This document shows positions 1 to 64,000 of a stretch of DNA of 64,000 nt, in pieces (the first letter of the stretch is position 1; each line of letters starts with the position of its first letter). The DNA comes from Moniliella sp. 'wahieum'. Its lineage: Eukaryota. A program made the translations under genes and the position numbers. The notes under the pieces are model-generated. The model saw only the letters and a list, made by a program, of their open reading frames with translations, made no database searches and was not told the origin of the DNA. Where the stretch lies: contig RSEE01000069.1 of NCBI GenBank assembly GCA_003971905.1, forward strand, positions 186,001 through 250,000, read 5' to 3'.

Positions 1-332
1 CACCCTACTTGCATCTTTCCTGAACTGCAGCTAGAATAGAATGATGCGGAGCGAGGGAGAACAAGAAAAGGCAGAAATGGTCACTGCCGTCCGACAGCTC
101 TGCAATTTCTATGCATAAGCTCCACTTCTTTCTCGGACACCCCACCCACACATTGCTCAACATCCGCTATCGTGTGGCAATCACAGGAGAGATATACTAT
201 CCGCATCAAGATTTTCCGTAATACCCCTTCACTCCAGGCAGATGTTTCCACACCATCATCACCTTCGTTGCCTCACCGCCACCACACACACATTGTTCCC
301 TGTCACGCCACTCCTTCAACCGGTTCCATTCA

Positions 333-1732
333 ATGAACGCCACGGACCTCTTCGTTCCTGCACCAGAGGGTGTTGTAGTTCATCTACCACCTTTGCTAAC
401 CAAGGAAGAGTTTCATTCCCTTATGTACCGCGGCATGTATTTCGCCGCAACGTTGACCCTCTGGGCGTGGGAGTAAGTCATATCCCTACATCATGCCCAC
501 ATGTGCTCTTCCATCTCTCTGATGGAGCTTCACTGTGAATGCTAACCCCTCACACCTCACATTTTTGCACCTCAAAGCATGATTTTAACCCTCGGGGCGG
601 AGTTGGAGATGTATCGCAAGCGAGGCTGGAATTGGCAGGTCACACCTCCGTTCCTCATGGTGCGTTACCTCACCCCCGTGTCGATCGTATTGTACATCAT
701 TGTAGTACGACAGGAAAGTTGGACGACGCGCAGTTGCTTCCTCACTGGCCGATTTGGGCTCTACTTGAGCACGGTTGTCACATCTGCCGCCACTGCTCTG
801 TTTGGGCTGCGTACCTGCATCATGTGGCACCGTCGACACGTTGTTCTCCTTCTCGTTCTCTTCCTTGGGTCACCCAGATTGTTGTGAACTTTGTTGTGGC
901 CAACTGGGTCCGCCCATTTGCAACTCTCAATGGCTTTTGCGTTTTCCACATGTCGCAGCACCATGCTGTTTATTGGTACGCTCTCCTCTATGCTTTGCAT
1001 CCGCTCACGCGATATGCTAACTATCGCATTTGCCAGGGTCTTTTTCTGGTCAACATGGGCGTTGATGCCATCCTGATTGTGCTTGCTACCTGCGCTCTCG
1101 TATTCGACCTGAATGCTCGTAAAGTTGTCTTCATTGGCCCCAAGCTCCACCGGGCACAAATGCGATTGATGCAAGAAGGATTATTTACTACGTCTGCGCC
1201 TTGCTCGTCAATCTACTCAACCTGATCTTTTACCTCCTCCCTTCTCTCAGTGCTTGGGCCGACATCAACACCACCCTCGCCACCGCCTTGACCTCCGTCT
1301 GTGCCACCCGCCTGGTTCTGCACAAAATCACAGTCGACAGCGACTGGCGCCACTTGTTCGGTCGGTGGCAACAGCAGCCGCTCTGACCCCCCCATCGCAC
1401 CACCCCCTCGCCCCTCTTCTTCCTACGCTCTCAGAGAAAAGGCGGATGATACCTTCCTTCCTCTGCCTGTCCTCTCGCCCCCTCCTGCCACAGCCCCGGT
1501 CTCTACTGTCCCAGTGCCCGCCTCCGCCCCCATCGCTTACACGCTCGAGACCCGTGTCCTCCATACCGCCGGCGAATCACCGCCACCCTCGAAACAGAGG
1601 ACGCAACCTGGTTGTCAAAAGGTTACGTCCCGGCCTTGGACACGCTCGACCCTTCCTTCCCCCCAGCTCCCACTCTTTCCCAGGCTGAGCCGGCGTTCGC
1701 TTCCTCCGCTCTGCCCCTCTAGGATGGTATAA
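333..1732 (+). CDS. DUF6533-like fungal multi-pass membrane protein (frameshifted; 3' end approximate)
   Basis: ATG at 333. Intron 473-577 (GTAAGT..GCTAAC..AAG) restores LWAWD-MILTLGAELEMY, matching the family's (Y/W)D-x-L-T-L-x-x-E motif. It is followed by FLMVRY, LRTCIMW, several hydrophobic helices and a Pro/Ser-rich tail. Confidence 0.7.
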
Positions 1733-2365
1733 GACATCAATTGTATGAATCCCCCTTCCCCCTTTATTTTGTTGGGGAGAGTTTTTGTTCCACATCTCTT
1801 ACCTTGTCACTGGCCGTTGTCTTCATGTCCTGTCCTTTCCTTTCACCAATGTTTGGCAGCACCCAACACCACGGGTTGTATGTACTTTCCCCCCCTTTTG
1901 TCTTCTATGAATCCGAATTAAGCCTTCCTACTAGCTGCCAACATCCACAGCTCGGCAAGCTTCTCGCTTTCACCTTCACATGCATCACTTCTTTCAGCAG
2001 AGCAGTCTGTCGATTCATCACAGAAGCAATGATTGGCCTACAGGAGAGGACAAAAACTGCAAACGATCATTATGAGCAGAAAGCATAATAGAATAGTGGA
2101 GAATGGCGGAAACAACTAAGCAAGCAGACACAAGAGCAAGATGCATGAGACAAAGGCGGTTAGGCCGGGCAATAGCAAGAGGGTCATAGAGAGGGGGGGG
2201 CGGGGGAGGGGGATAGTGCAGCAAAAGCAAGGAAAGAGAGGTAGGTGGGGAATACAAATACAAATGCAAAGAAAAAGCTGCAGATGAGGGTAGATGATGG
2301 GATGGGAGGAGGGGAGAAGACATGATAGAAGAGTGATAGATACGAGGCCAGAGCGACGGTACCAC

Positions 2366-5326
2366 TTACCCTCCCCAATCAAAGCTTTCCACATGGATTT
2401 GCACCACGCCGCGCGAATCGCCTCTCCAGACACGGGTGGGATCGGCGGCGCGAGCAGCAGCGATGCGGACGGCGCGAGAACACGGGGGGTCCACAGGCCG
2501 TGACCAAGGTGGGTCCGGTACTGGCGCGCGCAGCGTCAGCCACGACTTGCTCCAAGTTTGGGCGACCGGGGTGGACGAGCTCAGCCAAGACCTGAGCATC
2601 GGTTTCCTCTTCTTTGCTCAGGGGTAACTCAGAGATAAAGGGGTGCAGGGGCGCGTTTCCACCACCTTCGTACACTGCCCTCTGGCCTCCCGGGCGGGAG
2701 AGAAACGCGGGGGAAGCATGGTAGGTGTATCGGTTCCAGCTTCATCGTGCTTGTATTTGTCTTTGTCCTTATCCTTGTCCTTGTCTGGGTCCTGGACCTC
2801 CCCGACGTGTCGCTTGGCCCGCTTGATGGTCACTTTGCGGGTGCGCGCTCCGTAACTTGCCCTCTGAGTACAAAGCTTGGTTCAGTCCTACATCTACTTG
2901 GTCCGGTCTTGCATCTTCCCCATCAAAGTCGGTCAGGTCAATCTCGGACGTTGTGGCGCGAGCGGCGGAATCGAGTGGCGGGGGGAGAGGGAGCGAAACG
3001 TTGAGTGACCAGGTCGATCTCGAGTTCGACGTCAGGTGGAGCGAACGAGGAGGCAGGAGTGCCATCGGTGTACCCGGCCCCAGAGGTAGCATCCTCTCCT
3101 TGCTCATCCCCGTCACGTACAGATCAACTTTGAGCAGGTTGGGCGGAAGTGCCTCGATGCATCGCCGCAGCGGGGTCGCAGCCCAGAGGAGGTGGGCCAG
3201 GTCACGCATGATCCAGACAAAGTGTACCTGGTTCGTCTTCCATTCGTGCTTGCGTGCCGCACCAACGGGAAGGGCAGGCACACCAAGCAATGCCGCCGCT
3301 GCCCTGGCGGCGGGAAGCGTACTTCCTCCAGTTTGGGCCGCCAGTGGGGTCTGAACCGTCTTGAGCATGCCACACAGAGGTACTGCAGGGCCGCCACGCC
3401 GTATGCCACACCGCTCCCGGCACAGACGACGACGGTGGTATGGTGGGCACCCCAATCGACACGCGGGGAGCCGAACGGCCCATCGACCAGAGCGCGGAGG
3501 TGGGTTCCAACGATTGTCTTGGGGACGAGGTTGTACAACGAGCGGGTAAAGCCTTGGCGGGCACGAATAAGGAGGACGAGGGTCAAGCCGTCTTGGTAAG
3601 CAACCGATACTGGCTCCACTGGCTTCGCGCGGGCGCGAACGATGCACTCTCCACGGCCGAAGCGATGGTAAATGGATGGAACTGCAGCCGGCTCACCTCG
3701 GGGATGCAGAGGGACAACCACTGTCCTGGGTACCAAGGAAACGGGCGGAGCAGACGCAGCGTAACCCGAACGGTTTGTCCTGGCAAAGCCTGCACATAGG
3801 CCCATCCCGGTTGCAGCTCCGCAGCGATTGACGGGGGGTAGGGAGGATGCGTGCCGCAGCATTGGCACCAAAGACGGCGGGGGGTATCGCCTCTGTCGAA
3901 CCTGGATCCTGCAGCCGGAGGCCCTCGGGAACCGGCTGTTGGGAACTCGTCTGCCCGTACGATGAGATCAGGGCATCAATCTCCTCATACTCCTTATCTT
4001 TGCGCACGGTTGTGAGGGAGCGGCCGGGCGGTGCTTGCGGATCGGGAGTGGGAATAGGAAGCAGGGTTCGGACACTGGCGGGCCCGACTGATGGCAGCGA
4101 TGGAGAGGAAACGTTTTCCCTCAGATTATACTGGGTTTGGGGCGGCTCCAGAGACGAGGTCGGTCTGGGTGATGTGAGCCGAGGAACGGGGTTCATAGGA
4201 TAGGCTTCAGTTGGTATGGGGAGTTTCGTTTCTTCTTCTTGCACGGGAGTGTAGGCGGAAACATGGAAGAGTGCGTTGACCCAGATGCTCTTGACGGCGC
4301 GAAGGACGCGTTCGGCCACCCACCAGAGCAATGCGGCCCAGAGCCAGGGCGCCAGGGGCGGGTGGTGCAAGGCGCCCGCCACCAGAAACCCAACAATGCA
4401 TACCACATGAGAAATGTAGAAGAACTCATACGCCCTTCTCCTGACAATCGGGAGGAGAGCAAGACCAAAAGAGTGAGAAAGATGTAGGAAACGATAGCCC
4501 AGCGGAAGCGAGTCCAGACCAGCGCAAAACTGATCACCTTCTTGTCCCCATAACTGTCTTTGCCTGTCTGGACAAGCCAGGGATGGTGTTCCCCGTTCGA
4601 CGGCCCAGAAAGGTAACCAGCATAGGCGTGTAGACCCGCCAGGCGGTCAAACGCGTTCGCTCCAAATATGCGAAGTGACAGGAGAGCAAAGGGCACCTGT
4701 CGCAACGCGAGCAGAACAACAAGAGGGGTGAGGGCATTGGTCAACAGCCCCAACCGCCCACCAACAGTCCACCAGGTGCGGTATCCCAACGCCTGCGTCG
4801 GCGCGTAGTGGTGACGGAAGGATAGCCTCCCTGGGTCCAAGAAATTGCACGAGGGCAGGACCTGTGCCCGGGGGGCGGGCGGCTGGATGTTGGAGGCAGA
4901 GGGAAAGGCTGCGCTCGCATTCCATGCAGATGCATGTGGGTCGGGGTAGTCTGCCCCAATGAGCGTAAGGAGGAGTATAAGCAGGCCGAGGGCGGCGGGG
5001 AGGAAGAGCGAGGCGATGGATGGACGGCGCCAACTGGATGAGCGGGGCGAGGGACAGAGAGGTGTTTACGCCACCACATGGCGAGTGTGGTGAAGGAAAG
5101 ACGGGGGCCGAGGGCGAGGCGGAGGCCCTCACACAGCACACAGGCGGCGATGACGAGCCAAAAGATGTAGGCGTATCGCCATGCGGATGGCGGGAGCTTG
5201 TGTGCGTCAAGATAGAGGGCGATGTAGTGGTGGTATCGTAGGCTGTGGTGGTGGTGGCGGCGGCGGCGCTTCCGCTGCTGCTGGCAGCGCCCCGGCCGTC
5301 CCGGCCAGCCGGGCGGGGGCAGACAT
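2366..5326 (-). CDS. Ferric reductase-like transmembrane flavocytochrome (FRE/NOX superfamily), frameshifted
   Basis: Motifs in order across frames: TM segments with His, HPFTIAS (FAD), LVDGPFG, VVVCAGSGVAYG (NADPH), HFVWIMR, GRPNL..VTACGP, C-terminal HVESFDWGG*. The start Met is tentative. Confidence 0.85.
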
Positions 5327-5594
5327 GAGAGGAAGAGAGGAGTGGCGGAGAGAAAGAGAAAGAGGGTAGGGGCGCTGGGGTGGTGGTGGGATGGGGAAGA
5401 AAAGAAATGGCTGGTACTTTACCGCTAGGACTGGCAAGCGCAAACTGCCAAGTCTTGGCGTTGTTCCAAGTGGAAGCGCCGCAGGGGGGCAGTGGACCAG
5501 CTGCAATGAAGCCAATTGCAAGCGAGCGTTTATCCGATCCCAGGTCACCGATCATCTCGCTTCCAACTCCACTCCCGCCCCCTCCCTCCTCCGC

Positions 5595-5665
5595 CCCCCC
5601 GCTCCGCTCCACTCTCCACTCCACTCTCCACTCCACTCTCCCTCCACTATACTCCACTCCACTCC
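5595..5665. repeat. Degenerate (CTCCA)n pyrimidine-rich tract
   Basis: ctccactctccactccactctccactccactctc... Confidence 0.7.
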
Positions 5666-6864
5666 CTCGGTTCCACACTGCTCCCCCCTCCTCAGGCAGC
5701 CAGCGCCGATGCGCGCTGATGCACTGACTTGAGGAGCGTATTGATTGCCCAGCCTGTCCTCCCCCGCCTGATCAGATGCATCTGCATCAGATAGCTCCGT
5801 GTCGGCAGGGCATGTCCAGCGTTGGCGGTGGTAGGCCCTTGCCTGTACTGCCCGACAACATTGGTACCAGGCCCTGCTATGCCTCCAAGCCATCCATCGA
5901 CTTCCACTATCCACCGGCAGTATCAGACGCGCCACGTCCGATTTTCGGCAGCACCCTGAGCGCCTGAGCCTCAGTGCCTCAGCAAAGCCCTCAGCAAAAA
6001 CTATTAGGCCTTAGGACAACACCCTTCTTGGCCCTTCTCCTCTCTCGCATCCCACGCGTCACGATCGATGATCTCCTATCTCAATCATGCATCGGCCAGC
6101 ATCATGCTCATTATCATGCATCAACGATCATCGCACACCTCGCTCCGATCGCAGATCCCCTTGGCACGCGGTCCCATCTGGTACGACAGGCACCACCCAC
6201 ATCCCTGAATTGAATCTTGCCAGTCTCAATATCACTTACCTCCCACCTCCGGCCTCCACCCATATCTCGAGGACCGAGGACCGGCGATGCCATCCACCTT
6301 CTCCTGTTCTCCTGCTCAAGCGTGGCCAACTGGCGTCCAACTCAGAAGGTCCCGGCAGGCTGCTTATGCAAGAGCAATACTAGGGACCGCCGTGTTGGTC
6401 GCGGAGAGACAGAAGGGAGGAGAGCGGAAAAGGAGCACAAAGGCAAACGAAGCCACGTGGCCAAGGCAGTGGCCTAGTGCCAGTGTCACAGGGAGTCTGT
6501 CTGGGAAACTATCTGACTAGGTCACAAGAATATCACCCCAGGCGCGCCACACGCGCTGCAACAGCAAAAGGCAGCAAGTTCGTAGCCGGTTATGAAAACC
6601 AGCTATTAATCAGTAACTAGTTACTATAGTCCGCGTAACGCCTTAGTAACTAGTAACAAATAGCCGCAACCGCGTAACCGGTAACCCTCAGTTACCGGGT
6701 ACAACACTTTCGGTGCCCCCGGGGTTACCGGTTACCGGCTACCATGTAATCCATGCATCCGGGGGGGGTCTGCTCACGGTCACATGTAGGTTACCGGTTG
6801 CACGCTACATGCTACAGAGACTCCGCGCTCGCGCGCATTGCGTTCCATTAATAATTGACTCCGA

Positions 6865-6908
6865 GTACTGAGGTACTGAGGTACTGAGGTACTGAGGTAC
6901 TGAGGTAC
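6865..6908. repeat. (GTACTGAG) x5.5 tandem repeat
   Basis: Perfect 8-bp unit read directly. Confidence 0.95.
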
Positions 6909-7650
6909 CAAGGACAGGTGTACAAGGGAACCGATTACATTGAGGACCTCAGGCCTCAGGGCCTCAGGCCCACTCGGCGGCGGCCATATCCTGTTACATG
7001 TCTCCCTCTTCGGTACCAGGGTACCTCAAAACCGTCCGAATCTGAGTGTGATGCGGCACTTGGACCAGAATCCACACCCAAACCATTTCTCAGAGAGCAA
7101 CTCACCTGCCGCCTCGTCCCTATCACCCATTACGTCACTCGTCCGCACCACTCACACCGGACTAATAGAGGCCTAAGGCCCAACAAGGTTAGGCCTATAA
7201 GGCCTAAGGCCTAGGCCGAAAACTCCTAATAACACCCATCCATTCTCGGCTCGCAACCGTCCGACGCCCGTGGGGATCGCCCACTGGCAGCAGAGGCTTC
7301 CCACACGCGCGCCCTCCTACTCGTGATGTGCAACTCCTCCTTCGCCCAGATCACATAGACACCCCAGTCGAAAACTCTCTTTTGTTAGTTCTCGGCCCTT
7401 TTGGCGGTCCGAAGCCCGCGGGAAACCCCCGAGAGTATATGCTGCACATGCTCCCCACCGTCCTATTTGTGATGCAACTTCCTCCTCCGCTCATCTCATT
7501 AATAGACGCCAGTCGGCCGGGTGGCCTATCCCTCCCTTCCACCATTACCTTCTGCACCTTCCTCCCCCTCGTTTTCGTGCCCACATCAGTTGTGGTGTCC
7601 CAACAGCAATGGTGTTTGACAGGCACACCCAAGAGAGGCAGAGATCCTCG

Positions 7651-9500
7651 ATGAACGTCTCTGATCAGGATGAAGACTCCAAAGACTTGTCGGGATCCGA
7701 GCCCACCCACATTCCTGCCTCCCTCACCGTCGACGCTGAAAAGAGTCTCGTTGTGCGATCCGAGCCCGACCTACCCTCCAGCGGCAACAATAATGATGAG
7801 GACGCGAATACCTTTATTGTTGGATGGGAAGGCGAAGACGACCCTGCCAATCCCAAGAACTGGACCCGTACTTATCGATGGTACATCACCATTTTGTCTG
7901 GCTTCCTGGTTCTCAACTCTACCTTCACCTCTTCCGCGCCTAGTGGTACGGTGCCATTCGCAATGAAGCGGTTTGGATTTGGTCGCGAGGTTGCCACCTT
8001 GACCATCTCCATATTTATCTGGTACGCCCGTGATGCATTCCTCCCTCCTTCCATACGCCAGCTGGCTGACCAGAGTGTAGTGGCTACGTCCTTGGGCCCC
8101 TCCTGTGGGGTCCCATGAGTGAGCGGGTAGGGCGGTACCCTACCTTTATGATCGCTTTGACCGGATATGTCGCTTTCAATCTCGGCTGTGCTCTGGCACC
8201 CAACACGGGAGCCCTTCTCGCGTTCCGTTTCCTAGCAGGCACATTTGCTTCCTCTCCCTTGACCAACGCAGGTGGTCTCATCGCCGACATTTGGGATGCT
8301 AAAACCTTGGGAACAGCGGTATCGCTTTTTCCCTCGCTCCATTTGCCGGTATGTTGTGTTTCCATGTTCTTCTCGTCCAGTTTCTTTTCCGCGGACTGTG
8401 TTCCTAACTTAGTTTGACAGGGCCTGCTCTGGGTCCGATGGTGTCTGGGGCCATTGCGGTGAGCAACGTGGATTTCCGGTGGACGTACTGGGTGTGCTTT
8501 TCTTTTCCTGCGTCTGCTGGATCGCTACCGCATTGACCATCAAGGAGACTTATGCCCCCATCATCCTTGCCCGCAAGGCCAAGCGCATTCGCAAAGAAAC
8601 CGGCGACGAGCGGTACCAAGCGCCGATCGAGATGGTCAAACTCAATTTTGGTGAGCTAATGAAGGCCACCTTGCTCAAGCCTTTCATTATGCTGTTTAAG
8701 GAACCTATGCTGATGGCCGTGACGATCTACCTTAGGTACGTCCCACCCTTGTTGTCCTCCCCTCCCCTTTTCTCTCTTGTTTTGTTCCTGCTCCTCCTTA
8801 CTCAATGCTGACCTGGGATGCGTACAGCTTTGTGTATGGCGTTCTCTATCTCTTCGAGGCAGTCCCGATTGAGTTTGAGACGCCCAAACCGAAGGGTCAT
8901 GGCTTCAACAGTCTCATTGGTGGACTCATGTTCCTCCCTCTTGGGTTGTGTGTTGGGAGTGGTCTTGTATGTGTTGATCGAGAACCCACGGTACGTGCGT
9001 CGGGTCAAGGCCTCGCCCAATGGCAGGGTGCCTCCCGAAGAACGGCTCGTGGTTGGTATGATCGGCGGTGCCACCTTTTTCATATCTTTCTTCTGGTACG
9101 CCTTTGCTCTCCATCTACTGCTACTCTTCTAGGCACTAACTATCAGGACTCTCCATCTAGGTTTGGGTTCACTTCCTACCCTTCCATCTCATTCTGGAGC
9201 CCGATGCTCTCGCTGTTCCTCTTGGGACTGAGCATTCTCTTCCTCTTCCTCAGTATGCTGAGTTACCTGGTAGAATCCTACCTTTTTGCTGCTGCGTCCG
9301 CTTTGGCGGCCAACACAGTGGTCCGCTCCGCCGCTGGCGCCGGAATGCCTCTCTTTGCCACCCAGATGTTCGAAGCGATGAACGTCCGATTTGCTAGCCT
9401 GTTGCTCGGCTGCATTTCCGTCGCCCTGGCACCCATCCCGGTTGTCTTGTGGAAATATGGCGCGGTCCTTCGCGCACGATCCTCCTATGCCCATGGGTAA
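7651..9500 (+). CDS. MFS drug:H+ antiporter (DHA1 family, TPO/FLR-like)
   Basis: VGWEGEDDPANPKNW, GPMSERVGRYP, FRFLAG, KETYAPIILARKAKRIRKETG, PPEERL, YLVESY..AASALAANTVVRS. Several short introns. Confidence 0.92.
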
Positions 9501-12500
9501 CTTCTCACTCCCCTTCACCTTCACTTTCCGCCGTGCGTGCGGTTGCGCGTGTGCTCTTCCATGCTCTCATCCGATTGGAGTAAGCTGTTGGGCCGGGGGC
9601 AGACGGAGCCTCGCCGCTCGCACCATCCTATATTTCCTGCAAGTACGAGGCTCGCTTTCATTTTCAAAGTCATTGATGGTTTCACTCCTTCCCTCTATGT
9701 CCCCTTTCGGAGTCTCGTACGTTCTTACCGTGCTTCCTTCCCCATCGCCTCATCGTCCTCAGGGTCCCACATGGGGCGCGTGGCGGGGCGTCGGTACCGT
9801 GATGGGTTTCTTTAATTTCGGTTGTTACTTCGTCCCTCTCTCTTCGCCTTTCACAACTCTCGAGATAAGTTATTATGGTATTATGGTACCTTCTTCCTAC
9901 AAGGCGATTATATATATAGCACACTTCATTTGTCACTCAACTTTGGGGAGGAAAGAGATGGAGGGCCGATCGCACCCACAGAGCCTCTCCCGCTCTGGAG
10001 AATGAGAAATGTCACAGTGATGAGACAAATTTGTACCTGAGGGACTACTGGTACTAGAAAGTCTCTCGTCGTTTCTTTTACAGCCGTAACTGTGGTGTCA
10101 ATCGCCTCCTCTCAGCGGGCCCTGCTATTATATTATAGACTGTAAGATGAACTGAGTAGAGTAAAAAGAGCTATAACGCTTTCTTGCTTTCTCGCCCAGC
10201 GGTATACGCTTCCATCATGTACAGCATGCACATGCGAGATGCGTACCGAAACAATGATGAATGGTAAAAAAATTGCCATCGCCCTGCTTCAAAGGGTAGT
10301 GACGTCCAACAGAGATGGGGTGGTATAATGTGGGACGTGTGAGCACAGGCGCTGGGTATGAGGCGGAAGAGCGGTATTGACAAAAATGAGGCAAAGGGAA
10401 AAGTGACGAGGAATCCAATGGGTGTGGGTGCGAAGACGGATATACGGATACGGATGCACGGATACAGATATATGGATGTGGGTGTGAGGAGCAAAAGAGG
10501 ATGGGTCGTACAGACCATTGTTACGGTTCGTTACACCGTACCCCCACGAGGGAGTGGTGGCAAGACGTGCACTCGCTCAGTTTGACAATAATGTTGTTGC
10601 AAAAGGGGCAACGGACGTATGGCCCGAGAGCCAGGTCGACTTCAAGGCAGGCGTGGCTACACGTTAGCGTTCCGTCTGGGGAGGGAATAGGGGGGTGGAG
10701 TGGGAGGGAAGGGCGTACAGAGTGGTCCGGGAAGGATGGGCATGAAGGTGTAAGGTCTGAAGTCGGTGGCGGTAGTGGAAGTGGGGACAGTGGCCGTTCG
10801 TCTTTTAACTTCCCCCCACTCTAACCCTTTTGCACCTGATATACAGGGGCGTATACCCTAACACCGAGAGCGCACCAACGTATACATGCGTTACAATTCA
10901 AAAGGTTATACTTGTTCAAGCTCCCCGGGGGGTAACACTAAGGTACCACCACGGTACCTCCTTGCTGTGCTGCGCCAGCCTTGGCGGCAGAGATGACTCA
11001 ATGACGGGGGGTATTGGGGAGCGTATTGTGGCCATACCACCGGCGGACAGAGTGGGCGGAGTCCTTGTAAGGCTGCCTCGCTGCCAGCAGGGTGGGGGGG
11101 GTGGGGTGCAATGGCTGTCACACGTCATGAGGGTGGGCGCAGGGGGAGACGATGCCGTAGAACTTAAGTATGGCATCAGTGCGTCAAACCCCGATAAAAA
11201 CGCCTCCACCTCGCCAAGCTCACATAGCTTTTGCGCACGGGTGGTTTTAGCGTTGCACGTTGGCACGAGGACGAGCGTCAAGCTTCAAGACAGAGCACTT
11301 CCTGTACATATAATGTGTGAGGTCCGAGATCCCTATGGCATCCATCTCAGATCCAAATGGGCGAGACACAGACCGGAATCGAGTTGCGCGCCTGCAATCT
11401 GGGGTTACCGGTTACCGGTTATCTATCTCTGATCGCTCTCTGCCCTTTGATATATACATCCTCTTTTTCTACCCCGCCGCACCGCCACCGCCACCGACGT
11501 CATCAAGATCAAGTCGGTGTTCAATGTCACAGGTGAGTTAGATTTGTCGCGCACGATAGACGCCTTGGGAGCGGCATATAAAGAACCAGTTCATAACGGC
11601 CGGTCACCGGTCACCCTATTACTCCAGGGTAGTGTGGGGACCTGCCTGTCTGTCCCTGATCGGCCCATCGTGCAATTGTCTCTCGGCCAGGGGTCTTTCG
11701 CCGCATTATTCAAACGCGCGTCATATGTTCTTTCTTGGTGGATATATGCTCTCGTGTTGTACGCATCTCCCCACACAGCATCCATATCTCGCCGAATGGC
11801 CTCCATAAGACAACAGAGGCCGATATATGTGGATGGCGTTGAGTACTGAGTCGAGTACTGAACTCAACTGAGTGCCGTGGACATGGGCAAGAGCATGCAC
11901 CTCTCCGCCTGCCTTGCCGCGACGCTCGCGTTGGCATAATATGCACAGGTGTGGTTCATAATATCAGCGCAGCCATCACCATGCGCCTGGTCACACATCC
12001 TCCTCGCTGGTCTATTCATTCGGCTTTCTCCTTGATGTTCTGTTGCCCCTTTCAGTTGGGGCGTTACGCGTCACGGGCTTCTCTGTTAAACTTAAAATGG
12101 TACTACCGTCATCGCTCTCCTCTCCTTCCTCTGCTCGATGCGATACCATAATCCACATTTGCTTTACCGGTTAATACGGATTACCGATATCCGATTGCTA
12201 TGCTCATTAATCATTGGAGTTACCGGTAAGGTTATACCCCTGTCCGCAGGGTATAGAAATAGGGATTGACCTTGTTGATACGCAATAGAGATGTGTCCAG
12301 CGAGGACAACAATACATATGACCTAAACTCTGACGTAAAAGCTGAGACGTCTTAGAGACCCCTGAGGCTGAGGCCTGACTGTTAAAGTACAGTTCCCTCT
12401 CTCTCCTTTGGCCCGTACGTCTGTACCAAATACTAGTAGGTCTTATCAATATACCAATCCCGATTTAACCCCTGCCTGCAGCCATCTATGATCGATCGCC

Positions 12501-12710
12501 TGATCGATCGGATCGATCATGGACATCACGATGCCTGGCTCCCCCGGGCTCCCCCGTAATTGGATCTTGAGACAGTATACGATGCATACGATGGCGCACA
12601 CGTTTTGACCAAGTTTTGTGTGACATGTGACATGTGACCTCCAAAAATATATAGCACACAGTCCCTAGTCCCGCAAAATATAAGAACGGAGACAGTAGGA
12701 AGGGGCGGGG

Positions 12711-15074
12711 CTATCTCTTATCGTATGCACATATAGTCTCTTCAATGGGTACTATCCACCCCCCTCTGTTTCTTTCTTTGGTACCTGCACTCCTCCCCCA
12801 CCCTCCCTCAGGCCTCTGTTGCACGGCTGTTGTGAGTGGCACTGCCTTTGTTAGGCTTAGCCTGCGCCGCGCGTCTCCTAGCCGTGGTGCCTCCACCTTG
12901 TTCCAGCTGTAAGCAGCTCGTGTAGTAGACACCGCTGGTGCATTCCTCTGTTCTTCCCTACCACCGCCACCTCTTCGCTCAACTCGTTACCTCGTTCTCG
13001 CTCATCTGCCTCTGGTAGCTCCGACCGTGCCGTCCGCCTGCGCAGTGCATCGCTACACCTCACTTCCGCCGTCGATGACTATATGGCCCAGAATTAGTTC
13101 ACGGAAAATGGGGGGAATGAGCAAAAACAGATGGCACATTCCAGCAAAAGCTAGCAGCGAAGTGAATCTAGGTAAACTCTTCGTTTGCCACCTCCTCGGC
13201 CTCGGCAAGTTGAAGACGGTATTGCTCCAACTCATTTTGAAGGAGATGGTACTTGTACTCCCTAGATTGCTGATACGCTCGCAGCGCCACGTTCTCCTCC
13301 TGCAACGCAGCCAAAAGCGCTGCATCGGTCGCCGCCTTGTCAAATAGGATTGCCGATCCATTCGCGATTGGATTGTCGGCCTCGAGGGATCTGCGGTGAT
13401 CAAACCGGCATCTTGCATTGCCTTGAGTGACATGACTCTTCCTTCCACTCCTCCCCATGGGGCGAGGGAGGGTCCAAGTGCGGCTCGAGCAGTGTGTCTC
13501 CCAGATCATCACTTGGCTCCGGCCCGAGGTCTACTTGCTCCGAACTTCCACTTCCACCCGTCCTGCCTTCAGAGCATGTAGACAAGACGAAGCTGTGCCG
13601 ACGCTGCCTTCTCCTGGCCAGGAGTCGTTGCATCTGGGCTAGGTAACGGCGTCTCGACCATTTTCTTCTTGCACCGATCTGTCCAGGTTTGCTTGTCCTT
13701 CTGGTGAGCGGCCACAGTGGACTGCTTGTAACGTTTCCAACTGCTCTTCCCGATTCGTCACCCGCTCTACCAACAGCGCCAACTGTTCCCGGAGGTACTT
13801 GTTTTCCTCTTCCAACTCGCCCAGCACGTCCGTGTCTCTTCCACTGAGATCGCAACGTGTCTGGCTCTCGGACAACTGCACAACGGGTCAGTCTTACGAT
13901 TCTCCACATCCTCATCGTGACAGCTCCCAAGATATGTATTTGGAAGGGAAAAACGTACTTTTTTCTCGCACGTTTCTTCCAACTGCACCGCCAGCGCGCG
14001 CAACGTCTCCCGCCTCGACTCTGACAGGAGCAGGTGCCGTGCCTCGGCAAACCGAAATACATCGGTTGCCACTTGCTCCTCATCCACGTCCCGCCGGGGA
14101 GACGGACCGGCTCCACTTCTTCCTGTGCCGGACGGCGCACCGCTGCAATCCCCGCTGCCAGGCTACGTCCGAGCCCTGAAGTCAGCGTCGACGCGCTGGC
14201 AGAAACGTGGGCAGGTTGACTCCTGGCCAGAGGGGTCGGCGCTGACCCAAGAGGATACAACGGGAATCGGGGGGGAGCAGAAGCAGTGAGAGGGGGGTAG
14301 AAGCAGAAACAGGAGCGGGCGGGGAAGTAGGGGTATCGGAGGAGCAGTGGGACTTCCCGCCAGCTCACCGGCCGACCCGCGTCCAGATCCAGGACCCTGA
14401 TCGGGGGCGGGGACGAAGGCGAAGAGCGCGGAAGGGGGTCGGGATCCGTGTCGCGATCGGCAGGCTGTTCGTCCCCCTGTTCAACTGTAGCCGCGACTGT
14501 GGCTACAGGGGACGACGACGCAATGGCCGCTCCCGCCTGGGGCGAGACAGGCTCGTCCGCCTCGGTGGATCCGGCCAGATCGACGACAGGCAGCTTGCTC
14601 TCCTCCGGAAAGAGGCTTCTCTCATTACCCACCGAGGTGCGGACCGTGTGTCTCGAGGCGCTTGTTGCTCACGGCGGGGTGAGCGCGCTGGGGTGGGGGC
14701 TGGTGAGTTCTGCACCGACAAGGACGTGGGAGCCAGCCATGGGTCACGGGATTGTGGGGCTGCACCGGCCGCGTCCTCAGTGGCTTGGTCTATGGGCAAG
14801 GGCTCGTCGGAGGGCGGGGGCGAGTGCAGGGGGGAGGGCGGGGCATCTTGGAAGGAGTCGAACTCAGCCGAGTGGGAGGAGGCGAAGGAAGGGGATGCAG
14901 GTCGCTCGGGGATTTGCTGCGGTCGCGTCGGTGCTGGAGGGCCTCAGGCCCCTCAGGGGTTTGGGACATGTGGTGGATGTGGGGCAGAGGGACGAGGGTG
15001 ACCCCATGAGCATGGCTGGAAGAATTGAAAGTGGTAGGGGAGATGGAAATGCCGTCTTGGTCGGTCTGATGCAT
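12711..15074 (-). CDS. Hypothetical protein: disordered Pro/Ser-rich N-half, coiled-coil C-half (boundaries uncertain)
   Basis: Heptad-like segments LGELEEENKYLREQLALLVERV and LAALQEENVALRAYQQ..LLQNELEQYRLQL in successive frames. No recognised domain. Confidence 0.5.
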
Positions 15075-16625
15075 CGAGGTGTTTTCTGAAAACTCCGTAT
15101 GCGGGGTGGACAATAGATCACCGATCACACACGACATGTTGCCAGCTTTTCTCCCAAGCAGACACTCCCTGATCGGCAAGCCAACTCACAGGGAAGTGCC
15201 TCCCTCAGGCCTCGCTCCCCCAAGCAGCACAGCAGTGGGCTCAAAAGCGCAAGTAACCAGGAGGACACTCAGCTGGACCAAAGACATATAGTAATGACGA
15301 GAGAAAATGATGAGACCTCTGGAGTCATCGTGATGGTCGTCGAGGGTGATGCAATGGCGCACCCTTGTGGTGGCGGTGGTCTAAGCCAACCAGCAACGCC
15401 CACAGGAACATCACGCAGCGAGTTGCCACCAGGGGCTAAGCTGCGGAACAGGAAAACAGTAGGGAGATATAAAACAACGGAACTCCTAGGCCTGAGGAGG
15501 AACTGAAGGGACGTTGGCCAAAGCACGAGCCACCCGGTGGCTCAGCAGAGAATGAGATTCCACGCCAGAGGCGCGTACTCTGATAAAACTACTTTGATAG
15601 AAAGTCTCTTTATCCCCCCCTGTATGGAAGCGGCCTTAGCATGCAAACTCCTGTTGTGCTTTGCGTTATTCTTTTTAGCATCGTAGCGTCAATATCAGGG
15701 GCCTTAGGCCTTAGCATGCACTGCCTGCCAGCCACAGCGCAGGGTTTGGCGGGGATAGCGATCGCTTGCTAAGGGCTGCCGATGATCGAGATGAACTCCA
15801 CGTGTGGGGGTTGCGAGGTAACCCTTGAGAGAGGTATGTATAACGAGCTATGGACAGATGTTGCTTGTCGCAGTTTGTCTCCCTTTCCTCTCCCGCCTTT
15901 TGCATTCAATTGCCCCCGAGGCCGGACCGAGGGGCCTGAGGAGAGGCTGGCATCTCCTTGACTTCGTGCTCTCTCGTCTGATCAGTCGCTCTGTCCAAGT
16001 CGCGGCCTTCCATTTGTTCCTACTGTTGTTGTGTGGGGAGATGTGCGATTGCATCATAGTATAGCAGTAGCCAAGCCACTCGCATACGCGCGCGCCATTT
16101 GCAGCCCCTTTCTCGACTTTGGCATGTCCTGTCCAGGCCTCCTTCTCTTCCCTCTCTTTCGCGGATATAATTGAATCAATACCAGCTGCTTGGGTGACTC
16201 GCCAAAGACGAGGCGTTTCTACTATACGGCTCTGTCCGTCGGCGTCGTGTCTTCCCCGTCGTCGCCTTGGTTCGCGGCGTCTCTCTCATGCATGATGCAT
16301 GATGCAGATGCAGGGCATATGGCATCATGGATCCATCACCGGGTGACAGTGATCTTGCCGTTCCGCTCAGAGGCGGAAGTTTGGTCCTACGTACCACTTT
16401 TTTTTTTTTGGCGTAGCCATGCTAAAGTGGGTGGTTCTGTACTTGGCCCCCCGAGCGCGGAGTCCATCCAAGTGGGGTTTGTTTTGCCTGGCTTGGCAGT
16501 TCGGCCTCGGCCGCTAAATCTGGAACGCCGATGGGCAGATCTGATTTTCTGCATCCATCAAACCGCTTGCCCCTTTCTTAATACCCCCCCCTCCTCCCCT
16601 CTTTCTTTCGCAGACCAGCACCACC

Positions 16626-17859
16626 ATGTCTAGCGAATCGACATACACCGGCAGCGCTGCACACCTCGACAAGCTCTCGAGCGCTCTGCTTTCTTCGAGC
16701 GAGCCACTCGATGCTCGCTTCCGTGCTCTCTTTACGCTCAAAGGCCTGGCAGCCAAGCGTGACGATTTGGTCAAGCCCGTAATTGACATTATCAGCAAAG
16801 GCTTTTCGGACGACAGTGCACTTCTCAAGCACGAACTCGCTTACGTCCTTGGCCAGCTAGCGACGAGCGCGCTGTGCCCATCCTGGAGGACTTGGTGGAG
16901 CGGATGGAAGCGCAGCCCCCCATTGTGCGTCACGAGGCCGCAGAGGGTCTGGGTGCCATTTCCTCCGCCTCCAACGCCTTGCCTCTCCTCCGCCGCCACG
17001 CGAAGACCCCAAGGAGGACATTCACGTTCGCCAAACATGCGAGCTTGCGATCGCCAAGATTGAGTGGGACCATACCGAGGAGGGTGCGCGCCTGGTTAAG
17101 GAGAAGGCAGAGAAGACCAAGCTGGCCGCTCGCGGACAAGGGGAGGAACACGAGGCATTTGCGCCCATCGACCCAGCCCCTGCTTTTGTGAAGGAGGGCA
17201 GCTCGTCCATGCGGCCCCTCGCCCCGGAGGCATACGACGTACCGGCCCTCCGGGCGACGTTGACGACGAGCAGACTTGTTCGCTCGGTACCGTGCCATGT
17301 TTTCGCTTCGCAACGCGGTACATTCGTGTCTGCGTGCGAGCGAAGCATTGGCAGGGCGAGACGCTGCGCAGGCGGAGGCGCTGGAGAAAAAGGCGGACGA
17401 CGCCGTCTTGGCCCTTGCCGCCGGATTGGCTCGGCCAGCGCCAGGCAAGGAAAGGCCTGGTGGGGCACTGTTCCGCCACGAGATCTGCTTCGTCTTTGGC
17501 GAGCTGTGCCACAAAGCCTCGATCCCGGCCATGGTGGACGTGTTGAACGACGGGGAGGAGAACGAGATGGTACGGCATGAGGCGGCCGAAGCGCTCGGGG
17601 GATTGCCGAGAAGCTGTGGACGAAAACCCGTCCGAGTTGGATGCCGAGAACAGCGAGGAGGGGTGGGACATGTGCTTGCCACCCTCCGGCGCTGGGCTCA
17701 GGACATGGGTGCCCCCCGTGTGGTGCGTGAAAGCTGTGTGGTGGCGCTGGACGAAATCAAGTGTGAGTGTGGTGGGGATGCGTGTGTGTGGGGCGCGTGC
17801 TGACGTCCTTTTGTGTGGCAGACAACAACGACCCATCGCAGTTTCAGCCGATGGAGTAA
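16626..17859 (+). CDS. LIA1: Deoxyhypusine hydroxylase (HEAT-repeat, eIF5A hypusination)
   Basis: RFRALFTLK and four HE motifs: [56 protein letters not shown] follows. Intron 17763-17821 gives the C-terminus [12 protein letters not shown]. Confidence 0.95.
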
Positions 17860-18340
17860 CCTATCTGGGAAGCTGTATGAGGCTGGTTCTTTTCCAAAAC
17901 GATGCTATGCTCGATCCATCAAAGATAGGCTCTTTGGGCTGAGGGCGAGAACGAGGAGAAGCGAGTGGGGGTGTGGGGAGGGCGGTATATAGCACTCTGT
18001 TCACCGGAGCTTTCGCCAGGCCAACTGTGCAAAACGTTCGCGATGGAGTAAAGCTTGAAGTGAACAGTGAACATTGAACATTGAATCGATTTGCTTTGAA
18101 AGTTGCAGGCTGCGACAGGATCTGGCCCGATACACGCTAAGCGCTAAACCTTCAATTTCATGCACTGATCGATGCAATATATGCCTCCGCTCGCCTTTCA
18201 CGTGGCGTGGGGTAGCAAAGCCACCAGAGCTGCCTCCTGCCCTCGTCGGATCATCCCGTCGCCCTCAGCGCCCCCGCCACCACCCCGGCCGCTCCCTTGC
18301 CTAGCACCCCCACCCCGCCCATGGCGTAGCATCCCTGGCC

Positions 18341-21300
18341 ATGGCGACCCCCTACTCGGCCGGACAGCTAGCCCGGCGTGACTCCCTTCGCCGCCCCCTT
18401 GCCCCTGCCCCCTCCGACCTCACCATCAGCACCAACACCAGCACTAGCACTAGCACCAGCACCAGTCTCAACACCAGCACCAGCCCCAGTCCCAGCGCCG
18501 CCCCCCCCACCCGTCGCCGTCGCCGCCGCTCTCCCCGCGTGCCGCCACCCCTCCTCCTATTGCTGGCGGAGTGGCAGTGACCGACATTTTCATCCTTGCT
18601 CTCTCGGGCATCCTTGCCCTCCTTCGCAGCCTTCCTCTTGCCGAGCTCTTCGACTTTGTCATGGCCGCGGCCTGCAAGCATGTACGTGACCATTTCTGCC
18701 GGCTTGTTCACTGGCGTCTAGTTTCTCGGACACTACCTAGCCTCCCCTTCTGCTCTCCCGTTCAGCTACCGCGGTCCTACGCACCGTATGGTCCCATGTT
18801 CCATCTCATTTCCATCTCATTTGGGCGGGACCGACCAGCCTCTGGGCCCACCAGTCTCGTCTGCGCGCCAAAGGGGATGCTCCCCGCCGTCGAATCTCCT
18901 CCCGTCGTATGACGCCGCACCAGTCCCTACCAGCACTCCCAATCTGGAGTCCGCCGCTCCCACTCTTCCGTCTACATCGGACCCCCCAGCCTTACCCGCA
19001 CCCCTTCCCCATGTCAAGCAGCAGTACTCCGCCCATTTGGCTCGGCGGAAGCAGTCCACCCACTGCCCTTGGCCCTCTTCCGGGCCCACTTGACCGCACC
19101 AATCCCCATGTGCTCCCTTGGATTTATGGAGTCCGTCGGACGACGCTGGATCCGAGTCGGAGCCTGAATCGGAGACGAGCATTCTGACTACTGCGGGCGA
19201 GGCGCATGACCCTCTTCCATCATGTTGTCCTTGTCTTGGCTCGGTTTGCCTGTGAGAATTTCCCGTTTCTTGTTCCTCGCGTCCTGCTATCGGAGGAGAC
19301 AATGACGCCCTTTGTGCGCTGGCGCACCGGCGTGGGGCTGGAGCATTGATCGTGAGTATGGCCCAGATGGGTCCACGGACGGATGTTCGTCGGGGTCAGC
19401 CCCGAACAAATCGTTCCGCGCCTATTGGATCGGAGGGGATAGCCACCTTTCGGAAGTGCGAAGGAGCGACCCGGCAGGGCGCCAAGCCACGACCATCGTT
19501 TGGATCCACGGCGGGGGCTTCGTGCTAGGCAGTGTCGCCTTTTATGCTGAATCGCTCTTACGCATCTTGGCCAAAGTCTGTGCGATAGAGCACGATGCGG
19601 CAGTGAACGAGGGTGCCCCACCTCCCTGGCCTGAAGCACGGTGCATCGCCATCGAGTATAGCCTCGGTCCCAACGCCCGCTTCCCTGACGCTTTGCTTGA
19701 GTGCTGCGGGCCTACGCCCATTTGATTGAGTAGAGCGGATCGACCCTGAATCCATTGTCTTCGCGGGCGACAGCGCAGGAGGCAACTTGGCCCTTGCCAT
19801 GATCCTCGCCCTGAGTGGACAAGGTCAAGACCCGTCTGTATGGGACGAACGGGATTGGTCCGCCCTCCCGCTGCCGGGCAAAGCCGTGCTTCTGTCTCCC
19901 TGGGTGGACCTTCGACCCAACGAAGCTATGGCCTTTCAATCCCTCCGCCAGAATCTGCCCCCGTCCTTCTGCTGGTGAAGCGGAGCCCACCGAGTCAGAA
20001 TCTTCCTCCGACGAGACCGAAACGGCGGTCGGAAGAGCGTGGGTTCGACAGTGACAAGCAAAGTGAGAACCCAGGGACCGACTATTTGGCGCCTGAGGGG
20101 TGCTGCACTTTTCCCAAGTCTATTCAGGTGTTCTGGACACTCCTCGGCGGGTCAGCGGTCCAGCCGGATGGATTGCAGGGCTATTGCGGAAACTCGACAC
20201 GGCACCGACGGTCGAAGCGTTGGATGCATTTCTTCCTGAGGCCAGCCGGGGAATGGCTTCCTTCGGGCGATCAGTGAGTAGTGCGGTGTTGAGCGTGCTT
20301 GATGCGCCTCTGTTTGAGCGCTCTCTTCCACAAGAGGGCAAGAACAGCTCAGCAGTGATCATCCCATCCAAGGCTTACTTTGGCATGACCCCTCTCTTGG
20401 GTCCATCAGAGCGGGCTTCAAAGCCAGTACCCAGTTCAGGCGAGCTGTACGAGGCAAGCCTGGCGTTCGGGTCAGGACGCGGCCAAGAAGCCGATCGAGA
20501 AGCCGATCAGAGCTGGATGCACATGAGCTAGCAGCAGAAGTCCAAGCGGATGAGCCATTAATGTCTCCCGTAGCTGGGGATTGGTCTCAGATTCAACTGG
20601 CCCGCGGGATGGTGGCTGTGTACGGCTCGAACGAATTGCTCGCCCCTGACATTCAACGGTGGTGTGAGGCTTCAGGTGCGCGGTCAATTGTCCAGCATGG
20701 GCCAACGGGCGTACATGCCTGGCCGCTGGTCAACATGTACATTGCTGGTACCCCCTATGAACGCGAACGAGGATTGGACTTGGTAGCTCGTGCCATGGCT
20801 CGGGTCCGACGAAGCTACCGTCGTCTCCCGGAGCAGGACTTTATATCCCCATCCTGGCTCGTCTCCCAGCGTTGAGTTGTCACCAGGATCCATGCCTTCG
20901 GACGCGTGGACCATCGATAGTCCCAACCTTCCCCAGGAGGCGCCGCACATTGCGTATCCGCCCGACTATCCTTTCCCCCTCTTTGGCGACACGCCTAGCG
21001 AGCCCACCCCCTCCGATAGCCCTGCTGGGTCTGATTCGGATGGGGAAGAGGACGGCAACAAGCTGAGTGGTACGCCGCTGGACACGTACCCCCCTTCACG
21101 TCCCCTTGCTTCCTCAAGCGGCACCAGCGCATGGTGGACCAGCGTGCGCTTACTCCTCCTCCCAGTCACAACCCGTCGCACCCCCTTGAACCCATCTCGG
21201 AACATGCCGGCTTCACCCCCCTCCCGTTGTACGAGACCCGCTCCTGCGAGACGTACGTCTCGATGGGTTGTCAGACATCACGGAAGAGACGGAAATTGGG

Positions 21301-21558
21301 AGTGTCAGTTCTCCCCCGAACTGCTCGCCCGCGCAAGCGGGAGTGCATTCGGCCTCCCTAGTTTGGCTGCAGCGGCTACCGCCACCACTCGACTGCGGGT
21401 ACGCCGGACATGGGACCGGCTTTGCATGTGCAAGGCTTGGGCAGGCTGGGGACAAGCTTCGTAGTTACCTCGAGAAGGGACCGACCCCAAACGCTGACGC
21501 GCCGTCTGTCGGAACCTCGCGCCGCGCTGGCTCAAGTTCCGGAGACGTATGGTGGTAG
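18341..21558 (+). CDS. Alpha/beta hydrolase, hormone-sensitive-lipase-like (Say1/Mug81-like), with long disordered termini
   Basis: [36 protein letters not shown] (catalytic Ser), [13 protein letters not shown]. The start is tentative. Confidence 0.82.
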
Positions 21559-22439
21559 TGGTGAGCACGGGGTTGCCACCGTGTTGCCACACGCATGCAG
21601 CACGCATGCACTTGTACAAATGGACTTTGGATGTGGCGCACATACTAGTGCGTTCGATTATAACTACGATCATCGGCTCTTTTCTTTGGTTTGGGTGTTG
21701 GCCCTGGGCCCTTTGATGATGTTCGGCTTACCTGTGTCGCATTCGTCTGGCTTCTTCATCAAGTCTGGGAAGTATTCCGATGTCAATATACGTTTATCCC
21801 TACGACAGCGCTTGTAGGGCGCCTACTATAGCCTGGGAATTCACTGTCAGTGTGTAGTTTGGTTTCTAAACATGGATATCCGCAGTGTTGTAGTACCAAT
21901 GTCCTGTTCTCATGCTCGCTTCCCCGAGGTGGCCGGCGGGCCTCGCTCCATCCGCCAGCCGCCGAGATGTGCGCCAGCTTCAATGCTATTACACCCGCCA
22001 TGGCGCCTGGGCGATTCGTGAGAGTATCTTCGAAGCCTGTTGATGATTACCATGATCCTGCGGCGCATCAATCTGGCAATAGCCAACTGGCAGTCGTATA
22101 ACAGCGGACTTGGAGGGGCACCCCGAACCTCGTACATGTTCCGGTATTTGCGTGGTGGGACGCGGGTTTACCATCACAGGCTGTGAGAGGGCACATATAA
22201 CAAGCGTGAATCGCATGCATATACTGTTGCCTCCGTCCTACACCCCGCCTGGCTTTACGTCCATCCTCAACGCAGCCGTCAACTACATCAAGGCCCCTGT
22301 GGTCCTGCCATCAAAAGAGTCTGTCGGTTCGTTACAAAAGGGGTGTGCATTGAATAGCCAAAAACTTGCACTGTTTGCGACTGTGTTGGATCGTCCCCTT
22401 GGGTGCTACTGGCCAATTCTGGGGAAGAGGGGCAGGTCG

Positions 22440-22555
22440 ATCACGTGCCAGAACCCTAACGTGTCGCCATCCCCAGCGGGTGTGTTGCTGCGGCGTAATC
22501 TCAAAATCCCTACTGCAGTAGTGCTGCCACTCGATTATTTTACAGCCAAACCCTA
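22440..22555 (+). promoter_or_regulatory. RPL6 upstream motifs: E-box ATCACGTG next to telomere-like AACCCTAA, second AAACCCTA
   Basis: ATCACGTG 22440-22447, AACCCTAA 22452-22459, AAACCCTA 22548-22555. Confidence 0.5.
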
Positions 22556-22721
22556 TTTCTGTCTCCGCCACCGAGGGCATCTCCGCTGTTGGCGCTGTGC
22601 CCCCCACCCACTCAACCACAAGACCATCAAGGCTCGACTGGTGAGTAAGAGCTCCGCCAAGCACGCCCTGCCACCGCTCCGGACGCTAACGTTGCCCGTT
22701 ATTCCCCTGACACAGATCAAA

Positions 22722-23318
22722 ATGGCTGCCGTCAACGCTGCTGCTCCCAAGACCAAGCCTTTCGGCAAGGGCACCCGCACGCTGCCGGCCCAGCGGGCAC
22801 ACAAGTACTACCCTGCCGTTGACGCTCCTCAGCCCAAGGTGACGCGCAAGATCAACAAGCCCACCAAGCTGCGCGCTAGCATCACGCCCGGTACCGTGCT
22901 CATTCTCCTTGCCGGTCGCTTTGCCGGCAAGCGCGTCGTCTTCCTGAAGCAGCTCGCTTCGGGCTTGCTCCTCGTCACGGGCCCTTTCAAGGTGAACGGT
23001 GTTCCCCTTCGTCGCGTGAACCAGGCCTACGTGATTGCCACCTCGACGAAGATCGATGTGAGCAGCGTTTCGGTGCCTGAGAATGTGACGGATGCCTACT
23101 TTGCTCAGGAGAAGACCCGTGGCCCCAAGCCCGAGCAGGCCTTCTTCCTCGACCCGGCCAACAAGGCGGCCCACCCGGCTGCCAAGGTCGCCGACCAGAA
23201 GGCGATTGACCAGGCTGTGATTGCGGCCGTCAAGAAGGCTGGCCCCACCCACCTCAAGTACCTGGCCACCACCTTCTCTCTGAGCAACTCGGACAAGCCC
23301 CACGCGATGAAGTTTTAA
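22722..23318 (+). CDS. RPL6: 60S ribosomal protein L6 (eL6)
   Basis: KLRASITPGTVLILLAGRFAGKRVVFLKQL..VTGPFKVNGVPLRRVNQAYVIATST, ending PHAMKF*. 5'-UTR intron 22641-22715 (GTGAGT..GCTAAC..CAG). True start is ATG 22722, not the ORF-track start. Confidence 0.97.
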   Translation: MAAVNAAAPKTKPFGKGTRTLPAQRAHKYYPAVDAPQPKVTRKINKPTKLRASITPGTVLILLAGRFAGKRVVFLKQLASGLLLVTGPFKVNGVPLRRVNQAYVIATSTKIDVSSVSVPENVTDAYFAQEKTRGPKPEQAFFLDPANKAAHPAAKVADQKAIDQAVIAAVKKAGPTHLKYLATTFSLSNSDKPHAMKF

Positions 23319-24204
23319 GTGGGGATTCCCCTCACCACGGTCTTACAAGTGTCTTTTTCCCCTTCCATGTCCTTAGCGCGCATGGCAGGGGAAGAGAACT
23401 TCGGTCTGTCCGCCGATGGGCTTGTCGCTCCGCTGGTTTCCACAGCGACCAGGGGGGATAGCTTATGGGAAATAGTGTTCCCCCCGTTCGCACCTCATAC
23501 TTAGCCGCTCTCTCCTATGCCTTGCCATGTACCCCCTCCCCGGCGCTACGCGCCCAAAATGCTCATACGCCAGTATGATCGGAACAAGTGTTGATTGTTG
23601 GCTCGGCTCGATAGATACATACGTGCGTCAGCAGTGTGGCCTGGTGAAGATAGATACCTGACCGTTGGATGGCACCCCTTGACGGTACGGATCACAACGC
23701 TTTTATATTGGGGGCCCTGTGCTCCTCAACGGCCGATACGCCTACACTATGGTTCCTTCGACCGGCCTTTCTTTCACCTGCGTAGATGTATAGTTGTAGA
23801 CGGTGCCTCACTTTCAAAGGGGACCAGTATCCCGCTTACTTAACGCAGAATGGCTGATTGGTGCGGGTGGGGGGAGCTTCGTTTTGATGTGGCGACGACT
23901 CCTCGCAAAAGGGGTACTACGGTAGACCAACGCCTCCCCATGGCCAGCATCACAAGCTCGGGAGTTGCTTCCTTCCTTCCGTCCGGACCTATGAACGAAA
24001 CCCTTCCCATCCACACAGTTGATCGCATGCGGGATCGGCTAGGCGCCAGATCCAGGAGGGGATGCATATAAGCATGGGTAGCGCCAATTACCACCCGGGA
24101 ATAACAGCATGCTACAACGTAGCAAGGCCCAGGGGGCAATTGGCAGTTTTTGTGGGTGCGTGCCGAGCCAGTGGGTGTAAGCGAACGAGTTGTACAATTC
24201 ATGT

Positions 24205-24577
24205 TTAGACTGTCAAGCAAAATATGTTAGCAAGGTTCGGGTAGGGGTGGGGCGAGGTAAACGCACTGTTCGAGGGGTAGAGCATGATGCGCACGCTCTT
24301 GCCAAAGGCAGCAGGGGGAATGTTGGTGGCAAACTTGGCGCGGACCACACCAGAGTTACCGTGGGAACGAGTGACGCGGCCCCAGATGACGCGGACCTTG
24401 GTGCCACGGATCTCCTTGGTGCCCTTGTACACGTAGGCCACGCGCTTGCCAAGGTAGAACTTGGACTCGGCCTGGCTGCTCACACCACTCGATCTGGATG
24501 AGCGAGGTGTGGGGATGGCTGACGTGCTTCGAGCGCTGGTGGCCCTGGATGCGACCCTTGGCGTAAAGGCGCGACAT
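24205..24577 (-). CDS. RPL33: 60S ribosomal protein L33/L35A (eL33)
   Basis: [55 protein letters not shown]. Intron 24210-24266 supplies the final I*. One frameshift near 24485. Confidence 0.96.
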
Positions 24578-24991
24578 TGTTCTTGCTGGTAACGTCGGTG
24601 CGGTGGGAGTAACGTCTGCTGCGTAGGCCACCGCGGTGTTGCTGGAGGCGAAGCGAGGCGGCAGGAGGTATAATAGGGTTGCATGCGGCACAGGCCGACT
24701 GTTCAAGTCATTTATTGCGCCTACCGCTGGGTGCTGACCCCCAGCCGTCCTGGTTGTACTGCTGGTGGCGGAGTGGATCGAGGTCACGTGCATCCCCGAA
24801 CGTCTGATCTCCTGTCATTTTGAAACCGAGAGGGGGCGGAGGCATCACCCATCACACATCAAGCCCGTGCGCCACGGATTGTGGGTCGGGATCGCACTGC
24901 TACCACTACCAGCAACGACAACAGCGAAGACGACGACGGCTGCCACCCCCACCGCCACCGCCACCATCGCCATCACCACCTGCCTCCCTAC

Positions 24992-26781
24992 ATGGTAAAA
25001 CCGGTGAAGTATCAGATGCTGGCGGTCATGTGGGTGGCTGCCCTGGCCGTGCGTCTGCTCAATGCCGCAACCGTCACCACCTACTTCGTCCCGGACGAAC
25101 ACTGGCAGGCCCAGGAGGTCGCCTACTCGCTCGTCTTTGGTGTAGGTACCGCACATGGGAATGGATTCCAGCGTCCCACTGCACTCCCTTCCTGGCCATT
25201 CGTCTTGGGCCGAGGCGGTACGCGCTGGGCCTCTACGCAGCCTGCTCCCAGCCCTGCTCTATGTGCCTGCCTACTGGTTCATCCGCGTCCTCGGCATCAC
25301 TTCCCCCTGGCTCGTAGGCGTCGCGCCTAGAGCCACGCAAGCTCTTATTGCCTCTGTAGGAGTGTTTGCAGCGGCTATTGCAACGGCTGCCGTCCCAGGA
25401 TCTGGAATGGCGGCTTTCGTTCTGTGCCTTTTGTCTCCTGGCTTTGGTTCACCTCGACGCGCACGCTGGCCAACTCGACCGAGGCAGTGCTCCTATTGGC
25501 ATCCCTTATTTTTGGCCCCTGGACCTATCCAGGCGTAGGAAGAGGGAGAAGGCAATGGTTGCCCTGCTGATCGCAAGTTTTGCCCTCCTCGTTCGACCTT
25601 CCACCGGGGTGATCTTTGCTTATTTGGGTGTGCGTACTCTCTTCTCTGCTGGCGGGATCCGGAGCACGTTGAGGTTCCTCCTGATTAGTGCTACTATGGT
25701 TAGCACAGTGGTTGGTGTCAGTGTGCTAGTGGATTCCTATTCCACTCGGAACCAGCCGTGCCCATGTTGGCCTTTGGGGCACGCAATTTGCTCCAAGGGC
25801 TGGCGACCTTCACGGCACCGCTCCGTGGCACTTTTACCTCACTCAGGCTCTTCCACTTTTAGGTGGAGCCAGCTTGTTGCCTGCCTTACAAGGAGGAGTC
25901 AAGGCGCTGCGGGAGAAAATGTACGCACCCCCCCACCCCGGAGGTCAGGATCCTCTTCTCCTCCGGGTGGTGGCAGAGGTGGGGTTACTCTATCTTCTTC
26001 CACTCCATTTTGGGACATAAGGAGCACCGCTTTGTGCAACCAATTGCCTACTTCTCTCCCATCCTGGCCTCCTACCACATCGCCTTTAGTGGAAGGTGGC
26101 CAGCGCGTACAACACTTCATGACCTGGCGTCGATTCTCCCCCGTTCTGCGAGCAGCGCTCCCGCTTGCTTTTGTTGCCGGTATTTACCTGACCTCGGTTC
26201 ACCAGCGCGGGCAAGCCCTGGTGGTACACGATATTGCTTATCTAGCGCGGCAGGGAGGTGTGCATTCGGTTGGTTGGCTCATGCCTGCCACAGCACACCG
26301 TGGCATGCTTCGCTTCATACCCCCTCTCTGTACGATACGCATGTTGACGGGGAGCAAATGCGCAAAACCTGGTTCCTCACATGCTCCCCGCCCTCCTGCA
26401 CATCCGAAGGTACCAACCTGGCCTTTTCCTCTGAGGAGTACTTGGACCAAGCCGACCAATTTTACCTCGATCCTGCCGCGTGGTTACACAGCGCCATGGC
26501 TGACCACGTCGACCCCACCTTCCCTCCTGCCCCAGCTCATCTCTTCCGCTCTCAGCGGCAAAAGCAAGAACGCATTCCTTGGCCCAGTCCATTGTCTTAT
26601 TCAACGGCTTGCTTGCCTCGCCCCATGTCGAGCAAATTCTGCAGCAACAGGGGTACCACCCCATCTTATCCCGCTGGAACGCCCCCGTGACGGATGATTG
26701 GCGACGCTCTGGACGCCTGGAGATCTGGGCTTGGCAACCATGACGCGCAGAGTTTCTGTCTATACTGCTACCGCTGTATAG
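24992..26781 (+). CDS. GPI10: GPI mannosyltransferase 3 (PIG-B, GT22), frameshifted; 3' end approximate
   Basis: TYFVPDEHWQAQEVAY, LLVRPS, HKEHRFVQP, SVHQRG, WLMP/CHSTPW, FLTCSPP, YLDQADQFY. Confidence 0.9.
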
Positions 26782-27130
26782 ATTGGATTATGTTGTTATT
26801 CCCCCTACTACTGCCCCAGCATGGACTGATGTGATGATTGCAGCTATAAACAAAGCTTTTTGGGTTCTTTTTTGCTCTTCTTCGATCGTCATGTGAATCG
26901 ATCTCTTAGGATATCCGTGGAGGAGTACGAGAATGATCGACAATGTTATTGTTACGCGTTAACCGTCAATGATGCAAAGTGTAACATGTACAACAGCAGC
27001 TAACACTTTCTAACTGAGAAAGTGGTCGTCTCCCTCTATCCACAATGATTATAATGACGAAGAATTAAGGATTAACCGGCTTGAGGCTGAAACCTGTGAG
27101 AGGCGCGCTGTCGCGGGACTGTGCTTGAGT

Positions 27131-27198
27131 CTTGAAGCTTGAAGCTTGAAGCTTGAAGTTTGAAGCTTGAAGCTTGAAGCTTGAAGTTTGAAGCTTGA
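27131..27198. repeat. (CTTGAAG)n heptamer tandem, ~9 copies
   Basis: cttgaagcttgaagcttgaagcttgaagtttgaag... Confidence 0.95.
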
Positions 27199-28717
27199 CC
27201 ACAGAATGTGAGTACTGATCGATTATAGGCATACTATGGCTGCGCATTCTTTCCTATATCCCGTCCCTGAAGAACTGTAAAAGAGACGAAGCCATACATT
27301 ACTCAGTCAATGTATCAAGCGACCGAAAGCCGATCAAGAAAAATCAAGCGCTGCCCTGAATGCCATGTTTTTGCCTATACCACTGTTGGTAGTGCCTTAC
27401 AATCAGTCGTCGAAGATCATGATCTCCATGTTATCAATCAGCGGTGAATCACCGTTTCCTGCCGTACGGCCGGTGGTATTCCAGTTCAGCGATTTCATTG
27501 GTTGTATGGCGTTCTTAGTTTGTTGGGCTGCATGCAATGACCAGTATGTATCGCCATCACCACAACCATAATTAACTTCGTCCTCGGGATCGCGTAACGA
27601 GTACCTAGTAATGGGCACAGTGTGGCATGAAACATATGGCATGCCCCTCCCCGCGCGCAGAGAAGGAGTTACATATGCGGCTATACTCATCAGTACTCAG
27701 TACTCAGTGAGTAATACTCAGTACTCACTTCTATATAATACGTTACTTCTATATAGGTGAGTCCCTGACGCAGACGGGGGAGGAGGATTCATGCGCTCAA
27801 TATGTGCATCACATGCACATATTTCTCTTGGCCGGCACATGTTATCATGTCATCATGTCATTGATGTCATCCAGACTGATGCACATGATGATCGACCTGA
27901 TCACAATGTAATTATGCGCGCCCGTAACGCGTAACGAGGAATCTCCTCTTGATCTCGGGCGCCGTCGACAACAGTACTATATGAGCCATGATGCCTGTGA
28001 GGCCTGAGGCGAAACAAGGGCATGCATGGCACAGTAGAGATTCGTTTTCTTTTTTCTGTATACTAGTGAGTACGTTTAGTACTTATACTGTGGGACCATT
28101 AGAAACACGACTATGCTAGTATTAGCCAACACAAAGGGGAAATATATGGAAAGGAACTAACGAACATTGAATTCGGAGAAACATGCCACTGTAGCTGGTC
28201 AGGCAGAACCGACGGAGAGGGTCCGGCCTGGGATTTCCCGGACCCTCAGCTCAGTGATCAGTACTCAGTGTACTCAGTGGTCATTTCGGGAGAAAGGGTC
28301 AATTGACCCTTGCATGGCTTTTAACCTCTGTGGGCGCTGAAGCTTGACGCTCGAGGCCAGAATACTTGGATACATCCTGAAGGAGTCTCACTTGAAATCT
28401 CACCTGCAACCAATTATGATGATGAACATTGAACGTTGAACACGGTCATCTCATTATTCCCCAAAAGTCCCTCTCGAACTTGGATGGCCGCCACTTTGTT
28501 ATACGTAAACTATCTCGATAACCCTCAAGACAAGCCACAACTTATTCCCTTAGACCTCGCAGGCCTGAGCGCCTGAACAGGGGCCGTCTCGGGACCAGAG
28601 GGTCATGCATAATGCCAAATCACGATCGCCGGGGCCGTCGGGTATAATTATATGGCCACGACGCTGTCGCAGTGAAGAGAAAAGAACCGCTTTGAATCCA
28701 TATCTTTAACAGAGCGT

Positions 28718-31700
28718 AAGGCTGGACAGGGGAACGCTACGTCTAAACCGAACCGTTCATGGGGTTACTTGGAAGCGCCACCAAGGTTAAGGAACTAGAG
28801 GGATCGCCAGGATATATCAGGACCCTCCGGTGGTCGTATAACAACTATAAGAGGGTTTTGAACTGGAGCAGAACATAGTCTTCAATTTCACCACCATGCT
28901 CTTCGCTCTACTCGTCCCTCGTTCCTACATCTTGTTACCCTTTCATGATTAGCCCTCTCTTCTGCTACATTATAGAGGCTGCACGTCGGAAGAAGAGAGA
29001 TTGCTCTGTATGCCCACAGCGAAACGGAGATGTGCAACGACTTCGTTAGTAGTCTTCCTCTGATCGACTCTCTATCGATGCATCATTCAATTATCCGGTT
29101 GAAGCGTATTACAAATTCAAAAACACAACTCACACATTTTGCACACAATTAGTTGATGTACTACCGAGGTATAATTGTGACATGTCATGTTGGGGATGGC
29201 CAGGAGGAGAAAAGGAGCCAGACGCTGCGAAAGAGCGCTAGAGGTTTATAGGGGACGTGAAAAGATTAGTGGGGGTGTACCATGTAAGCCTTTGGATGGG
29301 CAATCGGAGCTACACAACGCGGGATATATGTGCTGCTTTTGCATATAGATGGTTGTAGTGAAGCAGAACTTTAGAGGCGTGTAAAAAAGGCAATAAGGGA
29401 GAAAAGGGTACGATTATATCACTCCTATGATAGTCTACATAGAGTTAGCGCCGGTGTATTTGGTCTTCAAGAGGCCACATATAGAAAAAACGCGCTGTCT
29501 CTTCCGTCGTGACGTTAGTACAGCTTTCAGGAACAGTAGTGCAGTGTATAGACTCTCGATGTGTTGGGGAAAAGAATGTGAATGGGCCTATAATATCAAT
29601 GGAAAAAGCACCAGATTAATTAGAATCGAATACAAGTGTCACAGTCGAGGCTAAGGCGAGACCAGAATCGGGACTAGGCCAAGGGGTGTAGCAATTGTTC
29701 GTGGGGAATGAGCAAGAGCAGGGACATGTGCAAATGGAGGAAACAGGGGAGGAGCGAGACGCTTGAGACGAAGAAATTGGAAATATGAGCGAGATCAGCG
29801 AAACTATGACAATAAAAGTTTGTCAAGACTGAGCACTGATACTGGAGTATAGATGAGCGTGCAGCCATGGCTCTGGATGCAAACCAATGAGCACAGCTGC
29901 AACAAGTCTGGTCTTAGGATATAACAGAGAGTGCGGGTTTTCGATGGTGGACAGCGGACGGAAGGGAGAGGGATTGTTGATGTCCGGATATCTTCGGCTG
30001 ACGCGGCAATAATGACGAATATTCATCAGGCCTCGAGCACGATCGTAACGGACACCTTTAATGATCCTGGATACCCAGGGATGTTCGAAGTGCAGTCATG
30101 CAGTGGTAGAGAGAGAAGACAGGAGCTGATGGGTTGAACCCAGGATGAGGATCAAACGGAGAAGGAAAAGAAGGAGAAGAAGGAGAAGAAGGAAGAGTGC
30201 CACAAACTACAGGTTGGGGATACTGGCGTAGTGCCCGGATGCGTAAGAGGGTTAGGGTGACCTCGGAGGTGGCTGGCCCTTAGGACCCTAGTTAACCACC
30301 TCTCGTCTCCACTCGGGCACGCACTACACACTTTATGTAAAGTGGAGAGACTTTATGAAGAGGGAGTGTGTTCAAAAGACATCCAGACCCAACTTCAGCT
30401 TCATGACGCTGAAGCATTATAAGGAGGGCCATATTAGTTTGGTCGATCTCGCTCCCATTTCGAAATTCTTCGTCCCGAGCGTCTCACTCTTTAGTTCTTC
30501 AGCTTCACATCGTGCCCTATGCTCTTGCTTCTTCCCCGCCAATGATTGCTACATTCCTAACTTAGTCTCGATTCTGGCCTCCCTCACCGGTCACCTTCAT
30601 AGCCCTGCGACTGTGACAATATTACGCATCTTTCACATGGAAGTGTGGTGGACCCGTAGCCACTAGCGAAAGCATACACCACCTCTCTGTTGGTTCCCAC
30701 TGCATCCCCACATCCACCACAGGACTCTCAATGCGCGAGACGTTGGTTCGGCCAGTCGGAAGCAAAGGTGGGGGGCAGCGAACATACGAGCATTGAAGTG
30801 GGCCAATTAAGAGTTGATTCGCTATAGAAATTTGATCTTCTCGTTGCTATACACTTCTCTCTCTTTGGTACAATTGGGAGGGATGGATAGAGGGCCGTAG
30901 TGTGATCCGTATTCCCTCACTCTACCATTAGTTGTGCTCCACAGCCCACCGTTCCCTTCTTACCACTGTGCACAGCGTGCTATACGCTTGTTTTCAGTCA
31001 CATGCATCCCATTCCTCCCTGCGTCCCGTCGTTACTTTCCGTCGTTATTGGTAAATATTGCACATCCCCTTGCTTCCCTGGAAGTCGACGTGAGGCAAGA
31101 ACCCAAGTGGAGCAGCGAGCAACAGGTGATGTGCGGGGGAGAAAACCAACTTGAGTCAACTTTCCCCCAGACTCCCCTCCCACCCTCGCTGGGAGTGTAC
31201 AAAAGCAACGGATGTGGGTATGTGTGAAGAACGGGCGGGCAAAACAATCCATGTTACCAGTGTTGAACGTGGATGTGATGGAAGTTGATGAGCGCGATGA
31301 AATGATCGTTCCCAAGGTTTGATGCTAAGCCGATATGGATTGGATGAGACTTGCCCCTCTGCGACAAAGGTCTTCGTTATAATCCTGGCCTCATGCCTCA
31401 TGGTTGTTTCTTTTTGTGAAGTCAACAGCCAACGTTCAAAATGTTTTCATGAAATGCTCTGCGGCTAATATACATTAAAAGTTTTTGCGCATTGGAAGGA
31501 GTTGGCTACTAAGTCTCAGTGGAAATGGTTCCTCGCTCGGATGTCAACCACGTTCCTCCGTGTCCATACGCGCTTCCTAGGGTACGGGACCGGATGGCAT
31601 GAGCCGGAGGGTCCTGATATCCTGGCGATCCCCCTGGTTCCTTGACCCTGGTGGCGCCCCTAAGTAACCCCCGCAAGATGAACGGTTAGGTTTAGACGTA

Positions 31701-31722
31701 GCGTTCCCCCTGTCCCAGCCTT
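28718..31722. mobile_element. Degenerate foldback / TIR-type element relic (~3 kb)
   Basis: Outer inverted arms 28718-28830 and 31604-31722. Inner inverted arms ~29636-29810 and ~30434-30620. No transposase recognised. Confidence 0.6.
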
Positions 31723-33420
31723 CTTAAGTCTGCCAATGAAATGGAAGTCATTAAGGGAACCGCTTTCGGATCGGTTTCCATTTGACGTGGCACCTCTGTT
31801 GGGTTGAACGCGTTGAACACTAATAACAGCTTACAGAAGATTACACTCGGCCTTACAAGCGTCGAAAGCTAAGCTTTTCTAGCTTCTGCTATAAGCTTTC
31901 AGCTTCTATACTTTGGATGCTATACTAAACACTACCTTGTTTAACGTTGATCGGCCTTTCTTGGTAACACACCTATGTCTTGACCCTGTTGGTTCGCTAC
32001 ATCACGCATCGTATACAACACCTGCTATTGTCTCTTCTTAAATCATCGATTATCGACTGAATCAGGAAGGGTTTACTTGAACGGATTGCCGGATGCGGTA
32101 TTTAAGCTTCTAGTTACCGGTAACCGGCAACCCCGGCCGTAATCAGGTAGTTACTCGTTTTTAGTAGTTACTAGTTACAGGCCATAGTCTTCGTTGTAAG
32201 AGTATCTTGTTTTCTTCTATGCACGATTCACACGGTTGTTACTGGTTAATATAAAGTAGACCTAGTGGGCTGCATATATAGTTGAGAGGAGCGTATTAGT
32301 GGATGGCCAGTTCAGCGAGTCTGACGTCCAGGCCTGAGCATTCGGCCTCTCAGGCCTTCTTGCCTTTCTCAGTTTAGGGAGTTGAGTGGTTACGCTAGTT
32401 GCAGAAACACGTACGATGGGGGAAGGGGGTATGTAGAATGAGATCTGAGAGAGGATTGCATTATGGGGAGAGCGACAACAGAAGAATGTTGTAACAAAAA
32501 AAAGCTATATACACCCCTCCCCCGTATAAGCGACTATTAGTAAGATTGGAAAATACAAGCACTTGTAGAGGAGAGAGAGAAGACGCTCACGAGGGAAAGC
32601 ATGCCTACCTATTGCTATCATGATAAAAGGGGCCGTCTCTTCCGATCGACGTCGAAGATATCGAGAAGGGAATGGCCTGGACAGGCAGGTGCCATAATGG
32701 GGTACAGTGTCATATACATGCCTCTCGTCATGCACGTCATGCGTGATGCGTAACTCCATGGCCGCCTTTTTGTCTGTGGCGTGCAGACGTTAGAAGGTCT
32801 GATCGCGGTTCCGACGGGCATATAGTTCGACCTTTGCGGGGCCTTGTGTTTCCACGGGCCATATCCCTTTGCGGTGTTGAACGTGTTGAACGCTGAATGT
32901 ACGTTGAACGTTGTACGTCTTCGAAGCTTGAAGCTTGGAGTGAGTAAGTACGTACATGGTAAGGATACGAGTTGCCACGGATGTAGGCTCAGCGCTCAGG
33001 CTGAGCGCTCATCCTAGCATGTATTACTTTTGATCAGTGAACAGGGATGGTCATCGGTCATCTCTGCGTAGCGTAGCGTATTTGTAGTGTGTAGTGGCAC
33101 GTCACGCGTCAATACTCCAGGCAATTGATGATGTATGATGCATGATAATCTACTCGTTCTGGAAGCTCTCTGGGGGTGGCGTTTGATTGCGGTGGTGGTG
33201 AGTGCTGGGGAGGTGCAGGCCAAGCGCAGAACTGAGATGGGATGGTCGACGGTCGATAGGACGGGAGGCATGTGCGTGTGCCAGTTAGGAATGTGTGCCT
33301 GATGGCATAACGGAAAAGGGCGGTGCGTTTTCTTGTATAAAAGAGGTGGGCGGCCGGAAGAGGAGGGCACAGAGGACTCGCGGTGCGTTATACATTAAGC
33401 CGTCTCCTGCCGACCTGAGG

Positions 33421-33468
33421 CTTGAAGGCTTGAAGCTTGAAGCTTGAAGCTTGAAGCTTGAAGCTTGA
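33421..33468. repeat. (CTTGAAG)n heptamer tandem, ~6 copies
   Basis: Same unit and orientation as the array at 27131. Confidence 0.95.
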
Positions 33469-35117
33469 GCGGCCGCTGGATCGAGGTGCTGTGGAGGGGG
33501 CTGCGCCTGGCCCCGGTGGCGAGGCAAAAGCTACCGTGATGTGTGACGTAACCTTTGACATGTGACATCTGAGATCTGAGATCTGACATGGGACATGGGA
33601 CATGGAAGCTGTGAGCGGCATTTGAATTCCATGCATGAGCATGGTCATGAGCGCCATGAGCGCATGAGCGCTGAGCCTCAGCCCTTCGGCCGGACGAAGC
33701 TTAAGCAGCGGAAGCAGGAAGCTTGAATCTCTGAATCTTCAAAGCGCCAGGCACTCCGCCTGAGGCTCGTACTTGGCAGTGCTTTGGCACTGAGCCTCAG
33801 CGCACACGCCGAGTGCGCAACTGAACTGAACGTTCAGTACGTTCACGACGCGGCATGCCATCGCCCATCCAGGAAGCTTTGGCGCCTCCCAAGTAGGACA
33901 TCTGCCGCTGTACGTATGGTGTGTCGCACGTGCCGGCTGACGTTTGTTTGTTTAGTGGCTGAGCGCCACCCCCATCGACCCCATCGTCCATCCATCCCAC
34001 ACCACACCTGAGCCTCAGGCTGAGCGCAGCTTCAAGCAGAAGCACAGGTACTGAGTACTCCGTCCAGCGGCCGAGCACGATGTGCTGGACGCAAGGGCAG
34101 GGCATGGCCCTGCAGGGCCTTGGCAGGGCAGCCCAACTGATATTGAATTTGACGCTGCACCAGCGCTATCGATTATCGGCCACCGGCCACCACATGATGG
34201 CGACGGCGGGTGCCCTGGTGCCCAGTACGCACAGTACTACACCAGCGTGCGCCAGTGGCGGCGGGCTGGTGGCCACCCGGTGGCGGTGTTCCAGCAGTGA
34301 CGCGTGACGCATGATGGGTGACTAGTGATGCATGATGTAATGCATGATGGTGCTCAGGTGGCCGGTGGGGCCGCACCAGCAGGCACTGGGTGGCGAGGCG
34401 GGGAAGCGCAGTAGGCGCCGGGGGCGGTGGGCGAAATGTGAGATCTGAGAAGATGTAAACAGGTCCGAGACAGCTCAGGGCCCATCGCCGGCAGGCGATC
34501 GACACAGAAAACCGTCGGATGATCGATGAGGGGCACGTTGGGCTGCTGTGGGGCTGATGCACTGATGGGGCTGATGCGCTGATGAGGCTGATGGGTCAGG
34601 CGCTTCGTACATACTCATCAACACACCCTCTCGCACTGTAGTCTCGCCCACCCCAGCCAGTCTGCACCCGCAGTCCAGACCTGTTGCGCACTGCACCATC
34701 TGTACCCTGCTTCTCGACCAGACGACGACATCTCACACATTTGGTGTGCAGCATTCGCCATGCGAGACAGCTCAGCGGTGAGCCCACCCATTTGCTCACC
34801 CTTCACCCTCTCAACCCAATGGCCAACGTTCGACGCATCAACGTACGGTTCAACGACTCTTCTCTCTCCATCAAGCTCAAGCTTCGTCAACGCAACACCA
34901 GCCCCGAAACCTTCTCTATTTCCTTGCCCCCCCCCCCCCCCACCCACTTCTCCCATCAGATCTCAGAGCGCGACACCAGGCAAAGGCGCGCTGGTTGGGC
35001 CTATCCCTCCGGTATACATCAGGTGAGGCGGTCGAGCGGTGGGCCACCTGGTCGTTCCGATGCACCAAAGCATGTGTAGACCCTGCGGCCTGAAGAGTCT
35101 GCCTCAAGCTCCAAACC

Positions 35118-37672
35118 TGTTGACTGTGATCCTCTGGCTCCCAGTCGGTAGACCAGGTTCGCCTCGGTTCCATCGGCTTCCACGCTGACGTCCCTGCGTG
35201 TCACTGTCCCTGTGCCCTGCACTCTCTCCTGTGTGACTCACTGTCCCTGTGCCTAGTCCAGCCTCCTATATAGATGCCTCGTACCCAGACCCAACTCTGG
35301 CTCCAATCCATCACCTTCTCCTCATCCTTCTGCCCGTCCGGCTCCCTAGGCCAACAGAGTTACAATCTGATCCCCCCGGAAGGGGAGCGCTCTTCAAGCA
35401 AGCCCACCCCCAAGCCTACAAGCCCAAGCTAAGCCGCCAAGCCCACAAGACACACCCGTCCTCCCGCCCAACAACACCACCGCCACAATCGGCACCTTAC
35501 CGCCACAATCGGCATACTACCGCCACAATCGGCATACTACCGCCACAATCGGCACACTCGTCCCCACAGATGGGGCAATGATTTTTAGGGACAACACACG
35601 ACGGAACAAAACGTGTAGGGTATCGTCAACGAGACGAAATTCCTCCAACGACAAAACGGCGCAGGCGAATCGCAGAAAGCGGGGGTGGCTGCTCATCAAG
35701 TGCCCCACCCACGGCTACACGCCCCGGATTGCCAATTCATCCGGGGCACCTGGGGAAAGGATGGGGGGGGGTGGTCACCCAACTTCTTCCACTCCTCTTT
35801 TTCACACAACAAAGAGAACCCAAACAGATCAAGACGGTTGACGCATAGCGCCCGTTCATTTCCCATGCCCAATGGACCCCACTGGCACCAGGCATGGAAC
35901 CAAACAACTACCAAACGCATCCAATTTTGATGCCAAACGACCTTGGACCGCATTTACTCCAAGTTTCCAATTTTCTTTCACTACACCTATAACTGGTGCT
36001 TTTTACTTTTGCCCACCAAATCGCTTCGGGGCGCAACCCCTACTACTTTTACTTCTAAGACTTCTACAAGCATCTGGCGGTCGCACAATACACCAACCAC
36101 AAGCGCTCGGCTCGTTCAGGTGTCATCCTGGACAGCGGGGGTGTAGGCCAGTCGTGTGGCCATGCACAACTCCAGGCCATTCGTCCCGGTTGCCACTCAA
36201 GTCCTCCCCTCTCTACATCCACTGGCAGGAGCTCATCCCACAACCGATGTCTCCGGGTTCCCTGGCCAGCGGGGGTGTTGACTGTGATCCTCTGGCTCCC
36301 AGTCGGTAGACCAGGTTCGCCTCGGTTCCATCGGCTTCCACGCTGACGTCCCTGCGTGTCACTGTCCCTGTGCCCTGCACTCTCTCCTGTGTGACTCACT
36401 GTCCCTGTGCCTAGTCCAGCCTCCTATATAGATGCCTCTGTACCCAGACCCAACTCTGGCTCCAATCCATCACCTTCTCCTCATCCTTCTGCCCGTCCGG
36501 CTCCCTAGGCCAACAGAGCTACAATCTGATCCCCCCGGAAGGGGAGCGCTCTTCAAGCAAGCCCACCCCCAAGCCTACAAGCCCAAGCTAAGCCGCCAAG
36601 CCCACAAGACACACCCCGTCCTCCCCCCAACAACACCACCGCCACAATCGGCACCTTACCGCCACAATCGGCATACTACCGCCACAATCGGCATACTACC
36701 GCCCAATCGGCACACTCGTCCCCCACAGATGGGGCAATGATTTTTAGGGACAACACACGACGGAACAAAACGTGTCGGGTATCGTCAACGAGACGAAATT
36801 CCTCCAACGACAAAACGGCGCAGGCGAATCGCAGAAAGCGGGGGTGGCTGCTCATCAAGTGCCCCACCCACGGCTACACGCCCGGATTGCCAATTCATCC
36901 GGGGCACCTGGGGAAAGGATGGGGGGGGTGGTCACCCAAACTTCTTCCACTCCTCTTTTCAACAACAAAGAGAACCCAAACAGATCAAGACGGTTGACGC
37001 ATAGCGCCCGTTCATTTCCCATGCCCAATGGACCCCACTGGCACCAGGCATGCGGAACCAAACAACTACCAAACGCATCCAATTTTGATGCCAAACGACC
37101 TTGGACCGCATTTACTCCAAGTTTCCAATTTTCTTTCACTACACCTATAACTGGTGCTTTTTACTTTTGCCCACCAAATCGCTTCGGGGCGCAACCCCTA
37201 CTACTTTTACTTCTAAGACTTCTACAAGCATCTGGCGGTCGCACAATACACCAACCACAAGCGCTCGGCTCGTTCAGGTGTCATCCTGGACAGCGGGGGT
37301 GTAGGCCAGTCGTGTGGCCATGCACAACTCCAGGCCATTCGTCCCGGTTGCCACTCAAGTCCTCCCCTCTCTACATCCACTGGCAGGAGCTCATCCCACA
37401 ACCGATGTCTCCGGGTTCCCTGGCCAGCGGGGTGTTGACTGTGATCCTCTGGCTCCCAGTCGGTAGACCAGGTTCGCCTCGGTTCCATCGGCTTCCACGC
37501 TGACGTCCCTGCGTGTCACTGTCCCTGTGCCCTGCACTCTCTCCTGTGTGACTCACTGTCCCTGTGCCTAGTCCAGCCTCCTATATAGATGCCTCTGTAC
37601 CCAGACCCAACTCTGGCTCCAATCCATCACCTTCTCCTCATCCTTCTGCCCGTCCGGCTCCCTAGGCCAACA
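35118..37672 (+). mobile_element. Non-autonomous LTR retroelement (TRIM-like) as tandem LTR-I-LTR-I-LTR
   Basis: Three near-identical 239-240 bp LTRs (35118-35356, 36276-36515, 37433-37672), each TGTTG...CAACA with an internal TATATA. Two ~918 bp internal regions end in a G-run before the next LTR. 5-bp TSD AAACC at 35113-35117 and 37673-37677. Confidence 0.92.
35479..35558. repeat. 20-bp minisatellite (ACCGCCACAATCGGCATACT) x4 inside the retroelement; second copy ~36638-36717
   Basis: Read directly in both internal regions. Confidence 0.9.
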
Positions 37673-39171
37673 AAACCCTTCAAGCTTTGAACTGCTGGAG
37701 CTGCCGGCAGGCCTGGTACACAAGGTGGATTAATTGGATTGGGGAAGCAACGTGCAAGTGTATAGTTGCGTACTGTGTTTGTGGCCAAGTGGCCGAAAGC
37801 TCCGCGTGAGCGTGTGGCGTGAAGCTTCAAGCCTAAGATCTAACTATCATAGGGCAAAAGCTTAAAACAGGAGGTATAACCGGATAACCGGTAATCGCAG
37901 TAACTGGCGGATGGTGACGCGTGACGCGTGACGACGCGACGACGCACACTGCAATGCAGTCGGTGTGTGGCGGGCTGGGACTGCGAGATCTGAGACTGAG
38001 TACTAAAAGCCAATGATTAATGATTAATGACTCAGATTCATTATGCCGAAAGCAGTAGCCGGTGGAGTGGGAGGCAGAACAGGGCAGGGCACGCGAACAA
38101 GGCATTAGGCCTAAGGCCTTAGGTGAGAAGAGGTGTTAGGCAACTGGTCCTGGCTAGATGAAACGCTCCAGGCCTAGTAGCAGCGCTCAGCATCTGGGCG
38201 CTCAGCCTACTAAGCACGTCAAAAGAAGGAAGGTGCGCAAGAGTGTTTTGGGGAGGGGGCTGGGCGCAGACATGAAAGGTGGCGAAGCGTGCTCAGCTGG
38301 GCCTCAGCACTGAGACTCAGTAACTCGGTGCTGAGTTATATATAAGTTAGGATATGCTGTGACATGGGAGTTCACTGAGTGCGGACCGTGGCGGGTGAGG
38401 GAGGTGGTACCGAGGGTACTGGCCCAGCCACTAATAAGCTGCCATAATGCATAATCCATAGGCCTTGGGCGTGCTAGGCCTTTTACGCCTTAGGCCTGAG
38501 CCTCAGGGAGGCACAGGTGTTGCTAAGCTGATGCGCGGATGGCTGATGCACCGGTGGGCGACAGACTGCTCCAGAAGGCCATGGGGCGCAACGCGGCGGT
38601 GGGCACTGGGCGCACACAATGCATCACACACATGGGATACTGTGGCTACGTAGAGCCTCGTGCTACGTATGTGTCCACTGTGTTGACGGTACGTTGCCTG
38701 GCAACCACAGGTCTGCTGCGGACAGGGCATAAAGCAGGCACCAGGGCAGCGGCCACGCATGGCCGCCCGCGGCGTCCCAAGTTCCCCGATTCCAGCACCC
38801 ACAACCCACAACCCCAGGAGAAGACGGACGGGCGGCGGAGGCTAACCTGGCGCCGCGCAATGGCACCTCGCACCTGGCAACTGCTCCCAGCAGCCAGCAA
38901 GCGCAGGCGGCTATATAGGTGCGGCTGCCAGCACCTCGGCCTTTTCTCTACCCCACCCCCTCCGTCTCTCCGTTTCTTCTTCTCTGCGGTTGCCCGGCAC
39001 TTCTTCTGCTCACGCGGTGGCGCTCGGCCTGATATCCATCCATACCCTCCCCCTCCCTCCTTGCCCCGGCCGTCCCACCCACACCCCATACCTGCAGCAC
39101 GACCTCCTCCCTTCCCCTTTTCTTTGTTTCCTTGATTTCTCTCTTCCTTCCCTCCCCTTCTTTCTTTCGCC

Positions 39172-40885
39172 ATGACGACCACCGCCCGTTTTTCCGGCCC
39201 CACCGCCTTTGCGCCTGTTGGGTATGGTACCATCTCTATCTCCATCCCCCTCCTCTCCGTTGCGCCTTTTGTGCACACTCTCACCCCGGCTTGTTTTTGC
39301 CAGCTGTCTTCCCCTGGCACCCACGCCCCCCCACGAACGCTGTGACGACGCTTCGTCAGGCGCGGCAAGCCCCTCGTCGGACGGTATGCAAAGCGAACTC
39401 ACTCAGCCCTCGCGCCCCCCTCACCCCCCGATACGACTCACAAGCCCTCGCGCTCTTCTCGCGGCGAGGGCGACGAATGGGCCCCGCGCCCTCCCAATGC
39501 TTGGATCCTCTACCGCAGCGATAAGAGCCAGGAGCTCAAGCGCCGCAACCTCTCCAACCCCCAAGTCGCCTCCATGAGCAGCCGGCAGCGCCAGGCTGAA
39601 ATGTCGCGCGAGATCTCGGTGCTGTGGAAGAACGAGTCCAAGACCGTCAAGGACCTGTATGCGCGCCGCGCCGAAAAAGAACGGGCAGATCATCGCCAGC
39701 GTTACCCCGTATGTCAACCCCTCTCCTCCCCCTCGCCGAGCCTCCTACTACCGTTTTTTTGCCCCGTTTCCTCACTGTGTATGCTGACCGTCTTCTCTCC
39801 CCTGCTGCGCAGAACTACAAGTATCGCCCCAAGCGCCGGACAGCCGAAGCGAGCAGGAGTATGTATGCGCTGCGGCGTCACAGCTCCTTTGATCCTCTCC
39901 AGCTCTCAATTGCGAGAGAGAAGGGGCCGATGAGCGCAGGCATGTTTGACTCGCGCGCTTCCTTGGCTGGCTACACCTCTACCACCCCGCATACGCCCCC
40001 CTCCATCGCTGCTGCACTTGGCAGCGCACGCGAGCCACCAGACCGGGCCGTACTATGTTCCTTCCTCCGGTAGGGTCCTCCTACACCGTCGCGAGTGTAC
40101 CGGCTGGCCCACACATCGCTTCCACGGTCCAACTGCACCGTTCCACCGCATCTCCACTTTCTTCGGCGCACTTGTTCCCCTCCGTGCCTCTTACCTATGC
40201 ACCCGACTTGGCGCTTTCGGCCCCACCTACGACGGGCCCAGGCTCCAGCGTCGTTCCTACTTTTCCACGGCCGGTTTCCCAACCCGGCCTATCCTCCCGC
40301 CCCTTTTCTTTGGCTACGCCACAGTCGCATGAATTTGACGTGACCTCCACCCCGCTGCCCCTCCTGGGCAAGCCCCGCTTGTCCTCCACCGACTCGTCCA
40401 TATCGGATCTGGCGCCGTACACGTCAAGCAAGCTGGACCCCCCTTTTCTTCTCCCGGTCTCCTCTCAGCCCCTGACGGCGGCGGCACCGTGCACGTTGCC
40501 TCTCAACACGCCGCACCTGGATGCGCCTCTGTCCTTGCTGGATCCATGGGGTAGCCTGGACCCCGTTGACCCCAAACCCACCTTCCGCCCTAGCTTTACG
40601 TCGTCGCACCCCCATCCTCATCCTAATCCTAATCCTCATCCTCATTCCCATTCTCATTCCCATTCTTATTCTCACCACCCCCACCACCCGATCCAACCGA
40701 ATGGGAAGGCCAATCGCCCCTCTCGGCTCCGCACACGCTACCCTCTACTACCTCACTACCTCTCTTCCCGGCCGGCTCGTCTTGTCGGATCCTGCGGACC
40801 AAGACGGGCCCCCAGTCTTTTGTTCTCGTTCTTCTTCCCCTCTCACCACGTCTACTTCTCTCCTGTTCGCCCCGCCGCCGCGTGA
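39172..40885 (+). CDS. Sequence-specific HMG-box transcription factor (MATA_HMG/ROX1-like class)
   Basis: PRPPNAWILYRSDK..QAEMSREISVLWKNESKTVKDLYARRAEKERADHRQRYP, intron 39709-39812, then NYKYRPKRR. TATATA at ~38912. His/Pro-rich C-terminus. The start is tentative. Confidence 0.9.
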
Positions 40886-41967
40886 GCTGTGCTTCTGCGT
40901 GGCTTGGTTTTCTCCTGCTTTTTTGCTTTTTTGCTCTCCACACTTGTCTCGCTTTTGTCTTTTTTTTTGCTCGTTCACGACCCCCCTCTCTTCTATGCTC
41001 GCATCTTGTTGGCCCAGGTTAATTTGTCTCTCCGTTCCACGGTCGTGCCGATCGATACACAGTTCACCGTTCACCGTCCACCCTCCCCCTATGCCACATG
41101 CGCCCGTCTAATAATGCTGCTGTCAAGTCGCCGGAATAATGTATTCGCTCTGCCCTTCCTTGGGCTTTCCATACATGATGCGTCTTCTCTGACCATCTCA
41201 TAATATCTCGCACTATAGTCCCTCTCTCCTTCCCTCCCTTCCTCTCTCTCATGGAGTGCCTAGCCCAGATCGCCGAACCGGCGCACGAGGTGGGAGAAGA
41301 ATCGTTTCCCACTCGTCCTCAATTGCTGACCGTGAGGTCCCTGTGTCGCCCTCCACATGGGCTGCCAGGTTCGGGGTGCACGGTGCGCCACGGTATTATG
41401 GGACCATATCGCTCTGGCGCGGCCTGTTGCAACGGCCTGGGGGGGGCGCGTGGACCCGTGCTAACCTACTGCGGCGCGCCTCGAATCAACCGTATCGCAT
41501 AAGGATCACCTCAGGCCTCAACTGATACCACTTCCAGAACATCAGACCAGTGGCGCGTCCGTTCGCTCAGCCAGCTACCCCAGTGCGCAGAAAATGATCA
41601 GTGTGAATTGCCCCCCCCCCCCGCCCCCCCCGGGCACCGATTCACCGCATTCCCCGACCAAAACGGGACCTGCTTCCCCCCTGACTAATGCCTGCTATAT
41701 ACGAATCAGCATAACCACGGCCGGTACCTATTCCTCCCCGCCCTCACCTCTTCCCTCCTGCATACGATGCCTACATGACCTTTCCCCTGTTCTATCTATC
41801 CACCGCTTCTCTCGACTCGGCCCCCACACGCTCTCACAACGTTCACGCGATCCGTCATTACAACACTACTGCCTTGCTCTAGCTCCAGAGCAGAACAAGC
41901 ACGCCGTCGCAGCCGTCGCCGTCCAAATGCCACAGCATGGGCACGGGACCGGCAACGGCCCGAGGCT

Positions 41968-44217
41968 CTAGGCACAGGGAAGGGACATGGCGCCTCGGTC
42001 CCGGCCCGATCCGGCCTCACCGTCGACGTGTACCCGTCGTGGGCGTCGCCTGGCCCTGGCCGGACAGGCTGGAAGCTGATGCGCGTGGGCCCAAGGGGTG
42101 GTGGAGCAGTGCCGAGGCTGGTGCCGGGGCTGGGGTAGCCGTGGTCCTGCGTGGCTGCACCGACGCGCGCAGGGCGAGCGAGGAGAATGGCGAAGAGTAC
42201 GCGATTGGGTAAAGAACAGTCTCAGTTCCCGCGCACCCACATTCTCAATCGAATACGCATTGCCGCGCGGGACGAGGAACATGCCGCCCGGCGCAATGGT
42301 AAATGCGCTGCGGCCGACTTTGTTAAGGGCGACGCCTTGGATTACCACAAACACCTGTTGGATCCCGTGTTAGTCAGTTGATTGGCCTGTCCCCTGCCCA
42401 ACTCAAGGGGGAATTCGAAGGGGCACGTACATAGTGTTGTCCTTGCTAGACTTGGTCGGTTTGCTCCCGCCGACCGGAACGGACAGCACGCCGGCGGCCA
42501 ACGCATCGTCGGCACTCAACAGCTTTTCAAACCCATACGTCTGGCCTTCGAACGTACGTGGGTTCATCTGCATCGACGTGCACGCAATCGTTCGTTCCAC
42601 TTCTTGGTTCAGATCGGGATCCCACACCACCTGAACCCGCTCCGTCGCTTCGTCCATCCCATCCTCCACCGCCACATTGTCCGCTGTCGGGTCCAGCTCA
42701 ACAAACCCATCGTCTTCGTCGGCAGAAAGCACCTCCTGGTCCTCCCCGTTCTGCTTCGCCTTTCCATTCGCCGCGCTGCCGATCCCCCAGTCCGTCGGAC
42801 CGCAGCTCTGGCTTTCTTGCCCTTGTGGAAGCGCAGCCCGGAAAAGGTCCCTTCGTCCTCCGCCCGATTGACACGGTACACTCGCCGCAACGTCGGACCC
42901 GGCACGCCTGCCGTCTCCCCCTTTCCCAAACTCGGACGACCGTACTCGGCTCGCTCGCCACGCCACCATTCCAGCGGCTTGATCCGATGGCGCGTTCCGC
43001 GTCGTAGCCCGCCATCGGCTTCGGCCTCCTGCCCTTCCCTAGCCAGTTGCACCCTCTCCTCTTCCAACCGGGCGCTCGGGTCGGCGGGACGAGCACGGGG
43101 TGCCTTGCCGGTCTTACCGCCCTTGGCTGCTCCACGGCGGCGCGGAACAGGAGCAGGAGCAGGCACATCTTCTCGCCTCACTGCCCTCACCAGCATCGGC
43201 ATCAGTGTCGGCATCAGCTTGCGGTAGCTCGTCCGGGAGCTCGGGGGAGAGCTCAGGGGAAGGCACGGGATGCTTGCGCGGTCGGCCACGCGGCTTGGCC
43301 TTGGGCTTCGGAGGCACCGCCGTCGGGGACGGAGCATGGCTTGGTTGGGTTGCTTTTGCACGCCCACGCGCAGGCGCCGTCTTGGTTGTCGGTTTGGTCT
43401 TGGACCGCTTGGCCGGCGCAGCATTCACTGCTTGTCCTCGGCGTTTCCGCGGAGGGGGGGACGCATCCTCCTCATCTTGCTCCTCCTGCTCTTCCTCATA
43501 TTGTTCGTGTTCGTGTTCTTGCTCTTGCTGTTCCACTTCTTTCCACGTTGCACGGCGAAGAGATGCGGGTTGGACCGGACTGCGCGTAGCCGCCGGAGCG
43601 CGTTTGGCCGCCCGAGGCTGTGGACGCGTGCGAGGCCGGGACGAGGAGGCCGGCTGTTGTGAAGCGGGGCCAAGGCCGAAGCCAGCTCTTCATCATCATC
43701 ATCGTCGTCGTCGTCGTCCCCTGGCTCAGCCTCGGCCATCCAACTGTAATTGCCGGGCTGGGGCTGACGGCGCGTACGCGTACGCGTCGACGCGGCGGGA
43801 CGCACGGAGGTGAAGAGGGAAACTGGCTGATCGATCGCGGGGTTGCGGCGGCGCTGGTCCGAGCGACGGGCCGAACGGGGGGGGATCGCTTCCTCTTCCT
43901 CCTCGGAAAGCAAGGGGGACAGCGCGTCGTTGGCAGTGAACACGCGTCTCCTCTTCCTCCACCACCTCCTCCTCCACAGCAGGGGGGAGGCACGGTGTTG
44001 GTGGCGGCGGCGGTGCTCGATGCTGCGCTCGACGGCGGCGCTGGGGGTCGCTGGGCGGGGCAGTGTCCATGTCGGTGGTGCTGCTGGGGTTGGCGGCGCG
44101 GGTGCGGAAGAGGGACTCCATCTGGGCGCGCATGGCGGAGGGGTCGGCGGGGATGGCGTCGGGGCGCATGCCCGTGCGGCTGCCGACGCCGCGCTCGTAG
44201 AAGCGGTGGGTGGCCAT
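41968..44217 (-). CDS. MIF2: Inner kinetochore protein CENP-C/Mif2
   Basis: CENP-C motif GLRRGTRHRIKPLEWWRGERAEY. C-terminal cupin (FEKLL..AAGVL..KPTKSSKDNTM, FVVIQG..GGMFLVPRGNAYSIEN..LFFTQ). N-terminal GVGSRTG. AT-hook-like PRGRPRK. Ends approximate. Confidence 0.9.
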
Positions 44218-44543
44218 GGGCGGCGGGGGCGGCGGGCGGGGCAGACGCGGCGGAGAGGCGACGGAGGCGGGAGCGATGCTGCGGACGCGCCGGACGGCTT
44301 CCTTGGTGCGCCCGACGCGCCGCCCAGATGCGCCGGCGGCTCCGGCGTGGCACCAGCCACTTACCTCAGCCGCCCCGCCCCACACTGCCCCGCCGCCGCG
44401 CGCACCAACCCTAGCAGCCCGCCCCGATCGGCCCACGTCACGTGCACGCGTCCGCTATCGAACCCACTACTTATGTCCTGACCCGCCCTGCCCCTTGCCA
44501 GTCGCAGTTGAACCAATCCATTCAGGCACCCCCACCCCCATCC

Positions 44544-46430
44544 TTAGTCCTGCAGCGAACGGAACGACTCGGCAATGTCCTCGTTGAGCTTGTTGTACAC
44601 CGCATGTACTTGGCCTCGCCCTCTTCGGCGACTCAAACTTCTGCTGCGTCAGGCGATACAGGATCTCCGACGAGTGGTCCTTGATTCGCGCCCACGTCAG
44701 GTCCGGGTTGTTGGCCAGCGCCGCCTGTGCCTTCTCGTGGTAGTCAATCATGTTCTTCAGCATCGCACTCGTCTTGCTGAATGGCGAGAAGGCGTCGTAC
44801 TCCGAGATACCGTTCTGCGCCAAAAAGTCATTCTTAAACATCGCCGCCACATCCAGCGTGATCTTGTCCCCCTCGCCCAACGCCGACTTGCCCACCAGCT
44901 GCACAATCTCCGCCAGGTCCGTGTCCTTCTGCAGCAGCGACTTGGCCTTGGACCGGTACTGCGTAAAGTCACGCTGGCACGCGTCGTACCAGCCCTCCAG
45001 CGGGTTCAGGTACTTGGAGTAGGACAGGTCCCAGTTGACCGACGGGAAATGCTTGCGCTGCGCCAGCTTCTTGTCCAGGCCCCAGAATGCACCGACAATG
45101 CCCAGCGTCGCCGACGTAACCGGGTCGGAAAAGTCACCGCCGGGCGGGGAGACGGCTCCGACAATACTGACACTGCCTTCGCGCTCGGGACTACCCAAGC
45201 ACTTCACCTTGCCCGCACGCTCATAGAAGGAGGCAAGCTTGGCACCCAGGTACGCAGGGTACCCCGAGTCGGCCGGCATCTCAGCCAGACGACCCGAGAT
45301 CTCACGCAGCGCCTCGGCCCAGCGCGACGTCGAGTCGGCCATCATCGCTACATTGTACCCCTGGTCACGGAAGTACTCGGAGAGCGTGATACCCGTGTAG
45401 ATCGACGCCTCACGAGCGGCGACGGGCATGTTGGAGGTGTTGGCTACCAGCGTGGTACGCTTCATGATCGGATGCTCCTCTCCATCCTTAATGAGGGTAA
45501 GCTCAGGGAACTCAGCCAGTACCTCAGCCATCTCGTTGCCGCGTTCGCCGCACCTATGAAAGGGGGGTGTCAGTAGGAATATCTAGGGAGGGGGGGCGGG
45601 CAGGTTCAGCATACCCAACGTAAGTGATGATATCCGAGTTGGAGTACTTGGACAGCGCTTGGGAAATAACCGTCTTGCCGCACCCAAAGGCACCGGGAAT
45701 GGCGGTCGTACCACCCTGGATACCGGGGAAGAGAGCATCGAGGATACGCTGGCCCGTGAGAAGAGGTGTGTCCGACTTGAGCTTCTCCGCTGTCGGGCGC
45801 GGAGCACGGACAGGCCAGAGCTGAAGCATCGTGTGCTGGTCTTCACGCCCTGGAACTCCGTCTCCAACCTACATCCTCCACATTGTATGAACCAGCCTCG
45901 GCAATGTGGGTGATGGTGCCCATGGCACGCGGCCCAAGCATGAGCTTGTGGTCCTTCAGCAACGCATTCTCAAACACGGAGCCGTAGATGTCACCGCCCG
46001 AGATGTGGTCGCCGGTCTTGAAGTTGACCGGCTTAAAGTCCCATTGCTTGGTGCGGTCCAGGGCCTGGGTGTTGATGCCACGCGGAATGTAAATACCGCC
46101 GCTTTGCTTCATGATGCCCTCGAGCGGGCGCTGGATACCGTCGTAGATGTTCTCCATCAGACCGGGGCCTAGCTCAACACTCAGCGGTTTGCCGGTCGAC
46201 AGCACGGGGTCTCCAACGCTGACGCCGGACGTTTCTTCGTACACTTGGATCGTGACCTTGTCCTTGTCGATACGGATGATCTCGCCCACGATTCGTCGTG
46301 ACCGACACGGACCAGCTCGTACATCGACGAGCCAATCATGTTCTCAGCAACGACGACGGGCCGGAACTCCGAATACGGAGCCGAAGCGGGACTCGCGCTC
46401 GTCGCGGATCTTGGCCAGGCCGGCAGACAT
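44544..46430 (-). CDS. VMA1: V-type H+-ATPase catalytic subunit A, no intein
   Basis: [18 protein letters not shown], Walker [24 protein letters not shown] across intron 45554-45614, [30 protein letters not shown], ending RSLQD*. Confidence 0.97.
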
Positions 46431-46675
46431 GGCGGGCAGAGCGGAGGGAGGGGAAAAGACAGAGGGTGGTGGTGGTGGTGATGGTGGTTCGAGCGCCCAC
46501 CTGCGCCGGCGCTCTGCCTCGCCTCCCCCGGGCGGGCGGCGGCCCTTTTCGAACTGCCCCAGTACGTAATCCGCCGCCGAATTTCGCCCGCGAAACATTT
46601 CAACTAGGCTGCTTGGGATGGCCATCCGCCCGACCCGCTTTTTTTTGTGGCAGTCGCTCTCTTCCACCAGCCAGC

Positions 46676-48477
46676 ATGTCGGCCACCGCCACCGCCACTG
46701 TCCCGGCCCCGTCACCCCCGCCGCCCCGGCCCCCGCCAGCACCGCCAGCACCGCTGAGCAGCTGCTCCGTGTATGCGCCGATGTGGCTGCGCGCCTTGTC
46801 CAGGCCTACGAGGCTGGCGAGACGGTCAACCTCAATGCGCTGCGCCAGGACAGTGCGCGCAAGTTCCGCATGAAGGGCGTTCCCAAGCTCACCGACGTGA
46901 TTTCCGCCGTACCGGACCAGTACCGCAAAGAACTGATGCCGCTGCTCAAAGCCAAACCCATTCGCTCTGCCAGCGGCATTGCTGTTGTCGCCGTCATGTG
47001 CAAGCCGCATCGGTGCCCTCACATTGCGTTGACAGGCAATGTGTGCGTCTACTGTCCTGGCGGGCCCGATTCGGACTTTGAGTACTCGACCCAGTCCTAC
47101 ACTGGCTACGAGCCGACGTCCATGCGTGCCATTCGGGCACGGTATGACCCGTTTGAGCAGTCGACCGGGCGAGTGCGGCAACTGCGTGAGTTGGGACCTG
47201 GGACAAGGTCGAGTACATCATCATGGGCGGGACGTTTATGAGCTTGTCGCAGGAGTACCGTGACACCTTTATTGCACAGCTGCACAATGCTCTGTCGGGA
47301 TACACAGGACTGGACGTGGATGAGGCGGTACGCTATTCGGAGCGGGCGCAAACCAAGTGCATTGGTATCACCATCGAAACGCGGCCAGACTACTGTTTGC
47401 GACCGCACTTGTCCCAGATGCTCCGCTATGGCTGCACACGTCTCGAAATTGGCGTACAGAGCGTGTATGAAGATGTGGCACGCGACACGAACCGTGGACA
47501 CACAGTCAAGGCTGTCTGCGAGACGTTCCACCTTGCCAAGGATGCTGGCTACAAGGTCGTGGCTCATATGATGCCCGATCTTCCTAATGTTGGGGTGGAG
47601 AGGGATATGGAACAGTTTAAGGTACGTTTTCTTTTTCTTTGTCTTTTTTCCCTCTTCGTTTTTCTGCTACGCGATAGTAACTCTCTTCCCCCTCTGCAGG
47701 AATACTTTGAAAACCCAGCGTTCCGATCGGACGGCCTTAAAATCTACCCCACGCTCGTGATTCGGGGACGGGGTTGTACGAGTTGTGGCGGACGGGGAGG
47801 TACAAGAACTACACACCTTCCTTCTTGGTCGACCTTGTGGCCCGCATCCTCGCCCTGGTCCCGCCATGGACCCGAGTTACCGCGTGCAGCGGGACATCCC
47901 CCATGCCCCTCGTTACAAGCGGGGTGGAGAATGGCAACCTACGTGAACTGGCATTGGCGCGGATGAGGGACTTTGGCGTGTCATGCCGTGATGTCCGGTA
48001 CCGCGAGGTGGGCATCCACGAGCTGCACCACAAGATCCGTCCCACCGAGGCCGAGCTGATCCGGCGAGACTATACGGCGAACGGGGGCTGGGAGACATTT
48101 TTGTCCTATGAGGATCCAGAGAAGGACATTCTGATTGCGCTCTTGCGACTGCGCAAGTGCTCCAAAGAAGGTACTTACCGCCCCGAGTTGACAGCTCAAC
48201 CTTCGAGTATTGTGCGCGAACTGCATACGTACGGCTCGGCTGTTCCCATCCACAGCCGGGACCCGACCAAGTTCCAGCACCAGGGCTTTGGCACACTGCT
48301 CATGGAGCGGCGGAAAAAATCGCGCGCGAAGAGCATGGAAGCCACAAGCTTGCCGTCATCTCGGGTGTGGGAACCCGGGATTACTACCGCCGCCTGGGGT
48401 ACGAGCTGGACGGACCGTACATGAGCAAGATGCTCCGCCCCGAGGAAGGGGAGACGCTAGAGGATGACATGTGGTAG
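46676..48477 (+). CDS. ELP3: Elongator complex protein 3 (radical SAM + GNAT)
   Basis: [101 protein letters not shown]. Intron 47622-47699. Confidence 0.97.
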
Positions 48478-49026
48478 AATGTGATTATGCTTCCACACCC
48501 TGCGATGTAATACCCACCCGTGGGATCCTGGCCTGCGATGCATGGTCAACGTGGTGGGCAGGTGGGAGCGACAATAAGCCATCTGGCTACAAACAATAAC
48601 AAGGCAGCCATTAGTGTCTCTTCGCACGTTCGCACACCCGACGCGGAATTAATCAGGGCCACTGCGCCGGGTCACGTGGTCTTCCCCAAAGCTGGCCCGC
48701 CTGCTCTGCCCGGCTTTCGGTTGGGCGGGAAGAGTAGCGCCGTGCGGGGCGATCGACCACCCAGGATGACCTCATTAAGCTTGACCACATCGCCTCAGGC
48801 GTATGGAGACAACCGCAACCGCAACCGCAACGCCAGCGCCATCGTCAACGACGGCCACAATACACCAATACGACATTGGCGGCAGCCAACCACAGCGTCC
48901 ACGACAACCGCACGTTTTGTTTCCGCATCGCCCCCATCGCCGTCACGCGCCGCATCGGACTCCCAGGGTACCCACTCAGCGTGCACACGAATCCATCCGC
49001 CCTTCTTTCCCTGTTCTCGTCTGCGA

Positions 49027-50564
49027 ATGTCTCCCATCCTGGCAACGCCTCCCGCTCCTGCGCCTCCCCGCCCTGGGTCCACCGCAGAAGTGGAGGATGG
49101 GGTACTGAATTCGGACAACCAAGAGCTGGATGGTCTGCATGGTGCGCCTCCTCCCCTCTGGCCGGCCCGGGTCCGCACAGCTGACCCCTGCCGCTTTAGC
49201 AGACGCATCCTCTCTGAGCGCGACTGACTCGGGCACCGACTGCCTCACGTGGATTTCCTGGTTCTGTTCCTTGTCCGGCCACGAGTTTTTTGTGCATGTG
49301 GCCCAGGAGTTTATTCAAGACGACTTTAACATGACGGGCTTGCGCGCCGTTGTGCCCTACTACCGTGAAGCGATGGAGATGATCCTCGATATTGAACCTG
49401 GTGCGTTCGCCCCTTGGCTTGTACGAGAACCGGTGTCGTCCACGAAGGTCCCGACGCTGACCCCCACTTACCCCTTAACCAACCCCGCTGGTCCCAGAGG
49501 AAAGTTCTTCCCCGGCCCCTGACATTGCCATGGTCGAATCCTCGGCGGAACTCTTGTACGGCATGATCCATCAACGGTATCCTCACCCCACCTGGCATGC
49601 AGCAAATGGCAGTCAAGCTGGAAGCTGGTGTGTTTGGATGTTGCCCGCGCGTGTACTGCGAAGACCAACCGGTCCTACCGTGTGGACGGTCGGACACGCC
49701 GGGCATTGATGCTGTCAAGCTATTTTGCCCTAACTGCATGGACCTCTATACCCCTGCTTCGTCTCGCTTTTATCGTATTGACGGTACGTTTTCCCCGCGG
49801 CCGTCTTGGTTTTCCTGCCGTGTGGGCCGGCGACTGACACGGCGTGCGTTCGTGCAGGATTCTCCTTTGGGACCACCTTTGCCCACCTGATCCTGCAAGC
49901 ATGTAAAGACCTCGTCTCGAGCCCCATTGCCTCGCTCGCCCTCCGCCGACGACGCCGACGACGAGGTTCCGCCGAAGCGGGCGGGAGCGAGCAAAGCGAG
50001 GAAAGCCAAGGGGAGCACGAGCCGGTTCCACCTGGCGTACCCGACGAGGGAGAAGGCATGGACGAAACGACGCTGGGCCAAATGGGAGGCTTCCCCGACG
50101 GGAGGTACGAGGACCTGGACCTACCGCCGAGCCAACTTTCGACGGGCGTGCCCACTTGGCGGACGTACCAGCCGCGGATGTATGGGTTCCGCGTGTCGGA
50201 ACTAGCACGATCGGGACCGCGAATGCGCTTGGTGCGTACCCGCCCATATACCTATGCCCAGCTGGTTGGCACGTACGCTCTCGCTCAGTCTGCCCGCCCG
50301 CCGCGCCCTTGGACGAGGAAGAGGCCGCCGAACAAGATGCTCGATGACCACCACCGTCATTCTTACCCCCTCGTCCCCTTTCCGCTTCTGACCCCGCCCT
50401 TACCACTTCCCAGCCCCTACCCCAGCCCCTACCCCAGTCCCAGCTCCCACCCCAACCCAATCCCAACCCAATCCCAACTCCTCTCCGCCCTTCCCACCAC
50501 CTTGGCCCCATCCTCTGTCCCTGGCACCGCTACCCCCGGTCGGGCCAAGTCTCCGACCACCTGA
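49027..50564 (+). CDS. CKB1: Casein kinase II regulatory subunit beta (CKB1-like)
   Basis: TWISWFCSLSGHEFF, FIQDDFNMTGL, AELLYGMIHQRY, zinc finger FGCCPRVYC..VKLFCPNC, IDG/FGTTF, YQPRMYGF. Three short introns. Confidence 0.9.
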
Positions 50565-51078
50565 CCAAAAATGACCATTGGCGTTCGGCGTTCCAGCAAG
50601 CACGGGTCTGGCTTCGGTGTCCTTCCAGGGCAAGGTGAGGAGCGGTGGGCACTTTCTGTGCCTGCAATCCAGCGCCATTCCTGGCCACCACGCATCAGGC
50701 GTCATGAAAGAGAAGAGAGGGAGAATGAAGCACGTTCAATGGTAAGGCAGTGCCAGGCATAGGACACCATATGGTTCGATACGATGCGATCCGATCCGAT
50801 ACGATACGAGTCAGCTGTGCCCTGCCCGACTGGAAAGAGATGATCAAGGGAGGCAGACACCGAAAGCGATGCGAGGGAGGATAACTGAGTATAGCGCGGA
50901 TGGGGGGGGGTTGGACAGTAAAACGCAAGACAAGAGGACAAACAGACAAAATGGGGAGGGGGGGTGGAGAGGGGGAAGAAGCAAACGTTGGTTTCGGATA
51001 GTGCGGCACAGTCGAGGGCGCGGCCAAGGCTCAGGCGGTGGCAAAGGGAGAAGGCGAGGTAGGGAGGGACGTGGAAAT

Positions 51079-51079
51079 G

Positions 51080-51134
<55 letters not shown>

Positions 51135-51137
51135 CAG
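51079..51137. repeat. (GCCAGA) x9 microsatellite
   Basis: Perfect hexamer array. Confidence 0.95.
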
Positions 51138-51289
51138 TGTCGGGTGGCAGCATTACGGGCCCGGGCGCGGAGTGGGAGGAAAAGCGGCTTGGTCAGAAGG
51201 TGGGGCTCGTAAACAAGAGGCCTGAAGCTGCAGTGCGATGGACAAAAGGGGGAGGTATCGATAAATAGCGTCAAGGGTCCGAGGGGTGG

Positions 51290-53243
51290 TTACGTGCAAA
51301 TCGTCAAGGACGAGTCTTGGGTTTTACGGCGGGAGAAGGAGGCGGTGCGCGACGTGTCGGGTAGGTTGGGGGTGGACGTGCGGCTGGTCCGGGACCCAGC
51401 GGGCGAGCTACGGCCCAGGGGTGGGGTCGCCCCCTCTGCCGTGAACAGTGAGGGGGCGGAGCCCACCCGAGCACGACGAAGGCTCGGCAAGTTCTTCCCC
51501 ACTGCCCGAGATGGCCGCACCGAGCCCAGCGGAGCGGAGGAGGCCACCGAGGCCGCGGCTGCATTCGCCTGCACCATGATGCGCGACAGGGCTTTGCGGG
51601 ACGAATCGGGGGCAGGAGGATCAAAGAGCAGTTGAGCCACCTCGTCCAGCACCGGTTGAGCCTCGTCATCCATTGCCAGTGGCTCCTCGGGCCGCGAGAC
51701 TGGATTTTCTCGAGACCACACTTTGGGGGCAGAACGGTAGGCTGCACCAGCACGCCGTGCAGCCTCCTGGGCGGCCCGTCGCTCGTGCAGCATTCGTTGT
51801 GGCGTAGGCCGGCGCCAGTCCCATTCGGGCCCAGCCGCAGCACGGCCGGGGAAGAAGCGTTCAAACCAGAGATCGGGTTCTTCACTCGATGAGAGAAGGG
51901 GGGACGTCGTTCCATCCGGCGAGGGGGAGAGGGGAGCAGAGGAAGCACCATCATCGGGACTCAGAGTAGAGGGGAAGGAGCGGGGCTCATCGAACCCCTG
52001 GCCTGAGCTAGAGCGCAGGGGAGCGGCATGCCGAGCATGGGAGCGGGCGTGGACTTGCGCATGGGCAGCCGCATGCATCGCATGCGCCGAGATGGCGTGC
52101 CAGCGCAAATCTCGGCGGGAGCTGGCCGTTAATCCCATACCACCCAACGATTCCTCCAGCGAAGAGCGTAGGGACGCATGCTGTGTCCGGTCGCGGGACG
52201 AATGCAGGTCGCGTGCACTGGATAAGAGCGCATTGAGTTGAACGCGAGTCCGGGCACGTGCGTGGGACTCGACGTAGGGCTGCCAATCAGGTTCGGTGAG
52301 CCGGATTCGGCGGCCGGCACTCGACCTTGCGATGACCCCGATGCACGTCGAAACATCCGAAACGAGTCGGAAATGGGGGCGCGTGCACTCGATGAAGAAT
52401 CCAACACTCGTTGGGGGGAGAGAAGGATAGGGTCGGGGGCCGAGGCTCGCCTTTTTCCCACGGTAGACGACGGTCGGAAGTCGTCACTGCCAGCTCCTGG
52501 TGGCAAAACGGATAGGGGGAAAGCGCTGGGTGGAGGGGATGATAGGCCTTTCTTGCCTCCTCCTGGGCCCAAGTGGACGGTGATGGGGTTGGACTGCAAG
52601 GGGGTGGTGGGGTCGTTGGAGGTAATGGCAGCCAGGAGAGAGCAATCTTCGCTCGAGTCGAACGTATGATCTTGGTCCTCTCCCTGATGGCATCGGGGTC
52701 CGACATGGACATCAGGCGATCTGACGCCTGTCCGCGGACCACACGCGCATCCAGCTCCGCCTGGGCCTGCATGGCCATGTGGTGCAACTGGAGCGCCAGA
52801 CCTTGAAGCGGACCTTCGGATCCAGCAGGGCCGGGGTCAGACTCGGAATCGGTATCGAGCGCATACTCGCTGAAACTGGACGGTTCGAGGCGGAGCCTCC
52901 CCGTTTCCGACCATGCGATGGAAAAGAGTTGTGCAGGCTGCGGAGCTTGGCTGTGGGCGATGGTGGTGGATGTGGTGTGGTGCACCTGGATCGGAGCGTG
53001 ACGGGGGGCACCGAGGCGGGAGGAGCGGGTGGGTTGGCGGGCCATGAGGTCATCGTCGTCAGCACTGACGTAGTTTTCTCCATCGCTTGGCACGCCGCCG
53101 TGGCCAAAGGGGCCGAGGCGCAGGAGAGCGTGCTGGAGCAGGTGCAGGAGCGGAGCCAGGACGGCGCCTAGGCCGCGCAGCGCGAGGGTCAACACCACGG
53201 TCACCATGCGGAGGAGCATGGGGAGGAACGGGGGCAGGGGCAA
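51290..53243 (-). CDS. Hypothetical protein: hydrophobic N-terminus, largely disordered Ser/Pro-rich
   Basis: Three long overlapping minus-strand ORFs (52287-53243, 52129-52599, 51290-52147) joinable by frameshifts. No recognised domain. Confidence 0.5.
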
Positions 53244-55343
53244 GTTGCGGGTGGGCGAGGGGGCGGGTGGTTTGGCGTCTGGTGGAGAGCGGGGGTACGC
53301 GGGCGGGGGCGAGCGGGGGGCATGGGAGGTGGGTGGATGGACGCGGAAGTGACGACGGTGGCGGTGGCGGTGGCTAGAGGACGGCGCGGCTGGTGGACAT
53401 GGAGAGGGCTGGAGGGGGGGCGGGGGGGCTGGTGGTGCACGGGGCGGGTGTTGGGTGGAGATGGATGGGATGAGATCGAGCGGCGGCGGATGGGATTCAG
53501 GCAGAGATCAGATCCAGAGAGGCTCAGCGCAAGCACATGTGCTGAATGCTGGATGCGCTGAATGCGCTCCGCACCCAGCCGCAGCCATGCTGAAGCCAAC
53601 CCCGCCAGCCGATTGCGGGGCGGCGTCCCGCAGCGTGCGGCACGGGCAGTCCCCTGCGCCGTGTTGTCCCCCGCATCCACGCCGCAGCGCGTGAGTTTCC
53701 CTCCCCCGCCGCCCACTGTGACGTGTGATGAGTGACGTGTGACGCGTGAAACGCCCGCACCAGTGCTCGGCTGGTGCCAGGGACCAGGTCCGGGACAGGG
53801 CACATGGCCGCACTCTCAGGACTGGCCGCTCGGAAATCCGCGTGCGTGCGGGTGGTATTGCGTGCAGCTGCGTGCATCTGCGTGCGCCGGCCGAACATGC
53901 AAACAGCTGCCCACCAAATGCATCATCATCATGCATCATCGACATCATCGATAATTAATCATTGGCCAATCGACAACCACATCCAAGATCGAATCCCACC
54001 CCTCCCCGCCGCCCACGCCCACGTTGCCAACGCCCTACCACCGCCTCCCCACTCCTCGCGATGGCATGCCGAGCATCTTTGACGCCGCCCCCACACTGTC
54101 ACTCACGCTTATCCACTCAGTACTCACACTTATCCACTCACATTCTCACAGGTGCCAGTGCTAGTGATCTCGATCATGATCAACAGTAGTGACTAGTGCT
54201 AGTGACTATGGCTGCCCTCGTCCCTATCTCAGATCTCATGCCCTTAATTTGTCCTTCCTCCACGCTCCACCGGCCACCCTTCAAGCTTCACTCTTTGCCC
54301 TCCGGGCCGCACAGTCGCAACGGCGTCCATCTACATCCACACTGCCTACAGCCATAGTGGTCACCGTCACCAGCCACCTTTTCGAAAAGACTGTGTATCG
54401 AGTATCCTTCATTTTGCATCATTTTCCGATTCCTCCCCCCCCACTGCCCAGCCTCACCGTGAGACTCACCACTCCGCCTCGCTGTTGCTCGGTGTGATTA
54501 ATGAATCGATTACACTCAAGCTCGCGCCCTCCCGCGCAGCGATATCGTCTTCCCGCCGCGTCACGCGTCACCATCCTCGTATGCCGACCACAGCGACCAC
54601 GGTCAGCTACCGCTTCAACCGACCGCCAATGATCGATGATGGATGAGGCCGGTGAGGACAAACCCCTGCTCCACCTTCTTTCACAAAGAGTAATGACGTC
54701 AATGGCGGCATAGTCTTCGAGAATGTCGACGACGGGCACATGAGCACAGCCATCGCGATGATACACGTAACATGCAACACCTGTGGGTAGGCGCGTGACG
54801 CGTGATCAATGATCGATGGTCTCGATCAATGTCAGATCGATGTAAAAAAAGGTAGTGGACTTGGGTCGACGGCGTGGTCATATAACTGCTCGGACGCAGT
54901 CTCGCAAGAGCCGCAGAAGAGACATGGTACAGAACCAGCCAGTCTACCACATCATCGTGGCCACTCCATACCTGTCATACCTGTTGCGCTCCATCAGTTC
55001 TGTGTCCTGCATCCATCTTCCATTGCATATACTTGGTATACTCTGCTGCTAATAGTAAAATGTCTTCGTCAAAGATGATGCTTCTGTACGCGGTAATAGC
55101 GCTTGTGTCACGGTACCGCTTGTCATCTCGATCTCACCAAACGGGCGTCGCAAAAACGGGGGAGGGAATGGAAAGGGAGAACAGGAGTAGGGGACCGACA
55201 GAAGGGCGAGGGGGATCGCTGATATATGCCCTTGCCAAGGCCTCCTCCCTATGCAGGCAACGAAATTTTTCGTCCAAGAAAGAAGAGAGAAGAAAGGAAA
55301 GCGTGCGCACTATACGAAATGCGAGGGGGGCACTTGGCGCCCA

Positions 55344-57630
55344 TCAATTGTGACTGGTCAAAGTCCAGTCGTCCAGAGCCACGTTCTTTGGCTGCTTGGC
55401 GTCGTCGGCGCCCAAATCATCCCACTGCGGCTGCCACCAAGTCTGGACTGTCTGGTTCTGCTGCCCGGGTTTAAGGGCAATGGTCAAGGTGGTCACACCG
55501 TCGTTGGAAGGATTGGTAAAGGTGTCCGTGTAGGACTTGCCCTTGCCCGCTGGACTGCTGGTTTTAAACTTGGCATCGGCCGGGGAGAGAAGAGAGCTTG
55601 AGGGTCTTTTTGGCTACGGGGATGGTCAAGTCAGTGGCGGCATTGGGGTTGGTGATCTTATCGATGGTCAAGGTGGCCGTGCGAGCATCCGACGAAAGCT
55701 CGACCGTCGCATTGGTCTGAATCCGCCATTGTACCCGCTTCTTGCCCACGGAACTGGCAATTTCATCTTGCTGCCAGCACTTGGCGCCGCGCGTTGAGCG
55801 GACGAATGCCCCGTTTGACTGAACCGGCCGTTGCGTTGTACAGCCCACTCAGGTCGGTCACAAAGAAGGCCGTGTCGTCGTCCGAAGGCTTAAAATCGAT
55901 CTCCTCTGTCTGCTGCGCCGACTTGGCTGAGCCAAAGCGCGAGGTGGGTACCGCCTCCACGTTCTGGTCCTTGCCATCGACCACGATCGTGTTTTGACCG
56001 AGGGTGCGCTTACGGAAGTAGGTCCAGCGCTGGGCCGTCTGCTCCTCCGAGGTAAAGTAGCCAGGGGACAGATACTGCGCCGAGCCAAACTCACCTGCCC
56101 ACCGGGTCCCCAGCGCATCAATCACAAAGTCGCCACCGTCCAGATCTCCGTGGGTCTGATGACCAAGAAGCTTGGACGCCTTCATACCAATGTACAATCC
56201 GTTAAAGTCGGTCCACGAAGAGCGCATGCTCATCCAGGTACCGTTCCCCCCGACTGGTTGAAATGCTGATCGAGGTTTTTACCGTTCCAGAACGCACCCT
56301 TGGCCGTCTCATCGTACCAGAACAGCGCCAACGGGTCCCCCAGCGCGTCCGCCCGGTCCCTCTGGTAGAGAGTGAATTGAGGCTGCTTGTACTGCTTGCC
56401 CCACCAAAGCATCCCGTTGGCGTTGGAGGAGTACTTGTTGGGGCCATGGTCGCCATATGCAAACAGCCCGGCATTGCCCGCCACGTACATGTGGAACGTT
56501 CCCGTCTTCCAAAAGGACGTACTCAAGCCTTGGTTGGAACCTGTAGCAGAGATCAAGGCCGATTCCGCACGTACGGCGGCATTCGTGCCAAAGTACCAGT
56601 AGTTGGGCGTCTCGGGCCAGGTACCGTCGGCATAGGGGCCTTGGAAACAGTTTTGCTTGATGTTGCCTAGCGCCGCGTCGAATACTTTGTCCGCCGTCTG
56701 GGCCGGGTCATCACTGGCATCCCCTTTAATGGCCAACGCACCCAACAGCAAACCCGAGTTGCATACACAGTTCCAGTTGCCAAATCCGTTGGACGCCTGG
56801 GTCCACCACCCGGTGGTCGCGTTGCCATTGTATGCGTCCTGACCCGGTTTGAGGCCGAGGGATGATGCTCCAACGGATCGCTTCGCGCTGTTTGGGCGTC
56901 CATGCATCGTACAGCCAATCGTACCCAATCGCAAACGCGCCGTCATTTCGCCCGTATCGAGGAAATGGGACGGGTTCCAGTGCTGGTCCGGAAGCGGTGC
57001 AGGGCCCTGGCCAAACGGCTGGGATGTGTTGCCGGCTGCAACGTGCAGTTCACGCCAGACACGCTTGCTCCATTTCTTGTCCTGGGTAAGGCGGTAGACA
57101 TACGACCAAGCCCGCACACGCTGCTGCACTTGACGCGATACATCCAAAATACCCGAGCCAGCATAGCCACCGTCAATGGTAGTTGACCGGCGCCATGGAG
57201 TACCAGGCGGTGGCGTTGGCGAAAACTGAGGCGTTCATCGCTTGCAGATACGGATCCCCCTTGATGCGATCAGGCAGACAATCCCACATGTAGCTGGGGG
57301 CAATGATGCGCGGGTGGGAGCGGAGCTTGCTTGTTGATAGCGACGAGGAGGACGGATCCTTGCACTGCACCGAAGGGTCCCCGTTCCCACTCGGGGCCGA
57401 GGTGTCGACATTGTCCTTAAACTGGGGGTTGCCGTACGGATCGGTGCCGTTGTAGTAGACCTCTTCTGTCGTTGCTTTGGCGCGCTTGTCCATCGCCGGG
57501 GCCAGGTGGCGGCGGGTCAACAAGGCATCAATGCCGTCGTGGCTGCGTGCGGGACACGGACCATAGATGCGGCTGTGGTCTGGAGGGCAACGGCAGCCGC
57601 CAGCACAGTTGCCATGGCTAGGCTGCGCAT
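55344..57630 (-). CDS. Secreted heparinase II/III-like polysaccharide lyase (fungal type, probably PL35-like)
   Basis: Signal peptide MRSLAMATVLAAAVAL, then HPRII, WNPSHFLDTGEM, NWNCVCNSG, DGTWPETPNYWYFGT, HGDLDGGDFVIDALGTRWA, YFRKRTLGQNT. Confidence 0.85.
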
Positions 57631-58245
57631 GTTGGTGAAAGAGTGTGGGGAGGGGGTCAAAAGGAGTGTGTGTGTATGGGGAGGGGGAAAGCAGAAGCAG
57701 AAGCTGATGGTTATGGGGTGGTGGTGGAAGGAAGACCGCTGTGCTAATAGGGATGCATGATGAGGAGACGACAATCCTAGAGTATAGGAGCACTCGATAT
57801 TATTGTGTAAACTGCTGCCAGGGCGTGGCGGGCGAGGGGGCACAGCGTCAGTGTCTCGCTGTTTTGCTCCACTCGCTCCGCTCTGCTCGCGCACTGCTTT
57901 TGCTTTGCCGCGCCTCCTCTCGCGCTCTCGCTCTCGTCCCCTGGCGCGGGTGAGAGTGCCTGCCCCCCTCCCCTCAGGCCTCAAGCGCGGCCTCGAGCTA
58001 GACACCCCCTTGGGCCATGCCCCAACGGCCCAAGAGACCTCCAAGCGCTGGCACAAAATCAGCCTATATATGAACAGACGCCACTAGCCACACACACCCT
58101 GTGGCACCCTCCCAAGAGTGATACTGCAGTGAGTGTTGTGGCTCTGATCATGATCTCAGTAGTGGATCCAACAGGGCATTACGCTAGCCTATTCACCTAA
58201 GGCTACATGCAAAGCTTGCAGTGAGATTATTCAAGACTCCCAAAC

Positions 58246-58250
58246 AAAAA
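58246..58250 (-). terminator. RNA Pol III terminator (T5)
   Basis: TTTTT on the minus strand, 1 nt after the tRNA 3' end. Confidence 0.8.
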
Positions 58251-58251
58251 G

Positions 58252-58348
58252 TGGTCAATATGAGGCTTGAACTCATGACCTTGGCATCACCAACACTTTT
58301 CAAAGAAACATATTAGTACCACGCTCTGACCAACTGAGCTAATCGACC
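58252..58348 (-). tRNA. tRNA-Ile(AAT) with 23-nt intron (58288-58310)
   Basis: Acceptor GGTCGAT/ATTGACC+A, D-arm GCTC..GAGC, anticodon stem TGGTA/TGCCA with loop CT-AAT-A^A, T-arm ATGAG-TTCAAGC-CTCAT. Confidence 0.95.
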
Positions 58349-58465
58349 GGATGGCTGTGTTTTGTCGTCATTGGTTGGTGCTAAATGCATGCTTGAGGAT
58401 GTCGTGCGGTGCAACCCACACCACCTCACATGCCACATGCCACTCCGCTGCCCAACCCTACCACC

Positions 58466-60475
58466 ATGGCCGCCGCCGACCCCCCGCCCTCCGCCGCGGC
58501 CGCCGTCGGCATCAGCGCCCGCGCCCGCACCCCCACCAGCCTCGGCGCCTCCGCCTCCGCCTCCTTCTGCCCCCGCCCCCCCCCTCCTGCCCCCACCACC
58601 GCGTCTGCCCCCGATCCTAATGCACACCGTCCTTCCGCCTCTCCACAGCGGCCTCCAGCCTCGCCCCGCCCCCGCCCCCGGCCCCGCCTTATGACTTGAA
58701 CATGCAGATGCAGTTGGCTGTCGCCGCTGCCGCCGCGGCCGCGGCGGGCCCGCAGCGTGATGCGTCGGCCGGGGAGCAGGCCGATGCGACCCAAGGCGTG
58801 CAAACACCTGCTGCTGCTTGGGCATATCCGCCTGGCTTTGACGCGCTCCAAGCGGGGATGCCGTTTTTTCGATGGCGACGGGCCCGGTCAATGTGGATGC
58901 CAGCAAACGGCACTCTCTGTACAACACTGGCGGCAATACCATTGGTCGCAAGGCGTGGCTCCCCGAAGAGACAGAGGCGCTCATGTCGTCGTTGCACGAA
59001 ATCTGCTCCTTCAAGCAGGAGTACAATGGGATTCAGCCGTATGCGATTGTGTTGCGCTGGCACGGCGTTGGCGGCGTGCGCTCTAGCATCTTGGCCACCG
59101 GAACAACATGCAGCTCAAGGACAAGTCGCGCAACGAACTGCTGCGCCTCAAACGCGCCAACCAACCCATTCCGTTCTGGAAGAACCTGCTGCACAAGACC
59201 CTGTGGGTACGTTGCGTCCTGTTCCTGTTCCTCTCTTCCCACTGTACCACTAACTCGTTCCTCGCGCGAAGAACGACGAGGCGCAAGGGGTAATCGTCGA
59301 GGCCAACCCGCCTGTTCCTCCCTTGGATCAAGCGTTGGAGCACGGCTGGGTACCAAGCGACTTTGGTGAAGGCCATGGCGATGAACGCGGAATGTCTGGC
59401 ACCCGATCCCGTGCGGCGCGCGAGGCGGCAGCGGCGCGGAAGTTGCGCCGCTCTCGCCAAACCGAGGAAGAGAAGAGAGGCTAGGGATGGAACAGGGACT
59501 GGATGCGCAAACTCAAGCTCAGGCTCGAGCTCAGGCGGTCTTGGCTTACCTTCCTCCCCCCCGCCCACTGTTGCCGTGCTCCCAACACCGCAGCACAGCC
59601 AAAGTACCGACGCTGCTGCCTACGCCGCGCACGATGCCGAGGTGGATAAGGGACAGAACAAGAAACGCAAACACGTTGAGACGGATGCGTGGACATCTGC
59701 TACAGCCTCTATGGGCAGAGACGAAAGGCAAACGCCTTGCGGGGGCACCAGTTGGATACGCAGGCGGCCACCGCATCGGCCGCAGCTGCGCAGTTGCACA
59801 TCCAGGCGCAACAAGCCGCTGCCTCGTACACGGCTGCTGTTAACCAGCAACAACAGGCAGGCAAACAATCTGCCAGTTCGCAGCGCAAGGCCAATGCCAA
59901 TGCCAAGATCGCCTCGCTTCACGCTGCTGCCCACCACGCACAGGCTGCGGCCCAGGCCAGCATTCATGCCTGGCATTTGCACATGCAGCGTTTCCTTCCG
60001 GACCCTTCCCAGGCGGCGAGCGCGGCGCAAGCGGTCGTCGCAGCCGGGCAGGCGGGGCTCGCGGGGACGGACATGGCCCATTTCCAGTCGCAAATGGAGC
60101 AGTACGCAGCACATGTGGAAGCCCAGCGAGGTGCGTACCAGCCTGCTCCACCTGCTCCCGAGCCGCTGGATACGCCCAAGAAGAAGCGCTCCAAGTCCAA
60201 TTCCGTCGAGCCTGTCGATACGTCGCAGGGCGCGCCTGCTCCCCCGATCCCGCGCCCCCGTCAGGGCAGGACGCGGCTGCACACGCGGCCAACCAGGCAT
60301 TGCAGTCGCTCGAGAACGGAGCGTGGAACTTGCCCTCGCTCGCTTCGAATCCTGGGAATGCGTCTGTGCATCTCCCTCCTTCCAATCCTACCTCCGCCTC
60401 CGGCCCCGACACGGAGCAGTCAACAGCCGCGCCTGGGGGCGCCCCTTTGCCGCCATCAGAGGCCAGGCAGTTTAG
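58466..60475 (+). CDS. Tbf1/TRF-type telobox Myb-domain protein with Ala/Gln-rich C-terminal region
   Basis: RKAWLPEETEALMSSL..AIVLRWHGVGGVRSSILA, frameshift, NNMQLKDKSRN..PIP. This matches the fungal Tbf1 Myb pattern (R-x-W-x-x-EE-x-x-AL..IL-x-x-(H/Y)G-x-GG-x-x-S-x-x-L-x-x-R-x-x-x-QLKDKARN). Ends approximate. Confidence 0.75.
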
Positions 60476-60914
60476 TTGTGGTGCATGTGCGCTGCGAAGA
60501 TCACCGGTGCGGATGAACTGGTTGTACTTGTCCCCCCTCTCCCCCCTCTCTCTCCCCTTTTTCTTACCTGTGCCTTCGCTTAATGGTTCCATTTCTGCCC
60601 CCACACGCGAAGGTGCCTCCGTGCCCCCACTGGATCTGCTCTTTGGTTGTTGTACATTTGTTTATGATTGGTCATCCCATGCTCTGTTGCTCATACTGCT
60701 CTCTGTTCCCGCTCCCGTCGCGTCCACAATAGAATCCTAGTCCCAGGCAGTACCTGGATCGAGGGGACTGGGGTGGCCAACGTCCTGGTTCTGTCCGGCC
60801 ATCTAGACCACCGTTACTGCATCACACGAGCCAGATGTATACAATTGACAGGATCAAAGCACAAATGAGGGATGGGATTACGGCCGCAGTACGGCGCGGG
60901 GCGCGTGACCGCGC

Positions 60915-62479
60915 TCAAAGGTCCTCGTGGCCCTCGACCGGGCGTCCTCAAACAGCTCGGGCTCGGTGGGGGTGACCTTGTTCACCCCATTCTCGGCGAT
61001 AAAGTCGATAAACGAGTCGAGGGAGCGGTCGCCAGTAAAGTCAATCAACTCCTTGGTGCCTGCCTTCTTGAACTTGATCGTGGGGAAGGAGCGCACCTGG
61101 AAGCCCGCACTCGGAGGCACGTCGTTCGTCGTCGCGTCCATCTGGCAATCACCAGCTTGGACTTGGCCGCAGGCGAGGAGAACTTGCTTGCCAACTCATC
61201 GTACACTGGGGCCAGCTTCTTGCAGTGGCCGCACCAGGGTGCGTAGAACTCCACCAGCACATCCTTCGCATCGTCAAACCCACCTCATCAAACTCGTCGG
61301 CGACAAGCGTGTACACAGGCTCGGTTTGCTTCGAAGGCACTGGCTCCGACTTGATCGAGGGCGCCACCTTGCCCTCCGAGTACTCCTGTACCCACTCGGC
61401 CAGACCCTCCGTCACCGCGCTCCCAGTGTGGGAGAAGGGATACTTGCCTGCCGTCGACAGGTCTTGGATCACAAACGCGGGCCAGTCATCGCCTTGCACA
61501 TTGAGTGCCTTGGCATGGTTGAAGAACTTGTCGGCATCAATCCAGACAAAGTTGATCTTGTTCTTGTACTCCTTGGCAATCTTCTTAATCACCTCCAAGT
61601 CGGCGTTTTTACCCTCATAGTTGGGCTGAGTAAAGTAGTAGGCCAGCGGCAGACCGGCCTCAGCGTAGGACATGAAGTTCTCCGGCCCCACCTCGTCCAC
61701 CAACGGAACCGACTGGGCCTTGACAAACGCCGTCAGCGCATCAACATCGGTCTTGTCACCGTCGTACACTACTTCGGGCTCATCAAACGAGCGGTAGAGC
61801 ACAATGGAAGGCTGGGTGGCACTAGTGGCTTCGGCAGCGCTGGCTTCGGTAGCAAGGCCAAACAGTAGGATTCCCGGTTTGCCTCAGCGACCTTCTTGTA
61901 CGCCTTGGCTTCCTCCGAGTCGGCCGAGGGAAGGTAGGCGACCGCCACTACCTTCTCGGCCTTGGTGAACGTCGTCACGTTCGAAGCGTCAACGTAGGAG
62001 GTGGGGGGCAGAGCTTGCTTGCGCATGTACGAGACAATCCCGTCGGCCTTGCGGCTGCCGCTGTAGTCGGCCGGCACGCCATTGCGGAAGACCTTGAGGG
62101 TGGGGAAGCCCTCGATTTGGTATTCACTGCACAGCGCCTGTTCCTGGGTGCAGTCGACCTTGGCCAACTTGATGCCTTCGGACTTGAGCTCGGTGGAGGC
62201 CGTCTCGTACTCGGGTGCGAGCGCCTGGCAGTGGCGGCACCAGGGCGCAAAGAACTCGACCAGCATCAGGTCCTGCAGCGAGGCAGAGAGGGTCAGCCGC
62301 CGCTCAGCGACTGTGGCAACGCACGTGCCACACACGTACCTGGTCATCGACGTTCTTCTTGAACGAGCTTTGCTGGAGGGAGAGCACATTGCTGTCGGGC
62401 GACTCGGTGGCCGAGCGGGGAGCAGGGTGGCCACCGACACGAGGGCAGCGAGCGCTGTGACCTTGGAGCTGAGCTTCAT
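60915..62479 (-). CDS. PDI1: Protein disulfide isomerase
   Basis: Signal peptide, VEFFAPWC(R)[55 protein letters not shown]-terminal GHEDL* after frame correction. Confidence 0.95.
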
Positions 62480-62624
62480 GGCGGGGGAGGTGGTGGGGGA
62501 GGTGGGCCGAGGGCGGGGCAGGAGACGCGCTTTAGTAGGTGGAGGTTAGGCCTGCTCGCTCCGTGGCTTCTGCTCCGAGGCGTGCGCAGGCCCACGGGGG
62601 CAGTCTCCACCGGCCGGCAGCCCA

Positions 62625-62706
62625 CCACGTGGAGCCTGCCACGTCGCCGCGGGGCCGTCGGCTGCCACGTGGAGCCACTTGGGGGGCCCTGCCGACGGTG
62701 ACGTCA
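62625..62706 (-). promoter_or_regulatory. Cluster of UPR-element-like bZIP sites upstream of PDI1
   Basis: CCACGTGG 62625, TGCCACGTCG 62637, TGCCACGTGG 62663, TGACGTCA 62699. Confidence 0.6.
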
Positions 62707-63303
62707 GCCGTCTGCGTTTCGCAGCGCAAGTGCTGCGCCGATGAGGTAAGCACCGGGCCTCGCCAACACAAACAAAATCGTCTGAAGTCAGAGATCAGCG
62801 GTCACCTGGTCACCCGGTCAGGCCTCTCCGACAGGCCTTACCTCCGGCTGCTACGCTAGCTAGCCCCGGCGCTCGGCCTTAGGGAGCCTTGCAGCGCCCA
62901 CACCCATAATTCTGGGCTGTGCGCTCGGTCAGGCTCGGCAGACCGGGTATTTAGCCTGCCATTGCAGGCAGCCAGCCGGCTGCCTTGGCTCTTCTGCGTA
63001 GTCCCCATGGCGGTGACCGGACTGAGCGACTGGTTGCCCCGGAAAAGACATGTTCCGACGCTGCACACTGGCCGCTTTGACTGTTGTTGAGACTGCTTCA
63101 TCCCATCTGCGGACGGGGTGATGGAGCGCAGATGCCACTATGCTTCTACCTTTTCCAGGCGGGCCACAACGACGTCCTACAACCTAGGATGAAGCGAGCC
63201 TGTCTCGCCGCACGGCGCCACAACGAATCGGATCGGGTTTGGGCTGCGTTAATTCACCCGGCGAACACCATGGTGCCCTACACGCCCCTCCCCCCGCCTC
63301 CGA

Positions 63304-63968
63304 TCATGGCTCGGCCTCCAGGCCGGCACCATAGAGGGTGATCCGGCCAAAGCTGTCGGTGCTACCGTGCAGAGTTAGGCGGAACGTCGACGCAGTTTCA
63401 GAGGGAAGCCCACTCAATCTGAAGATTCCAAGGACCAGAATAACAGTCAGTAATCGGACCCTCAACCACCCTCCCAAGCCCATCGACACGCCTGGCTCGT
63501 TGTGAGCAGCACCGTCACAGGGACAGAGGCAAAGATGATCGCTCCAATGGGGCACAGCAAGGCGGAGAAAACATACCCAAACGATTGCGTCGCATTGCTG
63601 TCCTCGGGCCAGACCTCGGCCAAGTCGGTCCATGAGCCGTGTACCCTGGCGGAAAGGGTGGCGCTAATGGCGCTATACCCCCCTTGAAACGTCAAGGAGA
63701 GCGCCTTGAGCCGGGGAAGGGCGACTGCCAACGTGGCTTCCGGTAGGTCGTCAGGTACCTCGTCCAACTCGTCCAGTTCTTCTTCGCTGTCTGGGTCGGT
63801 GTCGGGAGGACGGAGGGTGAACCAGAGGGTATGCACCACAGAGGACGGATCGAGCTCTGAAGCCGGGTCGCCAGCTGACGTCCAGGACGTCTCTGGCGAA
63901 TCGTCGACGAGGGTCTTAGCTTCGCTCGCCGATCCGGACGATACCCTGATCATGCACACACACCACAT
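63304..63968 (-). CDS. NR2C2-associated protein-like (galactose-binding-like fold); 5' end may lie beyond the window
   Basis: RVSS..LVDDSPETSWTS, LTFQGGYS, WPEDSNATQSF, STDSFGRITLY. Confidence 0.75.
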
Positions 63969-64000
63969 CGGTCAGTGCGGGCATTGTATACATTGCATCT

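Follow-up and report, generated by a model that had tools for sequence, protein, structure and literature searches.

Seven-base units at TNA sites with cores that mirror their flanks, and a possible origin as transposon excision scars

This work reports that the heptamer repeats scattered over the window, that is, the whole 64-kb stretch of DNA that was analysed from a fungus related to smuts, follow a single insertion rule. Each unit adds 7 bases at a TNA that was already there, so that xyTNAcd becomes xyTNA-y'x'xy-TNAcd, and it is read in this way because the core mirrors a flank and the TNA is repeated directly. We propose, at chances that we hold to be about even, that the units are scars of a cut-and-paste element that would duplicate 7 bp of target centred on TNA and exit via flank hairpins, with 2 P nucleotides. 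A literature search, in which subscription journals were thinly covered, found no earlier description of the pattern.

The insertion rule and its statistics

Exact period-7 runs of at least two copies number 41 in the window, and in 22 of them the unit is a palindromic hexamer plus one base. The hexamer is of the A....T class in all 22 runs, with 10 distinct hexamers and a spacer base that is G in 11, C in 4, T in 4 and A in 3, and the other three end classes are represented by none. Since 10.4% of random primitive heptamers contain a palindromic hexamer in any rotation and 2.7% contain one of the A..T kind, about 1.1 A....T palindromic runs among the 41 would be expected by chance. Unrelated metagenome DNA (674.5 kb, 119 loci) served as control and yielded 187 non-seed period-7 runs, 14 of which are palindromic, revealing no palindrome bias relative to the 10.4% by chance; the 3 A..T palindromic runs are all in two fungal-looking contigs. 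The density of non-palindromic runs in the window, 19 in 64 kb, matches that of the control, where 173 were counted in 674.5 kb, and the excess is thus wholly of the A..T kind. TNA is present in 7 of these 19, the chance level, and plain 7-bp duplications centred on TNA show no enrichment in the window.

When written as TNA, a palindromic tetramer and TNA with the same N, the pattern has 77 matches in 62 clusters in the window, against 2.07, 1.67 and 1.4 expected in three sets of local second-order Markov simulations, and the 15 remaining outer-letter classes are near background (2-12 observed, 1.6-8.4 simulated). The A....T heptamer pattern is real and far beyond chance. The original prediction, which had recognized a self-complementary A....T hexamer plus one spacer base in the intergenic repeats, is borne out here: the named hexamer stands at all 22 positions that it gave, with a second copy 7 nt off in most, and the A..T units exceed the Markov-shuffled background, to which palindromes with other ends stay close. 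Its view that the repeats are neither one transcription factor motif nor ordinary slippage also agrees with the data, as 13 distinct tetramer cores obey the one rule and the control DNA lacks palindromic heptamer enrichment. The N of the paired TNAs is the same in 77 cases, complementary in 11 and other in 12, which makes the repeat a direct and not an inverted one.

In 48 of the 62 clusters the core is a mirror image of the two bases at one flank, whereas 2000 permutations of the flanks gave 8.1 such clusters on average and never more than 21; of the 14 clusters with no flank match, 11 are one mismatch off. Matches are found on the left only in 22 clusters, on the right only in 19 and on both sides in 6; with left and right balanced and both-side matches rare, the palindrome was produced by the event and did not pre-exist. 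TNA was also returned by an unbiased scan for a 5-mer, 2 nt and an identical 5-mer, in which the 2 nt mirror the far end of the 5-mer (42 of 53 and 40 of 57 cases). In the reconstructed targets (n=47), the T-N-A is placed symmetrically and nothing else is fixed, which is consistent with what would be expected for a dimeric transposase, and a core mirroring two flank bases is the signature of P nucleotides.

The original prediction had overlooked both the flank-templated core and the fact that each unit inserts 7 bases where a TNA already stood. Of its three guesses, hairpin-opening repair fits best, as the flank is mirrored, and nothing in the data points to a structural chromatin signal. Neither snap-back synthesis nor selection for foldability is supported, because the direct TNA duplication leaves most units as imperfect palindromes and the DNA of 33550-33610 folds no better than shuffled sequence (z -0.21). 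A structure-driven origin was rejected on the same fold.

Single events make up 52 of the 62 clusters. Unit spacing is constant at 7, with a minor 6-bp class (27 against 6.2 expected) and 8-bp classes (10 and 7 against about 2), and TNA-N4-TNA with a non-palindromic N4 occurs 56 times against about 27 expected, many copies having decayed. Neither the +11 product, in which both overhangs are kept, nor the +3 product is enriched in the window. A 7-bp duplication with 2-nt exchange and a 5 + 2 composition fit the scar equally well.

Positions of the units in the window

The 62 sites of the 64 kb, about 1 per kb, are concentrated at 6-7, 11-12.6, 27-28.4, 32-35, 37.8-38.5 and 53.7-54.8 kb, and none of the features described below is assigned a strand. 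The originally claimed presence of such repeats in every long intergenic region was not confirmed. No cluster (0 of 62) lies inside the Pfam-supported ORFs (10,075 bp; P = 2.4e-5), and a long gene-free stretch upstream of an HMG-box gene holds 14. As the units shift the reading frame and bring TGA or TAA on one strand, they would survive in non-coding DNA only. Selection for stops in all frames, TNA being a stop on one strand, was rejected as superfluous, since this follows automatically from the rule. Rfam matches in the window amount to one tRNA and nothing else, and no copy-specific 7-bp indel distinguishes the copies of a 1158-bp tandem repeat at 35114-37672, which is uninformative here.

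Seven scar clusters lie at 6004..7207 (starts 6004, 6114, 6647, 6675, 6725, 6949 and 7198; cores GGCC, TGCA, CTAG and CCGG), a region that also includes a period-8 variant, GTACTGAG x5.5, at 6865-6908. Eight clusters occupy 11278..12637 (11278, 11405 with 2 units, 11604, 11840, 12164, 12204, 12369 and 12621 with 2 units), and 15704..18147 has three single scars, at 15704 (GGCC), 16293 (TGCA, matching both flanks) and 18138 (GCGC). The 13 clusters of 26952..28439 (26952, 27133, 27161, 27189, 27209, 27690 with 2 units, 27718, 27925, 27998, 28076, 28258, 28338 and 28430) include an AAGCTT+G array at 27123..27198, to which TRF assigns 10.9 copies and which has three exact units each at 27133 and 27161 and one at 27189, with AGTT variants between them; its DNA fold gives z -6.25. 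A single R-type scar, TCA-CCGG-TCA, is at 30584..30593. The densest stretch, 32168..34965, comprises 14 clusters (32168, 32439, 32989, 33102, 33136, 33431 with 5 units, 33556, 33570 with 2, 33665, 34298, 34319, 34439, 34520 and 34956), that at 34319 having two units with differing cores, CTAG and TGCA. Within it, another AAGCTT+G array at 33416..33468 (DNA fold z -4.28) begins with two decayed units and continues with 5 exact TGA-AGCT units (33431-33468; L-type, left flank CT). Five clusters follow at 37834..38454 (37834, 37885, 37915 with 2 units of core CGCG, 38014 with 2 units of core TTAA, and 38445), and at 38105-38121 the sequence reads TTA-GGCC-TAA-GGCC-TTA, with an alternating N (the complementary-N class). 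The single scar TCA-GGCC-TCA occurs as L-type at both 41511..41520 and 57974..57983, and nine single scars are spread over 53740..54805 (53740, 53929, 54117, 54229, 54281, 54495, 54561, 54630 and 54796).

The in-phase chain at 33556..33605 reads TT TGA-CATG-TGA-CATC-TGA-GATC-TGA-GATC-TGA-CATG-GGA-CATG-GGA-CATG-G, which is the unit series as originally described. Its canonical scars are an R-type one with core CATG at 33556 and an L-type one of two units with core GATC at 33570; it also includes one hybrid unit, the non-palindromic CATC, and, at 33585-33605, three exact GACATGG units without TNA. Under the excision model, an in-phase switch of core is predicted where neighbouring TNA copies undergo events that mirror different flanks, and the GGA units of 33585-33605 need a T>G change and slippage. 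Close by, at 33646..33680, TGA-GCGC units are spaced 9, 8 and 7 nt (CATGAGCGC CATGAGCGC ATGAGCGC TGAGC), the last of which, at 33665, is a canonical R-type scar.

Transposon excision and rival origins

According to the mechanism that we propose, insertion at NN-TNA-NN through a 7-bp staggered cut would duplicate xyTNAcd, and upon excision the transposase would close both flanks as hairpins in the hAT/RAG-type style, hAT enzymes being known to form hairpins on the flanks. Nicking of each hairpin 2 nt from its tip could then create a self-complementary 3' overhang of 4 nt, which would read cd.d'c' at the left flank and y'x'.xy at the right, and end joining may retain one overhang and trim the other to the duplex. 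The product observed is xyTNA-y'x'xy-TNAcd or xyTNA-cdd'c'-TNAcd, with a net gain of 7 and a 4-base palindrome that mirrors one flank. Such a scar would provide another TNA, 7 nt off and identically flanked, so that repeat visits, together with some slippage, could add in-register units and build arrays; growth by repeat visits is consistent with the in-phase chains.

Both a direct target duplication of fixed length round the joint and a TNA-specific short inverted copy of the flank-end bases between the duplicates were found, the former in the 77 same-N matches and also outside the window. In a Lactarius-like metagenome contig (L038), whose helicase is 85% identical to that of Lactarius psammicola, the pattern has 11 matches against 0.92 expected, and tandem paralogues carry one site in the 0, +7 and +14 states (gCTGAGAacc, CTGAGATCTGAGt and CTGAGATCTGAGATCTGAGA). 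Parsimony over the three paralogues suggests gain rather than loss. Indels of 7 bp are just 2 per pairwise comparison in this contig, and only some are of the TNA-scar kind. A mobile element family common to both would account more readily than a host process for the occurrence of one rule in two basidiomycete lineages so far apart. Most of the 120 metagenome loci with (TGAAGCT)3 lack the wider grammar, and an array of the AAGCTTG type alone is therefore not diagnostic.

Several points count against the excision reading. The spectrum of footprints expected of variable hairpin opening and end joining was not seen, as one product (77) dominates here whereas known footprints are heterogeneous; and the canonical hAT target, nTnnnnAn, has its T and A one base from the ends, compared with two here. 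The +11 and +3 products and the plain 7-bp and 5-bp duplications, all of which the excision model predicts as well, are not enriched. The window also yielded no established pair of terminal inverted repeats bounded by a 3-, 5- or 7-bp TNA duplication, the searches returning mostly arrays, no hAT or KDZ transposase gene or family termini, and no Pfam transposase domain in the 143 ORFs scanned (within 26-38.6 kb, 34 of the 68 with 70 aa or more; over the whole window, 109 of the 171 with 130 aa or more). The search for terminal inverted repeats left four 3-bp candidate pairs, 28430-31950, 13099-16932, 32996-33680 and 53936-54828.

The absence of an element from the window would suit a host process without a transposon, in which a site-specific nuclease or domesticated transposase makes hairpin-sealed staggered breaks at TNA whose repair creates the +7 unit, as would the very high density of 62 sites in 64 kb and an outcome unusually uniform by the standard of known transposon footprints. 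We nevertheless consider it unlikely, because a direct 5-7 bp duplication requires stagger fill-in or integration, a lone hairpin break yielding mirrored bases only, and because the rule is common to the two lineages; to our knowledge, no such TNA-specific hairpin-break host enzyme has been described. Somewhat more doubtful is a 5-bp duplication, by which a Transib/RAG-like or other element would copy xyTNA and only the xy-starting flank would retain 2 P nucleotides. Transib/RAG systems do combine 5-bp duplications, flank hairpins and 2-nt P additions, and the product can be read directly as a forward copy of 5 bases with 2 mirrored ones added; however, an asymmetric target would be required, with TNA always adjacent to the element on one side and P nucleotides on one flank only, and in the window the alternative product xyTNA+TN'+xyTNA has 3 matches, of which 2 are also canonical, and plain 5-bp duplications are rare (3-4). 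Footprints of Tc4/Tc5-like elements (Tc1/mariner) would consist of TNA alone duplicated round 2 nt left from each inverted end, thus TNA, a palindromic tetramer and TNA. Tc4 does duplicate TNA, according to the available part of the source (PMC11071193), and staggered cuts within the inverted ends, to judge from Tc1/Sleeping Beauty footprints, would yield a 4-nt palindrome and a net +7. The flank test disfavours this reading, which we give hardly any credence: the filler would be constant per family, but 13 cores are present, and the core is a mirror of its local flank in 48 of 62 clusters, so that a dozen families would be needed, each selecting targets complementary to its own tips.

Ordinary replication slippage favouring hairpin-forming units could draw on the long AAGCTTG arrays, which fold well when single-stranded (z -4.3 and -6.3), and slippage must account for part of the array growth, as in the GACATGG x3 without TNA. 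As an origin, it is largely refuted and to be thought extremely improbable, as the 52 single events offer no repeat to slip on, A..T palindromes alone are enriched (22 against 0 in the three other end classes) and make up 22 of 41 runs here but 3 of 187 in a control free of palindrome bias, and the core is flank-templated; its role is a secondary one, in lengthening arrays. That the units are selected cis-regulatory or chromatin elements, retained as arrays through protein binding, would accord with their non-coding position near genes, including the clusters upstream of the HMG-box gene, and some units resemble what we take to be bZIP-type half sites (TGAC...). We regard it as very improbable, since the way in which 13 cores stand in for one another and are templated by the flank speaks for an origin by mutation and many copies are decayed, while exaptation of individual scars is possible. 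Two other candidates were rejected: replication template-switch on logic, as the primer end cannot pair on return to the template after y'x' has been copied, and a 3-bp target site duplication (TSD) with P nucleotides, for which the P bases would derive from TNA itself and the predicted product has 3 matches.

Implications and comparison with known systems

A wider and more tentative proposal, to which we give less than an even chance, is that a single transposon family, or an enzyme domesticated from it, may act as a genome-wide writer in basidiomycetes, entering and leaving NN-TNA-NN sites with such frequency and such uniform repair that a strict 7-bp grammar results. It would create most promoter heptamer repeats de novo and be common to Tilletiaria-like smut relatives and Lactarius-like mushrooms. 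If true, microsatellite-like DNA would have a new origin that follows a rule. Should the excision reading itself hold, it would explain concretely how short tandem repeats can arise without slippage as their starting point. The scars would then be a readable and countable mutational signature of one enzyme-and-repair pathway across the whole non-coding genome and would directly document transposon traffic, also in places from which the elements have vanished, and they would steadily supply promoters with new palindromic sites and length variation. An unusually uniform pathway of hairpin opening and end joining in these fungi would also be implied, which is genetically testable, and the rule (TNA, a flank-mirroring 4-base palindrome, TNA) is simple enough for scanning any genome.

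Micro- and minisatellites made by slippage resemble the present case in being short non-coding tandem arrays whose copy number varies between paralogues, as in the Lactarius-like contig, but here the unit obeys a strict rule, most cases are single events, and the rule is absent from control DNA. The footprints of Tc4/Tc5 and of Tc1/Sleeping Beauty likewise consist of a short palindromic filler between two TSD copies, the TSD of Tc4/Tc5 being TNA; their filler is invariant, being derived from the ends of the element itself, whereas the filler here mirrors the local flank and varies per site. Tc4 targets CTNAG, as stated in the available part of its source (PMC11071193). The part at hand of the Cryptococcus T1 paper (PMC9942834) contains no T1 target duplication or footprint. 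Lineages with a 7-bp TSD exist in Basidiomycota, namely hAT7 in Pucciniales and Kyakuja in Agaricomycotina, and share with the present case the basidiomycete host and, should the scar derive from a 7-bp duplication, the TSD length; the accessible text of that source reports neither from Ustilaginomycotina and gives no target consensus or footprints for them (PMC12730594), and none is within the window.

There is a close likeness in form to the footprints of hAT elements (Ac/Ds, Tam3, Hermes) and to V(D)J coding joints, in which, as here, a direct target duplicate surrounds a short inverted copy of the flank. The P nucleotides of V(D)J coding joints are usually 2 nt long, and hAT footprints have a net gain close to the TSD length, as is the case here. 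The hAT target is the 8-bp nTnnnnAn, in contrast to NN-TNA-NN with a proposed 7-bp duplication, and the scars here are tied to no element. In rice, clean duplication was retained in 8 of 94 excisions, with a mean of 18 bp deleted, as given in the available part of the report (PMC4423477). Published footprints are varied, whereas here one product recurs at about 1 per kb of non-coding DNA, with arrays that would derive from repeat visits to the same TNA.

A flank-templated unit at T-N-A

The original prediction held that short intergenic repeats share one architecture, a palindromic hexamer starting with A and ending with T plus one spacer base, and the named hexamer was present at all 22 of its coordinates. 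The window contains 41 runs with an exact period of 7 and two copies or more; in 22 of them the unit is a palindromic hexamer plus one base, and all 22 hexamers are of the A....T type, with ten different hexamers and G, C, T or A as spacer in 11, 4, 4 and 3 runs, respectively; since 2.7% of random heptamers would form such a unit, about 1.1 of the 41 would be expected. Written as TNA, a 4-base palindromic core and the same TNA, the unit matches 77 times, versus 2.07, 1.67 and 1.4 in three simulation sets based on a local second-order Markov model, and the 15 remaining outer-letter classes have 2-12 matches versus 1.6-8.4 expected, which bears out both the predicted excess over shuffled background and its restriction to the A/T-ended class. 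These 77 matches fall into 62 clusters of one or more units in register, and their cores include 13 of the 16 palindromic tetramers.

The outer half of the core equals the two bases directly outside the cluster on one side in 48 of the 62 clusters, whereas 2000 flank permutations average 8.1 and reach 21 at most, and 11 of the 14 clusters lacking a flank match are off by one mismatch. Left-only (22) and right-only (19) matches are balanced and both-side matches are few (6), a split totalling 47 and not 48 because in a mixed cluster the comparison of both flanks used its first core; the scarcity of both-side matches argues that the site was no palindrome before the event. The mirror rule is specific to TNA, which adjoins in 42 of 53 and 40 of 57 matches in a scan for any 5-mer followed by two bases mirroring its far end and the same 5-mer. 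TNA is also repeated directly, the N of the second copy being the same in 77 cases, complementary in 11 and another base in 12. Therefore, the templated core, the TNA specificity and the direct TNA repeat together point to an event in which xyTNAcd becomes xyTNA-y'x'xy-TNAcd (L-type), or its mirror xyTNA-cdd'c'-TNAcd (R-type), where primes denote complements, with a net gain of 7 bases. In the targets reconstructed for 47 sites, T-N-A is the sole fixed part, with a mild G/C preference around it.

Candidate origins of the +7 event

P nucleotides, the mirrored bases left when a hairpin-sealed DNA end is nicked 2 nt from its tip, have as their signature a mirrored dinucleotide beside a direct duplication. 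We give roughly even chances to the units being excision scars of a cut-and-paste transposon with a 7-bp target site duplication (TSD). In its symmetric form, the duplication would be centred on TNA, excision would seal both flanks as hairpins, and each hairpin would be opened at +2 into a self-complementary 4-nt overhang; retaining one overhang and trimming the other would then yield both observed products and no other +7 product. Flank hairpins are formed by hAT transposases. Basidiomycete transposon lineages with 7-bp duplications are reported in hAT7 of Pucciniales and Kyakuja of Agaricomycotina (PMC12730594). Transposition rates in basidiomycete yeasts are high enough: 46 new T1 insertions were mapped in 20 sequenced passaged lines of Cryptococcus deneoformans, with about 800 generations of passage according to the Fig. 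2 legend (PMC9942834).

Against the excision-scar reading, no terminal-inverted-repeat (TIR) element with a 7-bp TSD was found within the 64-kb window, no transposase domain was found in the 143 window ORFs scanned, and neither +11 and +3 products nor plain duplications of 7 or 5 bp are enriched in the window. In canonical hAT targets, moreover, a single base separates T and A from their respective ends, instead of two. Known footprints are far more varied; in rice, only 8 of 94 excisions are reported as clean, with a mean deletion of 18 bp (PMC4423477). The absent element and transposase, the uniform footprint, the missing side products and the target mismatch therefore keep this reading from rising above an even chance. 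A host nuclease or domesticated enzyme acting without an element is a rather unlikely source, and a variant of the scar reading with a duplication of 5 bp instead of 7 slightly more unlikely still. Tc4-like footprints would account for TNA, which Tc4 duplicates (PMC11071193), but they derive from the element ends, whereas the filler in the window is flank-derived, and we consider them very improbable; slippage as the origin of the units is just as improbable, and regulatory arrays under selection hardly less so.

Arrays, minor forms and genomic setting

The sequence at 33556-33605 agrees with the predicted chain of changing units. Its R-type scar reads TGA-CATG-TGA, with CA as right flank; its L-type scar comprises two units, TGA-GATC-TGA-GATC-TGA, with TC as left flank; and the two are joined by a hybrid unit, CATC. 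Three exact GACATGG units lacking TNA follow at the 3' end, so slippage acts too. Under excision scarring, one event after another at TNA copies spaced by 7 nt would mirror different flanks, changing the core and keeping the phase. TGA-GCGC units at 33646-33680 are spaced 9, 8 and 7 nt. Single-strand folding was seen in long homogeneous arrays (z -4.3 and -6.3) and not in 33550-33610 (z -0.21), the stretch around the predicted chain, or in two short arrays; foldability is a by-product of the TNA/mirror rule.

A 6-base form, TNA with a 3-base odd palindrome and TNA, matches 27 times versus 6.2 expected, at least 4 of the 27 lying within simple TCA/TGA trinucleotide runs, and 8-base forms match 10 and 7 times versus about 2 expected. 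The 56 non-palindromic TNA-N4-TNA matches, versus about 27 expected, resemble units that have decayed or are hybrids. Period-8 arrays at 6865-6908 (GTAC+TGAG x5.5), 27838-27871 (CATG+TCAT x4.1) and 34549-34593 (GCTGATGC variants) consist of the same parts as the +7 units plus one base, and the +7 process may have yielded them as a minor outcome, amplified afterwards. Units with complementary N, perfect 10-nt palindromes such as TTAGGCCTAA (38105-38121, 32114-32123 and 6614-6623; 11 matches versus 1.85 expected), may reflect hairpin opening 5 nt from the tip.

Pfam-supported ORFs (10,075 bp) contain none of the 62 clusters (P = 2.4e-5), and an exon would not retain a 7-base insertion that brings TGA or TAA on one strand. 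Cluster density peaks at 32-36 kb (14 clusters), and 33 of the 62 lie in a stretch of about 12 kb (26800-38500) that is free of genes and has lower G+C (0.47-0.52), in which no Pfam match was found (34 of 68 ORFs of at least 70 aa in 26-38.6 kb scanned). This stretch is upstream of an HMG-box ORF (39346-39930, E 1.9e-9) and may serve a transcription-factor gene as a very long regulatory region. At 35114-37672, a tandem repeat with a unit of about 1158 bp (2.3 copies, 97-100% identity) contains inner repeats of 20 bp (ACACTACCGCCACAATCGGC x4.2) and 18 bp, and its ORFs, of up to 251 aa, have no Pfam match. C runs of 19 and 21 occur at 34927 and 41611, and a perfect GCCAGA x9.8 array at 51079-51137 has surroundings rich in long ORFs. 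Recognised genes are RPL6, RPL35A, an ALG9-like gene, the HMG-box gene, CENP-C (CENP-C/Mif2 C-terminal cupin domain ORF, 41971-42369, minus strand, E 1.1e-13), V-ATPase A, ELP3, CK2-beta and PDI. The V-ATPase A fragment shares 90% identity with that of Tilletiaria anomala and 84% with those of Tilletia, Ustilago and Pseudozyma, which assigns the window to a fungus related to the smuts (Ustilaginomycotina). A 97-nt tRNA gene (58252-58348, minus strand) matches all 71 positions of its Rfam model (52.5 bits) and thus probably contains an intron.

Metagenome control and a second lineage

Arrays of (TGAAGCT)3, that is, three AAGCTTG units, are common in metagenome contigs, with at least 120 loci. 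As a control, 119 of these loci (674.5 kb) were counted with the seed arrays left out. Their 187 exact period-7 runs comprise 173 non-palindromic and 14 palindromic ones, and 3 of the 187 are A..T palindromic, all in two fungal-looking contigs. Non-palindromic density is alike in the window (19 in 64 kb) and the control (173 in 674.5 kb), and the excess in the window is therefore entirely of the A..T class. Other TNA-palindrome scars are absent from most of these loci, so the (TGAAGCT)3 array has other origins as well or outlasts the remaining scars. No sequence of at least 90 bp is common to the window and the metagenome loci.

One of these loci, L038, part of a 37.6-kb contig, has 11 TNA-pal4-TNA matches versus 0.92 expected, of which 3 belong to the seed array and another 3, single AGCT scars, represent one site in paralogous copies; the remaining 15 classes stay at background level (16 versus 17.4). 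Because its helicase gene shares 85% identity with one of Lactarius psammicola and 57-62% with Russula, L038 comes from a mushroom-forming lineage distant from the fungus of the window. At least four tandem paralogues (L038 1-20024; units 5.4-6.3 kb, 82-97% identity) carry this intron-containing SF1 helicase gene (AAA_11/AAA_12), whose database relatives are named 'RNA helicase'. At one spacer site, copy 3 reads gCTGAGAacc, copy 2 CTGAGATCTGAGt and copy 1 CTGAGATCTGAGATCTGAGA, that is, 0, +7 and +14 bases following the R-type rule; at another, two copies read AGTAAC and the third GGTAACCGGTAACCGGTAAC, +14 plus one extra G. Gain, not loss, would be the parsimonious reading of the series. The 7-bp indels, 2 per pairwise comparison, are a small share of all indels, and only some of them follow the +7 rule.

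No description of the pattern was found in the full-text literature, a coverage that leaves most subscription journals outside. Excision footprints and P nucleotides are textbook matter; what seems unpublished is the occurrence of a single, stereotyped +7 product at a target strictly of the form T-N-A, its spread over non-coding DNA at about one scar per kb, the building of in-phase heptamer arrays by such scars, and their occurrence in two distant basidiomycete lineages.
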